Positions 1-64,000 of a stretch of 64,000 nucleotides of DNA are shown here, in pieces. This DNA comes from Acidobacteriota bacterium (GTDB lineage: Bacteria; Acidobacteriota; Thermoanaerobaculia; Multivoradales; Multivoraceae): the NCBI GenBank assembly GCA_029263415.1, contig JAJCXN010000023.1, forward strand, positions 20,376 through 84,375. Reading direction: 5' to 3'. The first letter of the stretch is position 1. Every line of letters begins with the position of its first letter. The notes below the pieces were generated by a model. The model was not told where the DNA came from. It saw only the letters and a program-made list of their open reading frames with translations, and made no database searches. The position numbers and the translations under genes are program-made.

Positions 1-1604
1 ATAGACAAGTTGTGGGCCGACCGCAGTTGCGCCGCCAGTTCGTAACCATTCATCTCGGGCATGCGTAGGTCGCTCAGCACTAGGGCGATAGAGCTGGAGT
101 GTTGCTCCGCCAGGCGAAGGGCTTCCTGCGGTCCGCCGGCCGCGAGTACGGTGTAGCCTTGTCCTGTGAGCGAACGAGCGATTAGCTTGAGCAGGGCCGG
201 TTCGTCCTCTACTACCAGGATGGTCTCGTGGCCTCGCGAGTTGGTCGTTTTCGGTTCCAGTACCACCTGTGCCCTGTTGTCGTCCAGGCATCGTGGCAAG
301 AAAATTTCGAACTGAGTCCCTTCGCCTAGGACACTGGACACGTTAATGAAACCGCCATTCTGTTGAACGGCGCCATGGACTGAAGATAAACCAAGGCCGG
401 TGCCTTTGCCGACATCTTTGCTTGTGTAGAACGGCTCGAAAATGCGCTTGAGCAGGTCTTCGCTGATGCCGCAACCGTCGTCGGAAACTGTGAGTTGCGC
501 GTAGTCGCCAGGCGGTGCTCCAGCGGCTGTCTTGGGCGGAATAACGTCCGACCGGTTGGTGCTTGAGATGGCGATCGTGCCTACGCCCCCAATGGCGTCA
601 CGTGCGTTGAGGCAGAGATTGGTGAGGATCTGATCTAACTGCAGCGGGTCCATGGTAACCAGCCACAGTTCCTTGGTCGGCTCCCAGCTAAATCGTATTT
701 GTTCGCCGATCAGGCGGCGCAGCATCATGAGTGAGCGCGCCACGGCCGAGTTTAGGTTGAGTACCTGGGGACTAACCACCTGCCGTCGCGCGAAGCTAAG
801 GAGCTGCTTCATGAAGTCTCCGGACCGCCGGGCGGCAGTCTGGACCTCTGTGAGGTGCTCTTTCATCGACTGCGAAATGGTCTGGTCTTGCAACGCTAGC
901 TCGATGCGCCCGAGGATCACCGAGAGAGTGTTGTTGTAGTCATGGGCGACGCCGCCGGCCAGTCGGCCGACCGACTCAAGTTTCTCGGCCTGCTGCAGTT
1001 GGGCATGGAGCCTGCTGGACTCTTCCTCGGCCTGCTTGCGAGCGGTAATGTCGCCTATCACGATCCGGCGCTCCGGCCGAGAGTGGGTATCCAGCGTCGC
1101 TGTGACAGTTAGTTGTGCCCAGAACGGAGTCTCGTCGCCTCTCCGCATTTGCAATTCGGACGATACGGGAGTGCCATCCGTGACAACCTCATTTCTCAGC
1201 AGGTAGTAGGTGTCTTGATGTTCCTTCATGATGAAGTTGGTCAAAGGCTGGCCCACTATCGCGTCTCGGGTCACCCGCAGCAGGGAGGAGAGGGTGAGAT
1301 TGGCGAGCACGATCAGCCCAGATTCGTCGACGGTGCAGTAGCCGGTCGGGGCCGTGTCATAGAGGTCGATCCAGCGCGCCTGTGAGGCGTCAAGTTCTAG
1401 TTGGGTCTGTCGCAGCTCCTCGTTCTGCAACTCCAGTTCCACTTGATGTACGCGCAGCTCGTGTATTGCCCGCTCGGTGGCTTCGGCTCCCAGCTGCTCG
1501 TTGTTGCCCCCTTGACCCGGACCATCCGTATCTCTGGCAGTCTGCAGATGTGCTTCGGCGCGCAAGCGCAGAGCTCGCGCGTTTGCCGTTTCCCGGTCAG
1601 ACAA
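1..1604 (-). CDS. PAS-domain hybrid sensor histidine kinase/response regulator (3' end runs off the window)
   Basis: Not in the ORF track because it has no stop in the window. Hand translation of the minus strand gives HELRVHQVELELQNEELRQTQLEL (coiled coil), DLYDTAPTGYCTVD (PAS), VGRLAGGVAHDYNNTLSVILG (H-box), FEPFYTSKDVGKGTGLGLS (G-box) and VLSDLRMPEMNGYELA (receiver). A TTG at 1604 is the probable start, just after an in-frame TAG near 1620. Confidence 0.9.
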   Translation of the reverse strand, partial: MSDRETANARALRLRAEAHLQTARDTDGPGQGGNNEQLGAEATERAIHELRVHQVELELQNEELRQTQLELDASQARWIDLYDTAPTGYCTVDESGLIVLANLTLSSLLRVTRDAIVGQPLTNFIMKEHQDTYYLLRNEVVTDGTPVSSELQMRRGDETPFWAQLTVTATLDTHSRPERRIVIGDITARKQAEEESSRLHAQLQQAEKLESVGRLAGGVAHDYNNTLSVILGRIELALQDQTISQSMKEHLTEVQTAARRSGDFMKQLLSFARRQVVSPQVLNLNSAVARSLMMLRRLIGEQIRFSWEPTKELWLVTMDPLQLDQILTNLCLNARDAIGGVGTIAISSTNRSDVIPPKTAAGAPPGDYAQLTVSDDGCGISEDLLKRIFEPFYTSKDVGKGTGLGLSSVHGAVQQNGGFINVSSVLGEGTQFEIFLPRCLDDNRAQVVLEPKTTNSRGHETILVVEDEPALLKLIARSLTGQGYTVLAAGGPQEALRLAEQHSSSIALVLSDLRMPEMNGYELAAQLRSAHNLS

Positions 1605-1793
1605 CTGGCCGTTGCCGCTCTACAGATTGGGGTTGCTGGTGCAAGCGAACCGCAAGGAGGTCAAGCAGGTTTTGGATTAGCTCAACCGTGAGCAACGCCG
1701 GCTGCTTGGGCCACGAGTCAGTGTGGAGGTAGAGAGTTCGCATGATGTTGGAATCACTCATCGGCACGGCTAGTCATAGTCGCTCAGAAGCAC

Positions 1794-4700
1794 CTACTTG
1801 GGAACCGTAGTTCGTTGTTGGTGGTCGGTGATGTCCTGAAGGGCACCATGCAGGCTAACAGACTTGCCACCCTCCCTCACGGCATCGCCTTGGGATCTGA
1901 TCCAAACCAGTGCCCCCTTCGGGGTGATGATGCGTACCACAGTATCCCACGGAGTGCCGTCGCTGATCGCGGTCTCCACGAGATCTCGGTAGGCCGACCG
2001 ATCATCGATATGGACCATTTCCAGTACTTGCTGAAGCGTGGGTTTCTCGTCTGGACCGATTCCGTTGATGAGCAATGCCTCCGGCGAGAAGGTCATCCTC
2101 AAGGTAGCCACATCCAGTTCCCAACCGCCAACCTGAGCCATCTCGCCAGCGCGCCTCAGAAGGTCGTTCTTGCCGGCCAACTCGTCCTGAATTCGGACCA
2201 TCTCGGTGACATCTACGAAGGTGATGACTGCGCCTTCGATCACGTTATCTAAGGTGCGGTAGGGCTGTATTCGCATCTTGTAACTGCGGCCATCGTGCGC
2301 TTGGACGTGCACTTCTTTTGGTATCAGCGTGCTGAGCACTGCCTCAACATCATTTATCAGGTTGGTATAGGCCGCCAAGTTGGAGGCCATGTGCGCCACG
2401 GGCCGTCCGATGTCGCTCGCAATGAGGTTAATGATGTTGCTAGCTGCGGGTGTGAACCGCAGGATGCGTAGTTGGTGATCAACGAACACCGTGCCGATAC
2501 CGGTACCCGCGAGCAAGTTGTTCATGTCGTTGTTGGCCAGCGACAGGTCGGCCACTTTGCTCTGTAGCTCGGCGTTGACGGTGGCCAACTCTTCGTTGAC
2601 AGACTGCAGCTCTTCCTTGGAAGTTTCTAGCTCTTCGTTGGTAGACTGGAGTTCCTCATTGATCGACTGCATTTCCTCATTAGAAGACTTGAGTTCTTCC
2701 GTTGAACTTTCCAATTCCTCGTGAGTGCTCTGGAGATACTCCTCTTTGACACGAAGTTCGGTCTGGAGGCTGGCGATGTGCGCGGCGACATCTGGCGACA
2801 TCGAAAGTTTGGATGTGGCCTTGAGATCAACATGCGCCTGGGCGTCGGCTCCGAGTGCCGCGGGCACTTCTTCTAGGACCACCAAGAAGAGTGGCCTTTC
2901 TCGAGAGGCGTTGGGTCCCGTGGTTACGGGACGCACGGTCACGTTGGTGTTGACGAAGTGACCATTGGTTCTGACGCTCAGGCCGAGGGATGTCGTGGTG
3001 GCCCCCGAGGCGACCGCCTTGTGAAAAGTGGATCTCAGCTCGAGACGCAAACCCTCGCGAGCCATCTTGAGCACATTGTTGATGCCTGCCTCTCCAGGGC
3101 TGGGTTCCAGGTAGGCACCCGTGCGCCCGTGCAGATAAAGGATGTCTCCTTGGGCGTTGACCAGCACGCCGGCAGCGATTACCTGCAAGAGCAGTGATTG
3201 CTCCGTGGTTTCTCGCAGAGATCCCGTCGAAGTGCCCGCAGGGGTGGGCCTGCGGGCACTTGGCAAGGTCGGGCCCATGAAGCCCGCGGGATGTACGCTG
3301 TGGCTGTGGGCTCCTCGGTGCTCCGAGTGCGGTGCGTCCATGCGCCGATAGAGTTTGGCTTTGCGCTTGATTGGCTTGAACAGTTCTTGAAACAGACCGA
3401 TGCCTTCGGAAGTGCCCAAGAACAGGAAACCCCGCGGAGCGAGCGCGTAGTGGAAGAGCGGAATGAGCTTCTTCTGAAGGCTGGTGTTCATGTAGATCAT
3501 TACGTTGCGACAGCTGAGGAGGTCGAGCTTGGAGAACGGTGGATCCCTAATCAGATCCAACTCTGAGAACACCATTAGGTCGCGAATTCCTCTATGGATG
3601 CGATAGGCGTTGCCGTCGGGCTCCGCAACGAAAAAGCGGGCCAAGCGTTCTGCCGACATGTCCGTCGCGATACTGGCGGGGTAAACACCTTTGCGAGCGT
3701 GGGCAATGGCCTTGGTGCTGATATCGGTGGCGAACACTTGAACCGGGAAACTGATCTTGAGTGCGGCCATACGCTCTGCAATCAAGATGGCTATCGAGTA
3801 GGCCTCCTCGCCGGTTGAGCAACCCGCACACCAGACGCGGATTGGGTGACCCGCCGGTTTGGTGTTCAAGAGAGCCGGCAGGACTTGTTTCTCTAACACC
3901 TCGAAAGCCGCCGGATCGCGGAAGAAGCTGGTGACACCGATTAGAAGATCTTGACAGAGCGCATCTAGCTCGGTGCCGTTCTCCTGGAGATACCTGACGT
4001 AGCCGTCGATTGTCTCGAGCTGATGAACTGCCATCCGTCGGTCGACGCGACGGCGGGCGGTGCTTGGCTTGTATTGAGAGAAGTCATGGCCGGTGTGTGC
4101 CCGCAGTAAGACGAAAATCTTTTTCATTGCGGCTTCGACCGCGGCTGCTGGGAGGAGAGTAGTAGTGGACGCGCGCCCGAAAGCGTGCGCTGTGTACAAG
4201 AGAAGCTGACTGGGCATCTTGTGAGGAGGCAGCTGATAGTCCACCAGGCCGGTGGCTATGGCGTTGCGTGGCATACCGTCGAACTCGGTTGATTCGGGAG
4301 TTTGCGCCATGACCATGCCGCCCTCGCCCTTGATAGCGCGGACACCCAATGTGCCATCACTGCCGGTACCCGACAACACGATGCCGATGGCCCTCTCTTG
4401 TTGATCGAGAGCTAGGGAACGGAAGAAGAAATCGATCGGCAAGCGCTTGCCGCGTGGTTGGGCCGGTTCGAAGAGCTGCAGCGTACCTTCGAGAAACGCC
4501 ATGTCGCGGCCAGGCGGGATGATGTAAGCGCAGTTCGTCTGCACGGTCATGCCGTCCTCGACCTCGAAAACCTGCATCCGGGTGTACCGCTGTACTAGCT
4601 CTGTCAGGATGCTCTTGTGATCAGGAGCCAGGTGTTGCACAAGGATAAATGCCATTCCCGGATTGGAATCGGCCGGCATTCCAGAAAAGAAAGCTTCGAA

Positions 4701-4883
4701 CGCTGCCAAGCCACCTGCAGAAGCGCCGATGCCGACGATCGGGAACTTCGCTTCAATCGAGGTAGCGAGTTTCTGCCCAGCGCTGGGTGCCGCGAGGTCC
4801 TCGGGTGGCGGATCTTTGTGCTTGTTAGTCAAACGACTGGCCCGGTTCTTGGCTGGCTCGGCATCGTGACGCCGATGGCTCAA
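1794..4883 (-). CDS. CheB methylesterase-CheR methyltransferase-coiled coil-PAS fusion protein
   Basis: CheB triad motifs GIGASAGG, VQHL and GSDG; CheR motifs CAGCSTGEEAYS and CRNVMIY; EELQSxNEEL heptads; C-terminal PAS/PAC domains (1029 aa). Confidence 0.93.
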   Translation of the reverse strand: MSHRRHDAEPAKNRASRLTNKHKDPPPEDLAAPSAGQKLATSIEAKFPIVGIGASAGGLAAFEAFFSGMPADSNPGMAFILVQHLAPDHKSILTELVQRYTRMQVFEVEDGMTVQTNCAYIIPPGRDMAFLEGTLQLFEPAQPRGKRLPIDFFFRSLALDQQERAIGIVLSGTGSDGTLGVRAIKGEGGMVMAQTPESTEFDGMPRNAIATGLVDYQLPPHKMPSQLLLYTAHAFGRASTTTLLPAAAVEAAMKKIFVLLRAHTGHDFSQYKPSTARRRVDRRMAVHQLETIDGYVRYLQENGTELDALCQDLLIGVTSFFRDPAAFEVLEKQVLPALLNTKPAGHPIRVWCAGCSTGEEAYSIAILIAERMAALKISFPVQVFATDISTKAIAHARKGVYPASIATDMSAERLARFFVAEPDGNAYRIHRGIRDLMVFSELDLIRDPPFSKLDLLSCRNVMIYMNTSLQKKLIPLFHYALAPRGFLFLGTSEGIGLFQELFKPIKRKAKLYRRMDAPHSEHRGAHSHSVHPAGFMGPTLPSARRPTPAGTSTGSLRETTEQSLLLQVIAAGVLVNAQGDILYLHGRTGAYLEPSPGEAGINNVLKMAREGLRLELRSTFHKAVASGATTTSLGLSVRTNGHFVNTNVTVRPVTTGPNASRERPLFLVVLEEVPAALGADAQAHVDLKATSKLSMSPDVAAHIASLQTELRVKEEYLQSTHEELESSTEELKSSNEEMQSINEELQSTNEELETSKEELQSVNEELATVNAELQSKVADLSLANNDMNNLLAGTGIGTVFVDHQLRILRFTPAASNIINLIASDIGRPVAHMASNLAAYTNLINDVEAVLSTLIPKEVHVQAHDGRSYKMRIQPYRTLDNVIEGAVITFVDVTEMVRIQDELAGKNDLLRRAGEMAQVGGWELDVATLRMTFSPEALLINGIGPDEKPTLQQVLEMVHIDDRSAYRDLVETAISDGTPWDTVVRIITPKGALVWIRSQGDAVREGGKSVSLHGALQDITDHQQRTTVPK

Positions 4884-5149
4884 TAATGCTAAGCGGGTTG
4901 TCCTGAGAGGAGACAGCCTATAGCAGATGTGGGGGTTTAGGTAAAGGTCTCACGCATTCTTGGGAGTGCGCCCGGCTAGCCCAATCTTCGGTGGTCTTGA
5001 GCGGCTCGTCCTTTGGCTTGCTCCCGCTATTGACGCTCGTCAGCCCGCTTCTGACAGCGAAGAACTCGCTCGAGCATCGATCTCATTCGCTTCGTTGGCC
5101 ATCAACGGCATCCACGGCATCCAGTTCAACATCGTCTCAAGATGAGGAT

Positions 5150-6697
5150 CTAGTTCCAGCTCTGAGTATCTCCAGACTCAAATCCATCAGCGAAGATCGG
5201 CACTTGCCCGTAGAACACGTACACAGCGCCGGTATCGACCCGGATGCTGGTGTCCTCAAACGGCGTCCCCACCACGAGATCATCCGCACCATCACCATTG
5301 AAGTCGCCGGTCGCCAATTCTTCTCCAAACCGGTCGAAGTCTTCAGCTGGAGCCAAGGCAAGAGACTGAGTCCAGAACCTGGTGTTAAAAACTGCCAATC
5401 CCTGTGGACTCGACCTGAAAACAAGGACCGCACCTTCATCCTGGGTCGCTGCGCTGCCCCCCTCGGGAAGGTCCTCCAAGGGGCCACCCATGGCGAAGTC
5501 ATCGTTGCCGTCGCCGTCAAAATCACCGGCAACCACGGCCGAGCCATAGCCATCACCGATTTCGGATTGCGCTTGTAACGAAGCATCCTGCGTCCAGATT
5601 TCAGCTTCTAAGTTGTCGAGGCCGGTCGGCTGCCCAAGGTAGATGCTCGCCCCTCCGCCACTCGCACTCCCGGCCGCAAACCCTGGATGCCCCACTATCA
5701 GTTCGTCCAAACCATCGCCGTCAAGATCGCCGGAGGCAAGGTCGGCGCCAAAATCGGTCCCGATCAAAGTCGTGACGAACCGGTCAATACCCATCAAGGA
5801 AAGACCCACGATCCCGGAGCTGTAGAAGACGAAGACGACGGGCGATGCTCCTTTAGACCCCATCGCAAGATCGTCACCATAAAGTCCGTCGAAGTCCCCT
5901 GCTACAAGCGACGATCCCAGTTCCACCGTGGGTGCACCGAATGGCGTGTCCGAATAGTTCAGTTGCATGGCGCCGGCGCTGCTAAGACCCGAGTTCAGCA
6001 CTCCATAGATGACCGAAACGGCTCCCTCCTCGCTGGTGGTCTCGGACTCACCCGGAGCCCCCACTGCGAGATCGGAGATTCCGTCGCCATTGAAGTCTCC
6101 CGTAGCCAGCGACTCGCCGAATCGGTCATCGCTCTCGCCATCCTCCATACCAACGTCCTCTTGCGACCAAATCCTGTGCTGAACTACGTCGAGCCCTGAA
6201 GAATCTCCATGAATGACAAGGACAAAGCCATCATCGACTTCGCCCGACAGGCGGTCCTTTCCAGGCACACCGATGGCCAGATCGTCATTGCCGTCTAGGT
6301 CAAAGTCGCCTGCACCGAGCGCGGCACCAAACCGATCACCCGCACTATTCAAGAATCCGAGGCCAAACGACTCTTGATCCAGAAAAAGCGACGATGCCGC
6401 ATCAAGCCCAGAAGCGGAGCCATACAACACGTGCACTTCGCCCGCAGCTTGCGACCCGGCGCCCATAGCACCCACCGCAACATCTTCGAACCCATCGCCG
6501 TTGAAATCGCCGACTGCGAGAGCCTCGCCGAACACGGCGTTGTGCTCGTTCGATTCGCCAGGGAGATCCCCCATAAAGATCGCGTCAGCGCCCGCGGCGG
6601 TGAGTTGCGCATTCGCCATGGGTACAGTGCCGAGTAGGACCAGCAACGTGAAAAGAACGGAGCGGTTGCAAGCTGAAGTCTTGGGGCGGGTCGTCAT
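5150..6697 (-). CDS. Secreted FG-GAP repeat (integrin-alpha-like beta-propeller) protein with C-terminal IFADGFESGD motif
   Basis: Signal peptide ending ANA|Q; repeated FGxxLAxGDFNGDGxDDLAVGAP Ca-binding repeats; ends VPIFADGFESGDTQSWN. Confidence 0.9.
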   Translation of the reverse strand: MTTRPKTSACNRSVLFTLLVLLGTVPMANAQLTAAGADAIFMGDLPGESNEHNAVFGEALAVGDFNGDGFEDVAVGAMGAGSQAAGEVHVLYGSASGLDAASSLFLDQESFGLGFLNSAGDRFGAALGAGDFDLDGNDDLAIGVPGKDRLSGEVDDGFVLVIHGDSSGLDVVQHRIWSQEDVGMEDGESDDRFGESLATGDFNGDGISDLAVGAPGESETTSEEGAVSVIYGVLNSGLSSAGAMQLNYSDTPFGAPTVELGSSLVAGDFDGLYGDDLAMGSKGASPVVFVFYSSGIVGLSLMGIDRFVTTLIGTDFGADLASGDLDGDGLDELIVGHPGFAAGSASGGGASIYLGQPTGLDNLEAEIWTQDASLQAQSEIGDGYGSAVVAGDFDGDGNDDFAMGGPLEDLPEGGSAATQDEGAVLVFRSSPQGLAVFNTRFWTQSLALAPAEDFDRFGEELATGDFNGDGADDLVVGTPFEDTSIRVDTGAVYVFYGQVPIFADGFESGDTQSWN

Positions 6698-6705
6698 GAA
6701 CGGAA

Positions 6706-6749
6706 TCCTCTCTAGTTGTGAGCTTTGAACCAGCGGTTCAACAAGAGGA
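6706..6749 (-). promoter_or_regulatory. Inverted repeat / possible RBS-occluding hairpin upstream of the FG-GAP gene
   Basis: Perfect TTGAACC-agc-GGTTCAA at 6725-6741. Flanking TCCTCT/AGAGGA pairing would cover the AGAGGA Shine-Dalgarno before the ATG at 6697. Confidence 0.35.
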
Positions 6750-7173
6750 ACGGAAAGACTCCCCCGGCAACCTCAAGACTGAGGACTTTTCAACGAGCGA
6801 AAATCGAAGCGAAGTCCGAACGGCAGAACAACGCGTAGCGGCAACCAGGACTACGTCTGCCCTGCGACTCCCATGAGAGGGGCCACTGCCCTTGAAGGGG
6901 GCTCAACCAGGAGCAACCTTGGGCATCTTCGGCACCTAGACGAACTGAACGAATAGTTGCCGTTAGTGACCCACAAAACCTACGAAGGACCGAGCCCAGC
7001 ACGGGGAATAGCCTTCCGTCCTCTCGCGGTCCGAGTGCTTAGCGGAGCGGTCGACCAGTAGGAGCGAGAGGTGTCATAGGCTTGTGCTGGTGTTCCTGTG
7101 GATTCGCGACACCAAGCAGCGCACAATAGACACTTCGGCATTGATCGCAACGCACCTACCTAGAGAGAATCGC

Positions 7174-8832
7174 ATGTTCCCCCGTTTCTTCCGACGCACG
7201 CCTTTCAACCCAACGTCACGCGACGCGCGCATCACCCTGCTAACCGCAATCGCGGCATGCATCGCACTCCACGCAGCACCGACCGGCGCTCAAAATGCAA
7301 CCGAACCATCGACCGCATCGACCGCCGCCGTCACAGCTCCCGCCGAGCTGGCTTCGCCCCGCGCCACCATGCGCACCTTCCTCGAGTCTCTCGCGGAAGG
7401 GGACCTCGACACGGCGGCCTCTACCCTTGACCTGACCTCGACCGGCCTGAGCGAACGCTTGCGCCGACTACGTGGTCCGGAGTTGGCAGTACGGCTGAAG
7501 AATGCCGTCGACCGCGTGAGGCTGGTCGATTACAACGACATCCCCGACACCACCGAAGGCGAACCGTATGTCTTCTGGAGCGGGCGCACAGGGGTGATCG
7601 AGATCGCTCAAGGAGACGAGGGTGCTTGGCGCTTCTCCCCACGCACGATCGAAAAGCTCAACGAGTCTCTCGATGAACTCGCCGATCACGACATGGTGGA
7701 AGGTGTGGTTGAGGCTCCGCAGACGCGGTCGGAGTGGCTCCGTGCGCGGATGCCCGAGGCGCTGCTCGGCCCGGGCTTCATCCTCGAACACTGGCAGTGG
7801 ATGGTCCTGGGGGCGTTGGTGGTACTTGGTGTCGGGATCGACCTCGTGGCTCGCTGGCTTCTGTTCGCAGTCGTCTCTCGACGCCTCCGCCGCTCGATAT
7901 CGGTCGACACTGCGCGAATCAACCGTGCCCTGCGCCCTTTCGGCCTCCTTGCCATGGCGATGCTCTGGTGGTTTGCGCTGGGTTGGCTAGGCCTCCCGGA
8001 TCGCCCACTCGCGGTGCTCGGCACGGCGGTCGAGATCGTCGCGGTGGCGGGAGCAATCTGGGGCCTCTACCGGCTGATCGACCTCGTCGTGGCCTTCCTC
8101 GAAGCCCGAGCAGAAGCCAGTCCCTCCAAACTGGACGACATGCTCGTGCCACTGTTCGAGCGCTCCGCCAAGATCTTCGTTTTGGTCTTCGGCCTGATCT
8201 TCCTTGCCGATAGCCTGCGCGTTCCGATCACCTCGCTGCTGGCGGGAGTCGGTATCGGCGGCATTGCACTCGCCCTTGCCGCGCAGGACCTCGTCAAGAA
8301 TCTGTTCGGATCGCTCACCGTGCTGCTCGATCGACCGTTCGAGATTGACGACTACATCGCGGTCTCCGGCGTCGAAGGCACGGTTGAAGAAGTCGCCTTC
8401 CGCTCGACGCGCATTCGCACGCCGGCCGACACCGTGGTCACCTTGCCCAACGCTAACCTGATTTCTGCCTCGGTGGAGAACTTCGGTCGCCGTCGGTTCC
8501 GCCGCTGGCGCAGCCACATCGGCCTCGCCTATGACACCCCAACTCTTGTCATCTCGACGTTCTGCGAGCGGTTGCGCACAATCATCCTTGAGCGAGAAGA
8601 CACCCGCAAAGAGGGCTTCTTCGCTGAGCTCAACAACCTTGGCGCAAGCTCCCTAGAGGTGCTGTTTCAGGTCTACTTCGAAGTCCCGGGCCAAGCCGAC
8701 GAACTCCGTGGGCGCCACCAACTCGCGGTGGCGATTCTCGATCTGGCGGAGGAGTTAGGCATCGAGATCGCGTTCCCCACCCAGACGATTCATGTGCAGA
8801 CGAAGGACGGTTCATCAGCCGCTGGAGAATAA
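7174..8832 (+). CDS. MscS-family mechanosensitive channel with N-terminal periplasmic domain
   Basis: Signal peptide; SPRATMRTFL periplasmic domain; TM helices; GVGIGGIALALAAQDLVKNLFGSL, DRPFEIDDYI and GTVEEVAFRSTRIRT MscS core; GIEIAFPTQT end. ATG 7174 preferred over the ORF start at 7084. Confidence 0.92.
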   Translation: MFPRFFRRTPFNPTSRDARITLLTAIAACIALHAAPTGAQNATEPSTASTAAVTAPAELASPRATMRTFLESLAEGDLDTAASTLDLTSTGLSERLRRLRGPELAVRLKNAVDRVRLVDYNDIPDTTEGEPYVFWSGRTGVIEIAQGDEGAWRFSPRTIEKLNESLDELADHDMVEGVVEAPQTRSEWLRARMPEALLGPGFILEHWQWMVLGALVVLGVGIDLVARWLLFAVVSRRLRRSISVDTARINRALRPFGLLAMAMLWWFALGWLGLPDRPLAVLGTAVEIVAVAGAIWGLYRLIDLVVAFLEARAEASPSKLDDMLVPLFERSAKIFVLVFGLIFLADSLRVPITSLLAGVGIGGIALALAAQDLVKNLFGSLTVLLDRPFEIDDYIAVSGVEGTVEEVAFRSTRIRTPADTVVTLPNANLISASVENFGRRRFRRWRSHIGLAYDTPTLVISTFCERLRTIILEREDTRKEGFFAELNNLGASSLEVLFQVYFEVPGQADELRGRHQLAVAILDLAEELGIEIAFPTQTIHVQTKDGSSAAGE

Positions 8833-9254
8833 AGATCTCAAAGGCATGTCTTGGATGACTCGGATGACTCCTTTTGAGGAGCCTGACAGCGTGGGAGTTT
8901 GGTTGCAGTAGAAACCTGACCTTTTCAGAGTCTTCGAGCACGAGGCCTGGAGACAAGAGTGCCGGTGACTTCGGAGAGTAGCGGGTCAATGCGCGTCGCT
9001 TTCAGACCTGCTTAGGGCGCGCTGAATCGTGGGTGGCGCGTGGTTGTGATCCCGGCGTGCTGCTCTGCCTTTGGGCCTAGGCAGCGGCACGTGTAGCGCA
9101 GTGCGGAAGTTCTCCTTGCACCACGTCTCGAGAGATTCTTGGACCCTTTGCTTCGAGAAGCACTGCTCGCGCTAGCGAAGCGCCTTTTTTGCACTACGAT
9201 GTCTGGCACCGTACCTTCACACCACCCAACGTAGTACCAACCAGGACCTGAGCC

Positions 9255-10037
9255 ATGAGCCACCTCCTTACTCCGCGCGTCGGCGGAATCCTCAGCGCCG
9301 ACATTGCCGTTCCCGAGCACGAACATGAGGTGCGTTTCTACTCACGCATACTCACCACCGGCGAGAACCCACTTTGGCGCGAGGACCTGATGAACAACTT
9401 GGGCATGCCGATCATTGGCTTGGGCGCCCGCACCGAGGATCTTGCCGACCTTCCGCTCCAATGGATGCCGCACATTCAGGTCGCTGACGTCGCAGCCTGT
9501 GCGAAGCGTGCGCTCGACTTGGGCGGGAGCGAGCTTATGCACGGCAAAGACGACGATGGCAATAGTCAATGGGCGGTGCTACTTGATCCGAATGGAGCCG
9601 CATTCGGGATCATCCCCGTGGTTCCTGCTGAGGCTGTTGCCTCAGCTGAAGCCGCGGCCGATCGTATGGGTGTCATCTCTGGGGTCGACCTCACAGTCTC
9701 CGCCGCCTCGGCCACCCGTGACTTCTATGAGCAGGTCGTCGGTTGGTCGGTGCAGGACGCCGAGATGGAGGATGGGAGCGAGCGTTACGCTGACTACACA
9801 ATGCTCGGCGGTGACGGAGTCCCAGCGGCGAGAATCCGCCATGCCCGCGGCGCAAATCTCGGTCTGCCGCCGACGTGGATGATCTGCCTCCCGGTTGCCG
9901 ACCTCGCCGAAAGTGTCCGGCGAGTGGAACAGGAAGGAGGAAAGATCATCAAAGCGACACGGAGGAAAGACGGGGAGTATGCCCGTGTGGTGATTCAGGA
10001 TCTGGTGGGGGTGAGCCTGGTGTTGGTTACGGGATAG
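9255..10037 (+). CDS. VOC/glyoxalase family protein (tandem domains)
   Basis: Two glyoxalase-like repeats (WMPHIQVADV...LLDPNGAAFGI; RDFYEQVVGW...WMICLPVADLAESV). Confidence 0.82.
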   Translation: MSHLLTPRVGGILSADIAVPEHEHEVRFYSRILTTGENPLWREDLMNNLGMPIIGLGARTEDLADLPLQWMPHIQVADVAACAKRALDLGGSELMHGKDDDGNSQWAVLLDPNGAAFGIIPVVPAEAVASAEAAADRMGVISGVDLTVSAASATRDFYEQVVGWSVQDAEMEDGSERYADYTMLGGDGVPAARIRHARGANLGLPPTWMICLPVADLAESVRRVEQEGGKIIKATRRKDGEYARVVIQDLVGVSLVLVTG

Positions 10038-10110
10038 GAGGAAAGGGCAGAGCGGCCCAGCACCCAATAGCGGGAGTTGGAATAGAAGTCGACGCCTCTT
10101 CCGGCCGTAA

Positions 10111-10692
10111 CTACTCAGGTTTAGGTGCTACAACTTGGAGGCGGTCCAGAACCGCGGCCAGCCTAGACTCCAGCGATCCGCCAATGAGGCTGTATGGGAT
10201 GCCGCGCACCGTGAGGTCGTTGCGTAACGCTGCGTCCATCGCAATTCGCATGTCGGGATGCGCTCGATTGCCGTCATCCTCGAACTCGATGTCGGGCAGG
10301 CAGACGAATGTGTGGTGATAGCGGCCTGCACACTCGTTCGCGTAGCTCTGCACCTCTGTGGTGGTCGCGCCGAAGAAGAAAAACGCGTAGAACTGAGTTG
10401 TGATCGCGTTGGTGTCGACGAACAGAAACCGGTTGGCGCCCTGGATCAGCCGATCTTCGAGCGCAACGTGCTCACGGCAGATCGTCTCGTACTCACCAAG
10501 CGGTAGGTCGCGGTCCGCCTCGATCCAAAGTCGTTTCCCGACCTCTTCGACCCACGGCTCTCCGGACTGTTCGGCAAGGGCTTGACACAAAGTGGTCTTG
10601 CCGCTCGATTCTGCGCCCAAGAAGACGACGCGCTGGACGGCCGGCTTCTCTGGTGGTGCGAGCACCGTGGCTCTTGTGTCAATGCTCTGCAT
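10111..10692 (-). CDS. Stand-alone NadR-type ribosylnicotinamide kinase-like AAA ATPase
   Basis: Walker A GAESSGKTT, LFVDTNAITT, and PDIEFEDDGNR, typical of the NadR C-terminal kinase domain. No NMN adenylyltransferase domain lies upstream (in-frame stop). Confidence 0.8.
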   Translation of the reverse strand: MQSIDTRATVLAPPEKPAVQRVVFLGAESSGKTTLCQALAEQSGEPWVEEVGKRLWIEADRDLPLGEYETICREHVALEDRLIQGANRFLFVDTNAITTQFYAFFFFGATTTEVQSYANECAGRYHHTFVCLPDIEFEDDGNRAHPDMRIAMDAALRNDLTVRGIPYSLIGGSLESRLAAVLDRLQVVAPKPE

Positions 10693-11961
10693 GAGTCTTG
10701 TCGCCAGTTGGGGAGTAATAGGGAATGCAGGCGACCAGCAGGGTCACGAATATGTCGGCGTCGCTGTCTCTTGAACCATCACTATTTCTGCTGCATTCGG
10801 TTCCGCCAGCTCGACCGGGGCGCGAGTTAGTGTCACCGCGATGCGCCAACATGCCATGTGCGATCTTGACTCGCCCGGCCGGCTCCTAGGCTCGCAAGAC
10901 CGCCCACCCTATCGGCATTTGAGCTCTCGAAACGCGGGCTCTCAGAGGGCCTCGAAAGATCATCGCTCTTGCAGGCCACGCGCTTTCTGCTCGTCGGGAT
11001 TCCATCACGCTGAGTGTATCGCTGTTGCGCTAGACAGTGGTTCAGGTTGAGTCGCCCTAAGGGCACAAGCGAGCGCGTCCTGCACCACTTGCGAAGCCTT
11101 CGGTATCGGTCAGGACCCCTGCTCTCAAACGATACCGGGCAAATATTTTGGGCGGGTCTTTGATCAAGACGGGGCGCCCCCGGTGTCCTTCGGGTCGGGA
11201 TTCGACCCGAAGCCTAAGCTGCGGACCAAGGGGTTATAGCTAAGCTCTTCGCGCATCCGGGTCGGCTATGTCAATGGCAGGCTACAGGCACAGGCCGACT
11301 TCGACCTGCGTCGTGCAACAGCCAACCGGAGCATAAGAAGTGAAAGTTGCATCGGAAGAGCCGCTGCCACCGGTAGCTTCGCTTTAGCCGCGCCTTAGAG
11401 GCTCTAGCCTGGAGGTTCTCCTTCGCGGCAGTCCGGGTGGGCGCCCTAGCTCCGGCTTCGCACCTCCAAGGGCCTACCCAACCACAGCATCCTGCGAGCG
11501 TGTTGCCTGCCGTGATGCGCGGCTTTGTTACGCACAGTTTGCTACTCCCCTCACGTCAGAAGAGACTTCGACCACCACACAGCGGCCCGACGTTAGCTAC
11601 CGATTTCGATCGCCTGGAGGAATGAAGCCGCCGCCTCACTCGGCACAGCATCGAATCGAGCGCTAGAACCGCCTTCTCGCCTGGTTCGTGCTACTCACTA
11701 CGTCAGGAGTAAAGAACGCAGCGAGCGGACCAAACGTGCACGCTTCTCCCTCCTCGATGAGCACAGAGCAAGAGACCGACGCGGTAAGAGCCGCCACATC
11801 GCCCTCGGCCAGCTGCTCTTCGCTCTGAGATTTCTGTTGACCTGATGATGGGTGCAGTTCTCCGAAATCCGTCTCTCTGGTTGAGCGCCCATGTTGGCGA
11901 TCGTCAACCAAGGAGTCCAACGAGCATGCACCACTGCCCGACATCACAATCCGCCAGGCCG

Positions 11962-14679
11962 ATGCCGAGTCAACCGGCGGAATGCGCCGCCGCAAGCGGG
12001 CACACCCAGACTTCAACCATCCTTCAGAGTCCTAGCCGGTTCACTCTGCAGCGCCTGGGTCTGCCGACTACCTTGGTGTTGTGGCTGCTGTGCCTGCCTT
12101 CCGAAGCCGGTCCCCCCAAGGACCTCAACGTGCGTGTGATCGATTTCAACGCCGAGGGCGTAGGCGTCACCTTTGCCAACTCAGGTGGCGTCTACTGGGC
12201 TGGCCAGTACTTCTTTAGCGGCGAGCTAGACGATGGCAGCGAACTGCACATTTCCGACGGAGTTGCCACCTTGCAACTCAAGGACCTCAGGCCAGGGCCC
12301 GAAGACAGTGCGCCACTCGAATTCACCCGCGTCGGTGCGATCAATGACCTGGCTAGTCGCGTCTTCTTCACCGCGGACCTCGGGGTCTCCGGGCGCGAAC
12401 TGTGGGTGACGGACGCTACCGAGGACGGCACGCAGGTGGTGTTTGATTACCTGCCGCACCTCAGTAGTTTGCCCGAGTCTCTCACCGCGTGGAACGGTGA
12501 TCTGTACCTCAGTGCGGATGTCACTGGCGGTGAGTTCACTCTGCACAAAGTAGACCCCGGTACGCTCGCCGTCACCACGCTGGGCCTCGCCAACGTTCTT
12601 CTGCCACCCGAGGTCGAGCTTGAGTCAAGCGGAGGGCTGCTCTACTTCGCGGGCAATCCGCTGACACCGCAGATCTGGTCTACTGACAGCGGCGAGCCGA
12701 CGGTCGAGACCGATGTCGCGTGCGATGCAATCGGTGATCTGTTGGGCGTCTCAGGCGAACTGTTCTTCGTTTGCGAAAACGGAATCGGCACCTACCTCAT
12801 GCGTCTCGATGGTGGCGTTGCAGCGGGCGCGGTCGAGGTTCACGCCGAACCAGCTGGCACAGAAATCGCCCAACTGACTGCGAGCGGTGGCTACCTTTAC
12901 TTCGTACGCGACCAAGAAGATCTGCTCGCCTACGACAACACCAGCGGCGTTGTGAGCACGGCCCAAGACTACGCAGCGTTCGCAGCACCGTTGTCGCTGA
13001 GGGCCTTCAACGGTAGCCTTATCTATTCCGTTCACACCTCAGCTGAGGGTCGCGAAGCCTGGCTGGTGACCGGCACCGCCGCTCCTGTATTGCTCGACAG
13101 CCGACCCGGAACTGGCAGCGGTGTGACCTCCTCCACGTTCTTCGTAGAGCGCGATGATGTCGCCTACTTTGGTTTGGTCGGCGCTGAACTCTGGCGCACA
13201 GAAGGTACCGCGGCGACAACATCCCTGGTGATCGATCTACAGGAATCGGGCAGTTCCGGTGGAATTTCGAGTCTTCACAACACACCGTTAGGCCTGTTCT
13301 TCAGTGGCGGCTCTCAGGAAGTGGATCTCTGGCTCAGCGACGGCACCGAACTGGGCACCGTGACGCTTTCCGATCCGGTGTCCTTCTCGTCAGACCCTGA
13401 AGGTCTGTTGTACGACCCGTATGGTGAGCGCGTCTTCTTTCACGGTGAGAACCCACAGGGCAGGGAACCTGCCGTTTCTGACGGCACACAAGACGGGACT
13501 CACGTTGTGGTGGACGGCGTGCCCGGGCCGGACTACGTCCTGCCTCGTTTCGAAGCCGCCCTTCCAGACCCCAGCCGCGGCACGTCATCTTCAGTGGCTA
13601 TCTACCGCCGCGCTGAGGTCGGTGTCGGCACCCAACTCTGGAAGACCGATGGCACCGAGATGGGCACTGAGCAGATCAGCTTGCTGAGTACCAACCCCAG
13701 CGCCGGTTTTGTTCGCGGCGGAGTACTGAACAACCAGTTCCTGTTTAGGGTCGATGACGAAGTCCATGGGCAAGAGCTGTGGACTACAGACGGCACTTCA
13801 GCCGGAACGCAACTCCTGATCGACCTCAATCCGACGGGTGACGGCGCCTCCTCCCATTTCACAGTGGTCGGCAGCCATCTTTATTACACCGGCAACGATG
13901 GTTTGAGCGGGATTGAACTGTGGCGTACCGACGGCACAGCCGTCGGTACCGAGCTGGTCAAGGACATCGAGCTCGGCCCCAATGGTTCGAGCCTTGGAAG
14001 CTTCGTTGGCAGCTCCAGCCACCTGTATTTCTTCGACTCTTCAAAGGAGACCTTCTGGGTCTCGGATGGGACCGCTGCCGGCACCGTCTCCCTTGGTTCG
14101 TTGTACGACGACGCCGCTTCTTATGCCGTGGACGGCGACAATGTCTTCCTGGTGGGATACGACGAGACCTTCGAAAACCAGCTTTGGTACGCGACGCCAA
14201 CCAGCTTGCAGCGACTGACTGACTTCATCGACGACAGCAAGGAGCCACAACTGCTCGGAACGGTCGGCACACGAGCAGTCTTCTGGGCCCACGACGGCAC
14301 CCAAGACGGCCTAGAGCGCCTGTGGGCGATGACATCTACCGGCTCACCAACGCTCCTGGGCACCTTCAATTCAAGGAGCGATGATTCCGACGATGCGGCA
14401 GTCAGCTGGCAGGGATGGCTGTACTTTCAAGCGGAAACCGCTGCTCAGGGCAACGACCTGTGGCGCACCGACGGAATCATCATCGAACCAGTTGACCTGG
14501 CGCCCGGACCAGCGTCGTCGTCGCCCGAGCTCATGACCACCGCTGGTGATCGGCTATTTCTCTCGGCATGGGATGCCACCGCAAAACACGAACTCTTTGT
14601 GCTCTGGCCTTCATTGCCGATCTTCGACGACGGCTTTGAAAGCGGCGACACCCTTGAGTGGTCGACTACGCTTCCATAG
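11962..14679 (+). CDS. Secreted ELWxxDGT-repeat beta-propeller protein with C-terminal IFDDGFESGD motif
   Basis: Many ELWxTDGT repeats (ELWVTDAT, ELWRTEGT, DLWLSDGT, QLWKTDGT, ELWTTDGT, ELWRTDGT); hydrophobic signal LVLWLLCLPSEA; ends LPIFDDGFESGDTLEWSTTLP. Start uncertain (ORF open from 11845). Confidence 0.9.
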   Translation: MPSQPAECAAASGHTQTSTILQSPSRFTLQRLGLPTTLVLWLLCLPSEAGPPKDLNVRVIDFNAEGVGVTFANSGGVYWAGQYFFSGELDDGSELHISDGVATLQLKDLRPGPEDSAPLEFTRVGAINDLASRVFFTADLGVSGRELWVTDATEDGTQVVFDYLPHLSSLPESLTAWNGDLYLSADVTGGEFTLHKVDPGTLAVTTLGLANVLLPPEVELESSGGLLYFAGNPLTPQIWSTDSGEPTVETDVACDAIGDLLGVSGELFFVCENGIGTYLMRLDGGVAAGAVEVHAEPAGTEIAQLTASGGYLYFVRDQEDLLAYDNTSGVVSTAQDYAAFAAPLSLRAFNGSLIYSVHTSAEGREAWLVTGTAAPVLLDSRPGTGSGVTSSTFFVERDDVAYFGLVGAELWRTEGTAATTSLVIDLQESGSSGGISSLHNTPLGLFFSGGSQEVDLWLSDGTELGTVTLSDPVSFSSDPEGLLYDPYGERVFFHGENPQGREPAVSDGTQDGTHVVVDGVPGPDYVLPRFEAALPDPSRGTSSSVAIYRRAEVGVGTQLWKTDGTEMGTEQISLLSTNPSAGFVRGGVLNNQFLFRVDDEVHGQELWTTDGTSAGTQLLIDLNPTGDGASSHFTVVGSHLYYTGNDGLSGIELWRTDGTAVGTELVKDIELGPNGSSLGSFVGSSSHLYFFDSSKETFWVSDGTAAGTVSLGSLYDDAASYAVDGDNVFLVGYDETFENQLWYATPTSLQRLTDFIDDSKEPQLLGTVGTRAVFWAHDGTQDGLERLWAMTSTGSPTLLGTFNSRSDDSDDAAVSWQGWLYFQAETAAQGNDLWRTDGIIIEPVDLAPGPASSSPELMTTAGDRLFLSAWDATAKHELFVLWPSLPIFDDGFESGDTLEWSTTLP

Positions 14680-14854
14680 GTGAAGAAGCGATTGCACGAC
14701 TCACTTGGACCCTACAGTCTCGAGGCGATCTCAAAGCGCGCCTGAGCGCTCGTCCGTAGAGTCTCCTCTGGGATCGCTGAAAGCGATGTAGACGATCGAG
14801 CTGCTCAATAGCCCCGCAGGTGACGCTGCACCTGAGGTGCTGGCGCAGGCGGCG

Positions 14855-16066
14855 CTATTCGCCAACAACCGGTGACGGCGGCCGCAGGCCGCCGCTGTTG
14901 GCGTGGAGACTCATAGTGTCGCGGAGCTTGCGAACCACGATTCCCGTTGACGTGTTGCGACTGAGGTGAAGATTGGAGAGATCCACCTGGTCGAGTTGAG
15001 TTCCCGCCGCCGATTCATGGACCTCGCCGTTCCATTCCCACAGTTCATCGATGAGGCGATTACCCAGCGTGTCGAGATCGTTGCTCGGATGCGAATCGAT
15101 GCGCGAGTAGGCACCGACCCTGCCAGTGCGTCCGTCAAAGATCGCGATCTGTGCGGTCACTTCAGCCTCAGAGTCTGCTCTTAGGGAACCCGCCACGATC
15201 ATGCTCACCGTGAGCATGTCTGCTATGTCTCGCAGAGTAGCTGCATTCACATCTCCGCTTTGCAAACGATGGCGCGCGCGCTCGACGACTTGGAACGGAA
15301 CCAGTTGCTCAGTGCCACTACCCGTCAACGCTCGAGAGACCAGCGGTACCAGTTGGGCCGCTACCTCCGCGCTCTGTGCGTCGCTCGTGCTGAAGCCCAG
15401 AACAACCGCGATGGGTCGCTGTGAAGGACCAGTGTTTGGCCCTGCTCCAAGCACGTTTCGGCCATCGTCTTGGGCACCGGTGGAGGTCTCGGTAGCGATG
15501 GAGTCTTGAACCACGCCCCCGGACCCCAACTTAAGGAGAACGTAGAGCGTGATGAATACGAAGCCCAGGATCGCCGCAGCAACCCAGACCTTCTTAGGGG
15601 CAGATCGAGGCTTCAGTTGAGCCGGTGGAAGCCGGTTGCGCTGACTCTCGACCGGACTCCCGGTGGCCGGGGAGCCGGGCGATTCATCGCTCAGTGCCGG
15701 TGCGGTTGAACTGGAAGTTCCTTCGGGCGTGGCGTCGGTCGCGGTCGCTTGTACCAGGTTGACGTCAGGTAGAAAACGGTAGCCACGGCGGGGCACAGTT
15801 TGCACAAAGACAGGGTCCGTCGGAGGGTCATCCAAAGCCTTGCGCACTTCGCTGATGGTTTGCTTAAGGGCGCTGGCAGATAGGTGTTCGACACCCCAAG
15901 CCTGGTCAATCAGTTCATCGTGACTGAGCACGCGTTGTGGGTTCGAAACGAGCGCAAGCAGCAGTCTGAACGCCTGCGGTCGCAAGATGAGTTCACCCCG
16001 TGGTCCAGAGAGCATGCCCTGTGGGTCAAGGATGTAGTCGCCAAACTGGTATCGAGTCGCGGGCAC
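14855..16066 (-). CDS. CadC/ToxR-like membrane-anchored transcriptional regulator (OmpR-type wHTH + TM + periplasmic domain), possibly C-terminally truncated
   Basis: YQFGDYILD...LRPQAFRLLLALV...ELIDQAWG...FVQTVPRRGYRF wHTH; TM VWVAAAILGFVFITLYVLL; TolB-N-like periplasmic part. GTG 16066 is preceded by GGAGAG. Confidence 0.8.
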   Translation of the reverse strand: MPATRYQFGDYILDPQGMLSGPRGELILRPQAFRLLLALVSNPQRVLSHDELIDQAWGVEHLSASALKQTISEVRKALDDPPTDPVFVQTVPRRGYRFLPDVNLVQATATDATPEGTSSSTAPALSDESPGSPATGSPVESQRNRLPPAQLKPRSAPKKVWVAAAILGFVFITLYVLLKLGSGGVVQDSIATETSTGAQDDGRNVLGAGPNTGPSQRPIAVVLGFSTSDAQSAEVAAQLVPLVSRALTGSGTEQLVPFQVVERARHRLQSGDVNAATLRDIADMLTVSMIVAGSLRADSEAEVTAQIAIFDGRTGRVGAYSRIDSHPSNDLDTLGNRLIDELWEWNGEVHESAAGTQLDQVDLSNLHLSRNTSTGIVVRKLRDTMSLHANSGGLRPPSPVVGE

Positions 16067-16242
16067 AAGTCTCTCCAGCAGGCGAAGGACCGCTGGTGGC
16101 CATGGAAGAGGTAACTGAGTTGATCGAGGGCGTGGCCTACGATAACAGTTGTTGCAATGCGAGATCCTTCTCGAGGATCTCTGCAGTAGACGATTCCTGG
16201 CCCGACGAGACATTAGCTTCTAGCTGCGTAGGGGTACTGAGA

Positions 16243-16692
16243 CTAGTGCTTTGCAAAAACGCTAACAACAGCGAACTTCTTGCCTTTGGGCGGCGTCCGG
16301 TACGAGAGGCTGATGCTGGCGATGCGCCGTTGTCCACCATTCAAGTCGATCACACGAGTCTTGCCACCTGCAGCAATCCGATGGCGCAGTGTCACGTTCT
16401 GGACCGTGCCGTCGGCGAACGTAACTTTGACACTCCGGAAGACAACCGCAGCGCGGGCCACTCGCAGCTGGATCTTTGAGGCCAAAACGGTCGGATTGAC
16501 GCGGATCACGTCGGTGTCTCCGCGCGGGTGAACTGTGGCCGCTCCCAAGGAGACCCATTCATCGGCTTCAGCGGCTGCATGAGCGACTGATGGGCTGCAA
16601 GCGCAGGACAGTAAGACTGAAAGCAGCGTGAATACGGCGGTTGCGGATCGCATGCGGTACGTGGTTTGTTTCCAATCGGAAGATACCTTCAT
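16243..16692 (-). CDS. DUF2541 (YaaI-like) small secreted beta-sandwich protein
   Basis: Signal peptide, then WVSLG...DTDVIRV...IQLRV...VKVTFADG...TRVIDLNGGQRRI. AAGGAG RBS before ATG 16692. Confidence 0.72.
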   Translation of the reverse strand: MKVSSDWKQTTYRMRSATAVFTLLSVLLSCACSPSVAHAAAEADEWVSLGAATVHPRGDTDVIRVNPTVLASKIQLRVARAAVVFRSVKVTFADGTVQNVTLRHRIAAGGKTRVIDLNGGQRRIASISLSYRTPPKGKKFAVVSVFAKH

Positions 16693-17043
16693 TGCCTGAT
16701 TCTCCTTTGACGATGATTGCTCTGCATTGCCGCAATTCGCTGTTGACGGTTGCCATCCCAGAGGAGGCGGTCGGGCCATGTGCTCCGGTCAGGCTTGGTT
16801 TGCTTGCTGCCAGTGGCACCATGCCGCGCCGAGAGTTCGAAGTGGGCGGCAGATGGTCTAGAAACGGTCCAAGGTTCAGAAGACCTGCCGGGCCTCGAGC
16901 TCGGATGCCTTAGACCGAGCTTGGACCGTTCGATGACGACAGCGCCGCCATGTCGACCCGATGATGTCGGACGAAGAGAGCGACCCGGATAGCCCGAGGC
17001 CCCCGGAGCTGCTCGTCGTCTAACGCAGCAACGGAGGCAAGGT

Positions 17044-18165
17044 ATGAACTCGCAAGAATGTAGGTATGGAGATGGCCTTGGAAAGAAACTGAGGGCGGTT
17101 GGTAGACAACCTGCTACGGCGACCCCGCGGGCACGCTGTCGGACCGGCCCAGTGGCAACAATGACGGCGCTGATGGTCACGCTCTGTTTCCTTACCAGCG
17201 CAGTCCACGCACAGATCTTCTTCGACCAGCCGCCAGCGCCCGGCGCGAACTTCGGTCAGTTCTTGGGCGGACCCTACGTTAGAGAGTTCGCGGTGGTCAT
17301 TCCTTCGCCCGTTGGAGGGTCCCCCGGTCCGAGACCTGTCCTGATTGCACTGCATGGCACCAGTGGCAACATTGCCGACTACATCGACAACGAGTTCTCC
17401 ACTCTGACCGAATACGCGATCGAAGAAGGCTGGTTTGTCGTTGTGCCGCAGGCCTTGCCTGAGGACCCGATCAATGGCGGGAAGATTCGCTGGAACACCG
17501 TCTACTCCGAATCTGTCGCTCCTGATCCGACCGCGCCGGATGATCTCGCCTTCATCTGGACCCTCCTCGAGGATCTGAGCGCGCCACTGCCATTCGACGC
17601 GAACCATGTCTACGTCACTGGTTTCTCGGGCGGCGCAACCATGGCCCAACTGTTGGCCGCGACCCAACCCGGAAGGGTGGCTGCGTTAGCGGCTTCTGGT
17701 GGCAGCCGGGCGACCCTCAGCCAGAGTCCCGACCCCACGACAGGAGAGATCGCGGAGATGTTGATCGAGTTACCAGCGGGCGAAGGGCCGGTTCCAGCAC
17801 TGCTGATTCACGGCTCCAAAGAGGAAGAAGGCGACAACAAGAGACCGTACGCTGGAGGGCTCAGCAGTGGTGGCACTCCTCCTGCCAAGACGTTCGTTTC
17901 CCCGGTCTGGGATCAGGTTGCGTTCTGGATCGAGGCGAACGGGTGTAGCCAGACGGCCCGGGTGGAACTCGGCCCCGACTATGCGGACACAGCGGCTCCG
18001 CTGTGGGACATAGAACGGTGGCGGGTTGAGCGGTATCGGAACTGTTCGGGGCGAACGGAAGTGGTCTTTGTAACAGCTCTTGGGCTCGGGCACAGTTGGC
18101 CCAAGCACTCGAAATGGGGGTTTGATGGAGACCGACTGATCATTGACTTTCTCAAGAGGTTCTAG
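17044..18165 (+). CDS. Secreted alpha/beta-hydrolase, PHB depolymerase/LpqC-like esterase
   Basis: PVLIALHG, DDLAFI, VYVTGFSGGATMA (nucleophile elbow), LLIHGS, W..ANGC, GLGHSWP. The true start may be ATG 17161. Confidence 0.85.
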   Translation: MNSQECRYGDGLGKKLRAVGRQPATATPRARCRTGPVATMTALMVTLCFLTSAVHAQIFFDQPPAPGANFGQFLGGPYVREFAVVIPSPVGGSPGPRPVLIALHGTSGNIADYIDNEFSTLTEYAIEEGWFVVVPQALPEDPINGGKIRWNTVYSESVAPDPTAPDDLAFIWTLLEDLSAPLPFDANHVYVTGFSGGATMAQLLAATQPGRVAALAASGGSRATLSQSPDPTTGEIAEMLIELPAGEGPVPALLIHGSKEEEGDNKRPYAGGLSSGGTPPAKTFVSPVWDQVAFWIEANGCSQTARVELGPDYADTAAPLWDIERWRVERYRNCSGRTEVVFVTALGLGHSWPKHSKWGFDGDRLIIDFLKRF

Positions 18166-18168
18166 CTC

Positions 18169-19644
18169 ATGTCCCAAACAAAGTCTGGCCCCCGGTCTTG
18201 CGTAGGCAGCTCGTGCCTCTTCATCGTCGGGCTGCTCACCGCGGTTACTCCTAGTTTCTCTGCTGAGATCACGGTTGACTCTCTGGGTGATGACCGACTT
18301 GTCGACGGCAACTGCGAACTAGCAGAAGCGATCGATGCGGCTACCACAAACAGTGCTGTGGATGGATGTGTAGCAGGCGAACTAGAGGGAACCGATGTCG
18401 TGCGCGTCGCAGTGAGTGGAATCGTTGCCTTGAAGGCGAAGATCTTGTCTCAGTCGAGCGTGCAGATTGTGGGCCTCGGGCGCGAGGGCACCATCATCGA
18501 CTGCCGCAACGTCGATGAGAGCTGCATTACCACGACGTTTGAGACAACTTCGCTGGAGAGACTGACCGTGCTCGCTGAAGATGCACCGCCCTTGGAGGTG
18601 CTGCCGTTCACCTCGGCGATGCTCACGAACGTCGATCTTCAGGGGGGATTGGCCATTCACGTTTGGCCCCAGGGGAACCTGGCATTGGACCGCTCACTGG
18701 TCGCTGGTTTCGACACCAACGCCGAGGCAGGTTCGATAACCACCACAGGTGGAGCCCTGTTCAACGAGGGTGATCTTGTCTTGCGCGACTCGAGTTTCGT
18801 CGGCAATCGAGCTCGGTCCGTCGGTGACAACCGGGCGGACTCTCTTTGTTGTCGACTGGGTGGTGGTGTGAGAGAGGCGTTCGGCGGAGCTATCTATAGC
18901 TCTGGCGGGTCCGTGGTGATCGAACGTGCGACGTTCTCGGGAAACTCAGCCGAAGCGGCCATCGCCTACGGCGGGGCCCTGGCGTTCTCGAACACCGTTG
19001 TCACTATCGAGCATTCGACCCTGGCAGGGAACTGGGTCGACTCGAGCGGCACTGATTCGCGCTCGGGTGCTGAGCCAACGTTTGGTGGCGGTATCTACCT
19101 AGGAGCTGCGAGTAGCCTTGTGATCCAGAACTCGATTGTCGGCGGCAATACAGCGTTTCGCCCAACCAGCATGCAGGTGGCCAGTGAACTGTATGTTGAC
19201 CCTGCGGCGGCAGTCGGCTCCGCCGGTCACAACTTCGTGCGCGACAATCGAGATAGCAGCGGTGCGTTTCCAGCGGGTCAGCCGAATGGGCTTGGAGACT
19301 ACGTTGGGCAACAACCAGCGCCCCTGCCGCTCGACCTGGAACCTCTTGGAGAATACGGCGGCGACCTACCAACCTTCCTGCCGACATTGGTGGTTTCGAG
19401 TTTGATCATCGATCGCGGTTCATGCTCTTTGGAAGCAGTCGACCAGCGCGGATTCGGCAGTTCCCAGACGGAACTGCGCGCGACCAACTCGGTTGCTCAC
19501 CCCGACGATCATGACGGTTGCGATATTGGGGCAGTCGAGGCGCTGGCCATCGACCGCACAGCCATCTTCTCGGATGGCTTCGAGTCGGGAAACACTGCCG
19601 CGTGGTCGCTTTCAACTGAAGCGTTGTGGCGAGGGATGAAGTAG
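18169..19644 (+). CDS. Secreted CSLREA-domain / choice-of-anchor-Q-like beta-helix protein with C-terminal IFSDGFESGN motif
   Basis: Signal peptide; ITVDSLGD..DGNCELAEAIDAA (CSLREA-like); GGAL/GGAI..FSGNSA repeats; LEPLGEYGG...DQRG...CDIGAVE; ends AIFSDGFESGNTAAWS... Confidence 0.85.
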   Translation: MSQTKSGPRSCVGSSCLFIVGLLTAVTPSFSAEITVDSLGDDRLVDGNCELAEAIDAATTNSAVDGCVAGELEGTDVVRVAVSGIVALKAKILSQSSVQIVGLGREGTIIDCRNVDESCITTTFETTSLERLTVLAEDAPPLEVLPFTSAMLTNVDLQGGLAIHVWPQGNLALDRSLVAGFDTNAEAGSITTTGGALFNEGDLVLRDSSFVGNRARSVGDNRADSLCCRLGGGVREAFGGAIYSSGGSVVIERATFSGNSAEAAIAYGGALAFSNTVVTIEHSTLAGNWVDSSGTDSRSGAEPTFGGGIYLGAASSLVIQNSIVGGNTAFRPTSMQVASELYVDPAAAVGSAGHNFVRDNRDSSGAFPAGQPNGLGDYVGQQPAPLPLDLEPLGEYGGDLPTFLPTLVVSSLIIDRGSCSLEAVDQRGFGSSQTELRATNSVAHPDDHDGCDIGAVEALAIDRTAIFSDGFESGNTAAWSLSTEALWRGMK

Positions 19645-19652
19645 CTGCGCCA

Positions 19653-19865
19653 CTACTGCCCCCGCCTCTTCACAATCTGTTGAATCTGCGAGATCAGCGA
19701 ATCGATACCGGTGGCGGAGGAATCCCTGGCTGCTGCAGTCCTCCACTCTGCCATGGACAGCCCCTGCCCATCCCTGGTCTCGATCGCTACAGGAAAGATC
19801 TCAGTTGAAAAGAAGAACCACGGGTATTGCTCCGCCCATTCATTCTCGCTTGAGAACACGACCAT
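19653..19865 (-). CDS. Short hypothetical ORF or gene remnant
   Basis: 70-aa ORF filling the gap convergently with the CSLREA gene; no recognisable motif. Confidence 0.25.
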   Translation of the reverse strand: MVVFSSENEWAEQYPWFFFSTEIFPVAIETRDGQGLSMAEWRTAAARDSSATGIDSLISQIQQIVKRRGQ

Positions 19866-20077
19866 CCGTTCTCCAGGCTTGGGAATGGCCCTGGCAGCGC
19901 ACGGCTAGATGTAGAGGGTCACAAGGACCCGCGCAAAGTAACGGCAGGGGACGTGTCAGGCGAGCCCAGATGACTCAGATCGGAGATGACCAAGGTATCT
20001 CCTCGAGCCCCACTCGCGCCGCGGGGTCGCCCATCGATACCATGGGCGCACACCCCTGACTCCTGGAGGCCTCTGCC

Positions 20078-21193
20078 GTGTTCGACTCATCCCGCCCTTG
20101 CGCGGACATTCCGCCTCGCTCTGTGAATCTCTGCCCTCGCATCTTCGCTTTGACCGCGCTTCTCTTTGCATTGCTCACGCCAGGTCCGGTCGCCGCTCAA
20201 GAACTGCAGGGGCAAATCGACCAGCTTCGAGAACAGATCGGGCGACAAGCAGAGTCGACCCGCCACCGGCTCGACACCATCTCGCGCCAAGTGGACGATC
20301 TGCTGTTCTTCCAGCGACTCGGTGATCTCGCAGAGATCGACATCGCGTGGATCACCGGGCCACCGCTCACCAAGCAGCAGCAGCCCAATCCAACCGCGCA
20401 AGGGTTCAACAATCCGTTTCGCTTCTTCACCTACGTTTTCATTCCACGCGAACTGGATCGCAGCAAACCCCAGCCACTACTCGTATTGCCCCACGGCGGT
20501 GTGCACGGCAATTTCGACACCCGCTACGTCACACTGCTGCGCGAGCTGTTGACCCAGGGCTACACCGTAGTCGCGCCCGAGTACCGCGGCAGCACAGGAT
20601 ACGGCGGCCGCACCTACCGAGCGATCGACTACGGTGGCGTCGAGATCGAGGACACGTATGCAGCACGCAACTACATGCTCGACACCTACGATTTTCTGGA
20701 CAAGAAACGGGTCGGCATTCTTGGATGGAGCCACGGCGGTCTACACACGCTGATGAACGTGTTCGAACATGGCGACGCCTACAAAGTCGCGTTCGCTGGC
20801 GTGCCTGTCTCAGATCTGATCGCACGCATGGGCTACAAAAGCCAGGGCTATCGAGACCTGTATTCGGTCGACTACCACATCGGGAAATCAGCGGATCAGG
20901 ATGTTGAGGAGTATCGACGACGGTCGCCCTCATGGAACGCTCACAAATACGACGGGACTCCCCTACTGATTCACACCAACACCAATGACGAAGACGTCAA
21001 CGTGTTCGAAGTAGAGCGACTGATTCAAGCACTGAAAGCCGAAGGCAAGAGCGGCTTCGAATACGAGATCTTCAAGGACATCCCAGGTGGGCACACTTTC
21101 GATCGCATGGATTTTCCCAGATCGCGAGAAATCCGAGCCAAGATTTGGAAGTTCCTGGCAAAGCACCTCAACCCCGAACGGCCTGCCCGATGA
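20078..21193 (+). CDS. Secreted S9 (prolyl oligopeptidase) family peptidase
   Basis: PHGGVH, EYRGSTGYG, GWSHGG nucleophile, NDEDV and GGHTF; signal peptide; GGAGG RBS before the GTG. Confidence 0.9.
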   Translation: MFDSSRPCADIPPRSVNLCPRIFALTALLFALLTPGPVAAQELQGQIDQLREQIGRQAESTRHRLDTISRQVDDLLFFQRLGDLAEIDIAWITGPPLTKQQQPNPTAQGFNNPFRFFTYVFIPRELDRSKPQPLLVLPHGGVHGNFDTRYVTLLRELLTQGYTVVAPEYRGSTGYGGRTYRAIDYGGVEIEDTYAARNYMLDTYDFLDKKRVGILGWSHGGLHTLMNVFEHGDAYKVAFAGVPVSDLIARMGYKSQGYRDLYSVDYHIGKSADQDVEEYRRRSPSWNAHKYDGTPLLIHTNTNDEDVNVFEVERLIQALKAEGKSGFEYEIFKDIPGGHTFDRMDFPRSREIRAKIWKFLAKHLNPERPAR

Positions 21194-24100
21194 GGCGGCA
21201 ACTACTCCTGACGGCGTTCGCAGCGGTGGCCAGCACCCTCGTCGTCCTACCATCGATCGCTCAGACACAGTCCAAGCAAAACCGCGCTGCCCAAGACAGC
21301 ACTGGCCAGAGTCTGGGCAACGACGCGGCCTCCGCGATCAAGCTCGACTTCCGATCGGTTGGCCCCTCACGCGGCGGCCGAGTGACCGCGGTTGCGGGCG
21401 TCAATCAACACCGAAACCGCTTCTACATGGGTGCCACTGGCGGCGGCGTCTGGCGCACGGACAACTACGGCTCAAGCTGGCACAGCGTCTCTGACGGCGC
21501 CTTTGAAACGGGATCGATCGGCGCCATCGACGTCGCCGACTCTGATCCCAACGTGGTTTACGTCGGCACCGGATCCACCGGGTTGCGCAGCAACGTGATC
21601 ACTGGGCGCGGTGTCTACGGCTCGACCGACGCTGGTGAGACCTGGTCATTCTTGGGGCTAAGAGACGCTGGCCAGATCGGCGACGTGGTGATCGACCCAC
21701 GCGATCCCAACACGGTGTTCGTCGCTGCCCTGGGTAACGGCTTCAAGCCCAACACAACCCGCGGGGTTTACCGTAGTCGCGACGGCGGAGCCACCTGGAC
21801 GGCCGTGCTCCAAGTCTCCGACCAGGTCGGTTTCAACGATCTCAGCCTCGACCCCACCAATCCGCGACGTATCTTCGCCGCAGCCTGGAAGGCGCAGCGC
21901 AAACCGTGGACCATCCAAAGCGGATCGGCAGATCCAGAAGAACACGGCCTCTATCGCAGTACCGACGGCGGCGACAACTGGCAGCGCGTGAAACTGCCTA
22001 CAGGTGACGTCGCGGTGGGCAAGATCGCGGTCGAGATCTCGCCCGCCGATCCGCGTCGTGTGTACGCCCTGGTGGAAGCGGAGGGCACGGCTCGCGGGCT
22101 CTATCGTTCAGACAACGGCGGCAAGACGTTTGCCTTCGTCAACGATCAGATCAGCCTGACGCATCGGCCGTTCTACTACATGCGGATGACCGCCGATCCC
22201 GAAAACCCGGAGCTGATCTACGTGCACAACGAAACCGAGTGGGTATCGACCGACGCAGGCGAGACCTTCGAGGCACTACCCACGCCACACGGCGACAATC
22301 ACGCGATGTGGATTCATCCAGACGATCCCACCCTGATGGTGCAGGGTAACGACGGCGGCGCAAACGTGAGCTTAGACCGAGGCAAGACTTGGTCGCCCCA
22401 ATGGAACCAGGTCACCGCCGAGCTCTACCAAGTGACAGTCGACAACAACGTGCCCTATCGGCTCTACGGTGCACAGCAAGACAACACCACGATCTCGGTC
22501 TCGAGCAACCTTCGCCGGTCATCGCTCGACCCGAAACAAGACTGGCTCGAACTCTCGGGGTGCGAGACGGGCCCGGTCGTTCCCGATCCACGCGATGCCA
22601 ACATCGTCTTTGGCGGCTGCAAAGGCCGCCATTCGGTGTTCGACAAACGCACCGGCCAGACCCGCGAGTACTGGGTGTACCCGCACTTCAACTATGGCCA
22701 CGACACGCGCGAAATGCCCTTCCGCTTCCAGCGGGTGGCACCCATGATTCTTTCTCCGCACAACCCTGATGTGATCTACCACGGCTCGCAGATGCTCCAT
22801 AAGAGTTCGAACGAGGGTCGCACCTGGGAAACCATTTCAGGCGATCTCACCGCGTTCGACGACGAAACGCAGGGATACTCTGGCGGACCGATCACGCGAG
22901 ACATCACCGGCGAAGAGGTCTACAGCGCCATCTACGAGATCACCGAGTCACCCCATGAAGAAGGCGTACTCTGGGTTGGCTCCAACGACGGCCCGATCAA
23001 CATAAGTCGCGATGGCGGCACGAGCTGGGCCGAGATCACACCGCACGAGCTCCCTAAGGGCGGCCGCGTCAACAAGATTGACCACTCGCCCCACCGGATC
23101 GATCGAGCGTGGATCACGGTCTACCGCCATCTCTTAGGTGACTTCAAACCCTATGTATTCCGCGCCGATAACTATGGTGCGCGCATGACACTGGTGACTG
23201 ACGGCAGCAACGGCATCCCTTCGGACACACCGGTCCGGGTGGTGCGCGAGGATCCTGAGCGTGAGGGCCTGCTCTACGCTGGCACAGAATTCGGTCTTTA
23301 CTTCTCTTTGGATGGCGGCACGCAGTGGCATCGCTATCAACGCGATCTGCCGGTGACACCGATTACTGACATTCGCATCCATCGTGGCGACTTGATCTTG
23401 TCCACCATGGGTCGGTCGTTTTGGATCGTTGACGACCTAGCACCGCTGCGCCAATGGAGCGAGCAAGTTCAACGATCGCAAGCCCACTTGTTTGCCCCGG
23501 GCGACGCTTACCGAGTCCGCCTTGGCCGATCGCGCCGAGGGCCAGCGCACGGCCCACAGCTCGAATCTACCGGCGTCAACCTCGACTACTGGCTCAACAG
23601 CGAACTAGCGAAGAGTTCAACACTCGAGCTGCGTGTGCTCGACAGCGAAGGAACAATGCTGCGATCGTTCTCACAGGCACCGGCTCCGGCAGCAAACGGC
23701 GAACCTGACGGCATGCGAGCAAGGTCGCGCTTCGCTGGAGAACCGAGCCTAGGAACAACGCGCGGTCACCATCGCATCCGCTGGGACCTACGCGAGGAAT
23801 CCATCCAAGTGCGCGGTCGACCGTTGCGCGGGCCGATGGTCACGGCTGGTGAATACCGCATCGAACTGACCCACTCCACGAGCACTTCTGATTCGCCTGC
23901 GGTGTCAAGCCAGCCGCTGCACCTGCTCGCTGATCCTAATGTGGCTGCCGCCGGTATCACCGAGGTAGACCTTGGGACCCAACGCAAAGCTCTGCGCCAA
24001 CTCCGCTCGGACCTCGTGACTCTGCAGCAGACCTTGAACAGCGTGGTTGATCTGCGCGAGCAGATCCTCAGCGTCTTATCGCGCACCGACGTCACTCTCA

Positions 24101-24426
24101 GCGACGCAACCCGAGACCTTGGCACCGAGACCGTTGCTGAGTTCAGCCGCATAGAGGAACTCTTAGTCCAGCCAAAGGCTGGCAAGGTCGGAGCGGAACT
24201 GGAGCCCCAACTGCTGAGCCAATATACCTACCTTCTCGGCCTGCTCGACTCAGCCGACCAAGCACCCGGCGACGACGCGCTCCGTCGACTCGATGACGTT
24301 GGCAATGAACTCAAAGCAGCGGTGACCGCATACCAAGCAGTCAAAGATGGCCAACTGGCCGAACTGGGCCGTCGGTTCAATCAGGAGAAAGTGCCGCTGC
24401 TCGCGGTGAAGTCATCGGCGCGCTGA
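21190..24426 (+). CDS. VPS10/sortilin-like BNR (Asp-box) repeat protein, putative glycosyl hydrolase
   Basis: FRSVGPSRGGRVTAV start; many SxDGGxTW Asp-boxes; C-terminal helical extension. ATGA overlap with the peptidase stop at 21190-21193. Confidence 0.9.
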   Translation: MRRQLLLTAFAAVASTLVVLPSIAQTQSKQNRAAQDSTGQSLGNDAASAIKLDFRSVGPSRGGRVTAVAGVNQHRNRFYMGATGGGVWRTDNYGSSWHSVSDGAFETGSIGAIDVADSDPNVVYVGTGSTGLRSNVITGRGVYGSTDAGETWSFLGLRDAGQIGDVVIDPRDPNTVFVAALGNGFKPNTTRGVYRSRDGGATWTAVLQVSDQVGFNDLSLDPTNPRRIFAAAWKAQRKPWTIQSGSADPEEHGLYRSTDGGDNWQRVKLPTGDVAVGKIAVEISPADPRRVYALVEAEGTARGLYRSDNGGKTFAFVNDQISLTHRPFYYMRMTADPENPELIYVHNETEWVSTDAGETFEALPTPHGDNHAMWIHPDDPTLMVQGNDGGANVSLDRGKTWSPQWNQVTAELYQVTVDNNVPYRLYGAQQDNTTISVSSNLRRSSLDPKQDWLELSGCETGPVVPDPRDANIVFGGCKGRHSVFDKRTGQTREYWVYPHFNYGHDTREMPFRFQRVAPMILSPHNPDVIYHGSQMLHKSSNEGRTWETISGDLTAFDDETQGYSGGPITRDITGEEVYSAIYEITESPHEEGVLWVGSNDGPINISRDGGTSWAEITPHELPKGGRVNKIDHSPHRIDRAWITVYRHLLGDFKPYVFRADNYGARMTLVTDGSNGIPSDTPVRVVREDPEREGLLYAGTEFGLYFSLDGGTQWHRYQRDLPVTPITDIRIHRGDLILSTMGRSFWIVDDLAPLRQWSEQVQRSQAHLFAPGDAYRVRLGRSRRGPAHGPQLESTGVNLDYWLNSELAKSSTLELRVLDSEGTMLRSFSQAPAPAANGEPDGMRARSRFAGEPSLGTTRGHHRIRWDLREESIQVRGRPLRGPMVTAGEYRIELTHSTSTSDSPAVSSQPLHLLADPNVAAAGITEVDLGTQRKALRQLRSDLVTLQQTLNSVVDLREQILSVLSRTDVTLSDATRDLGTETVAEFSRIEELLVQPKAGKVGAELEPQLLSQYTYLLGLLDSADQAPGDDALRRLDDVGNELKAAVTAYQAVKDGQLAELGRRFNQEKVPLLAVKSSAR

Positions 24427-24447
24427 TCATCGATCTTGAGAAAGGCT

Positions 24448-24999
24448 CTATGTACTGCGGTCCAGCCGCAGCAGATAGCTGTGTGAGCCTTCGAGAACCA
24501 CGAGATCGTCCTGGTTGAAAATTTCGAGCCGGAGGACCACTACTCCGGTGGTTCTCTGGCGCCTGAGTTCTGCCACCGTCAGCGTGGGCCTCAAGGTATC
24601 GCCACGAACAACCGGTCGGACGAATCTGGACGTCTGTTCGATGAAGCCGAGCATCGCCTTCTCCACCACGTAAGGGAACAGCCCTGCGCCGGCAGCGCCC
24701 AAGGCCACTACTTGCAGACCATGAGCTAGGAGATCCGCGTGACCGCGCCGAATGCACTCGTCACGGTCGTAGTGCATCGGGTGATCGTCACCAGAGAGAG
24801 CCTGAAAAGCATCAAAGTGGGCGCTGGTGATGGTGCGCTTCGGCAAGCTAAACACCTCGCCGAGCACAAGCTCCTCAAAGCCGCGCCGAGCGACCTTCTT
24901 GGTCGCAATCGAGCGCTGTTCGTTGGCTTCCACTGACTCGACGGCGGTTGAGGCCTCGTTCGACGTTGGGTTCGACCGAGCGTTCGACATTGCGCTCAT
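24448..24999 (-). CDS. MaoC-family (hot-dog fold) dehydratase
   Basis: FQALSGDDHPMHYD, LLAHGL and RFVRPVVRGDTL motifs. Confidence 0.88.
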   Translation of the reverse strand: MSAMSNARSNPTSNEASTAVESVEANEQRSIATKKVARRGFEELVLGEVFSLPKRTITSAHFDAFQALSGDDHPMHYDRDECIRRGHADLLAHGLQVVALGAAGAGLFPYVVEKAMLGFIEQTSRFVRPVVRGDTLRPTLTVAELRRQRTTGVVVLRLEIFNQDDLVVLEGSHSYLLRLDRST

Positions 25000-25016
25000 C
25001 AGTGCTTCCAACTCTC

Positions 25017-26483
25017 CTAGAGAGTCTTCAGGTACTCGAGAACCGCCACCCGGTCATCGAGTGTTAGTCCTTCAGGGAACCGGTGACCGGCGGTGCTGTG
25101 ACTGGTGATTGACGCATCAAAGTACCGTCGCCGCTCCCACTCCGTCGCCACCTCAGGGACCGCTTCGAACACCTCAACTTCGAGGCCTACGCGCTTCGCG
25201 TCATAGCCGTCCAGCGACCGACGCCAGACCTGCGGTCGTTGATCCGGATGCAAGATATGCCACAGCGTGGGCACCGACCCATTGTGCAAGTAGGGACCCG
25301 ACGCCCAGATTCCGTCGAGCGGTGGAGCTACATAGCCTTTCGGCTCAAGCACCACCGGGTGTTCACCATAATTGGAGAACCAGCTCGCGTTGTAGATCTC
25401 CTTCGATTCCTTCTTGATAGCACCGAGCCGCACAGGATCCGTGCCCAAAAGCGCCAGCGAAACGGTACGTTCCGGGTATGTCCGTTGCTCGCCATTGGCC
25501 CCGTATGTGCCATGACACTCGGAGCAAACACGCTCAAAGGCACCCTCTCCCTTTGCCGCAAGCGCGCGATCAATAGGAAAGGGATACTCCGGGGCCTCGA
25601 TCGAGTTGATGTACGAGCGAATGGTCTCGAACTCGTCTTCGAATGAGCGAATCTTCTCTCCGCTCAGTCCAGGCGCCATGGCGAACTGCATCAAGGTACG
25701 AACAGTCTTGGGCGCCATCCCGTCCCAGTAGATCCGCGACTTCCGTTTGAAGTGCCACCACGGGGGTGCGTCAATCGAATTGTGAACCAGCGGCTGCGAC
25801 AGTTTGGGAGGAAAACGCATGTCAAGGTGCTCATCGCGCATGGAGCCGAGCAGGATGCTGTACATGGTCGCGTTGGTGCTGCCAGCCACGAAGTTCATCG
25901 GAATCCCAAAGCTCGCTCCTGCGCGAGCCAGCTCAGGATCCTTACCGGAGTCAGTGGCCCGTAGTGCGGCAAGGTCTCCCAGCAAACCGCCAAAATCTTG
26001 ATGGCTGTTGGGCAGGCCAGGGATGACCTGCCCCGCCACCTTGCCGCCATGGCAAACGAGACAATTGGGCGCCAACCGACCGGTGGCTTCACGCGTGTAT
26101 CCGAGCGGCAACCAGGAATCGTCGACCGTCTCATCGAATGCATCGCGCTCGATCAGCCCGTACCGTTCGAACGTGAGTTTGCGACGGTGATCGTCACTCG
26201 CGGCTTGAGCCTTGGCGCGTTCGGTCGGCTCCCAAACCGTCCATAGACGCTGCAGATCGGTCTCAGCAAGCAAACCGATCGAGAGCGGTTGGTGAAGCAA
26301 TAGCGCAAGGCCACTTCTTTCACTCGAGTCTGTAATCACCCGTGGCGCAGCTGGCGGCTTGGCCAAGGCCAAGCTCGCGATTGCCGCAACCGCCCCGATG
26401 CAAATGATCGTGTGCGCTCTAGCTTTCATTCTCTGTCCATCCATTGTCACTTCGCCTCGCGGACTCGTCAGCCGCAGCGTCAT
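25017..26483 (-). CDS. Exported di-heme c-type cytochrome, RoxA/cytochrome c peroxidase-like
   Basis: Signal peptide; CLVCH and CSECH heme motifs; GYVAPPLDGIWASGPYLHNGSVPTL motif; LEYLKTL end. Confidence 0.82.
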   Translation of the reverse strand: MTLRLTSPRGEVTMDGQRMKARAHTIICIGAVAAIASLALAKPPAAPRVITDSSERSGLALLLHQPLSIGLLAETDLQRLWTVWEPTERAKAQAASDDHRRKLTFERYGLIERDAFDETVDDSWLPLGYTREATGRLAPNCLVCHGGKVAGQVIPGLPNSHQDFGGLLGDLAALRATDSGKDPELARAGASFGIPMNFVAGSTNATMYSILLGSMRDEHLDMRFPPKLSQPLVHNSIDAPPWWHFKRKSRIYWDGMAPKTVRTLMQFAMAPGLSGEKIRSFEDEFETIRSYINSIEAPEYPFPIDRALAAKGEGAFERVCSECHGTYGANGEQRTYPERTVSLALLGTDPVRLGAIKKESKEIYNASWFSNYGEHPVVLEPKGYVAPPLDGIWASGPYLHNGSVPTLWHILHPDQRPQVWRRSLDGYDAKRVGLEVEVFEAVPEVATEWERRRYFDASITSHSTAGHRFPEGLTLDDRVAVLEYLKTL

Positions 26484-26700
26484 CGAATCGCATCAGTGTA
26501 CCCAAACGCACGTGAGCGCATCCATTCGGAAAAAGCCCGCTTGCCTGTGAAAAAATGAGGGCTCTAGTCAAGGGAGCGGCGGAACCGCGCCGGCAGCGAT
26601 GCGTTCTTGAGGAACGCGAGCGCGCCAAACAAGCCGCACTCGTTTCACTTCTCATAGACCCAATTGCCTGCGGCCAAACCGCGACAACTAGGAGCTTCAT

Positions 26701-27744
26701 ATGTCTTCACACCTCCGCTTCTCTCAGCGCACCAAGCTATGCGTTGCGCTACTCCTGCTCCTGGCCTTGGGAATCAGTCCCTTGGCCCTCGCCCAAGAGA
26801 GCACGGTCGTCGCCAAAATCGACGGCGTTGCGCTGTCCCAGGCCGATCTTGAAGCCTTCTTGAGCGACCAGCTCGAGCAACTCGCGCTACAGAAAGCAAA
26901 GCTGCTCGAAGAGGGCCTTGGACCATTCGTTGAGAACGCTTTGCTCGAGCGCGGCGCCGAGGCTCAAGGCGTGCCGCTCGACGCCTACTTGAAGATCGAG
27001 ATGGAAAAGCACACCACGCCAGTGACTGACGAGGCGGTGGATGCCTGGTACGAAGCGAACAAGGCTCGCCTGCAGGGTCAGCCGAAGGAGGCCCTGGAGC
27101 CTCAGATCAAGAACTATCTTACGCAGACTCAAGCTGGCGAACAGCGTTCAAAACTGCTCGCCGATCTGCGTAAGCAACACAAAGTGGAAATCTTGCTCGA
27201 GCCTGTGCGAGTCACCCTCGATGACGTCGGCGCTACCATCAAGGGCAATCCCGAAGCACCGGTGACAATCGTTGAGTTCTCAGACTTCCAGTGTCCTGCC
27301 TGCAAGGGATTCAATCCGACCGTCACCGAGTTGCTTGAAAACTACGGTGACAAGATTCGCGTCGTCTTCCGCCAGCTACCGCTCCGTTCGATCCATCCTC
27401 AAGCGCAGAAGGCCGCCGAGGCGTCGCTGTGTGCTCGCGACCAAGGCAAGTTCTGGGAACTCCACGACGCGATGTTTGCTAGCCAACGCACGCTCGATGT
27501 CGACGCACTCAAGGGAATGGCGGCTGCGGCCGGTGCGAGCAGCGAGAGCTTCGATCAATGCCTCGACTCGGGTAAGTACGCGGACGTGGTTCAATCCGAC
27601 GTCACCTTGGCCAGCAAGCACGGTCTCAATGGAACACCGTCGGTGTTCATCAACGGCCGCATCATTGCTCCTGGCCGAGTGCCTTCGTACGGAGCGATGG
27701 TCCAGGTGATTGAAGACGAGCTTCTCCGCAACTCCGGCAAATAG
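26701..27744 (+). CDS. DsbA-family thioredoxin-fold oxidoreductase with SurA-N-like N-terminal domain
   Basis: KGNPEAPVTIVEFSDFQCPAC, HPQAQKAAEA and GTPSVFING; signal peptide. Confidence 0.9.
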   Translation: MSSHLRFSQRTKLCVALLLLLALGISPLALAQESTVVAKIDGVALSQADLEAFLSDQLEQLALQKAKLLEEGLGPFVENALLERGAEAQGVPLDAYLKIEMEKHTTPVTDEAVDAWYEANKARLQGQPKEALEPQIKNYLTQTQAGEQRSKLLADLRKQHKVEILLEPVRVTLDDVGATIKGNPEAPVTIVEFSDFQCPACKGFNPTVTELLENYGDKIRVVFRQLPLRSIHPQAQKAAEASLCARDQGKFWELHDAMFASQRTLDVDALKGMAAAAGASSESFDQCLDSGKYADVVQSDVTLASKHGLNGTPSVFINGRIIAPGRVPSYGAMVQVIEDELLRNSGK

Positions 27745-27760
27745 GCTTTGGCCATCAAAC

Positions 27761-27786
27761 GGCCCGCAGTCTTGCGATTGCGGGCC
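27761..27786. terminator. Hairpin between convergent genes, possible terminator
   Basis: GGCCCGCAGTC-ttgc-GATTGCGGGCC, an 11-bp stem with one G-U, just after the DsbA stop. No strong U-tract. Confidence 0.45.
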
Positions 27787-27900
27787 AAACGGGCCTGACG
27801 CCCTTTGGGGTTCTAGAGACCGAAGTCTTGAGCGCGTCGTGCGAAAGAACCAAGTTGTCACAGCGTCGTTCTAAAGAAACGAAGTTTCGAGAGCGTCTCC

Positions 27901-28284
27901 TTAAAGGACGAACTTGACGATCAGCCAGATTGATGCCACTACCGTGATGAGCGTGGTACCAGCCGCCCCGATCGTGCGAGCCAGGCCACCGACCGTGTGG
28001 GAAATGCCAACGGCGTGAAAGATTCGGAAGACCACCAGTCCCGCGCCCATGATGTGGATGGTGTTGCCTGCCACTCCACTCACCTCCAGGCCCGCAATCA
28101 ACAGAAGAGTCAACGGAACGTGCTCAACAAAGTTAGCGTGTCGGCGCATCGCCAGTTCCAAATCTCGATTACCCCCATCTCCAGCGCCGACGCCGACCTT
28201 GCCGCGGAGTAGGCCGGGACCGGCAGCAAGGCCAACCGCGAATAGGCCTAGTACTCCTGTGTAGAGCGCAGTGATTTCAGGCAT
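27901..28284 (-). CDS. MAPEG family membrane protein
   Basis: GVGAGDGG..L..AMRRHANFVEHVP...RIFHAVG; three to four TM segments. Confidence 0.88.
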   Translation of the reverse strand: MPEITALYTGVLGLFAVGLAAGPGLLRGKVGVGAGDGGNRDLELAMRRHANFVEHVPLTLLLIAGLEVSGVAGNTIHIMGAGLVVFRIFHAVGISHTVGGLARTIGAAGTTLITVVASIWLIVKFVL

Positions 28285-28340
28285 GGTTCAAACCTCCTTC
28301 AAGCTGGGTTAGGGGACAAAGACCAGTGTGTCACGGCGCG

Positions 28341-28391
28341 CTCTGGGACTTCCCCTTGGCACTCCGTCTGGGCACTCCCTCTGGGCATTCC
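28341..28391. repeat. Imperfect ~13-bp tandem repeat x4 (consensus CTCTGGGCACTCC)
   Basis: ctctgggacttcc / ccttggcactcc / gtctgggcactcc / ctctgggcattcc upstream of the MAPEG gene. Confidence 0.7.
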
Positions 28392-28678
28392 CGGCTCGCC
28401 CGGTTGCCTGCCCTGTCTTGCGACCACCGAAAGACTGAGCGGCCCGGCGGACCGAACAACCTAACGCCGAAGCGTTGGAGGTTCCCAAAGACGGCAGAGC
28501 TGCGGGATCAATCGACATCAGATCGCTACTACATCCATTCGACCGTAGGTCTCTCACTATGTTCAGAACAGCCCCTCTATCCGGAGTTAGACTGCGGCTA
28601 GAGGCGTTGACACCTCTGTAGCCCGCCGGCTCATTTAGCGCGGGGCCCATCCGACCAAAACACAACAAGAGCGTTCCC

Positions 28679-29113
28679 ATGAGATTGTCTACTCGCTACT
28701 CAACCGTCGCACTCGCACCGTTCACGGCACTTGCACTGTTCACGGCACTTGCACTGCTGCCGAGGCCAGTCTTAGCGGGGATCACAATCGAGGAGACGGC
28801 CCCCGAAGAGCAGGCCAAGCCCAAGACCGAGCCCACCGCCGGCGCGGAACTGAGTCGGCCTGCGCGCTCGCTCAGAGTGTTCTTGCCCCACACTCCTAAC
28901 GTGGAGAAGAGTTCGCTCTCGCTCGAAGGGCCGGCCGGAGCCCTCGAGGTGCAAGGACTGCACACCATGGGATCCGACGATCTGATGGCACGGGTGGTAG
29001 GCCCGATGCCAGACGGCGAGTACGTCGCAACGTGGATCACCGAGGATCCGGATGGCAAGACCACCACCGGCTCGTGGAAGTTCTCGATCAAGCGCGCGGC
29101 TCGCAATCCATGA
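28679..29113 (+). CDS. CopC-like periplasmic protein (atypical metal ligands)
   Basis: Signal peptide; P..GAELSRPARSLRVF...SSLSLEGP...GEYVATW...DG.TTTGSWKFSIK follows the CopC fold pattern. Confidence 0.65.
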   Translation: MRLSTRYSTVALAPFTALALFTALALLPRPVLAGITIEETAPEEQAKPKTEPTAGAELSRPARSLRVFLPHTPNVEKSSLSLEGPAGALEVQGLHTMGSDDLMARVVGPMPDGEYVATWITEDPDGKTTTGSWKFSIKRAARNP

Positions 29114-29505
29114 TGGACCAAGGTGATCTAGAGCGCGACCCCGATCGCAATGTGCTCGGCGGCCCGTTGAGCCTGTGCTGCGCGGACCCTCAAACCGGCT
29201 TCTTTCGTACTGGGTTCTGTCAAACCTCCGATCAGGATCACGGTCGCCACACGGTTTGCGTCGAAGTCACCGACGAGTTCCTTGCGTTTTCAAAACACCG
29301 CGGCAACGACCTCTCGACCCCGATGCCAGCATATGGGTTTCCTGGGCTCTCGGCCGGAGATCGCTGGTGCTTGTGCGCAGCCCGCTGGAAGGAGGCCCTC
29401 GATGCAGGCATGGCGCCAAAGGTCATGCTCAGCGCGTGCCACGAACGAACTCTCGACGTCATCGAGCTCAGCGATCTGGCCGACCACGCCCTCGATACCG
29501 CCTAA
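29110..29505 (+). CDS. DUF2237 family protein
   Basis: NVLGGPLSLCC.DP.TGFFRTGFC...D.GRHTVC...GNDLSTP...FPGL..GDRWCLCAARW; ATGA overlap with the CopC-like gene. Confidence 0.9.
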   Translation: MMDQGDLERDPDRNVLGGPLSLCCADPQTGFFRTGFCQTSDQDHGRHTVCVEVTDEFLAFSKHRGNDLSTPMPAYGFPGLSAGDRWCLCAARWKEALDAGMAPKVMLSACHERTLDVIELSDLADHALDTA

Positions 29506-29544
29506 CACTCTGCCTACACTCAGCCTACACTCGGCCTACACTCT
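29500..29544. repeat. 11-bp tandem repeat x4 (GCCTACACTCN)
   Basis: gcctaacactct / gcctacactca / gcctacactcg / gcctacactct, starting at the DUF2237 stop. Confidence 0.85.
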
Positions 29545-29590
29545 GCTCGCCCACAGTAGAGCCTGCATGGTTTGCGAGTAAGCTTGGACC

Positions 29591-30958
29591 ATGCCCCTGG
29601 CCAACTCTGCTCTTGCCTTCGTTCTCGCGCTCCCAGCGCTCGAGACAACACTCTTCACTCGGCTTCCGCTTGAGTGGGTAGCCGCGGTTGCACTGGGGCT
29701 TGTCGCCATCATTCTGGCAGCGCTCTGGCTTCGAGCGCGGCAAGCTCTCGCCGTCACCGCGAAGGCGTTTGGCCTGGTCGTGGATGACCCGGGGAATTCC
29801 GCAACGGTGCCCACCAGCGGCGCACTGGCGGGATCCGGCCCCACACTCAACAAGGCACTCAACCGGATGCGTGGAGCCCAGGTCAAAGCACAGTTGCACG
29901 ATCAAGCGCTTGCCACCTTGGAGCCGGAGCACATCCTGGAAGCTTCAGCTCGCTTGACTGAGCCGATCATCGCCGCCGACGGGCTAGAAGCGATGACCAT
30001 CACCTGCGTTCGCTTCTATCGCGACACCGATCTATTGGCGCAAAGCCATTCTCGGCTGCCGGACGGAAGCCAAGACATGGTGGTTCTCAAAATGCAACCT
30101 GCACCGCAACTGAGCGAGGTTGGCACGCAGGCCCTGCGTTTCTCTAGCGCTGCAGAACTGCCCGACTATCTAGCAAATCTCGAACGCCCGATGGCGGATG
30201 GCGAGCTCGCACATCTAGATGTCATTCCGCTGCGCGTGGCCCCGCGCGACGCGGGAGCAAACAAAGAAGTGCTCGGCGCTCTCGCCCTCGGCAGAGCCAA
30301 CTCCGCGGCCCAGCCCCTTCGATTCGGTGACGCTCCAGGCGTTCTTGCACTTAGCCGTTCAATCGCTCATGCCCTAGCCACCTGCGAGCGCAAGCTCGCC
30401 ACCGAGCGCCTCGCCGCAGACTCTCTGCTCGCGCTGGCAAGAGCCGCAGATGCAACCTCCGCTTACACCCGCGGCCACTCCGAACGCGTGGCGCAGTTGG
30501 CAATGAGGCTCGGTAAAAGGCTGGATCTTTTGCCCTCAGAACTCGAACGACTGCGGCGCGCTGCCCTCCTTCACGATCTGGGCAGCGTCGCGATCTCACA
30601 ACGGCTCCTGGGTCAAGAGGAATCCTACGATGAAGAACAGCGCGCCAAAATGCGGCCGCACATAGAACTCGGCCTCGCAATCCTCGAACCACTGAGTGCC
30701 TTCAACGACGTTCGCGAGGTAATCCATCACCACCACGAGTGGTGGAACGGCGAAGGCTACCCGCAGGGGCTCGCTGGCGAAGACATCAACCCACTCGCTC
30801 GCATCTTGAGCGTTGTCGACGTCTACGAAGCACTGACGTCAACCCGACCCTACCGTCGAGCTCTCGAACCGGAGCGAGCCCTCGCTCACCTGGGTGACCG
30901 AGCAGGCACCCAGTTCGAACCTCGGGTGATCGAAACGCTCGTGGAAAGCTTACGCTAA
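29591..30958 (+). CDS. Membrane-anchored HD-GYP cyclic dinucleotide phosphodiesterase
   Basis: N-terminal TM; YTRGHSERVA, LLHDLG, HHEWWNGEGYPQGL, RILSVVDVYEALTSTRPYR and GTQFEP. Confidence 0.9.
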   Translation: MPLANSALAFVLALPALETTLFTRLPLEWVAAVALGLVAIILAALWLRARQALAVTAKAFGLVVDDPGNSATVPTSGALAGSGPTLNKALNRMRGAQVKAQLHDQALATLEPEHILEASARLTEPIIAADGLEAMTITCVRFYRDTDLLAQSHSRLPDGSQDMVVLKMQPAPQLSEVGTQALRFSSAAELPDYLANLERPMADGELAHLDVIPLRVAPRDAGANKEVLGALALGRANSAAQPLRFGDAPGVLALSRSIAHALATCERKLATERLAADSLLALARAADATSAYTRGHSERVAQLAMRLGKRLDLLPSELERLRRAALLHDLGSVAISQRLLGQEESYDEEQRAKMRPHIELGLAILEPLSAFNDVREVIHHHHEWWNGEGYPQGLAGEDINPLARILSVVDVYEALTSTRPYRRALEPERALAHLGDRAGTQFEPRVIETLVESLR

Positions 30959-31017
30959 GAACCGCAGCGAGACCTGCGGTAGACAGCCGCAGGCCTCGTG
31001 CATCGTCCTAGTCGCGA

Positions 31018-32787
31018 CTACGGATTCTCGCCGGGAGCTACCCCGTATCGATAGCCCTGCCTCGCCTTGACCTTAGCGCCGGCCGCCGTGGTCTCGATCT
31101 CAACCTCTTGATAGCCCTGGGTGCCCAGGTCGTACTCGGTGCGATACGACAGCAGATAGTAGGCCGCGTTGTCCTTTGCAACCTGTTTGAGCGGGGTCTT
31201 CACGTTGTTGTGGTTCGAGTAGTAGTAGCCGCCTGTATCCTGAGCGATCACACTCAGCGAATCGGTGATACCGGTCATCGTGTTGCCACCACGCCGGGCG
31301 CCTAAGGTGTTGATCGCGTAGACAGCGACGTTGCCGTTGTTCAGCGACTGCTCCATGGGCGGGTAATAGCGGGCATCGGGAACATAATCGCCAAACGAAC
31401 CACGCGTCTCGCCGAACCCGAGGGAAAACAGCACCAAGTTCTTGCGACCAGCTATGCCTTCTGCCGCATTGCCGAGCAACTCGAGCGCCTGCTGAATCTT
31501 AGGGGTCGCCTTCGACAGGGTCGCGCCGGTGGGCAGGTTGACGAACAGAGACGGGCTATCTGGATCGAACACCGGGGCCGAGCGAGACTTCCAGCGATCC
31601 GGATCCTTGCCGCCGCGCGAAGCCGCCAGAATGGCCTCAGCAATCTCGTTGCGATCGCGACTGAAGTCTTGGTAGAGCTTCAGCCGCACGTCGTAGCCGA
31701 CCACTGCAATCTGGTCGTTCGGCAGCATGCCGTCCTCCAGCCAGCGGGTGGCCCAGCGACCGGCGTCGATCTGTGATCCGGTGAGTTGCGGATTGGCCTG
31801 CTTCAGATCGTGAAACATGAAGATGAAGTAGCGATCCGTACGGGCATTGCCTTCGCGACCGGAGCCTGAGAACTCCTCACCACCGTAGAATGTGGCGCTG
31901 GTCACTTCCCGAACTTCGCCGTTCTCGCTAACAACAAAATCGTCCGGTCCGAGACCAACGATCGGGTTACCCTTCTTGTCGTTGACCAGCACGTCCAGCA
32001 GAACTTCGCGCACCACAACCCGGTCCTGAATCACGTCGCGAGGCCTGGTGGGGGGAGCGGTGGTTGCCGTGGCTCGCGGCACGTCGGCCGCGACCCGCGC
32101 GGGCGCAGCCGTTGTCGCGGTCGCGGTCGCTGAGACCGGCTTAGCCGGAGTAGTGACCGCCGATGGCGTCACGGCCGGAGTGGTGGTCGTTGCGCTGCTT
32201 GAAGCGCGCGGAGCCGGAGCCGATGCAGCTGTGGCTGCAGCGGGCGCTCTGGTCGTAGCGGTGGGTTCCGCGGTGCTAGACGTGGCGCGCACTGCAGAAG
32301 CCTGCGCTTTGGCTTCTTCCTTGGCCGCTCGTTCCGCGGCGCGGCGCTCGCTGCGAGACGGTTTGGGCGCCTCCTCCTTGACAACTTGTGCAGGAGCAGC
32401 CTCAGCCTCAGCAGGAGCAGGAGCAGGAGCAGGAGCAGCCTCAACAGGTGCGGGAGCCGCAGCCGTCGGTTTGCTCTCCTCAACCACCGGTGCCGGAGCA
32501 ACCTCCGTCACTTCGGATTCCTCAGGCGCAGTGGAAGGAGGCGGCTCGCTGGGCACCATCCGCGCCTTGACCGTCTTGCCGCGCTGCTTCTTTTTTTTCT
32601 TGTCCTGCTGGACAAAAGCGCCTGCCGCTGAGGGCTCAAAGGCTGTTGGCTCGGGGGTATGGGCGCTGAGCCAGCTCGCAGTCAATACTGCGGTAGCGAA
32701 GGCCAAGCCAGTGAGTCCTGCTTGGTACCTGCGAGCGGGAAAGAGCAGCCGGCTGGCGGCGCTGTTGCGATCGGTGTGCTTCGACAT
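31018..32787 (-). CDS. VWFA-related acidobacterial domain protein with long Ala/Pro/Thr-rich linker
   Basis: VLLDVLVNDKKGNPIVGLGPDDFVVSENG, GRKNLVLFSLG, IAQDTGG, YYLLSY and VKARQGY; signal peptide; about 170-aa low-complexity stalk. Confidence 0.85.
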   Translation of the reverse strand: MSKHTDRNSAASRLLFPARRYQAGLTGLAFATAVLTASWLSAHTPEPTAFEPSAAGAFVQQDKKKKKQRGKTVKARMVPSEPPPSTAPEESEVTEVAPAPVVEESKPTAAAPAPVEAAPAPAPAPAEAEAAPAQVVKEEAPKPSRSERRAAERAAKEEAKAQASAVRATSSTAEPTATTRAPAAATAASAPAPRASSSATTTTPAVTPSAVTTPAKPVSATATATTAAPARVAADVPRATATTAPPTRPRDVIQDRVVVREVLLDVLVNDKKGNPIVGLGPDDFVVSENGEVREVTSATFYGGEEFSGSGREGNARTDRYFIFMFHDLKQANPQLTGSQIDAGRWATRWLEDGMLPNDQIAVVGYDVRLKLYQDFSRDRNEIAEAILAASRGGKDPDRWKSRSAPVFDPDSPSLFVNLPTGATLSKATPKIQQALELLGNAAEGIAGRKNLVLFSLGFGETRGSFGDYVPDARYYPPMEQSLNNGNVAVYAINTLGARRGGNTMTGITDSLSVIAQDTGGYYYSNHNNVKTPLKQVAKDNAAYYLLSYRTEYDLGTQGYQEVEIETTAAGAKVKARQGYRYGVAPGENP

Positions 32788-33069
32788 AGGAGTGCCTCAG
32801 TTTCGTGAGCAGTCTGGGAACACCAGGTTCCCACATGTGGGTCGTGCGATGTTCGAGTCGTGCGATGCAGGGGTGCAACGCGCGTCATTCGGAAAGTTGT
32901 TCGCTGAAGTGTACGGGACGCGCAGTCTCGTGGTGTGAGATCGACAACAGACGGGCGAGGTCAGATTCTTCCCGCCTAAGCAAAAAGCCGCAGCCACAGC
33001 ACCGAACAGCCCCCGCGAACACCCCCATGGATCGGTTACTGTCGAGGGCTCACCCCATTATCAGACCCG

Positions 33070-34845
33070 ATGATCACTCTCCGCCGAGAGATGGAGCGCC
33101 CCTTGCTGTCGACGACCTTAATTCGAAGCCTCACCAATCTTCAACCGCGCCACCTCCATTCAGCGCTAGTCATCGCAACACTGTTGGTGGGCGCAATCGG
33201 TTGCACCAACCCAGAATCCAACCGTCCTCCGGCCGATCGAGTCATCCTGGGCACCATCCACACGGTCAACAGCTCCAACACGATCGACAACGGGATTGCG
33301 ATCACCAACGGACTGATCGTTGCAGTAGGCAGCGAGGCAGAGATCCGCGACTACATCGGCGAGAACACCCTAGTCACGGAGCTCGGCGATCGCGCCTTGA
33401 TTCCCGGTTTCGTTGACGGCCATAGCCATTTGCAGATGACCGGTGACACCTCAACCTTTACCGTCAATCTCACTTCACCGCCAGTGGGATCGCTGACCAC
33501 CATCGATGAGGTTGTGGCCGCCCTCAAGACGCAGGCCGACCAAGCCGCGCCCGGAGAATGGGTGGTCGGCTTCGGCTACGACGACACCTTGCTGAGTGAG
33601 CTACGACACCCCACCCGCGAGGATCTAGATCGCGCGAGTTCGACCCTGCCGATCCTCGCCTTTCACGTGTCGGGGCATCTCGCGGTGGCCAACTCCAGAG
33701 CCTTAGAGCTGGGTGGCATCACTCAGGACACCGCGCAGCCTCCTGGCGGGCGCATCCGCAAGGACGCGTCGGGGCAACCCAATGGCGTGCTCGAAGAGGG
33801 CTCAGCCTTCGGCCGGGTCTTCGTTCAGATTCCGCCGCGCACTGATCAAGAGCGAAGCACAGCACTGTCAACAGCAATCGGGATCTACGCCGCAGCCGGG
33901 ATCACTACCGCTCAAAACGGACTCACCACGATTCCCGCGCTCAACGACCTCGCCAAGCTTGATGCCTCCTCAGCCATGCCGATCCGAGTCGTGGCTTGGC
34001 CTGATCTTGTCGCCAGCCAAACCATGCTTAGGGGCGAGGCCACGTTCCCAACTGACACCGAGAACCTGCGTATCGGCGCAACCAAGATCACTGCCGATGG
34101 CTCGATCCAGGGCTATACCGGTTTCTTAGGAGAGCCCTACCACGCTGCCTTCCAGGGTGATCCCGAGTATCGCGGCTATCCGATCCAGTCGAGAGAAGCC
34201 CTCACAGAGGCGGTTCTCGAACTGTGGGAGAACGGTCGGCAGATCGCCATCCACGGCAATGGCGACGCTGCGATCGACGACATCCTGTATGCCTATGGTC
34301 AAGCACAAGACCGCTTTGGCGATGCAACCCAGCGTCGACCGATCATCATTCATGCGCAAATGACTCGCCCCGACCAAATCGAGACCATGGCGCAACTGGG
34401 TGTGGTTCCGTCGTTCTTCCAGCTCCACACCTACTACTGGGGCGATCGTCACCGCGACATCTTCATGGGTCCTGAGCGCGCCGCACGCATGAGCCCGACC
34501 AAAAGCGCGCTCGACGCAGGCCTTCATTTCACAGTGCACGCAGACACGCCAGTGGTGCCCATGGAGCCGGTGCGCATGTTGTGGGCCGCAGTCAACCGAA
34601 CGACCAGCAACGGTCACTCGCTAGGACCAGAAGAACGGCTCACCGTTCAACAGGCACTGCGCGCCTTGACCATCGAGGGTGCCTACCAGCACTTCCTGGA
34701 GACCGAAATCGGCTCGCTCGAGGTCGGCAAGAAGGCCGACTTCGTCGTCCTGTCGCGCGATCCGTTAGCGGTCGAACCGACCGCCCTGGACCAGCTCGAG
34801 GTGCTCGAAACGGTGGTTGGTGGCACCACCGTATTTAGCAGATAA
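33070..34845 (+). CDS. Amidohydrolase-3 (YtcJ-like) lipoprotein
   Basis: Lipobox AIGC; PGFVDGHSH, KITADGSIQG, AIHGNGD, IIHAQ and GSLEVGKKADFVVL. Confidence 0.9.
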   Translation: MITLRREMERPLLSTTLIRSLTNLQPRHLHSALVIATLLVGAIGCTNPESNRPPADRVILGTIHTVNSSNTIDNGIAITNGLIVAVGSEAEIRDYIGENTLVTELGDRALIPGFVDGHSHLQMTGDTSTFTVNLTSPPVGSLTTIDEVVAALKTQADQAAPGEWVVGFGYDDTLLSELRHPTREDLDRASSTLPILAFHVSGHLAVANSRALELGGITQDTAQPPGGRIRKDASGQPNGVLEEGSAFGRVFVQIPPRTDQERSTALSTAIGIYAAAGITTAQNGLTTIPALNDLAKLDASSAMPIRVVAWPDLVASQTMLRGEATFPTDTENLRIGATKITADGSIQGYTGFLGEPYHAAFQGDPEYRGYPIQSREALTEAVLELWENGRQIAIHGNGDAAIDDILYAYGQAQDRFGDATQRRPIIIHAQMTRPDQIETMAQLGVVPSFFQLHTYYWGDRHRDIFMGPERAARMSPTKSALDAGLHFTVHADTPVVPMEPVRMLWAAVNRTTSNGHSLGPEERLTVQQALRALTIEGAYQHFLETEIGSLEVGKKADFVVLSRDPLAVEPTALDQLEVLETVVGGTTVFSR

Positions 34846-34895
34846 GAGATGGCTGCCCTTACGGACCCGGAAATGGCTGCGGGGGGCACGTTGGC

Positions 34896-35465
34896 CTATG
34901 CAGCCACCGACGGTCGCGATGAGCCATGAACTCCGAGGCGCATGGTCATCGCGACCAAAGCCAGAGCAACCAGTAGTCCCGCCAAGTTTGCCACCAGCAG
35001 TGGTCCGCTGTTCAGCGTGATCAACATGGCAATGGGCGAGCAAACAATCAGTACTAGGGCCGTCCACCGGGGCACGGAAACATGATGAAAGTGCCCGATA
35101 CCTAACACCACCAATCCCAACGTCGCCGCGATCAAGGCGCCCGAGAACAGTGAACTATCGCGGATCACCTGGGTCAATTCAAGGTCCCACGAACGGGCCA
35201 CCGGCCAAGGCGGCGCTGCCAGAACCAGCAAGCCCAACGAAGTCAGCAAGACCCCAAGGGGGATCACCTTGGCGACTCCAGATGCGGAGCCAGCGGCCCT
35301 TGATGCGGTACTGAGTCCCCAGAGCCCTAAGCTGATCAACACATTGACCAAAGACATGAGCACCAGGACGATGCTCGTTCTGGTACCCAACCCCAACACC
35401 ATGACCTCGACCAGCAATAAGCCGATCGATCCAACAAGCAAAATGGTCAGCAGCTTCTTCATCAT
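34896..35465 (-). CDS. Hypothetical integral membrane protein
   Basis: 189 aa with about six hydrophobic segments; no recognised motif. Confidence 0.6.
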   Translation of the reverse strand: MMKKLLTILLVGSIGLLLVEVMVLGLGTRTSIVLVLMSLVNVLISLGLWGLSTASRAAGSASGVAKVIPLGVLLTSLGLLVLAAPPWPVARSWDLELTQVIRDSSLFSGALIAATLGLVVLGIGHFHHVSVPRWTALVLIVCSPIAMLITLNSGPLLVANLAGLLVALALVAMTMRLGVHGSSRPSVAA

Positions 35466-35622
35466 CGGCGGTCTCCTGCACTCGCCGCGTCGTCTGCGGC
35501 ATCGAGTCGCTTGGCGGCATTGATCTGTGGCGTGGTCGGTCTCAACGATGGCCCACGATAGCGGATCTCGGCTCGAGAATCACCGCTGGCCGTCACCGTG
35601 TGACAGCACAGCTCCCTCTAGC

Positions 35623-35994
35623 TCAAACGTGTTGGTCCACCAACACCGGATTGCCATCTGGGTCGACCACGGCGAAATGGGCGGGCCCGGTGGTGGATTC
35701 ATCGGCCTCGTCCACGAACTCTACGCCTTGTTCCTTGAGCGACTGTTGCAACTGGCGAATGTCAGTGAACCCCTCAACCTCTTCCGCGTTGCTGTTCCAA
35801 CCGGGATTAAAGGTCAACGTGTTCTTCTCGAACATGCCTTGAAACAGGCCGATCACATGCGTGCCGTTCTTGAGAATCAGCCAATTCTGCGCGACATCAC
35901 CGCCGGCCTCCTGGAAACCGAACTTTGCGTAGAACGCGCGCGACGCCTCGATGTCCTTCACTGCCAGGCTGACTGAGAATGCTCCTAGTTCCAT
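35623..35994 (-). CDS. VOC/glyoxalase family protein
   Basis: LGAFSVSLAVKDIEASRAFYAKFGF...DPDGNPVLVDQH. Confidence 0.9.
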   Translation of the reverse strand: MELGAFSVSLAVKDIEASRAFYAKFGFQEAGGDVAQNWLILKNGTHVIGLFQGMFEKNTLTFNPGWNSNAEEVEGFTDIRQLQQSLKEQGVEFVDEADESTTGPAHFAVVDPDGNPVLVDQHV

Positions 35995-36050
35995 GTGAGA
36001 TGACTCCTTGTTGATGATGTTCGTGTGGGCCGTGTGAATCGTTGATGCTG

Positions 36051-37751
36051 CTATGCCTCAATCGCGCTCGACAAGAACTGTGGCGCAGTGCGGTGTTGAG
36101 TGGCCTGCTCGAAGCCATAGCAAATAGCTAGCAGCGTCGGCTCGGAGAAGGCACGGCCGAAGAACGACAACCCCACCGGCAGGCCATGAATGAAACCCAT
36201 TGGTACCGTAATGTTGGGATAGCCGGCAATCGCCGCAGGGCTACTGCTGCCTCCGGAGAAATGATCGCCGTTGACCAGATCGGTCACCCAGGCGGGGCCT
36301 CCAGTCGGCGCGATGAGCGCGTCCAGGGTGTCCGCATCCATGATGCGGTCGATGCCTTCCTTGCCCGCAAGGCGTTTGCAGGTCGCGAGCGCATCGGCGT
36401 ACTTTGGATCTTCAACTCCACCGGTGGCTTCGGCAATGTGGAAAATTTCTTGCTGAAAGTAGGGCATCTCGCGATCGGCATTGGCCTCGTTGAAGGCAAT
36501 GACGTCGGCCAACGTCTTGACCGGTGCCTCGGGCCCGAGGCCAGCAAGATACTGGGCGAGGTCAGACTTGAGTTCGCAGCTGAGAACAGTGTAGGACGTG
36601 GCACCCATCTCGCGCGAGTTCTCGAACTCCACATCCACCACTACCGCACCTTTTTCCTCCAGGGTCGCGATCGCAGTTTCAAGTAGCGCGTCCACTCGAT
36701 CATCAAAACCGCTCGAACTGCGTACTACCCCGATCCGTTTGCCCGCAACTCCACCGTCATCGAGGAATTGTGAGTAGTCCTGTTGATGATCAGCAGCGGC
36801 CGCGGTGATGCCGTCTTCTGCATCCACCCCCACCAGAGCGGTCAGCACATGCGCTGCATCGCGCACGGTCCGCGCCATTGGCCCGGCGGTGTCCTGCGAA
36901 TGCGCGATCGGGATAATGCGTGAACGCGACACCAACCCGAGCGTGGGCTTGATCCCCACAAGACCGTTGGCTGAGCTCGGGCAAACAATCGATCCGTTGG
37001 TTTCGGTCCCGATCGCCGCCACGCACAAGTTGGCGGACGTAGCAGCGCCCGAGCCTGAACTCGAACCACAGGGATTGCGATTCAAGGCGTACGGGTTCTT
37101 GCATTGACCGCCGCGAGCACTCCAGCCGCTCGACGAATTGGTCGAGCGAATATTGGCCCATTCGGACAGATTTGCTTTGCCCAAAAGAACCGCCCCGGCG
37201 AGCCGTAGCTGCGCTGCCACGAACGAGTCCTTGGGCGGGATCGATCCAAGAAGCGCAAGCGAACCAGCGGTTGTGGTCATACGGTCGGCGGTCGCCACGT
37301 TGTCCTTGACCAGAATCGGCAGTCCATGAAGAGGGCCGCGCACCTTGCCCTGTGCCCGCTCAGCGTCCAGCGTCGCAGCGATGTTGAGAGCATCTGGGTT
37401 GGTCTCGATGATCGAACACAAGTAGGGGCCTTGCCGATCGATCAGCTCGATGCGATCCAAGTACGCCTGGGTCAAAGATTGAGACGTGGCTCGACCCTCG
37501 GCCATTGCCAGTTGCAAGGATTCAATATCGGCCTCAAGCCAATCGAAATCGTTGTAGTCGATGTCGCTTGCCTGCTTGCCACCCGCACTCGATCCGGTAC
37601 CAGGCTGAGCGCAGGCAGCACCAGTCAAAGCCACTGCTCCCACCACCCCGCTGGCATAGCCAAACAAACTGCGGCGATCGATTCCATCACCGCTGGCCAA
37701 CTGCTTTCCGCGCTTGGTGTTCTTGCTCGATTGGTTTCCGGTGCCGTTCAT
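36051..37751 (-). CDS. Amidase-signature family enzyme with Tat/lipoprotein signal
   Basis: DRRSLFG twin-arginine motif plus LTGAAC; GPLHGLPILVKDN, GSSSGSG and GTETNGSIVCPS (Ser-cisSer-Lys triad). Confidence 0.93.
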   Translation of the reverse strand: MNGTGNQSSKNTKRGKQLASGDGIDRRSLFGYASGVVGAVALTGAACAQPGTGSSAGGKQASDIDYNDFDWLEADIESLQLAMAEGRATSQSLTQAYLDRIELIDRQGPYLCSIIETNPDALNIAATLDAERAQGKVRGPLHGLPILVKDNVATADRMTTTAGSLALLGSIPPKDSFVAAQLRLAGAVLLGKANLSEWANIRSTNSSSGWSARGGQCKNPYALNRNPCGSSSGSGAATSANLCVAAIGTETNGSIVCPSSANGLVGIKPTLGLVSRSRIIPIAHSQDTAGPMARTVRDAAHVLTALVGVDAEDGITAAAADHQQDYSQFLDDGGVAGKRIGVVRSSSGFDDRVDALLETAIATLEEKGAVVVDVEFENSREMGATSYTVLSCELKSDLAQYLAGLGPEAPVKTLADVIAFNEANADREMPYFQQEIFHIAEATGGVEDPKYADALATCKRLAGKEGIDRIMDADTLDALIAPTGGPAWVTDLVNGDHFSGGSSSPAAIAGYPNITVPMGFIHGLPVGLSFFGRAFSEPTLLAICYGFEQATQHRTAPQFLSSAIEA

Positions 37752-37866
37752 GATCTTTGATTCTCCGCTGGACGTCGGCGCGAGCCACAGGCTACTGGTG
37801 CCGCTCGCAGTTTGAGGTGCTGTAGAGCCCTATCGTACTCATCCTCAGCCATGGTGCACTCAGACT

Positions 37867-38991
37867 ATGATCCGCAGCATGAGCAAGTCACCTAAGAAGG
37901 CCGTGTCAGACCAGATCAATCAAGCTAGCCAGAGCCCCAACGACGCCGAGTTCAACCTGGAACCACTGCGGCCGTTGGACCTCGCGCAGGTCCACAACTT
38001 CTCGGACCTCCTCGACTCGATGAAGATGACCGCCTTCGGGGGACGCCAGCTCGGTGAAGCGGCTGACATCCTGGTAGAAATGGTCGAGGACCCAGACTGC
38101 CTGGTTGTTGGCACCTTCACTGGGGCCATGACTGTCGCCAAGCAGGGGCTTCTGATCTGCGACATGCTCGATCAGGGCATGCTCGACGTGATGGTCTCGA
38201 CTGGAGCACTGATGGCTCACGGCTTCGTCGAAGCCGCTGGGCTGCAACATTTCAAGCATCAACCGGACCTGGACGACTCCGAGCTTCACGCTCGAGGCTT
38301 CGACCGCATCTACGACACGCTCGAACTCGAACAGAACCTTGACGACGTCGAGCTAATGTTCCGCCAAGCTCTTTCCGCCTGGCCCGACACCGTCACCGCC
38401 TGTTCATCGAGCATTCATCAAGTGCTGGGCGAGTGGCTGACCAAGAACACCGAAGGACGAGGCGTCTTGCGCTCTGCCTTCGAGAAGAACGTGCCGGTGT
38501 ATGTGCCAGCGTTCACCGACTCCGAACTTGGCCTCGATTTCGCGATCTTGAACCGTCTGCGCCGCTTAGACGGGCGAAGCCCCATCCCATTCGACCCGTT
38601 CCTCGATCTCGAGGATTACAGCGAAAAGGTCTTGACCAAGAAGCGGCTCGGCATCTTCACCATCGGTGGCGGAGTTCCCCGGAACTGGGCCCAGCAAGTG
38701 GGCCCGTTTCTCGACATCATCGGCAAACGCGGCGCTCGGGATCCCGCACTCCAAGCGGACGGTGAGAGCTTCAACCGGCGCTTCCAATACGCCGTCCGGA
38801 TCTGCCCTGAACCGGTGCATTGGGGCGGCCTATCCGGGTGCACCTACAGCGAAGGTGTCTCGTGGGGCAAGTTCATTCCCAAGAACGAGGGCGGCCGCTT
38901 TGCGGAAGTCCCTGCAGACGCCACAGTGGCCTGGCCATTGTTGTTGGCCGGGGTGATGGAGCGTCTTGGAAGGCGGCAGCCCCTCCGGTAA
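37867..38991 (+). CDS. Deoxyhypusine synthase-like protein (probable homospermidine synthase activity)
   Basis: TAFGGRQLGEA, VSTGAL, DRIYD, VPAFTDSELG, IGGGVPRNW and GGLSGCTYSEGVSWGK (catalytic Lys). Confidence 0.9.
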   Translation: MIRSMSKSPKKAVSDQINQASQSPNDAEFNLEPLRPLDLAQVHNFSDLLDSMKMTAFGGRQLGEAADILVEMVEDPDCLVVGTFTGAMTVAKQGLLICDMLDQGMLDVMVSTGALMAHGFVEAAGLQHFKHQPDLDDSELHARGFDRIYDTLELEQNLDDVELMFRQALSAWPDTVTACSSSIHQVLGEWLTKNTEGRGVLRSAFEKNVPVYVPAFTDSELGLDFAILNRLRRLDGRSPIPFDPFLDLEDYSEKVLTKKRLGIFTIGGGVPRNWAQQVGPFLDIIGKRGARDPALQADGESFNRRFQYAVRICPEPVHWGGLSGCTYSEGVSWGKFIPKNEGGRFAEVPADATVAWPLLLAGVMERLGRRQPLR

Positions 38992-39047
38992 CCCACTAGG
39001 GGGGAAACCCCGCATCGGCACAGGGACCATGCCTTTCAGATGATCCC

Positions 39048-40319
39048 TCAAGTGGAAACGCCGTTTCGCTCGAGTCGAGCCTGGAGCGCGAAACACCAGA
39101 GTAATGGCAGCACCGTCATCGCGGGGACCATATAGCGCACCAGGCTGTTGAACAGACTGGCAAAGAGCCAGTGATAAAGCACAATCAGGATGCAAAGTGC
39201 CGGGCCCCAAAACTTCAAGCCGGTGCCCGCTCCAGCGGCGCGCAGCTGTTGGCGTGCAATGTAATAGAGGCTAAGCAGGCTCGGTAGTACGAGCAGGATC
39301 GCCAGCACGCCGCCCGCCATCTCAATGGTCTTGTTCTGGGAATCCGTGCCGTACCAAGCGCGACGCACCTTGAGTGCGTAAAGCTGGACCACGGCCAGCG
39401 GATCACGCGCGAATTCTGCCACTAGGAAACGGCGAAACGCGCCTCGCTCGTTCAAGGTGGTGTATTGCTCGCCGATCCTGCTCTGGAATTCTTCGAGACG
39501 AGGGCCAAACGCCAAGGGTTCGCGAAAACTCTTGGTATTGAACGAGATCCCATCCCTGAGTGAACTAGCACCCCCGCTAGACAGTGGAATCAACTCACCC
39601 TTCTTGGCTAGGACCCAAGCCTCCCATGGCAGCAACGTCAGGAACAGGGTCAGTGCGAAGGCAAGCATCACCTGCACCTTCTGACGCCGTGCGTGCTGTC
39701 GGTAGGCACCCAGAACGACGACCACAACCACCAGGGGAAACAAGATGGCGATGGGTCGCAACAACATCATGACTGCAACCAGGAAGCCGATGAACGCCCA
39801 CCGGCTGAGATCGATCCGGTTCATCGCAACTTGCCTCAGTACAACTGTCACCACTGCCATCAACAGGGTCACATAAGGCACAACACTCAACGGTTTGAGG
39901 GTTGCGTAGGCAAGGTGGGGCATCAAGAGCACAGCGAAGCCAGCAAATGCGGCCATCGGCAACGGCACCACCAACAGCGCACATTGCAGCATGAGGACAC
40001 CGGCAAGAGACGCGGTGGTGATCGACACCAACGACGTCACCGTGACGCGCTCGATACCCAGCCGATCAGCAGTTGCAAACTGCGCAGCCAACAGCAGCGG
40101 GAACAGCGGTGGATAGCGATCGCTAACAGTGCCATCTTCTCCGAGGAAGCCCCGGCCCTCTAGGAGACCTTTGGTCTGCAGCTCGTAGTCCATGACAGTG
40201 GCGGCTCGCCAATGATTCGGAACTAACCCGTGGAACACCATCAGCAACAGACACCCAATCAACCAGAAACCTAGGATCTGGCGTGGCTGCACCGCTGCAT
40301 TCGAGCCCCTCTGATCCAT
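39048..40319 (-). CDS. Polytopic membrane protein, GT-C (ArnT/PMT-like) glycosyltransferase candidate
   Basis: About 10-11 TM segments; DRYPPLFPLLLA, LLRP and C-terminal RYMVP motifs typical of GT-C-like proteins. Confidence 0.6.
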   Translation of the reverse strand: MDQRGSNAAVQPRQILGFWLIGCLLLMVFHGLVPNHWRAATVMDYELQTKGLLEGRGFLGEDGTVSDRYPPLFPLLLAAQFATADRLGIERVTVTSLVSITTASLAGVLMLQCALLVVPLPMAAFAGFAVLLMPHLAYATLKPLSVVPYVTLLMAVVTVVLRQVAMNRIDLSRWAFIGFLVAVMMLLRPIAILFPLVVVVVVLGAYRQHARRQKVQVMLAFALTLFLTLLPWEAWVLAKKGELIPLSSGGASSLRDGISFNTKSFREPLAFGPRLEEFQSRIGEQYTTLNERGAFRRFLVAEFARDPLAVVQLYALKVRRAWYGTDSQNKTIEMAGGVLAILLVLPSLLSLYYIARQQLRAAGAGTGLKFWGPALCILIVLYHWLFASLFNSLVRYMVPAMTVLPLLWCFALQARLERNGVST

Positions 40320-40330
40320 GCCCACGGAGG

Positions 40331-41110
40331 TCAAGGTGAACCCACAACTCCATCGACGGACGGCAGCCACTCGCGTGGGTCGAGCGGCTCACGCTGCAGC
40401 ACCTGCTCGATCAGTCTCCGCGAGTCCATCGCAACGATGTTGCCTTGCGCCAGGCCTAGGAGTTCTGATTCAGGATCGATCATCTCAACCAAGACTGCCG
40501 CTTGAGGATTGATCTCGAGAACCCTTGAGGCGACGTGCAGCGTCTTGAGGTCAGGATCCGCGAACCGAAAGTTCGCAAAGATCAAGACATACGCAGCGTC
40601 CTTGGTGCTGGCTCGATCGAGTGCTTCTGGACTGAAGGGTACGCCCTGCACGAAGTGGTAGTCAGGGTAAGGTTGCTGTCGCACGAGATCGGTAACGATC
40701 ACCACCTCGCGCTCCTTGAGCCCCTCGATCTTGCGAATCGAACGCAGCATCTCGTCAGCCACCGCGGTGTAATCGCAAACCACGATGTGGTCCTTGCACT
40801 CAACTTTCACCAATCCAAGGCGCCGACGTTCCACGAATCGCTGTACCGAGTCCGTGATAATCGCCACCAGATTGGTGAACAGATAAAAGCCGATCAAGAT
40901 GCTGAGTACAGCAACGATCCGACCCGCGCCAGTAGCTGGGTAGATGTCACCGTAGCCAACGGTCGAGGTAGTGACGATGAACCACCAAAGCGAGTCGCCA
41001 AAGTTATTGATGTTCTCGTTGGCACCGCGCTCCAGCAGGTAGAAGGCGAAGGTGCACACAACCAGGCTAACGCCGGTTACCCAGAGGACGATCTTGAGCC
41101 GAGTCTTCAT
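40331..41110 (-). CDS. 2-TM potassium channel with RCK (TrkA-N) domain
   Basis: SLWWFIVTTSTVGYGDIYP selectivity filter; KDHIVVC...LDRA.TKDA RCK domain. Confidence 0.9.
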   Translation of the reverse strand: MKTRLKIVLWVTGVSLVVCTFAFYLLERGANENINNFGDSLWWFIVTTSTVGYGDIYPATGAGRIVAVLSILIGFYLFTNLVAIITDSVQRFVERRRLGLVKVECKDHIVVCDYTAVADEMLRSIRKIEGLKEREVVIVTDLVRQQPYPDYHFVQGVPFSPEALDRASTKDAAYVLIFANFRFADPDLKTLHVASRVLEINPQAAVLVEMIDPESELLGLAQGNIVAMDSRRLIEQVLQREPLDPREWLPSVDGVVGSP

Positions 41111-41431
41111 TGTTCAAGCTTCGCGAGTCGGTGATGGAACGCTACGCTACAAGCGTTGCCTTACTCATTGACTCAAGATCCTATTCGAGGTCGTACAGCC
41201 AACTGCCACCTGAACATGACGTCACCTCCGATCCACGGGCGCCGCCACCCTGCCTGCAGCGGATCCGGGCCATCACTGAACAAGAATTGGAACTGTCAAC
41301 GTCCAAATTGGTTGAAAGCCTCGAGAGACACACTCACCCCAGCCTTCCTTTCGCTCATCGAGCTAGACACACACTCCGGCCCCGCCGTATCTAAAGGGGC
41401 TGACACACCTTGAACGCTTGGAACCCTCCTC

Positions 41432-42709
41432 TTGAAGCCACTGACCTCGACCCAGTCGCATGCTGCCTTAGCGCTCGCCATAGCAGTCGTCCTTGGCGTG
41501 GGGTGTAGCAGGGACGCCCAGGACCAAACAGCCACCATTGAGGCCAAGCCGCTCGAAAGCGTGGTCTTGCTGTCCGGCCAGATCAGAACCGCTCAGGCAA
41601 TCGAACTGCTTGCTCCCCAAGTTGGCATGTGGCCGATCCCGATCCAGTCGATCCTCGAGGACGGAACAGCGGTCAAGGCGGGCCAGTCGATCGCCGAATT
41701 CGACAGCTCCAACCTCGCCTCCGGGCTCGAGCAGAATCGTGACCGGGTCGTCGATGCTGAGAGCACCTATCTCATCACTGCGGCCCGGCTCGATGCAGAA
41801 GCGGCTGACGCCCGATTTGAAGTCGAGTCCAAACGACTTGCCCTAGAAAAGACCAAAGTGGATGCTGCGATCCCAGAAGGTCTGAAGCCCGAGCGGGAGT
41901 ATCAGACTTTGCAGCTATCGCTACGCAGGGCCGAACTCGAACTAGACACTGCATCAAGAAAGCTCGCCAACCAACTCGCCAAGGCCCAGGCTGAACTGGG
42001 CATCACGCAAGTCGAGGTTTCCAAAGCCCGCACCGAAGTTGCTCGAACAGAACAGTCGTTAGAAGTCGTGACGCTAACGGCACCTCGCGACGGCGTACTC
42101 GAGATCGCATTCAATCGAGATGAAGGGCGCCCCTTTCGATCAGGTGATAACGCTCAACCCGGAGTTCCTGTCGCTCGCTTTCCGGACTACTGCACCTTGC
42201 GGGTGGAGGCCAACCTGTTCGACGTTGACGAAGGCACAGTTGAGATCGGCGCCCAAGCCACCGTGGTTCTCGATGCTTTCCCCAATCGCCCGTTCACAGC
42301 AACCGTCACCGAGATCCAAGAGGTCGCCCAACAAACCTCTTCGCGATCCGCGCGTCGGGTCTTTAGATTGATCGCCAACCTCGAACAACCGGATGCAGAG
42401 ATCATGAAGGTCGGCATGTCGGCCCGTGTCGAGATCCGCTCGGAGCTGGCCGAGTGGCATGGCCAGCCAACGTTGGTGGTCAAACGCGAGGCGATGCGCT
42501 TCACAGGTCGTCCTCGCACAGCGGGCGCTGCCAGCGCCGACGACGTCAAGCGCACAACTACTGTCACTGCCCAGCTCAAGACCCCTACCGGATGGATTGA
42601 CGCCGAGGTAGGACGCTGCTCCACAATCGAGTGCATTGTCTTAGGCCCAGAAGCCGGAACTCGTGTCACGAGTCCCGCGCCAGCGCTTGCGACCGAGAGT
42701 GGAAGTTGA
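41432..42709 (+). CDS. Periplasmic adaptor (membrane fusion protein) 1, lipoprotein
   Basis: Lipobox LGVGC; EDGTAVKAGQSIAEFD lipoyl half, long coiled hairpin, LTAPRDG and MKVGMSARVEI. Confidence 0.85.
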   Translation: MKPLTSTQSHAALALAIAVVLGVGCSRDAQDQTATIEAKPLESVVLLSGQIRTAQAIELLAPQVGMWPIPIQSILEDGTAVKAGQSIAEFDSSNLASGLEQNRDRVVDAESTYLITAARLDAEAADARFEVESKRLALEKTKVDAAIPEGLKPEREYQTLQLSLRRAELELDTASRKLANQLAKAQAELGITQVEVSKARTEVARTEQSLEVVTLTAPRDGVLEIAFNRDEGRPFRSGDNAQPGVPVARFPDYCTLRVEANLFDVDEGTVEIGAQATVVLDAFPNRPFTATVTEIQEVAQQTSSRSARRVFRLIANLEQPDAEIMKVGMSARVEIRSELAEWHGQPTLVVKREAMRFTGRPRTAGAASADDVKRTTTVTAQLKTPTGWIDAEVGRCSTIECIVLGPEAGTRVTSPAPALATESGS

Positions 42710-43917
42710 TGCGCAAAAGGAACTTGATCGGCATCTTTCTCGTCCTAGGCGCAGCCGTACTCCTGGTCGCAGCGCGCCCGAAGGGCGAGACCTATTCCGT
42801 GACCAGTCGGCCCCTGGTGCGCTCCGCTGAGATCCGCGGCGAACTCGAAGCGGAAGACAGCTTAACTTTCGGGCCTCCAGCCAACATTCAAAGCCAGTGG
42901 AACTTCAAGATCTCGTTCATGGCGCCAGAGGGCGATCTAGTCGACGCCGGAGAGACTCTCCTTGCCTTTGACACCACGGATCTGCAACTGAGCTTGCTCG
43001 AGGCTATGTCCAAGCTCGAAACCGCCGAAACCAACCTCGAGAAGCGACTGACCAGCTCGGATCTTGAGCAGGAAGACCGCGACCTGGGACTTGCCGAGGC
43101 TGAAGCAGAGGCCGAACGCGCTCGACTAAAGGCCGAGGCTCCAGACGCTGTCATCGCATCGAAGGAACTCCAGCAGGCTCGGATCGATCTGGAAACTGCA
43201 AATCAACGGCACCACCATCTCACCGACAAAGCCGCTGCCCAGGCAGCACAAGCATCCAGCCAACTCACCAGCCTGCACTCTGAAGTGCGCAAACGTACTT
43301 CTCGAGTCGAGCAATTGCAGCGCGAGATCAACTCGATGACCGTGCTTGCTCCGTCCGGCGGCACCGTCGTCTACGAGGCCAACTGGCGGAGGGAGAAACG
43401 CAAAGTCGGAGATCAGATCAATCGCATGGACAAGGTCGTCGCTTTGCCCAATCTCGACCGCCTCAAAGCATCCGCCCAGATCGACGAAGTCTTCGCGGCC
43501 GAACTTGCCGTTGGCCAACGTGTAACCTTCGCTCTCGACGCGCTACCGGAGGACTCTTTTGAAGGTGCTATTCGCGGCATCAATCCGGCCGTCCAACAGC
43601 GATCGCGACGCGATCCCCGCATGGTCGTGCGGGTCGATATCGAGCTATTGAACCCCGACCCGTCTCGCATGCGCCCAGGCATGCGTATCCAAGGCGAGCT
43701 TGAGATCCTGCGCACCGAGGACGTGCCGACACTGCCCATCGACGGCCTCATCTGGCGCGAAGGTAAACCGATGGTCGAGGTCCAAGGATGGTTGCGCACG
43801 CGGCTCGTCGCACCTCAACTGGGTCGGCGCGACGAACACTGGGTCGAGATCACCGGCGGCTTGGCAGAGGGCGATCAAGTGATCCTCGCCAAGGGTTCAG
43901 CCGGGAGCACTTCATAG
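42709..43917 (+). CDS. Periplasmic adaptor (membrane fusion protein) 2
   Basis: TGATG coupling; N-terminal TM; PEGDLVDAGETLLAFD, VLAPSGG, MRPGMR and GLAEGDQV. Confidence 0.88.
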   Translation: MRKRNLIGIFLVLGAAVLLVAARPKGETYSVTSRPLVRSAEIRGELEAEDSLTFGPPANIQSQWNFKISFMAPEGDLVDAGETLLAFDTTDLQLSLLEAMSKLETAETNLEKRLTSSDLEQEDRDLGLAEAEAEAERARLKAEAPDAVIASKELQQARIDLETANQRHHHLTDKAAAQAAQASSQLTSLHSEVRKRTSRVEQLQREINSMTVLAPSGGTVVYEANWRREKRKVGDQINRMDKVVALPNLDRLKASAQIDEVFAAELAVGQRVTFALDALPEDSFEGAIRGINPAVQQRSRRDPRMVVRVDIELLNPDPSRMRPGMRIQGELEILRTEDVPTLPIDGLIWREGKPMVEVQGWLRTRLVAPQLGRRDEHWVEITGGLAEGDQVILAKGSAGSTS

Positions 43918-45239
43918 TGTTCACTTCGCGCTTGATCCCTTCCCACTCGGTCCCTTCCCATTCTGTCCCTTCACACTCAGGTTCGGCCGTCCTCTGCATC
44001 GCTGTCACTCTCGCTCTGGCGAACACGGTGGCATGCGCTGCGCCCGAGACCGCGACGGTCAAGGCCAGCGAGCAGGCATTCGTTCACCGAGTCCGCGCCG
44101 AGGGCAACCTGGTGGCGGTTGAGTCGACCGTCATTGGGGTCCCCAGCCAAGTGCGACAGCGAGCGCGAGTGGCGTGGATTGCCGAGGACGGCATGGCGGT
44201 GGACGAAGGCGCCGTGATTCTCAAGTTCGATGCACGCGATATGGAACGCAATCTGCAGAACGCACAAGGCGATCTCACTAAGGCGCGACACGAAGGAACC
44301 AAAACCGTCAAAGACAGCGATACTCAGCTCACCGAGCTGGAGAAGAATCGCGAAATCGCGGAACTCGAGCTGAATGTGGCGGAGCGTTTTCAGTTCCAGG
44401 ATGATCAGGTCTTCTCCCGTAACCAGATCATCGAATCGCAGATCGACGGCGAACTGGCGCAAACCAGGAAAACCCATGCCACCGAAGTTGGCACCATCCG
44501 CAAGGAGTTGCGGCGATCGGACACTGCTTTAGTCGACATCAGTCGACGGCTGGCTGAGCAGCGGATCACCGAGGCCGAAGAGGGACTCACTGCACTCGAG
44601 GTGCGGGCCCCCCATCCCGGCATCCTAACCTGGACACGAGACTGGTCGGGTGAACCGATCAAAGTCGGAAGCGAGGTCTGGCAAGGTCGAGAACTCGGAA
44701 AGCTGCCACGACTGGACGAGATGCAAGCGCGTGTTTTCGTGCTCGAAGCCGACGCCAGTGGAATCGCCTTGGGGCAAGCGGCCCTAGTGACGGTTGTGTC
44801 TCGCCCCGAGAGCACTGTCGAAGCCACAGTGACCGCTGTCGATGCGGTCTCACAACAGCCCTTTCGCGGCTCACCGGTTCGCTACTTTGGCGTCACCCTG
44901 ACCCCCATCGAGACGGATCCCACCTTCATGAAACCGGGACAACGGGTGTCGGCGTTGGTGTACATCGAAGACCGCGAGCTAGCGCTGGTGGTGCCAAGAC
45001 AAGCGGTACTCCGCGACGGCAACGCGTCCTATGTATTCAAGCGCGACGGCAAGCGCTTCGAACGCACCGAAGTGGAAGTCGGACCTCGCTCGATCGCGCT
45101 GGCAGTCATCGAATCGGGCTTGAGTCCAGGAGATGAGATCGCCATCGAGCAACCGCAATCAACTGACCAGGTGCCACCCAGCCCGATTGCTGCCCCGGAC
45201 ACCACGAGCCAAACGGCCGGGCCAACCGCCGCGCCATGA
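43917..45239 (+). CDS. Periplasmic adaptor (membrane fusion protein) 3
   Basis: TAGTG coupling; TVAC possible lipobox; EDGMAVDEGAVILKFD, VRAPHPG, MKPGQRV and GLSPGDEI. Confidence 0.88.
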   Translation: MFTSRLIPSHSVPSHSVPSHSGSAVLCIAVTLALANTVACAAPETATVKASEQAFVHRVRAEGNLVAVESTVIGVPSQVRQRARVAWIAEDGMAVDEGAVILKFDARDMERNLQNAQGDLTKARHEGTKTVKDSDTQLTELEKNREIAELELNVAERFQFQDDQVFSRNQIIESQIDGELAQTRKTHATEVGTIRKELRRSDTALVDISRRLAEQRITEAEEGLTALEVRAPHPGILTWTRDWSGEPIKVGSEVWQGRELGKLPRLDEMQARVFVLEADASGIALGQAALVTVVSRPESTVEATVTAVDAVSQQPFRGSPVRYFGVTLTPIETDPTFMKPGQRVSALVYIEDRELALVVPRQAVLRDGNASYVFKRDGKRFERTEVEVGPRSIALAVIESGLSPGDEIAIEQPQSTDQVPPSPIAAPDTTSQTAGPTAAP

Positions 45240-46477
45240 ACTTCACTGAAGCTCTCCGATCGGCCCTAGCCAATCTGGGCGCGCACAAACTGCGCTCCTT
45301 ACTCACCATGCTCGGCGTCATCTTCGGCGTCGGGGCGGTGATTGCCATGCTCTCGATCGGCGCTGGTGCAGAGCGTCAAACGCTCGAAATGATCGAGCGC
45401 CTCGGTATCCGCAACGTCATCGTCAAGGCGAAGACCTTTCCCGACGATGACCTGCGCGAGATCAGACAGAAGTCTGCCGGGCTCTCCATGCGCGACGTCG
45501 ATGCCATGTTGATGTCGGTGCCCGGTGTTGAGACGGTTGCACCCAAGATCGACATTGAGCCCTACCAGGTGCTGGCGGGACGGCAAATCGCCGAGGCCAA
45601 GCTGGCTGGGGTCTCTGCTCAATATGCCGACCTAATGAGCCTGGGTCTGCAGGACGGCCGCTTCTTTGACCCCGTTGACGAGCGCCAGCATGCCCAGATC
45701 GCAGTCATCGGCCAAGGTACCCGCCGCACCCTATTCGGCTTCGACGACGCCATCGGTCGCCGTCTCAAGGTCAACGATGTCTGGCTCACCGTCGTCGGCG
45801 TGCTCAACGGCAACGCGGAAACCGAGACCGCAGACGGAATCAGCGTCGAGAACCCCGACACTTTGATCTATGTTCCCATCACCACAGCTCTAAGAAAGTT
45901 CGATCGTCGACCGCTGGACTCGCCGCTCAGCGAGATCATCGTCAAGCTCAAAGACGAGCTGCCGATGGAAGCGTCGATATCGACTGGCAGGGTGCTCGAA
46001 CAACTGTTGAGTCAGTTGCACGGTGCAGCAGAGGACTATGAGATCGTAGTGCCTCAGACTTTGCTCGCGCAAAGCAGGCGGACTCAGAGGCTGTTCAACA
46101 TCGTCATGGGTTCGATTGCCGGCATCTCGTTGCTGGTCGGCGGCATCGGCATCATGAACATCATGCTGGCCACGGTCCTCGAACGAACCCGTGAGATCGG
46201 CGTGCGGCGAGCAGTGGGCGCCAAAAAGAAGGACATCCTGATTCAGTTCTTGGTCGAGTCCTTCACCATCAGTGGGCTGGGCGGATTGGTGGGCGTGGTC
46301 TTGGGCGTCACCATCGCTAAACTGATCGCGCTGTCGGCTGGCTGGCCCACGCTGGTTACGCTGAGTTCGGTCTTGCTAGCGACCCTGGTGTCGCTAGCGG
46401 TCGGCATGGTGAGCGGGATCTACCCGGCCCGGCGAGCCGCCGAACTGGATCCAATCGAATCTCTGCGCTATGAATAG
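45236..46477 (+). CDS. MacB/FtsX-family ABC transporter permease
   Basis: [54 protein letters not shown] and [17 protein letters not shown]. Confidence 0.95.
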
Positions 46478-47180
46478 CCTGATCCAGCTCAATGCGGTCG
46501 AGCGCCACTACCATCTCGGCGGCGAAACCGTGCGCGCGCTCGACGGCGTTTCTTGCTCGATCGCTCAAGGCGAGTACGTCGCGATCATGGGCAAGTCGGG
46601 TTCGGGCAAGTCCACGCTGATGAACATCATCGGCTGCTTGGACACCCCAACCGGCGGCAACTACCAACTTGCTGAGCGAGGCGTCGAAACCCTCGACGAT
46701 GACGAACTGGCGCAGCTGCGCAACGACGTACTCGGCTTCGTCTTCCAAAGTTTCAATCTGCTGCCTCGCTTGGACGCGGTCGACAACGTCGCGCTTCCTC
46801 TGATCTATCGCGAGGGCGAGCAGCGCACGACTCCTCCCGAACGCCGAACATTGGCTAAAGCAGCCCTTGAACGCGTTGGTCTCGGTGATCGAGGCGATCA
46901 CCTGCCCAACCAACTTTCAGGCGGTCAGCGCCAGCGAGTGGCTATCGCCCGAGCTTTGGTCAATCAACCCAAGGTCCTGCTCGCCGACGAGCCGACCGGC
47001 AATTTGGACTCTAAGACCTCTAAAGAAATCATGGCCTTGTTCGACCAACTAGCGGAGGCGGGTACCACCGTTGTCCTGGTAACCCACGAAGACGACGTCG
47101 CCGACCATGCTCACAGAGTGGTAGAACTGCGCGATGGACGGATTCTGCGAGACCAAACGACCCGCAACGGCTCTGCCTGA
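46470..47180 (+). CDS. ABC transporter ATP-binding protein (MacB/LolD type)
   Basis: [35 protein letters not shown] and VTHE. Confidence 0.95.
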
Positions 47181-47219
47181 CGTCAGCCACTTGACCACAA
47201 GACGTGATCGGGTGATGCC

Positions 47220-48359
47220 ATGACCAGATCGCGCCTCACCATTGGCGTCGACATCAGCGAAACCGAAGGCAACATGACCGGCGTCGGCCGCTACACCATG
47301 GACCTGCTCAAGGTCTGGCTCGGCCCATTGGCACAAAGCGACGCCAGCTCTTGCGAGAGTGCCGACTTCGTGCTGTTTGCACGCGACCATGATCGGGTGC
47401 CGCGTGCCCTTCACGACTCCGCGAAGGTGGTCGCATCGACCGATGGCAGCACGAGCAACCGGGGCGTGGTCGGTTGGCAACAGCTTGCTCTGCCCGGCCT
47501 ACTTCGCAAGAACCCAGTCGACGTACTGTTCTGTCCCGCCTATGCAATTCCGCTGATTTCGAAGACCCCTGCGGTGGTCGCACTTCACGACCTTTCGTTC
47601 GAGCGTGATCCGTCTGCATTCAGTCGCAAAGAAGCTTTACGCAGGCGGTTCCTAGCGCGCCGATCAGCACGTAAGGCGGCGGGAATCGTCACCATCTCCA
47701 ATTTTTCGAGGTCCGAGATCGAGGCCCTCTATCGAGTCGATCGAGAACGGATCTTGATGGCCTACCCGAGCTGCGATCGGTCTGTGTTCAAACCAAGAGA
47801 AGTGACCATGGGCCGCAGCGCGGGTTCTGAGAAACCCTATTTCCTGTCGGTGGGAACACTGCTCGAACGGCGCCACTTAGATGTTCTGATTCGGAGTTTC
47901 GCTGCTCTTGAACCGCAGTATCGTGACCACGACCTGGTGATCGTCGGCGGCAACCAGACGCGCCCGCAGATCGACTTCGCAGCTATCGCCCACGCAGCGG
48001 GGGTGGGTGATCGCGTTCGCTTTCACAGTCACGTTTCTGAGCAAGAGCTGGTCGATCTCTACCAAAACACCACGCTGCTAGTTTCGCTCTCAAGCTATGA
48101 AGGATTCGGTCTGCCGGTACTAGAGGCCGTCTGTTGTGGCGCGCCCACCCTGGTGCTGGGAACACCGGTCTACCGAGAGCTGTGGTCAGGCCACCTGCCG
48201 ATGGTCGAAACGACCGAGGTGGAAGCGGTTACGGCGGCCATGCACGCTGCCGCGGGTCGACCGCCAGACGATGACCGAGAGCTCACATTTGCCCTGAATC
48301 GGTTTGATCAGCAGTTCGAAGCCGCTAAAGTACTTGGGTTTCTGTGTTCACACGCTTAG
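47220..48359 (+). CDS. GT4 family glycosyltransferase
   Basis: TGVGRY, VVALHDL, TISNFS, VGTLLERR and YEGFGLPVLEA. Confidence 0.9.
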   Translation: MTRSRLTIGVDISETEGNMTGVGRYTMDLLKVWLGPLAQSDASSCESADFVLFARDHDRVPRALHDSAKVVASTDGSTSNRGVVGWQQLALPGLLRKNPVDVLFCPAYAIPLISKTPAVVALHDLSFERDPSAFSRKEALRRRFLARRSARKAAGIVTISNFSRSEIEALYRVDRERILMAYPSCDRSVFKPREVTMGRSAGSEKPYFLSVGTLLERRHLDVLIRSFAALEPQYRDHDLVIVGGNQTRPQIDFAAIAHAAGVGDRVRFHSHVSEQELVDLYQNTTLLVSLSSYEGFGLPVLEAVCCGAPTLVLGTPVYRELWSGHLPMVETTEVEAVTAAMHAAAGRPPDDDRELTFALNRFDQQFEAAKVLGFLCSHA

Positions 48360-48667
48360 ACGATCGATGTCCGTTCGACTAGGGCCTAAGGGTGCTCAAG
48401 GCGCAAGGCGCAGGGCACTTTCTCGACTTCTTGGACCTCTGTCCCCTTTGCCCCTCGGTCGATATGTGGGGTACCACCTCAACTCAACAATAAGTCGGGG
48501 ACTGGACCCTTTGGCTCCAATTCGAGCCGCGAGAGCAACCCATTACCTCTTCAACTCAACTGACGGCGGCGCCAACCGGATCCAGCCACGCCGGACCAGC
48601 TCAAGCCAGGCCGGAGCCTGCTGCGGCTGACGCTCCCCTGCCGGAGAAGACCGCAAACCGCCCCAAG

Positions 48668-49495
48668 GTGGATGTAGTGGATGTAAAGGTGGATGTAGTG
48701 GTCGTGCACTACAACGCGCCCGAAGCGTTGAAGGAGTGCCTCGAGCCATTGACCAGCGAGCTTGGATTCAATGCTTCGCTGTCATTGACCGTAGTTGACA
48801 ACGACCAAGAATCGCCAGCGCTAGGGGTGCGCGCCCAACTTGACGCGCTGGAACGGGCGCGCTTTATCGTCAGGCCCAGCAACGACGGGTTCGGTGCCGG
48901 CTCCAACATTGGCGCGCGCGATGGTTCTGCCTCTCACCTATTGTTTCTGAATCCCGACTGCATCATCGAACCCAAAGACATCGAGATTCTGAGCCGCACC
49001 CTCGATCAGGATCCGAGTCTGGTCGCGGTTGGCCCGCGCATTGAGCGACCCAACGGTTTGCCGGAGATCTCCTGGGCGCATCACCCCGGTTTTCTCTGGG
49101 AGGCCCGACGTCGCAGGTTATGGCTAGCCCTCAAGCGGCAAGAACCGTGGGCGATCTCCAAAGCAATGGAGTTGGTCTCCCAAGCGCGGACGGTTGAATG
49201 GCTGACCGCAGCATGCCTGATGGTGAGACGCGATGTCTTCGAAACCGTGGGCGGCTTCGACGAAGACTTCTTCCTTTATTTCGAAGACGCCGACCTAGGG
49301 GTAAGGCTAGGGCAACAGGGCAAGATCCGTTTCGAGCCGAAAGCTGTCGCCTGCCATCGCGGAGGCGCTAGCACCGCGAAAGACGATCCCCAGGCCTTGC
49401 TGCACTATCGTGCGAGCCAAAAGCTCTACTACCTCAAACATCGCCCGTTGTGGGAGCGGCTCGCTCTACGACTGTGGCGCCTGCTCAACCCATAA
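48668..49495 (+). CDS. GT2 family glycosyltransferase (WbbL/rhamnosyltransferase-like)
   Basis: VVVVHYN, VVDND, NDGFGAGSN, LFLNPD, GGFDEDFFLYFEDADL and HRGGAS. Confidence 0.9.
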   Translation: MDVVDVKVDVVVVHYNAPEALKECLEPLTSELGFNASLSLTVVDNDQESPALGVRAQLDALERARFIVRPSNDGFGAGSNIGARDGSASHLLFLNPDCIIEPKDIEILSRTLDQDPSLVAVGPRIERPNGLPEISWAHHPGFLWEARRRRLWLALKRQEPWAISKAMELVSQARTVEWLTAACLMVRRDVFETVGGFDEDFFLYFEDADLGVRLGQQGKIRFEPKAVACHRGGASTAKDDPQALLHYRASQKLYYLKHRPLWERLALRLWRLLNP

Positions 49496-49525
49496 GGGCG
49501 CGTACCGACTGCCCTCCATCGCACT

Positions 49526-50569
49526 ATGAAAACCAAAGTAGCTTCACCTCAGAAGTTCGTGACCTCGGACGAGAGAACGATCTACGCCATGTGCATCGAG
49601 GTCTTCCCGGGCTTCTATGGCAACGTCTACGTGATCGAGGGCGGCCCCGCCTTGACTCTGGTTGATACCGGGTCGGGCATGGACGCCTGCAATGAGGCGC
49701 TCATTGAGGGCTTCGCGTCGCTTGAGAAAAGCTTCGGCCGCAAGCTCGAGCTTGCCGACATCGAAGCGGTAGTCGTAACTCACGGTCACATGGACCACTT
49801 CGGCGGCCTCGCATTTGTTCGCAAACAAACCCAAGCACCAATCGGTGTGCATGTCTTGGATCGCCGCATCCTCTCGCACTATGAGGAGCGCGTGGTGGTT
49901 GCGTCGCAACGAGTCGCCAGCTACCTCGACACCTGCGGCTTGTCAGAGGCCGCGCGGGACCGACTGCTCCAGATGTATCGCGCGCCCAAGGTTCACTACG
50001 GCTCAATGCCGGTCGATTTTCTACTCAACGAAGGCGAAGCTGTCATTGCGCCGTTGCCGTCAGGCAACATCGACTTGGGCCTCGAAGTCCTCCACGTACC
50101 CGGGCATTCCCCAGGCTTGGTGTGCCTGCGCGTGGACGACATCATGCTGACCGCAGATCACATCCTGTCGCGCATTACACCGCACCAGGCGCCAGAGTCG
50201 ATCACCCTCAACATGGGTCTGAGTCACTACTTGGAGTCGCTCCACAAAATCGAAAAGACTGTGGGCATCCGGTTGGGTCTCGGTGGCCACGAAGAGCCGA
50301 TCGTAGACGTCAACCAAAGAGCGGTCGACATCGCCGATTCGCATCGCGCACGCCTCGACCAAGTCTTCGACAGTTGTGCGACACCTAAGTCCATCAGCGG
50401 CGTTGGCAAGAGCTTGTTCGGCTCACTGCATGGATACAACGTCCTACTCGGCCTAGAAGAGGCAGGCGCGCACGTTGAGTACCTTTACCAGCACGGACAA
50501 CTGGTCGCCGCCAACCTCGACGAGATCGAGCAAGGTGAACGCGCCGTGCTCTATCACCAGGCAGTCTAA
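49526..50569 (+). CDS. MBL-fold metallo-hydrolase
   Basis: LVDTG, THGHMDHFGG, PGHSPG, ADH and GGHE. Confidence 0.9.
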   Translation: MKTKVASPQKFVTSDERTIYAMCIEVFPGFYGNVYVIEGGPALTLVDTGSGMDACNEALIEGFASLEKSFGRKLELADIEAVVVTHGHMDHFGGLAFVRKQTQAPIGVHVLDRRILSHYEERVVVASQRVASYLDTCGLSEAARDRLLQMYRAPKVHYGSMPVDFLLNEGEAVIAPLPSGNIDLGLEVLHVPGHSPGLVCLRVDDIMLTADHILSRITPHQAPESITLNMGLSHYLESLHKIEKTVGIRLGLGGHEEPIVDVNQRAVDIADSHRARLDQVFDSCATPKSISGVGKSLFGSLHGYNVLLGLEEAGAHVEYLYQHGQLVAANLDEIEQGERAVLYHQAV

Positions 50570-50595
50570 TCCAGGGACCAGCAAGGCAGCAGCAC

Positions 50596-50630
50596 AGCGC
50601 AAGTCGAGGTTAGAGCGCAAGTCGAGGTTA
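50596..50630. repeat. Perfect 17-bp direct repeat x2 upstream of coxG
   Basis: AGCGCAAGTCGAGGTTA at 50596-50612 and 50614-50630. Confidence 0.85.
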
Positions 50631-50798
50631 AACTGAGGCGATCAGCGCAGCGCCTCGAACAATCCGGACCCGAGCTACTCGGCCGCTATTCGGCACGAGG
50701 TAGTCAGCGCGAGTTATTCGGCCTGAGCAATTCGGATGAGACCATCCGGCGAGAGTCGTTCCAACCACCCAAGGCTTCCAGCCACCAGGACCCCATCT

Positions 50799-51533
50799 AT
50801 GAAGTTGACCGGCGATCACCTCTATCAACACCCACGCGAACTCGTTTTCCGAGCGTTGCTCGACCCAGAAGTCTTGTCGCGCACGCTACCGGGTTGCGAA
50901 GAACTCGAACAAGTCGACGACAACCAGTTTGCCGGCAAGTTGAAGATGAAGGTTGGACCGGTTCAAGGAGTGTTCCAGGGCAAGGTCGAATTGCTCGACA
51001 TCGATCCTCCCAATGGTTACCGACTCCAGATCGATGGCAGCGGAGCACCTGGTTTCATGAACGGCTCAGGCACGCTGCGGCTCGAAGACGCCGACGGGGC
51101 AACTAAGCTGTCGTACGACATCGACGCTAAGGTCGGCGGCAAGATCGCCAGCATCGGCCAACGGCTGGTCGAGAGTTCAGCCAAGGTGATCACCCGTCAG
51201 GGGCTTGCTGGCCTCGAGGTACAGCTCGATCGACTCGCAGAGGAGGCGGGCAGCGGCGTCGACGCAAGGGCCACAGTGGTGGCAGAGCCTTCGGTGGTGG
51301 CAGGGCCCTCGGCGGTGGCAGAGCCTTCGCCGCCGACCGACAACGCCACTCCCAAAACTCAGGGATCGACCGCGCCGGCGAACGCCGGTCCTTCACAGGC
51401 CGAATTTGCCAGCGACTTCGCAAAGGGTTTGGTGGAGGAACTGGTCCCCAAGGGTTCTCGCTGGGTTCTGATCGCTGCCCCACTGCTGCTCGCTATCATC
51501 GCTGTAGCAGTCTTCCTCCGCGGCTGCACCTAA
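50799..51533 (+). CDS. coxG: CoxG (SRPBCC) accessory protein with C-terminal TM anchor
   Basis: MKLTG...ALLDPEVL..TLPGCE...VGPVQG.F.G...GGKIASIGQRLV; Pro/Ala linker; C-terminal TM. Confidence 0.88.
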   Translation: MKLTGDHLYQHPRELVFRALLDPEVLSRTLPGCEELEQVDDNQFAGKLKMKVGPVQGVFQGKVELLDIDPPNGYRLQIDGSGAPGFMNGSGTLRLEDADGATKLSYDIDAKVGGKIASIGQRLVESSAKVITRQGLAGLEVQLDRLAEEAGSGVDARATVVAEPSVVAGPSAVAEPSPPTDNATPKTQGSTAPANAGPSQAEFASDFAKGLVEELVPKGSRWVLIAAPLLLAIIAVAVFLRGCT

Positions 51534-51648
51534 CTGCCGCCAGCAACCGACTCGGTTCGACTCGTCTCGTTTCGTTCAGTTCTCTTACAATCTGCAGACC
51601 GTCGCTATCATCACAAGCTCACCATCATCAGTTACGAGGTCCTAAGCC

Positions 51649-52116
51649 ATGGGAATTACGATCGAACTCGAAGTCAACGGACAGCCGGTCAAACGTGAGG
51701 TTGAGGCTCGCACCCTCTTGGTGCATTTTCTGCGCGAGGACTTGAACCTCACCGGCACCAACGTCGGTTGCGAGACCAGCGTCTGCGGAGCCTGCACGGT
51801 CCACGTCGACGGCAAAGCGATCAAGTCGTGTACCCAGCTCGCAGTGCAGTGCGATGGAGCAAAAGTCACCACCATCGAAGGGCTCGCATCGAACGGCGAG
51901 CTGCATCCAATGCAGTCTGCGTTCTGGGAGGAGCACGGCTTGCAATGCGGCTACTGCACCCCCGGCATGATCATGGCCGCCACCCATCTGCTCGACAACA
52001 ACCCCTCCCCCACTGAAGCTCAGATTCGCGAAGGCCTCAAGGGCAATCTGTGTCGATGCACCGGCTACCAGAACATCATCAAGGCGGTTCAGACCGCAGC
52101 CGGGGCCGAGGGCTAA
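51649..52116 (+). CDS. coxS: Molybdenum hydroxylase [2Fe-2S] small subunit
   Basis: [24 protein letters not shown] and GNLCRCTGY. Confidence 0.93.
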
Positions 52117-52118
52117 CG

Positions 52119-54479
52119 ATGAGTCCAGTCAACTCGGTTCTCGGTTCCCCCATCAAGCGGCGAGAAGATCCAGCGCTGATCACTGGCAAAGGCAAGTACA
52201 CCGACGATCTCAAGGTCTTCGGCATGCTCAGCGCTGTCATGGTCCGCAGCCCCTTTGCGCACGCCCGCATTAAGTCCATCGACACCGCTGCCGCTCAGGC
52301 AATGCCAGGCGTGATTGCGGTGTACACGGCCGCAGACGCGGAGGCCGCTGGCATGCCAGGTCTAGTGCCGGTCGGTTGGCTGCTCGACACCTTAAAGACG
52401 CCCCCGCATCCGATGCTCGCGAGCGAGAAAGTCAACCACGTTGGCGATGCTGTGGCAGTCGTCGTCGCCGAAGATCGTTATGTCGCAAGGGATGCAGCCG
52501 ACGCCGTGCTAGTCGACTACGAGCCGCTGAGCGCCTGCACCAACCCAAAAGACGCGATCAGCGACGGCCAGGCACAGATTCACGACGAGGCACCCAGCAA
52601 TATCGCCTTCGATTGGGAGATCGGAGACCAAGCAAAGACCGCGGCGGCATTCGCCGCAGCTGCCGAGACCGTTCGTTGCGACCTGCGCAATCAGCGCTTG
52701 ATCCCACACGCCATCGAGCCACGCGCTGTGCTGGCAGATTGGAACGAAGCCACGGGTGAGATGACCATTCATCTCACTACGCAGAACCCTCACGTGCATC
52801 GACTGCTGATGTGCCTATCGTCCATTGGCTTGCCCGAACACAAAGTGCGAGTGATCGCGCCGGAAGTCGGCGGCGGGTTTGGCAGCAAGATTCATCATTA
52901 CGCGGACGAAACCATCATCGCCATGTGCTCGAAGCTCTGTGGCCGACCGGTGAAGTGGGCCGCTACTCGAACTGAAACCAACCAAACCGATGCTCACGGA
53001 CGAGATCACGTCACATCGGCTGAACTCGCCCTCGACCAAGACGGCAAGATCCTGGGCCTAAGGGTGTCCACCTACGCCAACATGGGCGCTTATCTCTCCA
53101 CCTTTGCTCCGGCAGTTCCCACCTACCTCTATGGCACGCTGCTATCTGGTCAATACGACATCCCGGCAATCTACGGTCACGTCGTTGGTGCGTTTACCAA
53201 CACCTCACCGGTCGACGCCTATCGCGGCGCAGGCCGACCAGAGGCGACCTTCTTAGTGGAGCGGTTGATGCATCTCGCCGGCGAGGCGACGGGACTGGGA
53301 CCGGTCGAGATTCGCAAACGCAATTTCCTAACGCCCGATCAGTTCCCCTTCGAGACGCAAGTTGCGCTCACCTATGACAGTGGCAACTACGGACCGGCAA
53401 TGGACCGAGCGCTCGAAATGCTCGGCTATGAACAACTGCTTGCTGATCAAGAGCAGCGCAGGCAGTCTCCCAACGGCAAACAGATCGGCATCGGCTTCTC
53501 GGCCTATATCGAAGCCTGTGGCTTAGCGCCCTCGGCAGTGGTCGGCAGCCTTGGTGCCCAAGCTGGGCAATGGGAGAGCGCTGAACTGCGGGTGCACCCA
53601 ACCGGCTCGGTCACCGTCTACACAGGATCTTCGTCCACCGGTCAAGGTCACAAGACCAGCTTCTCGCAGATCGTCGCGGATCGGCTTCAGTTGGACGTCT
53701 CACAAGTCGAGGTCATCCAAGGCGACACAGATCTTGTGCAATTCGGCATGGGCAGCTACGGCAGTCGTAGCGGCGCAGTGGGCGGCAGCGCCATCGCCCG
53801 CTCCACCGACAAGATCCTCGACAAAGCCAAACTGATTGCCGGCCATCTCCTAGAAGCGGCGCCTGAAGATCTCGACTTCAAAGATGGCTCCTTCTGTGTC
53901 CGTGGTTCAGCGGATCACTCGGTCGCTTGGGGCGATGTTGCATTGCAGGCATACCTCGCACACAACTACCCAGAGAATCTCGAGCCGGGCTTGGTCGCCT
54001 CAGCGTTCTATGACCCGGAGAATTTCACCTACCCGTTCGGCACCCACATCTGTGTGGTCGAGATTGATCCCGAGACCGGCACCACCGAGCTGCTGCGCTA
54101 CGTGGCGGTTGATGATGTAGGCAACGTCATCAATCCGATGATCGTCGACGGCCAGATCCACGGCGGCCTCGCTCAAGGCATCGGTCAAGCACTGTGGGAG
54201 GGTGCCCACTACGACGAAGATGGGCAGCTCCTGACCAGTTCCTTGCTCGACTACGCCGTGCCCAAGATGCACAACCTCATCGACTTCGAACTCGATCGAA
54301 CCGTCACCCCGTGCCCCCACAACCCACTGGGAGTCAAAGGTGTCGGCGAGGCTGGCGCAATCGCGTCGCCACCTGCGGTGGTCAACGCAGTGATGGATGC
54401 GCTCGCGCCGTGGAAAATCCAGCACCTCGATATGCCACTCACTTCAGAGAAGGTGTGGGCTGCCGTTCACTCCCAGTAG
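52119..54479 (+). CDS. coxL: Form II CoxL-like molybdopterin large subunit (xanthine dehydrogenase family)
   Basis: RREDPALITGKG, VGGGFGSK, AYRGAGRPE (form II signature), GSYGSRS, GQIHGG and KGVGEAG. Confidence 0.92.
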   Translation: MSPVNSVLGSPIKRREDPALITGKGKYTDDLKVFGMLSAVMVRSPFAHARIKSIDTAAAQAMPGVIAVYTAADAEAAGMPGLVPVGWLLDTLKTPPHPMLASEKVNHVGDAVAVVVAEDRYVARDAADAVLVDYEPLSACTNPKDAISDGQAQIHDEAPSNIAFDWEIGDQAKTAAAFAAAAETVRCDLRNQRLIPHAIEPRAVLADWNEATGEMTIHLTTQNPHVHRLLMCLSSIGLPEHKVRVIAPEVGGGFGSKIHHYADETIIAMCSKLCGRPVKWAATRTETNQTDAHGRDHVTSAELALDQDGKILGLRVSTYANMGAYLSTFAPAVPTYLYGTLLSGQYDIPAIYGHVVGAFTNTSPVDAYRGAGRPEATFLVERLMHLAGEATGLGPVEIRKRNFLTPDQFPFETQVALTYDSGNYGPAMDRALEMLGYEQLLADQEQRRQSPNGKQIGIGFSAYIEACGLAPSAVVGSLGAQAGQWESAELRVHPTGSVTVYTGSSSTGQGHKTSFSQIVADRLQLDVSQVEVIQGDTDLVQFGMGSYGSRSGAVGGSAIARSTDKILDKAKLIAGHLLEAAPEDLDFKDGSFCVRGSADHSVAWGDVALQAYLAHNYPENLEPGLVASAFYDPENFTYPFGTHICVVEIDPETGTTELLRYVAVDDVGNVINPMIVDGQIHGGLAQGIGQALWEGAHYDEDGQLLTSSLLDYAVPKMHNLIDFELDRTVTPCPHNPLGVKGVGEAGAIASPPAVVNAVMDALAPWKIQHLDMPLTSEKVWAAVHSQ

Positions 54480-54565
54480 GAGCGGCGACCGCGCCCTCAA
54501 CACATTTTTTCTCCAGCCATCGCACAAAGCAATCGTTCAGCAGTAACTCAAAGCGAGAATCCCCC

Positions 54566-55423
54566 ATGTATCCAGCACAGTTTGACTACAAGCGCGCAAC
54601 CTCCGTGGAAGAGGCGCTGGCCCTGCTCACCGAAGCCGACGATGTGAAGTTCATCGCGGGGGGTCATTCCTTGATTCCGATGATGAAGTTGCGCCTGGCG
54701 CAACCTGAAATGGTGGTCGATATCGCGCGCATTGACGCTTTGCGCGGCATCACCGAAGAGGGTGACGGAGTCCGCATTGGGGCGCTCACCACCCATGCAG
54801 AGATTGCGGCATCTTCGGTGCTCCATGAACATTGTGGCCTCATCGCCGAAGCAGCTGCCGAAATCGGTGACACCCAGGTACGCAACCGTGGAACCATTGG
54901 CGGCAACATCGCCCACGCCGACCCGGGCTCGGATCTGCCAGCCGCTTTGATCGCGGCGGGCGCCACCGTCCACCTGCAATCGGCGTCGAGCACACGCACT
55001 GTCGCAGCAGCGGACTTCTTCCTCGATCTGTTGACAACTGACCTCAGCCACGACGAGCTTGTAGTTGCGGTCACGATACCGTCGCTCGGGCGTTCAACCG
55101 GCTGCGCCTACCTCAAGTTCGAGCACCCCGCGTCGGGCTACGCGGTGGTCGGGGCCGCGGCCTGGGTCAAGATGGAGAACAGGCAATGTTCCGGCGCTGG
55201 TCTCGCGATCAACGGCGTCACCGCAACACCCTTCAATGGCAACGAGATCGCACAGTCACTGGTCTCGACTGATGCCTCAGACGATCGCATCGCAGCTGCG
55301 GTCGAGAGCGTTCAACCCGAGGACCCAATGGCAGACGTCTTCGCTAGCGCGGACTATCGAGCTCATCTAGCTCGAGTGTTCGCCAAACGCGCGTTGGTCA
55401 GCGCTCGCGACCGCGCCGTATAG
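54566..55423 (+). CDS. coxM: CoxM-like FAD-binding medium subunit
   Basis: MYPAQFDY, AGGHSLIPMMKLR, QVRNRGTIGGNIAHADP and ADYR.HL. Confidence 0.92.
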   Translation: MYPAQFDYKRATSVEEALALLTEADDVKFIAGGHSLIPMMKLRLAQPEMVVDIARIDALRGITEEGDGVRIGALTTHAEIAASSVLHEHCGLIAEAAAEIGDTQVRNRGTIGGNIAHADPGSDLPAALIAAGATVHLQSASSTRTVAAADFFLDLLTTDLSHDELVVAVTIPSLGRSTGCAYLKFEHPASGYAVVGAAAWVKMENRQCSGAGLAINGVTATPFNGNEIAQSLVSTDASDDRIAAAVESVQPEDPMADVFASADYRAHLARVFAKRALVSARDRAV

Positions 55424-55521
55424 CAACTCAAGACCTTGGTTCCACTGCGAGCGCCACGGCGCCACCGAGGAGCTTGCTAAGAGCACCGAAGCGGCACGAG
55501 CATAGACCTCCGAGCTAGCTC

Positions 55522-56694
55522 CTAGTAGGAGCGCGGCAGTCCCAGTACTTTCTGTGCGATGAACGCCAACACCATGTTGGTCGAGATCGGCGCGGTCTGA
55601 AACAACCGGCATTCGCGCCACTTGCGCTCAATGTCGTACTCGGTGGCGAACGCGAATCCGCCGAACGTCTGAAAGCAGGTGTCTCCCGCCTGCCACGCCG
55701 CCTCGGACGCGAGCAACTTGGCAGTATTCGCCTCCGCACCGCACTCGCGCTGGGCATCGAACAAGCCAGCAGCCTTGCGCACCATCAGGTCTGCTGCTTG
55801 GGTTTGCGCCCAGGCTCGCGCCAGGGGGAACGCGACGCCTTGGTTCTGACCGATCGGACGCGCGAACACCTCGCGTTGCTTGGCGTACTCGGTGGCGCGG
55901 CGCAAAAAGTACTTCGCGTCTCCAAGCGCTTCGCCTGAGAGCAAGATTCGTTCAGCGTTCATCCCGTCCAAGATGTAACGAAACCCATGGCCCTCTTCGC
56001 CGATGAGGGCATCGGCAGGCACCTCGAGGTCAGTGAAGAACATCTCGGTAGTGTTGTGATTGATCATGGCGTCAATCGGACGGATCTCAAGGCCATTGCC
56101 CTTCGCCTTGCGCAGATCGACCAAGAACACCGACAAACCGTGAGATCGCTTCTCGACCTCGGCGACCGGGGTTGTGCGCGCGAGCAGAATCATCAAGTCC
56201 GACTGCAGTGCGCGGGAGGTCCAGATCTTCTGTCCGTTGATGACATAGCGATCGCCCTTGCGCGCGGCGAAGGTCTTGAGCTTGAGCGTTTCTGAGCCGC
56301 TGGTGGGTTCGGTCACTGCAAAGGCCTGCAACCGAAGTTCGCCTGATGCAATCCGCGGCAAGTAGCGCTGCTTCTGCTCGACCGAACCATGGCGGAGCAG
56401 AGTGCCCATGGTGTACATCTGCGCATGGCATGCAGCGGCATTACAACCACTCTCGTGAATGGTCTCAAGGATCGCGACACCGGCCCTGAGCGGCAGCCCG
56501 GCGCCACCATACTCTTCAGGGATTAGCGCAGACAGCACCTCATGCTCAGTCAGCGCGTCGACGAACGCCTTTGGGTACTCCGACTCAGCATCTAGTTTGC
56601 GCCAATACTCACCAGGGAATCGTTTGCACAGCTGACGAACCGGCTCACGCAGGTGAGAATAATCCTCGTCAATTGAGATCGAAAGTTCGCTCAC
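55522..56694 (-). CDS. Acyl-CoA dehydrogenase family protein
   Basis: PEEYGGAG, FAVTEPTSGS, INGQKIWTS, REVFARPIGQNQ and GGFAF..EYDIER. Confidence 0.93.
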   Translation of the reverse strand: MSELSISIDEDYSHLREPVRQLCKRFPGEYWRKLDAESEYPKAFVDALTEHEVLSALIPEEYGGAGLPLRAGVAILETIHESGCNAAACHAQMYTMGTLLRHGSVEQKQRYLPRIASGELRLQAFAVTEPTSGSETLKLKTFAARKGDRYVINGQKIWTSRALQSDLMILLARTTPVAEVEKRSHGLSVFLVDLRKAKGNGLEIRPIDAMINHNTTEMFFTDLEVPADALIGEEGHGFRYILDGMNAERILLSGEALGDAKYFLRRATEYAKQREVFARPIGQNQGVAFPLARAWAQTQAADLMVRKAAGLFDAQRECGAEANTAKLLASEAAWQAGDTCFQTFGGFAFATEYDIERKWRECRLFQTAPISTNMVLAFIAQKVLGLPRSY

Positions 56695-58229
56695 GACTTA
56701 GTCGCCCGCTTGCTCACTTTCGGACGACTCGCTTTCGTTCCTTTGCCTGGAGTCTTGCTGACCTTCGGTCGGACTCGATGCAGGCGCAGTAAGTTGGTCG
56801 GCGGCCGCCCTTGGATCGGATCACCCATGAGAATTGCGATGCAGTCACCTGCCTTGGCTAGCTTGCTTGCATGCAGGTGGTCATCAACCAAACCCACGAC
56901 TTCGTCGTGATGCCTGACCTCGCCTTGCATCAGCACCGGGATGACGCCCCAGACCATCTGCAGCCGTCGCGCAGCCTGGAGGTTTTGAGTCAGAGCCACC
57001 ACAGGAGTGGAGGGTCTGCGTGACGCCAGCATGCGAACAGTGAACCCGCCTTGGGTCAGGGCGACGATGTAGCGCGCCCCCAACTGCCGAGCGCCCAGCA
57101 CTGCCGCAGCCGAGATCGTCTCCGGAATCTCTAGCGTGCCGGGCAATACTGGTGGTTCAAGGTCAAACGACCTCAATGCCCCGAGGCCATGTCGCGCCGC
57201 ATCGCTTGAGTCGCTCTCCAATCGATGAGCCTCGGCAGTCCGAACGATTCGATCCATCGTCTCAACCGCTTCCACAGGATAGAGCCCAGCAGCGGTCTCG
57301 CCAGAAAGCATCAAGGCGTCTGCGCCATCAAACACCGCGTTAGCGACGTCAGAGGTTTCTGCGCGCGTCGGTCGGGGATTCTCCATCATCGACTCGAGCA
57401 TCTGAGTTGCAACGATCACAGGCTTACCCATGCGCCATCCTAGGTCCACAATCCGTTTCTGCAGAACCGGCACCTCGTGCAACGGCACTTCAACTCCAAG
57501 ATCGCCGCGGGCTACCATCACCGCATCTGCTGCCTCAACGATCGCTTCCAAGTTGTCGATCGCGGTGGTCCGCTCGAGCTTGGCCACAATTGGAATCTCG
57601 CCCCCGGCCTTGGCAATAACACTGCCGATCTTGCGCACATCTCGGGCATGCCCAACGTAGCTCGCAGCGACGTAGTCGGCGTTCTCCTCCACAGCCATGG
57701 CGATGTCGTCGATATCCTTCTGCGAGATCGAAAACGGCAGTTTGGTATCTGGCAGGTTAATGCCCTTGCGGGTCGAGACTTTGCCGCCGCTCTTGATCTT
57801 GATCGAGAAGCGCCCGCGTCCCTTCTCCGTGACCACCGCTCCGATCAGTCCATTGTCGATCAGCACTCGCTCGCCGACCTTAATATGACGCACGATGCTG
57901 GCATCATCCAACGGCAGATCAACCGCTGTCCCAGATCCCACAGTGACCGTGCTTCCTGCCCGCAACTTCAACTTGCCATCGATCTTGCCCAATCGGTAGC
58001 GCGGGCCCATCAAGTCGATCATCACTGCCACGAAGCGTTCTTCTCTGAGCGCCACGGTTCTCACTCGCCGCACCAGCTCCCGGTGCTCATCTCTGGTGCC
58101 GTGCGACAAGTTCAGTCGCACAACGTTGACTCCGGCAGCCAACAACCGCGCGATCATCACTTCCGATGATGACGACGGTCCAACCGTGGCCACAATCTTC
58201 GCCCTCCTCTGCGCGTCTCTACTTGCCAT
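56691..58229 (-). CDS. pyk: Pyruvate kinase
   Basis: AKIVATVGP, RLNLSHG, DLMGP, KGINLP, MVARGDLGVE, ATQMLESM, PTRAETSDVANA and MLSGETA. ATG 58229 preferred. Confidence 0.96.
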   Translation of the reverse strand: MASRDAQRRAKIVATVGPSSSSEVMIARLLAAGVNVVRLNLSHGTRDEHRELVRRVRTVALREERFVAVMIDLMGPRYRLGKIDGKLKLRAGSTVTVGSGTAVDLPLDDASIVRHIKVGERVLIDNGLIGAVVTEKGRGRFSIKIKSGGKVSTRKGINLPDTKLPFSISQKDIDDIAMAVEENADYVAASYVGHARDVRKIGSVIAKAGGEIPIVAKLERTTAIDNLEAIVEAADAVMVARGDLGVEVPLHEVPVLQKRIVDLGWRMGKPVIVATQMLESMMENPRPTRAETSDVANAVFDGADALMLSGETAAGLYPVEAVETMDRIVRTAEAHRLESDSSDAARHGLGALRSFDLEPPVLPGTLEIPETISAAAVLGARQLGARYIVALTQGGFTVRMLASRRPSTPVVALTQNLQAARRLQMVWGVIPVLMQGEVRHHDEVVGLVDDHLHASKLAKAGDCIAILMGDPIQGRPPTNLLRLHRVRPKVSKTPGKGTKASRPKVSKRATKS

Positions 58230-58424
58230 TTGCTGCCCAACTCCACAATCTGAGGTCATCAAGTTCCGTCTTCCAAAGCGAGCGTCGGAGTCTAACGGGC
58301 AAGAGGTCCAAGACGCGGCAAAGGAACTGAAGACTGAAGCAATGGGGTTTGGAGAGCCGCCCCGGCACTGGGGCGCATCAAGCGCAACGGCGCGAACGCT
58401 TAGACCGTTCGACGCAGGCTCTGA

Positions 58425-58655
58425 CTATCTTCTTCCTGCCCCCAAAGCTGCCGAAGCAATCCGATCGGCCACCTCTCTCTTAGCATCATCGAGCCCCTCC
58501 ATCTCATGCTCAAGCCAGCGTTCCAGCATTTCTGCAACAGTACGGTCATTCACGGCAGCAACCGCTTGCAACCGTGCGCGCAAATGCGGCGGTATCGGCG
58601 TTTCAAGGGCTGGATAGTCCTTGTGCGGATCTTCACTCACTGGTTTCGAAGCCAC
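58425..58655 (-). CDS. Small ribbon-helix-helix-like DNA-binding protein (putative)
   Basis: LETPIPPHLRARLQAVAAVNDRTVAEMLERWL pattern resembles Arc/CopG RHH proteins; GGAGAG RBS. Confidence 0.5.
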   Translation of the reverse strand: MASKPVSEDPHKDYPALETPIPPHLRARLQAVAAVNDRTVAEMLERWLEHEMEGLDDAKREVADRIASAALGAGRR

Positions 58656-58687
58656 ATGTCTCTCCAGAACTCAAACGCAGTCGAGGC

Positions 58688-60343
58688 CTACTCCACCGGG
58701 GCCATGAAGACACCGTACTCGAGGGGTGGACCGAATTGCCGGGGAACTTTACCGCCCGCCTCATAGGCTTTGAGCCGGCCCTCAGTCGCAGCGCGAACCC
58801 GGCCGCTCAGCTTGCCCTCGACTCTTAGGCGCTCGACCACCAGTCGCTGCAAGCGAACCGCCTCGCGCCAGCGACCAGCAGCTGAAGCCAGTGCCGCCTT
58901 GTACTCAACCCAATGCACCTCCACCATTCCCGAGGATACTGCGCTGCCCGCCGCTTGCAGCTTACCTAGCACTCGTTCCGCTGCCTCGAAGGCAGCTATA
59001 GAAGACTCGCAGGTTGCTGTGAGCCAAACCGCCCGGTAGTCGAACGCCCGTTCTTGAGGGTGGAGGCCACGAGCTCGATCCACCAGGCGTCTCGCCTCAC
59101 TGCAATCGCCGTCGGCCATCGACATCCGAGTCAGGCGTTGGTAGGCAACCACGCTTCCGGGATCAACCTCAAGCAACTCCAACAGCTGAGCCCGAGCACC
59201 ACTGCGATCACCCAGGTGCTCGAGAATCCGAGCTAACAGTCCCCGGGCCTCGCCATTGCGACGATCCTCGGTCACCACTCGCTCTAGATGCAGGAGCGCC
59301 GCTTCCAGATTCCCATCTCTGCTCAAAATTCGGGCTAGCTGGAGACGGGCCTGGGTGTTCCCGGGCTCGATCTCTAGCGCTTCGCTGAGCACCTTGACCG
59401 CCTTTGGTCCGCGCCCTTGTTCAGCCAAGAACCTCGCAAACGCAACCCGTGGAACCACGCTCTTCGGCGCCGCTGCAACCGCCCTTTCGAAGAGCGCCAT
59501 GGCTCTGTCACCTTCGCCTGTGCGGGCGAGTCGGCGCGCTCTTTCAACCAGCCGCCTCGAGTCCTCCCGCAGCGCCATGGCACCTGAAACCACCGAATCA
59601 TCCTGGCTCGGCACCACTAGCCCTTCTGACTTGCCAATCTTCACAGCCGCAAGTTCGAGGTGCTGATCGGCTTGCTCTGTCTCGCCCATCGATCGCAGCG
59701 CAATGCCGAGCGATTGGTGCGCCGCGGTGGATTCGGGTTGTGACGTGACCACCTGCTCAAGACGCTGCTTGGCCGTTTCAAAGTCACCCTCGCTGATGTC
59801 GAGCTGCGCCAGCTCAAAAAGCACCCGAGGCACTGCACTGGCGCCACCCAAGAGTCGCCGAGCTTCCGCCGTATCACCCTCGCCGGCGGCCAGTGATGCT
59901 AGCTCCGTCACAGCGGGAATGTAGTTACCCTCAAGTTCAAGTGTCTCTTCCAACAGCGATCGGGCCAACTCGACGTCACCTGATCGTTGAGCAACCATCG
60001 ACAGCAGGTATGGCCACTGGAAGTCCTTCGGCGCCAAGATCCAGGCGTTGCGTAACAACGGGGCCGCCGACTCGTCGTACTGGTAGGCGAACAACCACCG
60101 CCCAAAGTCGGAGTACGCGGCCAGTAACTGCGCAGAAACGACTGGATCACCGCGATCCTGCCGCTCTAGAAGCGTTGCCAACCGTGAAGCTCGTTCGCTG
60201 TAGCCACGACTAACGCTGGCCTCCGCTTGGTCAAGACCGGCCGGTTCAATCAGCTCCTCCAGCTGAACGGACTCGCGACACGCGACCATCGCGATCAACA
60301 TCCACACGGCAGCCATCGATCGCCGTGGGCACGCGCCCGTCAT
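58688..60343 (-). CDS. TPR-repeat lipoprotein
   Basis: LIAMVAC lipobox; multiple TPR units; ATGA overlap with the upstream gene. Confidence 0.82.
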   Translation of the reverse strand: MTGACPRRSMAAVWMLIAMVACRESVQLEELIEPAGLDQAEASVSRGYSERASRLATLLERQDRGDPVVSAQLLAAYSDFGRWLFAYQYDESAAPLLRNAWILAPKDFQWPYLLSMVAQRSGDVELARSLLEETLELEGNYIPAVTELASLAAGEGDTAEARRLLGGASAVPRVLFELAQLDISEGDFETAKQRLEQVVTSQPESTAAHQSLGIALRSMGETEQADQHLELAAVKIGKSEGLVVPSQDDSVVSGAMALREDSRRLVERARRLARTGEGDRAMALFERAVAAAPKSVVPRVAFARFLAEQGRGPKAVKVLSEALEIEPGNTQARLQLARILSRDGNLEAALLHLERVVTEDRRNGEARGLLARILEHLGDRSGARAQLLELLEVDPGSVVAYQRLTRMSMADGDCSEARRLVDRARGLHPQERAFDYRAVWLTATCESSIAAFEAAERVLGKLQAAGSAVSSGMVEVHWVEYKAALASAAGRWREAVRLQRLVVERLRVEGKLSGRVRAATEGRLKAYEAGGKVPRQFGPPLEYGVFMAPVE

Positions 60344-62088
60344 CGTTGTTCGCCGCCCTGAATCGGCGGGTCCGAAGAGCTTCGACGAATGGTGTGGTAC
60401 TCCGCGACGCCGGTCACGGAGAACGGCTGGCACTCATCTGCGACCCAGCAAACCGTTCCATTGAAGCTCATGCTCGCGAGCGGTTTTCCTTTGACCCAAG
60501 TGCCAAGCCCGACGAGGATGCGCGGGTCGTGCGAGGAGAGGTATCCTCCATCCACGCTCACTCGCCGATAGATCGAGCCGGCGGCGGCTTTTGGAGCGAT
60601 GTCGAGCTTCAGGCGGGCGCCGTAGACATCACGATCCGCTCCGTTCGGCAATGTCTCGACTAGCCTAAACCCCACCCACGGCCTCGAGGAACCGAGCCGG
60701 TTCAACAAGAGCTGGCTCTTTCCGTGATTGTTCATCACCAACAAGTCGGTGTCCCCGTCGTTGTCGACATCGCCGGCGGCGATTCCTCGGCTCACTTGTT
60801 CGGCCTCTCCTTCCAGCAGCGCGCGCTCGACAAAGCGGCCAGTTCGCTGCAAGAAGAGCTGGTTCGACATCACCATCGGGTAGTCGGAACCCGCGAGGGC
60901 CTGCTCCTCGACGATCGTGACCGCACCATTAGCGACCGCCAGATCGAGAAAACCGTCGTTGTCAACATCGGTCGCAACCACACCGAAGCCGGTACTACCA
61001 ACGCTCGGTAGAGCCAGACCTCGCGACTGGGTTTCGTCCAAGAACAACCGAGCTTCTTGGTTCTGATAGAGCGTATTGGTCTCGCCCGCCAGATGAGTTA
61101 GGAACAGATCCTCGAAACCGTCATTGTCTAGATCGGCGGCCACCAGGCCCATGCCCGCCTCCGCCTTGCCGTCAGAATTGACCGCGATCCCAAAGAGCAT
61201 CGCTTCATTTGCGAAGGTCCCATCACCCTGGTTGCGCCAGAAGATGTTGGGTTCCAAGTCGTTAGCGACATAAAGATCTGTGAACCCGTCGCGATCAAGG
61301 TCGGAAGCGATCACGCCAAGTCCATTGCCGTATTGCCGTGCGATGCCGGCGCTCACAGTGACGTTCTCAAAGGTCCCATTGCCGCGATTACGGAACAGAG
61401 AATCGGGTTCGCCGCGGTAGCTATTCGGCGAACAATAGTCCGGACGCCCGGTTGGCCCGGAACACACTTTGGGTCGCTCCAAAGTGAAATCGACGTAGTT
61501 GGTGACGTACAGATCGAGATCGCCATCTCGGTCGTAGTCGAAGAAGGCAGCACTCGCTGACCAGCGTTCATCCACAGCACCACCAGCGCCTTCAACCTCC
61601 TTGAAAGCCCCGTCGCCATCGTTGAGGAACAGCTGGTTTGCGCCAAAGTTGCTCAAGTAGAGATCCAAGTCACCGTCATTGTCGACATCCGCTACAGCAA
61701 CTCCGGTCCCGTATTCGAGCGCACGCACGCCTCGACTCTCGGTCTCATCGACCCAAGACAGGTCGCCACTGCCAGTGGAACCATTCATGAACAGACGCCC
61801 ACCAGGGGCTACCGGTTCAAGAGCACCTTCTCCCAGTGACCGTCCCTGGACAAGATAAGCGTCCAGATCGCCGTCGCCATCGGCATCAAACAAGGCGGCG
61901 CCCGGAGCCATCATTTCGACGAAGAAGGTCTCTCCAGTCATGCCGTTGCGATGGACAAAGGAAATGTCGGACGCGCCCTCAGCTTCCTCGAAGATGGTCT
62001 CGGCCAAAGCGGCCTCTTGCTCGCTGGCACCTGGCGCGCAGGACGTGCTGATTAACGCAATAGCAACCAGGGACGCCACGCCCCACAT
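60340..62088 (-). CDS. CRTAC1-family FG-GAP/ASPIC-UnbV lipoprotein
   Basis: ISTSC lipobox; DxDxDGDLD repeats; C-terminal GARL...GGYLSSHDPRILVGLG (ASPIC/UnbV). ORF open from 62157. Confidence 0.88.
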   Translation of the reverse strand: MWGVASLVAIALISTSCAPGASEQEAALAETIFEEAEGASDISFVHRNGMTGETFFVEMMAPGAALFDADGDGDLDAYLVQGRSLGEGALEPVAPGGRLFMNGSTGSGDLSWVDETESRGVRALEYGTGVAVADVDNDGDLDLYLSNFGANQLFLNDGDGAFKEVEGAGGAVDERWSASAAFFDYDRDGDLDLYVTNYVDFTLERPKVCSGPTGRPDYCSPNSYRGEPDSLFRNRGNGTFENVTVSAGIARQYGNGLGVIASDLDRDGFTDLYVANDLEPNIFWRNQGDGTFANEAMLFGIAVNSDGKAEAGMGLVAADLDNDGFEDLFLTHLAGETNTLYQNQEARLFLDETQSRGLALPSVGSTGFGVVATDVDNDGFLDLAVANGAVTIVEEQALAGSDYPMVMSNQLFLQRTGRFVERALLEGEAEQVSRGIAAGDVDNDGDTDLLVMNNHGKSQLLLNRLGSSRPWVGFRLVETLPNGADRDVYGARLKLDIAPKAAAGSIYRRVSVDGGYLSSHDPRILVGLGTWVKGKPLASMSFNGTVCWVADECQPFSVTGVAEYHTIRRSSSDPPIQGGEQR

Positions 62089-62137
62089 CGACCAGCAAGG
62101 ACTGAACTTGACCGGTTGACCGGAACGCAATCCGGAC

Positions 62138-64000
62138 TCAGCCCTTCTCTGGTGCAAGCTCGGAGACTCGGCGCCGCACCTCCGTCGCCATGGGATGGCG
62201 CGGCACCGCTTTCAAGAAGGCGTTGTAGTGGGTTCTCGCCTTGCTGGGCTGATCCAGCTCTTCAGAATAGACGTGCCCAAGCTGCAAATGAACATCCGGA
62301 AGACTTGGCACCTCAGCAAGCACGGCCTGGAGTTCGCGCTCAGCTTCGACATGCTTGCTCCTGCGGCGCAGAACGATCGCGAGATTCAAGCGAGCCTGCC
62401 AGTACTGCTCTTGTAGCTCAAGCGCTTCGCGGTAAGCACTTTCGGCCTCCCGAAGTTTGCCCTGTTCATCCAGACCCACTCCAAGGTTGTTCCAAGCAGC
62501 AACCAGATCAGGTGCGCGCGCAACCGCTTGCCGCGCGTACAACTCGACGGCCGGCCAATTACCTTCCTGGATCGCGATCGCAGAAAGGTTGTTGTAAGGA
62601 TCAGCGAACGACGGGTGCTGCTCCACTAACACCAAGAGGCTTTTTTTGGCTTCTGCAGACTGACCCTTGTGAAGCAACCCGATAGCGCGGTTGTTGAGCG
62701 CGCCCCGATGGCTAGGCAACGCGGTCAGCACCACGTCGTACTCCTTCATCGCCTCGTCAATCCGACCGTTCTCTGCTAGCCAACCGCCCAAAGCCACCCG
62801 CAAGTCTGCAGCTACTCCATCGCCAAGCCTCAGCGCCTCACGAAGGTGCGCCTCCGTTTCGCCCCCAGCACCCTTGCGTGCCAGCATCAGGCCGACCCGC
62901 TTATGCAAATCCGCATCATCCGGTTCTCGCCTTAACCCCTCTTGGTAGGCCTGCATGGCAGCGTCGTCGTCATTTCGCTGCTCGTAGACTGAGCCGAGTG
63001 CCCGCCAAGCTGGAACAAAGAACGGATCCGCTTTGGTTGCGCCGATCAGACGTGCTTGAGCTGACTCCAGGTCCCGGTTGCGCATTTCCACCATCTGCGC
63101 ATAGTTGACATTCAACACTGGACTATCAGATTGCCGCTCAAGGGCTGCTTCCAACAGCTCACGCGCCTCTTCAGCGCGGCCCAGTTGCATGAGCAGGCGC
63201 GCTTGCTGGCTGGTGCCCTCACTCGAGGCCGGGTCGAGACTCATGGCGACCTCGACCACCTCGAGTGCTAGCGCGGGGTTTCCGCGTTCTGCCTCCAAGC
63301 GAGCCAACAGCCGCTGCATCGCAGCATAGGCCGGGTCCAGAGAGATCGCCCGCTCAACGACTTCGATCGCCTCTCCCGTTCGATCCATACCGGACAGCGC
63401 CCGCGCCATATCCATCATAGCGGCCAGATTATTCGGATCCTGTCGCAAGACTTGTCTAAGCTCGCGCTCCGCAGCTTCATACAGTTCGTCGTTCATCAAT
63501 CGCCGCGACCGCTCGAGGCCGGTGTGAAACGCGATCATCGCCTTCGGGTCGGGCCGAGGTCCATTGACATCTGCGGGGCCGCTGCCAACGGCCAGGTAGC
63601 CGAGAGCCCGCAGCTGCTCCGCCGCGTCTGAATCGAGACTGATCTGGGCCTCTTCCTCGACCCCTCCAACCGAGTCGAGGAATTCGTTCAGATTGCGGTT
63701 GAGGTCGTGAGCGACAGTGGTCTGCTGTGCATGTCGATCCGAGAGTTCTCTAGGATCCCGATCGGTGTTGTACAACTCGGGAGTCGGCGCCTCGATGTAC
63801 TTGTACTGCCCCTCGCGCCAGGTCCGCAGTTGTGCCCACCCGTAGGTGTAGTAGGGAAGATAGGTCTCGGAGTAGATGCCCCGCGTTTGAAATTCCTGGG
63901 GCTGCTCCATCATCTCCAGCAGGCTCTGACCAACCATGCCTTCATGTCGATCAAGACCGACCAAATCCAAAAGGGTCGGTGCGATATCCGCATGTCCCAC
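62138..64000 (-). CDS. Sulfatase-like protein with C-terminal TPR array (5' part outside the window)
   Basis: HADIAPTLLDL..G.SL, YKYIEAPTPELYN...DP.E, LRALGYL and PDPK, followed by about 12 TPRs. Confidence 0.88.
   Translation of the reverse strand: MGHADIAPTLLDLVGLDRHEGMVGQSLLEMMEQPQEFQTRGIYSETYLPYYTYGWAQLRTWREGQYKYIEAPTPELYNTDRDPRELSDRHAQQTTVAHDLNRNLNEFLDSVGGVEEEAQISLDSDAAEQLRALGYLAVGSGPADVNGPRPDPKAMIAFHTGLERSRRLMNDELYEAAERELRQVLRQDPNNLAAMMDMARALSGMDRTGEAIEVVERAISLDPAYAAMQRLLARLEAERGNPALALEVVEVAMSLDPASSEGTSQQARLLMQLGRAEEARELLEAALERQSDSPVLNVNYAQMVEMRNRDLESAQARLIGATKADPFFVPAWRALGSVYEQRNDDDAAMQAYQEGLRREPDDADLHKRVGLMLARKGAGGETEAHLREALRLGDGVAADLRVALGGWLAENGRIDEAMKEYDVVLTALPSHRGALNNRAIGLLHKGQSAEAKKSLLVLVEQHPSFADPYNNLSAIAIQEGNWPAVELYARQAVARAPDLVAAWNNLGVGLDEQGKLREAESAYREALELQEQYWQARLNLAIVLRRRSKHVEAERELQAVLAEVPSLPDVHLQLGHVYSEELDQPSKARTHYNAFLKAVPRHPMATEVRRRVSELAPEKG

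What the first reader, a model, noticed from the sequence alone, without database searches (positions are those of the whole stretch)
5150..19644. Shared C-terminal motif IFxDGFESG[DN]TxxW on three unrelated secreted proteins: candidate uncharacterised protein-sorting or docking system
Seen: the FG-GAP protein ends PIFADGFESGDTQSWN* (~5153-5197, minus strand). The ELWxxDGT protein ends PIFDDGFESGDTLEWSTTLP* (14620-14661). The CSLREA protein ends AIFSDGFESGNTAAWS...* (19564-19605). The three bodies have different folds, and all three have N-terminal signal peptides. The DNA differs at synonymous sites (the motif Ser is TCT, AGC and TCG), so selection acts on the peptide and this is not a DNA repeat. 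Knowledge: a portable C-terminal tag on diverse Sec-exported proteins is the hallmark of sorting signals (PEP-CTERM, LPXTG, T9SS CTD), and choice-of-anchor domains usually precede such tags. This tag lacks the TM helix and basic tail of sortase-type signals. I recall similar tails in Thermoanaerobaculia and some Xanthomonadales, but know of no characterised machinery for them. Inference: the motif resembles the first FxDxFExG...W beta-strand of MAM/cleaved-adhesin-type beta-sandwiches. It may dock cargo onto a surface scaffold or secretion receptor by beta-strand complementation, possibly Ca2+-dependent.
Basis: partly seen in the sequence, partly recalled or inferred. Interest (0 to 1): 0.85.

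Follow-up and report, generated by a model that had tools for sequence, protein, structure and literature searches.

The report
Short C-terminal tag on secreted proteins
About ninety unrelated exported proteins of this bacterium end in the same 15 to 19 residue tail, which looks like an undescribed address label for the cell envelope whose reader is still unknown.

Summary
The three window proteins end in IFxDGFESG[DN]TxxW at exactly the stated coordinates. Genome-wide, 83 of 96 motif hits lie within 40 residues of a stop codon where 10.8 are expected. A tail HMM finds 98 hits, 90 of them C-terminal, and no reversed-sequence decoy scores 12 bits or more. The bodies fall into 54 unrelated clusters covering 39 Pfam families. 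Codons are scrambled at conserved residues. In orthologues and paralogues the same position holds an IPTL-CTERM signal, a Cys-hairpin tail or a 115-residue domain of unknown fold. The tail stays terminal when about 410 residues are inserted before it. Copy number is patchy: 23-120 in some relatives, 0-1 in others. In a 401-genome phylum sample, expansions occur in one class only. Pfam and NCBIfam have no model for it, and no paper in the library contains the motif. I read it as a new, helix-less C-terminal sorting or retention tag. No recognising machinery was found. The strand-complementation and calcium ideas remain untested.

The parts
5150..6697 (-). Gene for the FG-GAP repeat protein P0001 (515 aa). 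It has a signal-peptide-like N-terminus and carries the tail.
   Evidence: Translation. Pfam FG-GAP, 186.9 bits.
5153..5200 (-). C-terminal tail PIFADGFESGDTQSWN of P0001. The core is 5156-5197 and the stop codon is 5150-5152. This is the short end type, one residue after W.
   Evidence: Codon-by-codon read.
11845..14679 (+). Gene for the ELWxxDGT repeat protein P0002 (944 aa from the first ATG). The true start is probably further downstream, just before a hydrophobic signal-like segment.
   Evidence: Translation. NCBIfam TIGR04534, 290 bits. No orthologue at E<=1e-30 in 40 relatives.
14617..14676 (+). C-terminal tail PIFDDGFESGDTLEWSTTLP of P0002. The core is 14620-14661 and the stop codon is 14677-14679. 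This is the canonical end type, WSxxxP.
   Evidence: This is the commonest end in the genome: 37 of 83 tails end five residues after W.
18169..19644 (+). Gene for the beta-helix / choice-of-anchor Q (CSLREA-family) protein P0003 (491 aa), with a signal-peptide-like N-terminus.
   Evidence: Translation. NCBIfam choice_anch_Q at residues 389-458. AF2 gives a confident beta-helix to about residue 380.
19561..19641 (+). C-terminal tail AIFSDGFESGNTAAWS of P0003, followed by an atypical 11-residue extension. The core is 19564-19605.
   Evidence: pLDDT is 35-45 over residues 435-491.

Best explanation
The tail is a portable, self-contained C-terminal tag for proteins exported through the Sec pathway. 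Its consensus is [IL]-F-x-D-G-F-E-S-G-[DN]-T-x-x-W, usually followed by S-x-x-x-P and the stop codon. It occurs in one lineage of Acidobacteriota (Thermoanaerobaculia).

It belongs to the same functional class as C-terminal sorting and anchoring modules such as IPTL-CTERM or PEP-CTERM signals and C-terminal secretion domains. It differs in kind: it is 15-19 residues long, acidic and aromatic, and has no membrane helix and no basic tail.

Proposed mechanism. After signal-peptide cleavage the cargo reaches the periplasm. The tail is probably a small hairpin directly after the last strand of the body. A trans-acting envelope factor recognises it and directs the cargo across, or holds it at, the outer membrane or cell surface. 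The tail probably stays on the mature protein.

Shown: portability, terminal position, peptide-level selection, interchange with other C-terminal modules, lineage-level presence or absence, and absence from the family libraries.

Inferred: that it is read in trans, its destination, its hairpin shape, and that it is retained.
For: 1. Scale and position. 83 of 96 regex hits lie within 40 aa of a stop, against 10.8 expected. A tail HMM gives 98 hits above the best reversed-sequence decoy, 90 of them within 30 aa of the stop, with 0 decoys at 12 bits or more. The HMM was built from this genome's own tails.

2. Unrelated cargo. 79 bodies of at least 100 aa form 54 blastp clusters. One representative per cluster hits 39 Pfam families, among them FG-GAP, subtilases, M14, M28 and M43 peptidases, beta-lactamase-like, GSDH, sortilin/BNR, Calx-beta and fn3.

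3. Export. By a crude heuristic, 43 of 72 tail ORFs of at least 300 aa have a signal-peptide-like start, against 963 of 3284 background ORFs (Fisher p = 1.5e-7). With a laxer rule the figures are 63 of 72 against 1802 of 3284.

4. Selection on the peptide. All six Ser and all four Gly codons are used at invariant positions, and only 41% of codons are identical at identical residues.

5. Choice of anchor.
- After the conserved DGCDIGAVE end of the P0003 family, 22 of 58 homologues carry the tail, 4-5 carry a Cys-hairpin tail, 2 carry IPTL-CTERM and 1 carries the 115 aa domain.
- M14 carboxypeptidase orthologues end in the tail in tail-rich genomes. In the tail-free genus g11 they end in a linker plus the 115 aa domain.
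- Within G000, 6 of 28 proteins with the 115 aa domain and 1 of 12 IPTL-like proteins have a tail-bearing paralogue body.
- No protein carries two module types: 0 of 28.

6. Terminal constraint. In the S8 and M14 families the tail remains last when about 250-410 aa of extra domains are inserted before it. 12 of 13 S8 loci end in the tail. In other genomes 121 of 136 motif ORFs have it within 40 aa of the stop, and 78 have it exactly 18 residues from the stop. In G202, nearly all of 36 tails end WSxxxP.

7. All-or-none distribution, typical of a system. Fifteen relatives have 23-120 copies. Ten of ten genomes of genus g11 have 0-1. In 401 genomes sampled across the phylum, only 7 have 8 or more hits, and all 7 are in one class.

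8. The tail is not part of the body fold in the one model made: pLDDT is 35-45 beside a confident beta-helix.

9. Not catalogued. No NCBIfam or Pfam match, even at E<=10 on the isolated tails. No relevant paper contains the motif strings, and the searches for recent sorting-signal work found nothing on it.
Against: - No recognising machinery was found, so the central inference (read in trans) has no direct support.
- Tail genes have no recurrent neighbour except ECF sigma factors and Ser/Thr kinases. Neighbourhoods in G202 and G427 share only housekeeping genes with G000.
- The type II-like secretin is present in 41 of 41 relatives whatever the tail count.
- An exosortase-like gene is missing from g11 but present in nine tail-poor genomes.
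- Oar-like outer-membrane barrels do not track the tail.
- About 8 of 98 HMM hits are internal and are followed by linkers and further domains, so a free C-terminus is not strictly required.
- The distance from W to the end varies from 0 to 5 or more residues in G000, which does not fit recognition of the terminal carboxylate.
- The tail follows the last body strand after only 2-4 residues in the window proteins. A role inside the molecule therefore cannot be excluded from one low-confidence model.
- The signal-peptide test is a home-made heuristic with a high background rate.
Confidence: 0.55

Rival explanations
1. The tail is an autonomous binding peptide. It would be a minimal adhesive or retention module that binds a non-protein envelope or environmental ligand by itself. 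Candidates are LPS or exopolysaccharide through bridging Ca2+, or a glycan through its three aromatic residues. No dedicated protein receptor or export machine would be needed.
For: - No co-varying or neighbouring machinery gene was found.
- The tail is interchangeable with a folded 115 aa domain that often occurs in tandem: 42 domains in 28 ORFs. Tandem copies are usual for binding modules.
- Rare internal copies flanked by linkers behave like an independent module.
- The composition is acidic plus F, F and W.
- Many tails end in Pro, which fits a retained, exposed end. That a C-terminal Pro resists carboxypeptidases is general knowledge and was not tested here.
Against: - Fifteen residues is very small for an autonomous ligand-binding unit, and the tail is never found in tandem.
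- Strict near-terminal placement, kept even when domains are inserted, is not required of a binding peptide.
- The failure to find machinery is weak evidence, because only a handful of candidates could be profiled.
Confidence: 0.2
2. The tail is an intramolecular cap. It would be a short hairpin that packs onto the last domain of each protein, or chelates Ca2+ there, to stabilise the protein or protect its C-terminus from exoproteases. It would have no sorting role.
For: - The tail begins 2-4 residues after the last body strand in P0001, P0002 and the M14 enzyme.
- A C-terminal Pro is frequent: 43 of 83.
- Cargo are extracytoplasmic proteins exposed to proteases, and several cargo are themselves peptidases.
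Against: - One peptide would have to fit 54 unrelated body clusters and 39 Pfam families.
- Orthologues do without it and carry a linker plus another module instead.
- Relatives with 0-1 copies encode the same kinds of enzymes.
- AF2 does not pack it on the beta-helix, although that model is of low confidence there.
- All-or-none lineage distribution is unusual for a generic stabiliser.
Confidence: 0.1
3. The tail is the substrate signal of an already known secretion pathway present in these genomes, for example the type II-like system at G000 C4:107-117 kb. On this reading the finding is an unrecognised signal rather than a new pathway.
For: - G000 encodes a type II/IV-like ATPase plus secretin cluster, a Tad cluster and pilMNOPQ.
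- The cargo mix of hydrolases and adhesin-like repeat proteins resembles type II or type IX cargo in other phyla. That comparison is from recall.
- MYXO-CTERM proteins are reported to use type II secretion to reach the cell surface, according to a passage of 10.1101/2023.06.07.544157 seen.
Against: - The secretin orthologue is present in 41 of 41 relatives, including all tail-free genomes, so it cannot explain the patchy distribution on its own.
- No linear signal is known for type II substrates (recall).
- Nothing resembling type IX components or C-terminal domains was matched.
- The Pfam T2SSK model proved unspecific here.
Confidence: 0.1
4. The tail is a non-functional relic or a DNA repeat. 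It would be the leftover first hairpin of a lost jelly-roll domain, or a spreading 3' DNA element.
For: - A variant motif starts a real domain of about 200 aa in one G000 protein.
- In an Actinomycetales-labelled MAG the motif is followed directly by sequence without a linker.
Against: - Codons are scrambled while residues are kept.
- The tail is conserved across orders with the same end.
- Tail cores are 8-12 of 14 identical between M14 orthologues whose bodies are 41-51% identical.
- There are 90 copies at a fixed position.
Confidence: 0.02

Closest known systems
Tripartite C-terminal sorting signals cleaved by sortase-like enzymes (PEP-CTERM/exosortase, IPTL-CTERM, GlyGly-CTERM/rhombosortase, MYXO-CTERM/myxosortase, LPXTG/sortase)
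   Same: - Short and portable, at the extreme C-terminus of many unrelated signal-peptide proteins.
- Dozens of copies per genome, with lineage-level presence or absence.
- Found after choice-of-anchor domains and interchangeable with IPTL-CTERM in homologues.
- Not encoded next to its processing enzyme, as reported for MYXO-CTERM (passages of 10.1101/2023.06.07.544157).
   Different: - No transmembrane helix and no basic cluster. The protein ends 0-5 residues after the conserved W.
- No match to any NCBIfam sorting-signal model.
- The exosortase-like gene does not track it.
- G000 has about 12 separate IPTL-like tripartite tails.
Type IX secretion C-terminal domain (CTD)
   Same: A helix-less C-terminal signal on Sec-exported hydrolases and adhesins that directs passage across, or attachment to, the outer membrane. 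It is present in tens of copies per genome. The properties of the type IX CTD given here are from recall.
   Different: The CTD is a folded sandwich of about 70-100 aa. The tail has 15-19 residues. No type IX model matched. Type IX components were not searched for.
Dockerin-cohesin docking
   Same: An acidic, possibly Ca2+-binding C-terminal module on diverse secreted enzymes that could hold them on a surface scaffold. The properties of dockerins are from recall.
   Different: Dockerins are about 70 aa with two Ca2+-binding repeats. No cohesin-like or multi-receptor scaffold was found, and binding was not tested.
WGxxGxxG-CTERM (NF038039), an orphan candidate sorting signal
   Same: A short C-terminal homology domain with no known processing enzyme. 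It is mentioned as a possible orphan signal in a passage of 10.1101/2023.06.07.544157.
   Different: It is described there as similar in design to MYXO-CTERM. It has a different motif and gave no HMM match to the tails.
First beta-hairpin of LamG / CBM4_9 / MAM-type jelly-roll domains
   Same: One G000 protein has a variant motif at the start of a domain of about 200 aa.
   Different: In 90 of 98 cases nothing follows the hairpin. The one full domain has no homologue in G000. No Pfam jelly-roll model aligned to a tail.

Membership tests
Sortase-type tripartite C-terminal sorting signals (PEP-CTERM, IPTL-CTERM, GlyGly-CTERM, MYXO-CTERM, LPXTG) | Short signature motif at the C-terminus of signal-peptide proteins, in many unrelated proteins per genome | tested here: met
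   83-90 C-terminal copies on 54 body clusters.
Sortase-type tripartite C-terminal sorting signals (PEP-CTERM, IPTL-CTERM, GlyGly-CTERM, MYXO-CTERM, LPXTG) | Hydrophobic transmembrane helix after the motif | tested here: not met
   The protein ends 0-5 residues after W in 72 of 83 tails. Only one hybrid case has a helix after the tail, in locus L115.
Sortase-type tripartite C-terminal sorting signals (PEP-CTERM, IPTL-CTERM, GlyGly-CTERM, MYXO-CTERM, LPXTG) | Cluster of basic residues at the very end | tested here: not met
   Terminal residues are P (43), N (11) and others; the tail is acidic.
Sortase-type tripartite C-terminal sorting signals (PEP-CTERM, IPTL-CTERM, GlyGly-CTERM, MYXO-CTERM, LPXTG) | Cognate membrane sorting enzyme that co-occurs with the signal | tested here: not met
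   The exosortase family PF09721 is present in nine tail-poor genomes. Other sorting enzymes were not profiled.
Type IX secretion CTD | Folded C-terminal domain of about 70-100 aa matching the CTD models | tested here: not met
   The tail has 15-19 residues. No NCBIfam or Pfam match.
Type IX secretion CTD | Presence of type IX machinery genes | not tested
   No search for PorU, PorV, SprA or related genes was run.
Type I secretion C-terminal signal | Cargo lacks an N-terminal Sec signal | tested here: not met
   Signal-peptide-like N-termini in 43-63 of 72 tail ORFs by heuristic, and by eye in P0001 and P0003.
Outer-membrane protein beta-signal | Terminal aromatic residue closing a beta-barrel protein | tested here: not met
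   Only 4 of 83 end in W. Cargo are propellers, beta-helices and soluble enzymes.
Dockerin | Module of about 70 aa with duplicated Ca2+-binding repeat, and cohesin partners | tested here: not met
   Single 15-19 aa motif, never in tandem. No partner found; binding was not tested.
Jelly-roll domain (LamG / CBM4_9 / MAM) N-terminal strand | The motif is followed by the rest of the sandwich domain | tested here: not met
   90 of 98 hits are followed by at most 30 residues. One variant does start a domain.
Jelly-roll domain (LamG / CBM4_9 / MAM) N-terminal strand | The tail completes a partner domain that lacks its first strand | not testable with these tools
   No candidate partner could be identified.

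The most novel reading that the evidence does not exclude
The 15-19 residue tail is the address label of a protein export or surface-display route that has not been described, read by an undiscovered envelope receptor. With the equally uncharacterised 115-residue C-terminal domain found on 28 further proteins, Thermoanaerobaculia would then sort more than 100 proteins per cell by routes unknown in any model organism. The tail would be the shortest helix-less sorting signal known for Sec-exported proteins of diderm bacteria.
Probability: 0.35. Interest if true: 0.9.

Novelty: new variant of a known kind. Interest (0 to 1): 0.72.

Why it matters
C-terminal sorting tags have repeatedly led to new envelope machines, such as sortases, exosortases, rhombosortase, myxosortase and the type IX system.

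This tag differs from the described tags it was compared with here. It is short, acidic and aromatic, and has no membrane helix. It marks roughly 90 proteins, including many peptidases and adhesin-like proteins, in an abundant but almost uncultured class of Acidobacteriota.

- It gives annotators a one-line rule for predicting the secreted or surface proteome of these organisms.
- Its sharp presence-or-absence pattern among close relatives is well suited to phylogenetic profiling for the missing receptor.
- It offers a very small candidate tag for protein display.

If instead it proves to be an autonomous binding peptide, it would be an unusually small retention module.

Tried and rejected
Partner hunt, all negative.
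- Neighbourhood clustering of 83 G000 neighbourhoods plus 117 loci from other genomes gave only regulators that exceed chance: ECF sigma 11 of 22 (p = 5e-5) and Ser/Thr kinase 11 of 32. The same regulators are enriched near genes with the 115 aa domain. They mark the secretome, not the tail.
- The tail hot spot at G000 C48:348-396 kb holds regulators only.
- Pfam T2SSK was unspecific: its control matched Gram-positive genomes, and G000 had no hit.
- The type II-like secretin is present in 41 of 41 relatives.
- Exosortase PF09721 was found in 28 of 41 relatives and does not track the tail.
- Oar-like barrels (PF25183) are present in 41 of 41 relatives, and their counts are not higher in tail-rich genomes.
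- 400 kb of G202 and 287 kb of G427 around tail genes share only housekeeping genes with G000 tail neighbourhoods.
- The 115 aa domain cannot be the receptor. It is absent from tail-rich G028, G202 and G427, in a search with G000 and G010 as positive controls.

Other dead ends.
- The strand-donor idea: the one full domain that starts with a motif variant has no homologue in G000.
- P0002 has no orthologue at E<=1e-30 in 40 relatives, so it gave no information on anchor choice.
- The Cys-hairpin tail seen in metagenomic homologues is not present in G000 or in the loci.
- The apparent occurrence in other phyla is mostly mislabelling or internal motifs. A MAG labelled Deltaproteobacteria has the same counts as G036. 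A MAG labelled Polyangiaceae shares gene order with G000 at 61-65% protein identity. Hits labelled Verrucomicrobiae, Peribacter, Actinomycetales and Acanthopleuribacter are internal.

Tools not used: complex prediction (no defensible partner to test), the search of protein representatives, the look-up of sequencing runs, read laying, the search for related loci and the listing of cluster members.

Full report
**Observation.** P0001 (5150-6697, minus strand) is an FG-GAP protein. P0002 (11845-14679) is an ELWxxDGT repeat protein. P0003 (18169-19644) is a beta-helix protein with a choice-of-anchor Q domain at residues 389-458. Each ends in IFxDGFESG[DN]TxxW. The cores lie at 5156-5197 (minus strand), 14620-14661 and 19564-19605. 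The motif Ser is coded TCT, AGC and TCG. The cores share 10-11 of 14 residues but only 26-29 of 42 bases.

**Scale in the genome.** The window is G000:C23:20376-84375, in a 6.9 Mb assembly of 60 contigs.
- A motif regex finds 96 hits in stop-to-stop ORFs of at least 60 aa. Of these, 83 lie within 40 aa of the stop codon, where 10.8 would be expected from uniform placement.
- A profile built from the tails finds 98 hits above the best reversed-sequence decoy (10.5 bits) among 61,441 ORFs. Of these, 90 end within 30 aa of the stop, and no decoy reaches 12 bits. The profile comes from this genome's own tails, so the count is specific but not independent.
- The consensus is [IL]-F-[AS]-D-G-F-E-S-G-[DN]-T-[ST]-A-W-S, followed by xxxP and the stop. 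G, F, E and G are invariant in the 83.
- The protein ends five residues after W in 37 tails, one residue after W in 17, and at W itself in 4. The last residue is Pro in 43.
- DGFE, GFES and FESG are among the most C-terminally enriched 4-mers of the proteome, at about 30-fold.

**Portability and selection.**
- The 79 bodies of at least 100 aa form 54 single-linkage blastp clusters.
- One representative per cluster hits 39 different Pfam families. These include FG-GAP (4), subtilase (3), beta-helix (2), the M14, M28 and M43 peptidases, beta-lactamase-like, GSDH, DUF1501, sortilin/BNR, lactonase, Calx-beta and fn3.
- The largest cluster has 10 paralogues and no family assignment.
- At the invariant positions all synonymous codons are used. 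The Ser codons are AGC 17, TCA 13, TCC 10, TCG 9, AGT 8 and TCT 7. Only 41% of codons are identical where residues are identical. Selection therefore acts on the peptide.
- A home-made signal-peptide rule is met by 43 of 72 tail ORFs of at least 300 aa, against 963 of 3284 other ORFs (p = 1.5e-7). A laxer rule gives 63 of 72 against 1802 of 3284. Several of the misses show an obvious hydrophobic leader by eye or run off a contig end. This test is crude.

**The position is that of a sorting module.**
- After the conserved end of the P0003 family (DGCDIGAVE), 22 of 58 database homologues carry the tail. Another 4-5 carry a different short tail with two cysteines (CxPxxxxNGxxxxICL, then the stop). 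Two carry IPTL-CTERM, one of which a source names as such. One carries a Cys-containing domain of about 100 aa.
- The M14 carboxypeptidase of G000 has orthologues ending in the tail in tail-rich relatives. In the tail-free genus g11 the orthologues end instead in an acidic or Pro-rich linker plus a domain of about 115 aa.
- That domain, here called CTD-X, has no Pfam or NCBIfam match at E<=1 other than chance-level ones.
- CTD-X occurs in 40 of 41 relatives. G000 has 42 domains in 28 ORFs. Of these ORFs, 26 end with it, often in tandem, and none has the tail.
- Within G000, 6 of 28 CTD-X proteins and 1 of 12 IPTL-like proteins have a paralogous body that carries the tail.
- In the S8 and M14 families the tail stays at the very end when about 250-410 aa of extra domains are inserted before it. 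12 of 13 S8 loci end in the tail.
- Tail cores of M14 orthologues are 8-12 of 14 identical, while their bodies are 41-51% identical.

**Distribution.**
- A degenerate DNA pattern for DGFESG gives 81 hits in G000, and 0-1 hits for the same pattern read backwards. Fourteen other relatives have 23-120 hits. All ten genomes of genus g11 (97-99% complete) have 0-1, as do several other relatives.
- In 401 genomes drawn evenly from the phylum, only 7 have 8 or more hits: G000, G033, G028, G032, G025, G039 and G202. All 7 are in the same class. The rest have 0-7, mostly 0-2. One of the 401, G063, is flagged unpublished and contributes only a count of 1.
Nearly all are labelled Thermoanaerobaculia, Acidobacteriota or Holophagae MAGs. 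In them, 121 of 136 motif ORFs have the motif within 40 aa of the stop, and 78 have it exactly 18 residues from the stop.
- The exceptions are weak. A 'Deltaproteobacteria' MAG has the same size and counts as G036. A 'Polyangiaceae' MAG (52 hits) shares gene order with G000 at 61-65% protein identity, so it is probably a relative. The Verrucomicrobiae, Peribacter, Actinomycetales and Acanthopleuribacter hits are internal motifs. A Kangiella genome has 2 hits.
- In G202, which belongs to another order, nearly all of 36 tails examined end W-[ST]-x-x-x-P.

**Is the tail part of each body's fold?** AF2 on P0003 with 24 homologues gives a confident beta-helix to about residue 380. pLDDT is 35-45 from residue 394 to the end, and the tail is not packed on the body. 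This is weak evidence, because the conserved choice-of-anchor segment is also of low confidence. The stronger arguments are the 54 unrelated bodies and the orthologues that replace the tail with other modules.

**Is it already known?**
- No NCBIfam or Pfam model matches the tail, either in the whole proteins or in isolated tails at E<=10.
- No relevant paper in the library contains the motif strings. Searches on sorting signals and on Thermoanaerobaculia found nothing relevant.
- I saw only passages of the myxosortase preprint 10.1101/2023.06.07.544157. They describe orphan signals and the profiling method and do not mention this motif.
- Subscription papers and supplements were not searched.

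**Search for a reader.** None was found.
- Neighbours of tail genes are regulators: ECF sigma 11 of 22 copies (p = 5e-5) and Ser/Thr kinase 11 of 32. The same regulators are enriched near CTD-X genes.
- G000 has pilMNOPQ, a type II/IV-like cluster and a Tad cluster. The type II-like secretin has orthologues in 41 of 41 relatives.
- An exosortase-like gene is missing from 10 of 10 g11 genomes but present in nine tail-poor genomes. It probably serves the roughly 12 IPTL-like tails.
- Oar-like barrels do not track the tail.
- Neighbourhoods in G202 and G427 share only housekeeping genes with G000.
- CTD-X is absent from tail-rich G028, G202 and G427, in a search with positive controls.
- Only a handful of candidates could be profiled, so this is not evidence that no reader exists.

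**Reading.** The established facts are these: a portable, selected, near-terminal tag on exported proteins, interchangeable with known and unknown C-terminal modules, and present or absent as a block among relatives. They fit a sorting or retention signal best (confidence 0.55).

That the tail is read in trans, forms a hairpin and is retained are inferences. Three points weaken the reading:
- About 8 internal copies are followed by linkers and other domains.
- The distance to the end varies.
- The tail sits directly after the last body strand.

These points keep an autonomous binding peptide (0.2) and an intramolecular cap (0.1) alive. A signal for a known pathway is possible (0.1). A relic or DNA repeat is contradicted (0.02).

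The tail fails the defining helix and basic-tail features of sortase-type signals and the size of a type IX CTD. I therefore file it as a new variant of the known kind 'C-terminal sorting tag', and not as a member of any described family.

Noticed in passing
[not shown]
   Followed up: partly
G000 genome-wide, e.g. C48:350002-353347 and C48:373376-376835: Pairs of ECF sigma factor and Ser/Thr kinase genes cluster beside secretome genes. Of the 22 ECF paralogues, 11 lie within 6 kb of tail genes and 5 within 6 kb of CTD-X genes. This suggests dedicated regulation of individual secreted proteins. The naming of these two families is by eye and recall, not by a family search.
   Followed up: partly
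G000 C44:207479-214237 (minus strand), locus L176:2480-9238: A single open frame of 2253 aa holds a TamB domain, a POTRA domain and a C-terminal Omp85 barrel. It is either a TamB-TamA fusion or two genes without an intervening stop codon.
   Followed up: no
G000, e.g. C39:138947-144005, C15:212898-213543 and C60:5443-6142. Exosortase-like gene at C19:35177-35647.: About 12 proteins end in IPTL-CTERM-like tripartite signals ([LI]-x-[IV]-P-T-L-G, then a helix and basic residues). There is one short exosortase-family gene. That gene was not found in any of the 10 g11 genomes.
   Followed up: partly
Proteins P0008, P0009, P0014, P0018 and P0030 (metagenomic homologues of P0003): A second short helix-less C-terminal tail with two cysteines (CxPxxxxNGxxxxICL, then the stop) sits at the same position after the choice-of-anchor Q domain. 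It was not found in G000 or in any fetched locus.
   Followed up: partly
Locus L115 (MAG labelled Holophagae): One protein has the tail followed by a hydrophobic helix and a basic end. It is a hybrid of the tail and a tripartite-type signal.
   Followed up: no
Loci L008, L038 and L044 (labelled Deltaproteobacteria) and L063 / G427 (labelled Polyangiaceae): The public taxonomic labels look wrong. The first genome has the same size and pattern counts as G036, of the window's order. The second shares gene order with G000 at 61-65% protein identity.
   Followed up: partly
window 1794-4883 (minus strand) and 3-1604 (minus strand): A CheB methylesterase / CheR methyltransferase fusion with PAS domains (1029 aa) lies next to a PAS histidine kinase with a receiver domain.
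   Followed up: no
window 21145-24426 (plus strand): A sortilin/BNR repeat protein of 1093 aa. Its family has 15 copies in G000, and 6 of them lie near tail genes (p = 0.01).
   Followed up: no
G000 C51, ORF of 1802 aa with an internal motif at residue 1424: The tail motif lies inside a large protein whose C-terminal part looks RHS-like by eye. Other internal motifs are followed by Pro/Thr-rich linkers and small C-terminal domains that I took by eye for PPC-, PKD- and DUF1566-like; no family search was run on them.
   Followed up: no
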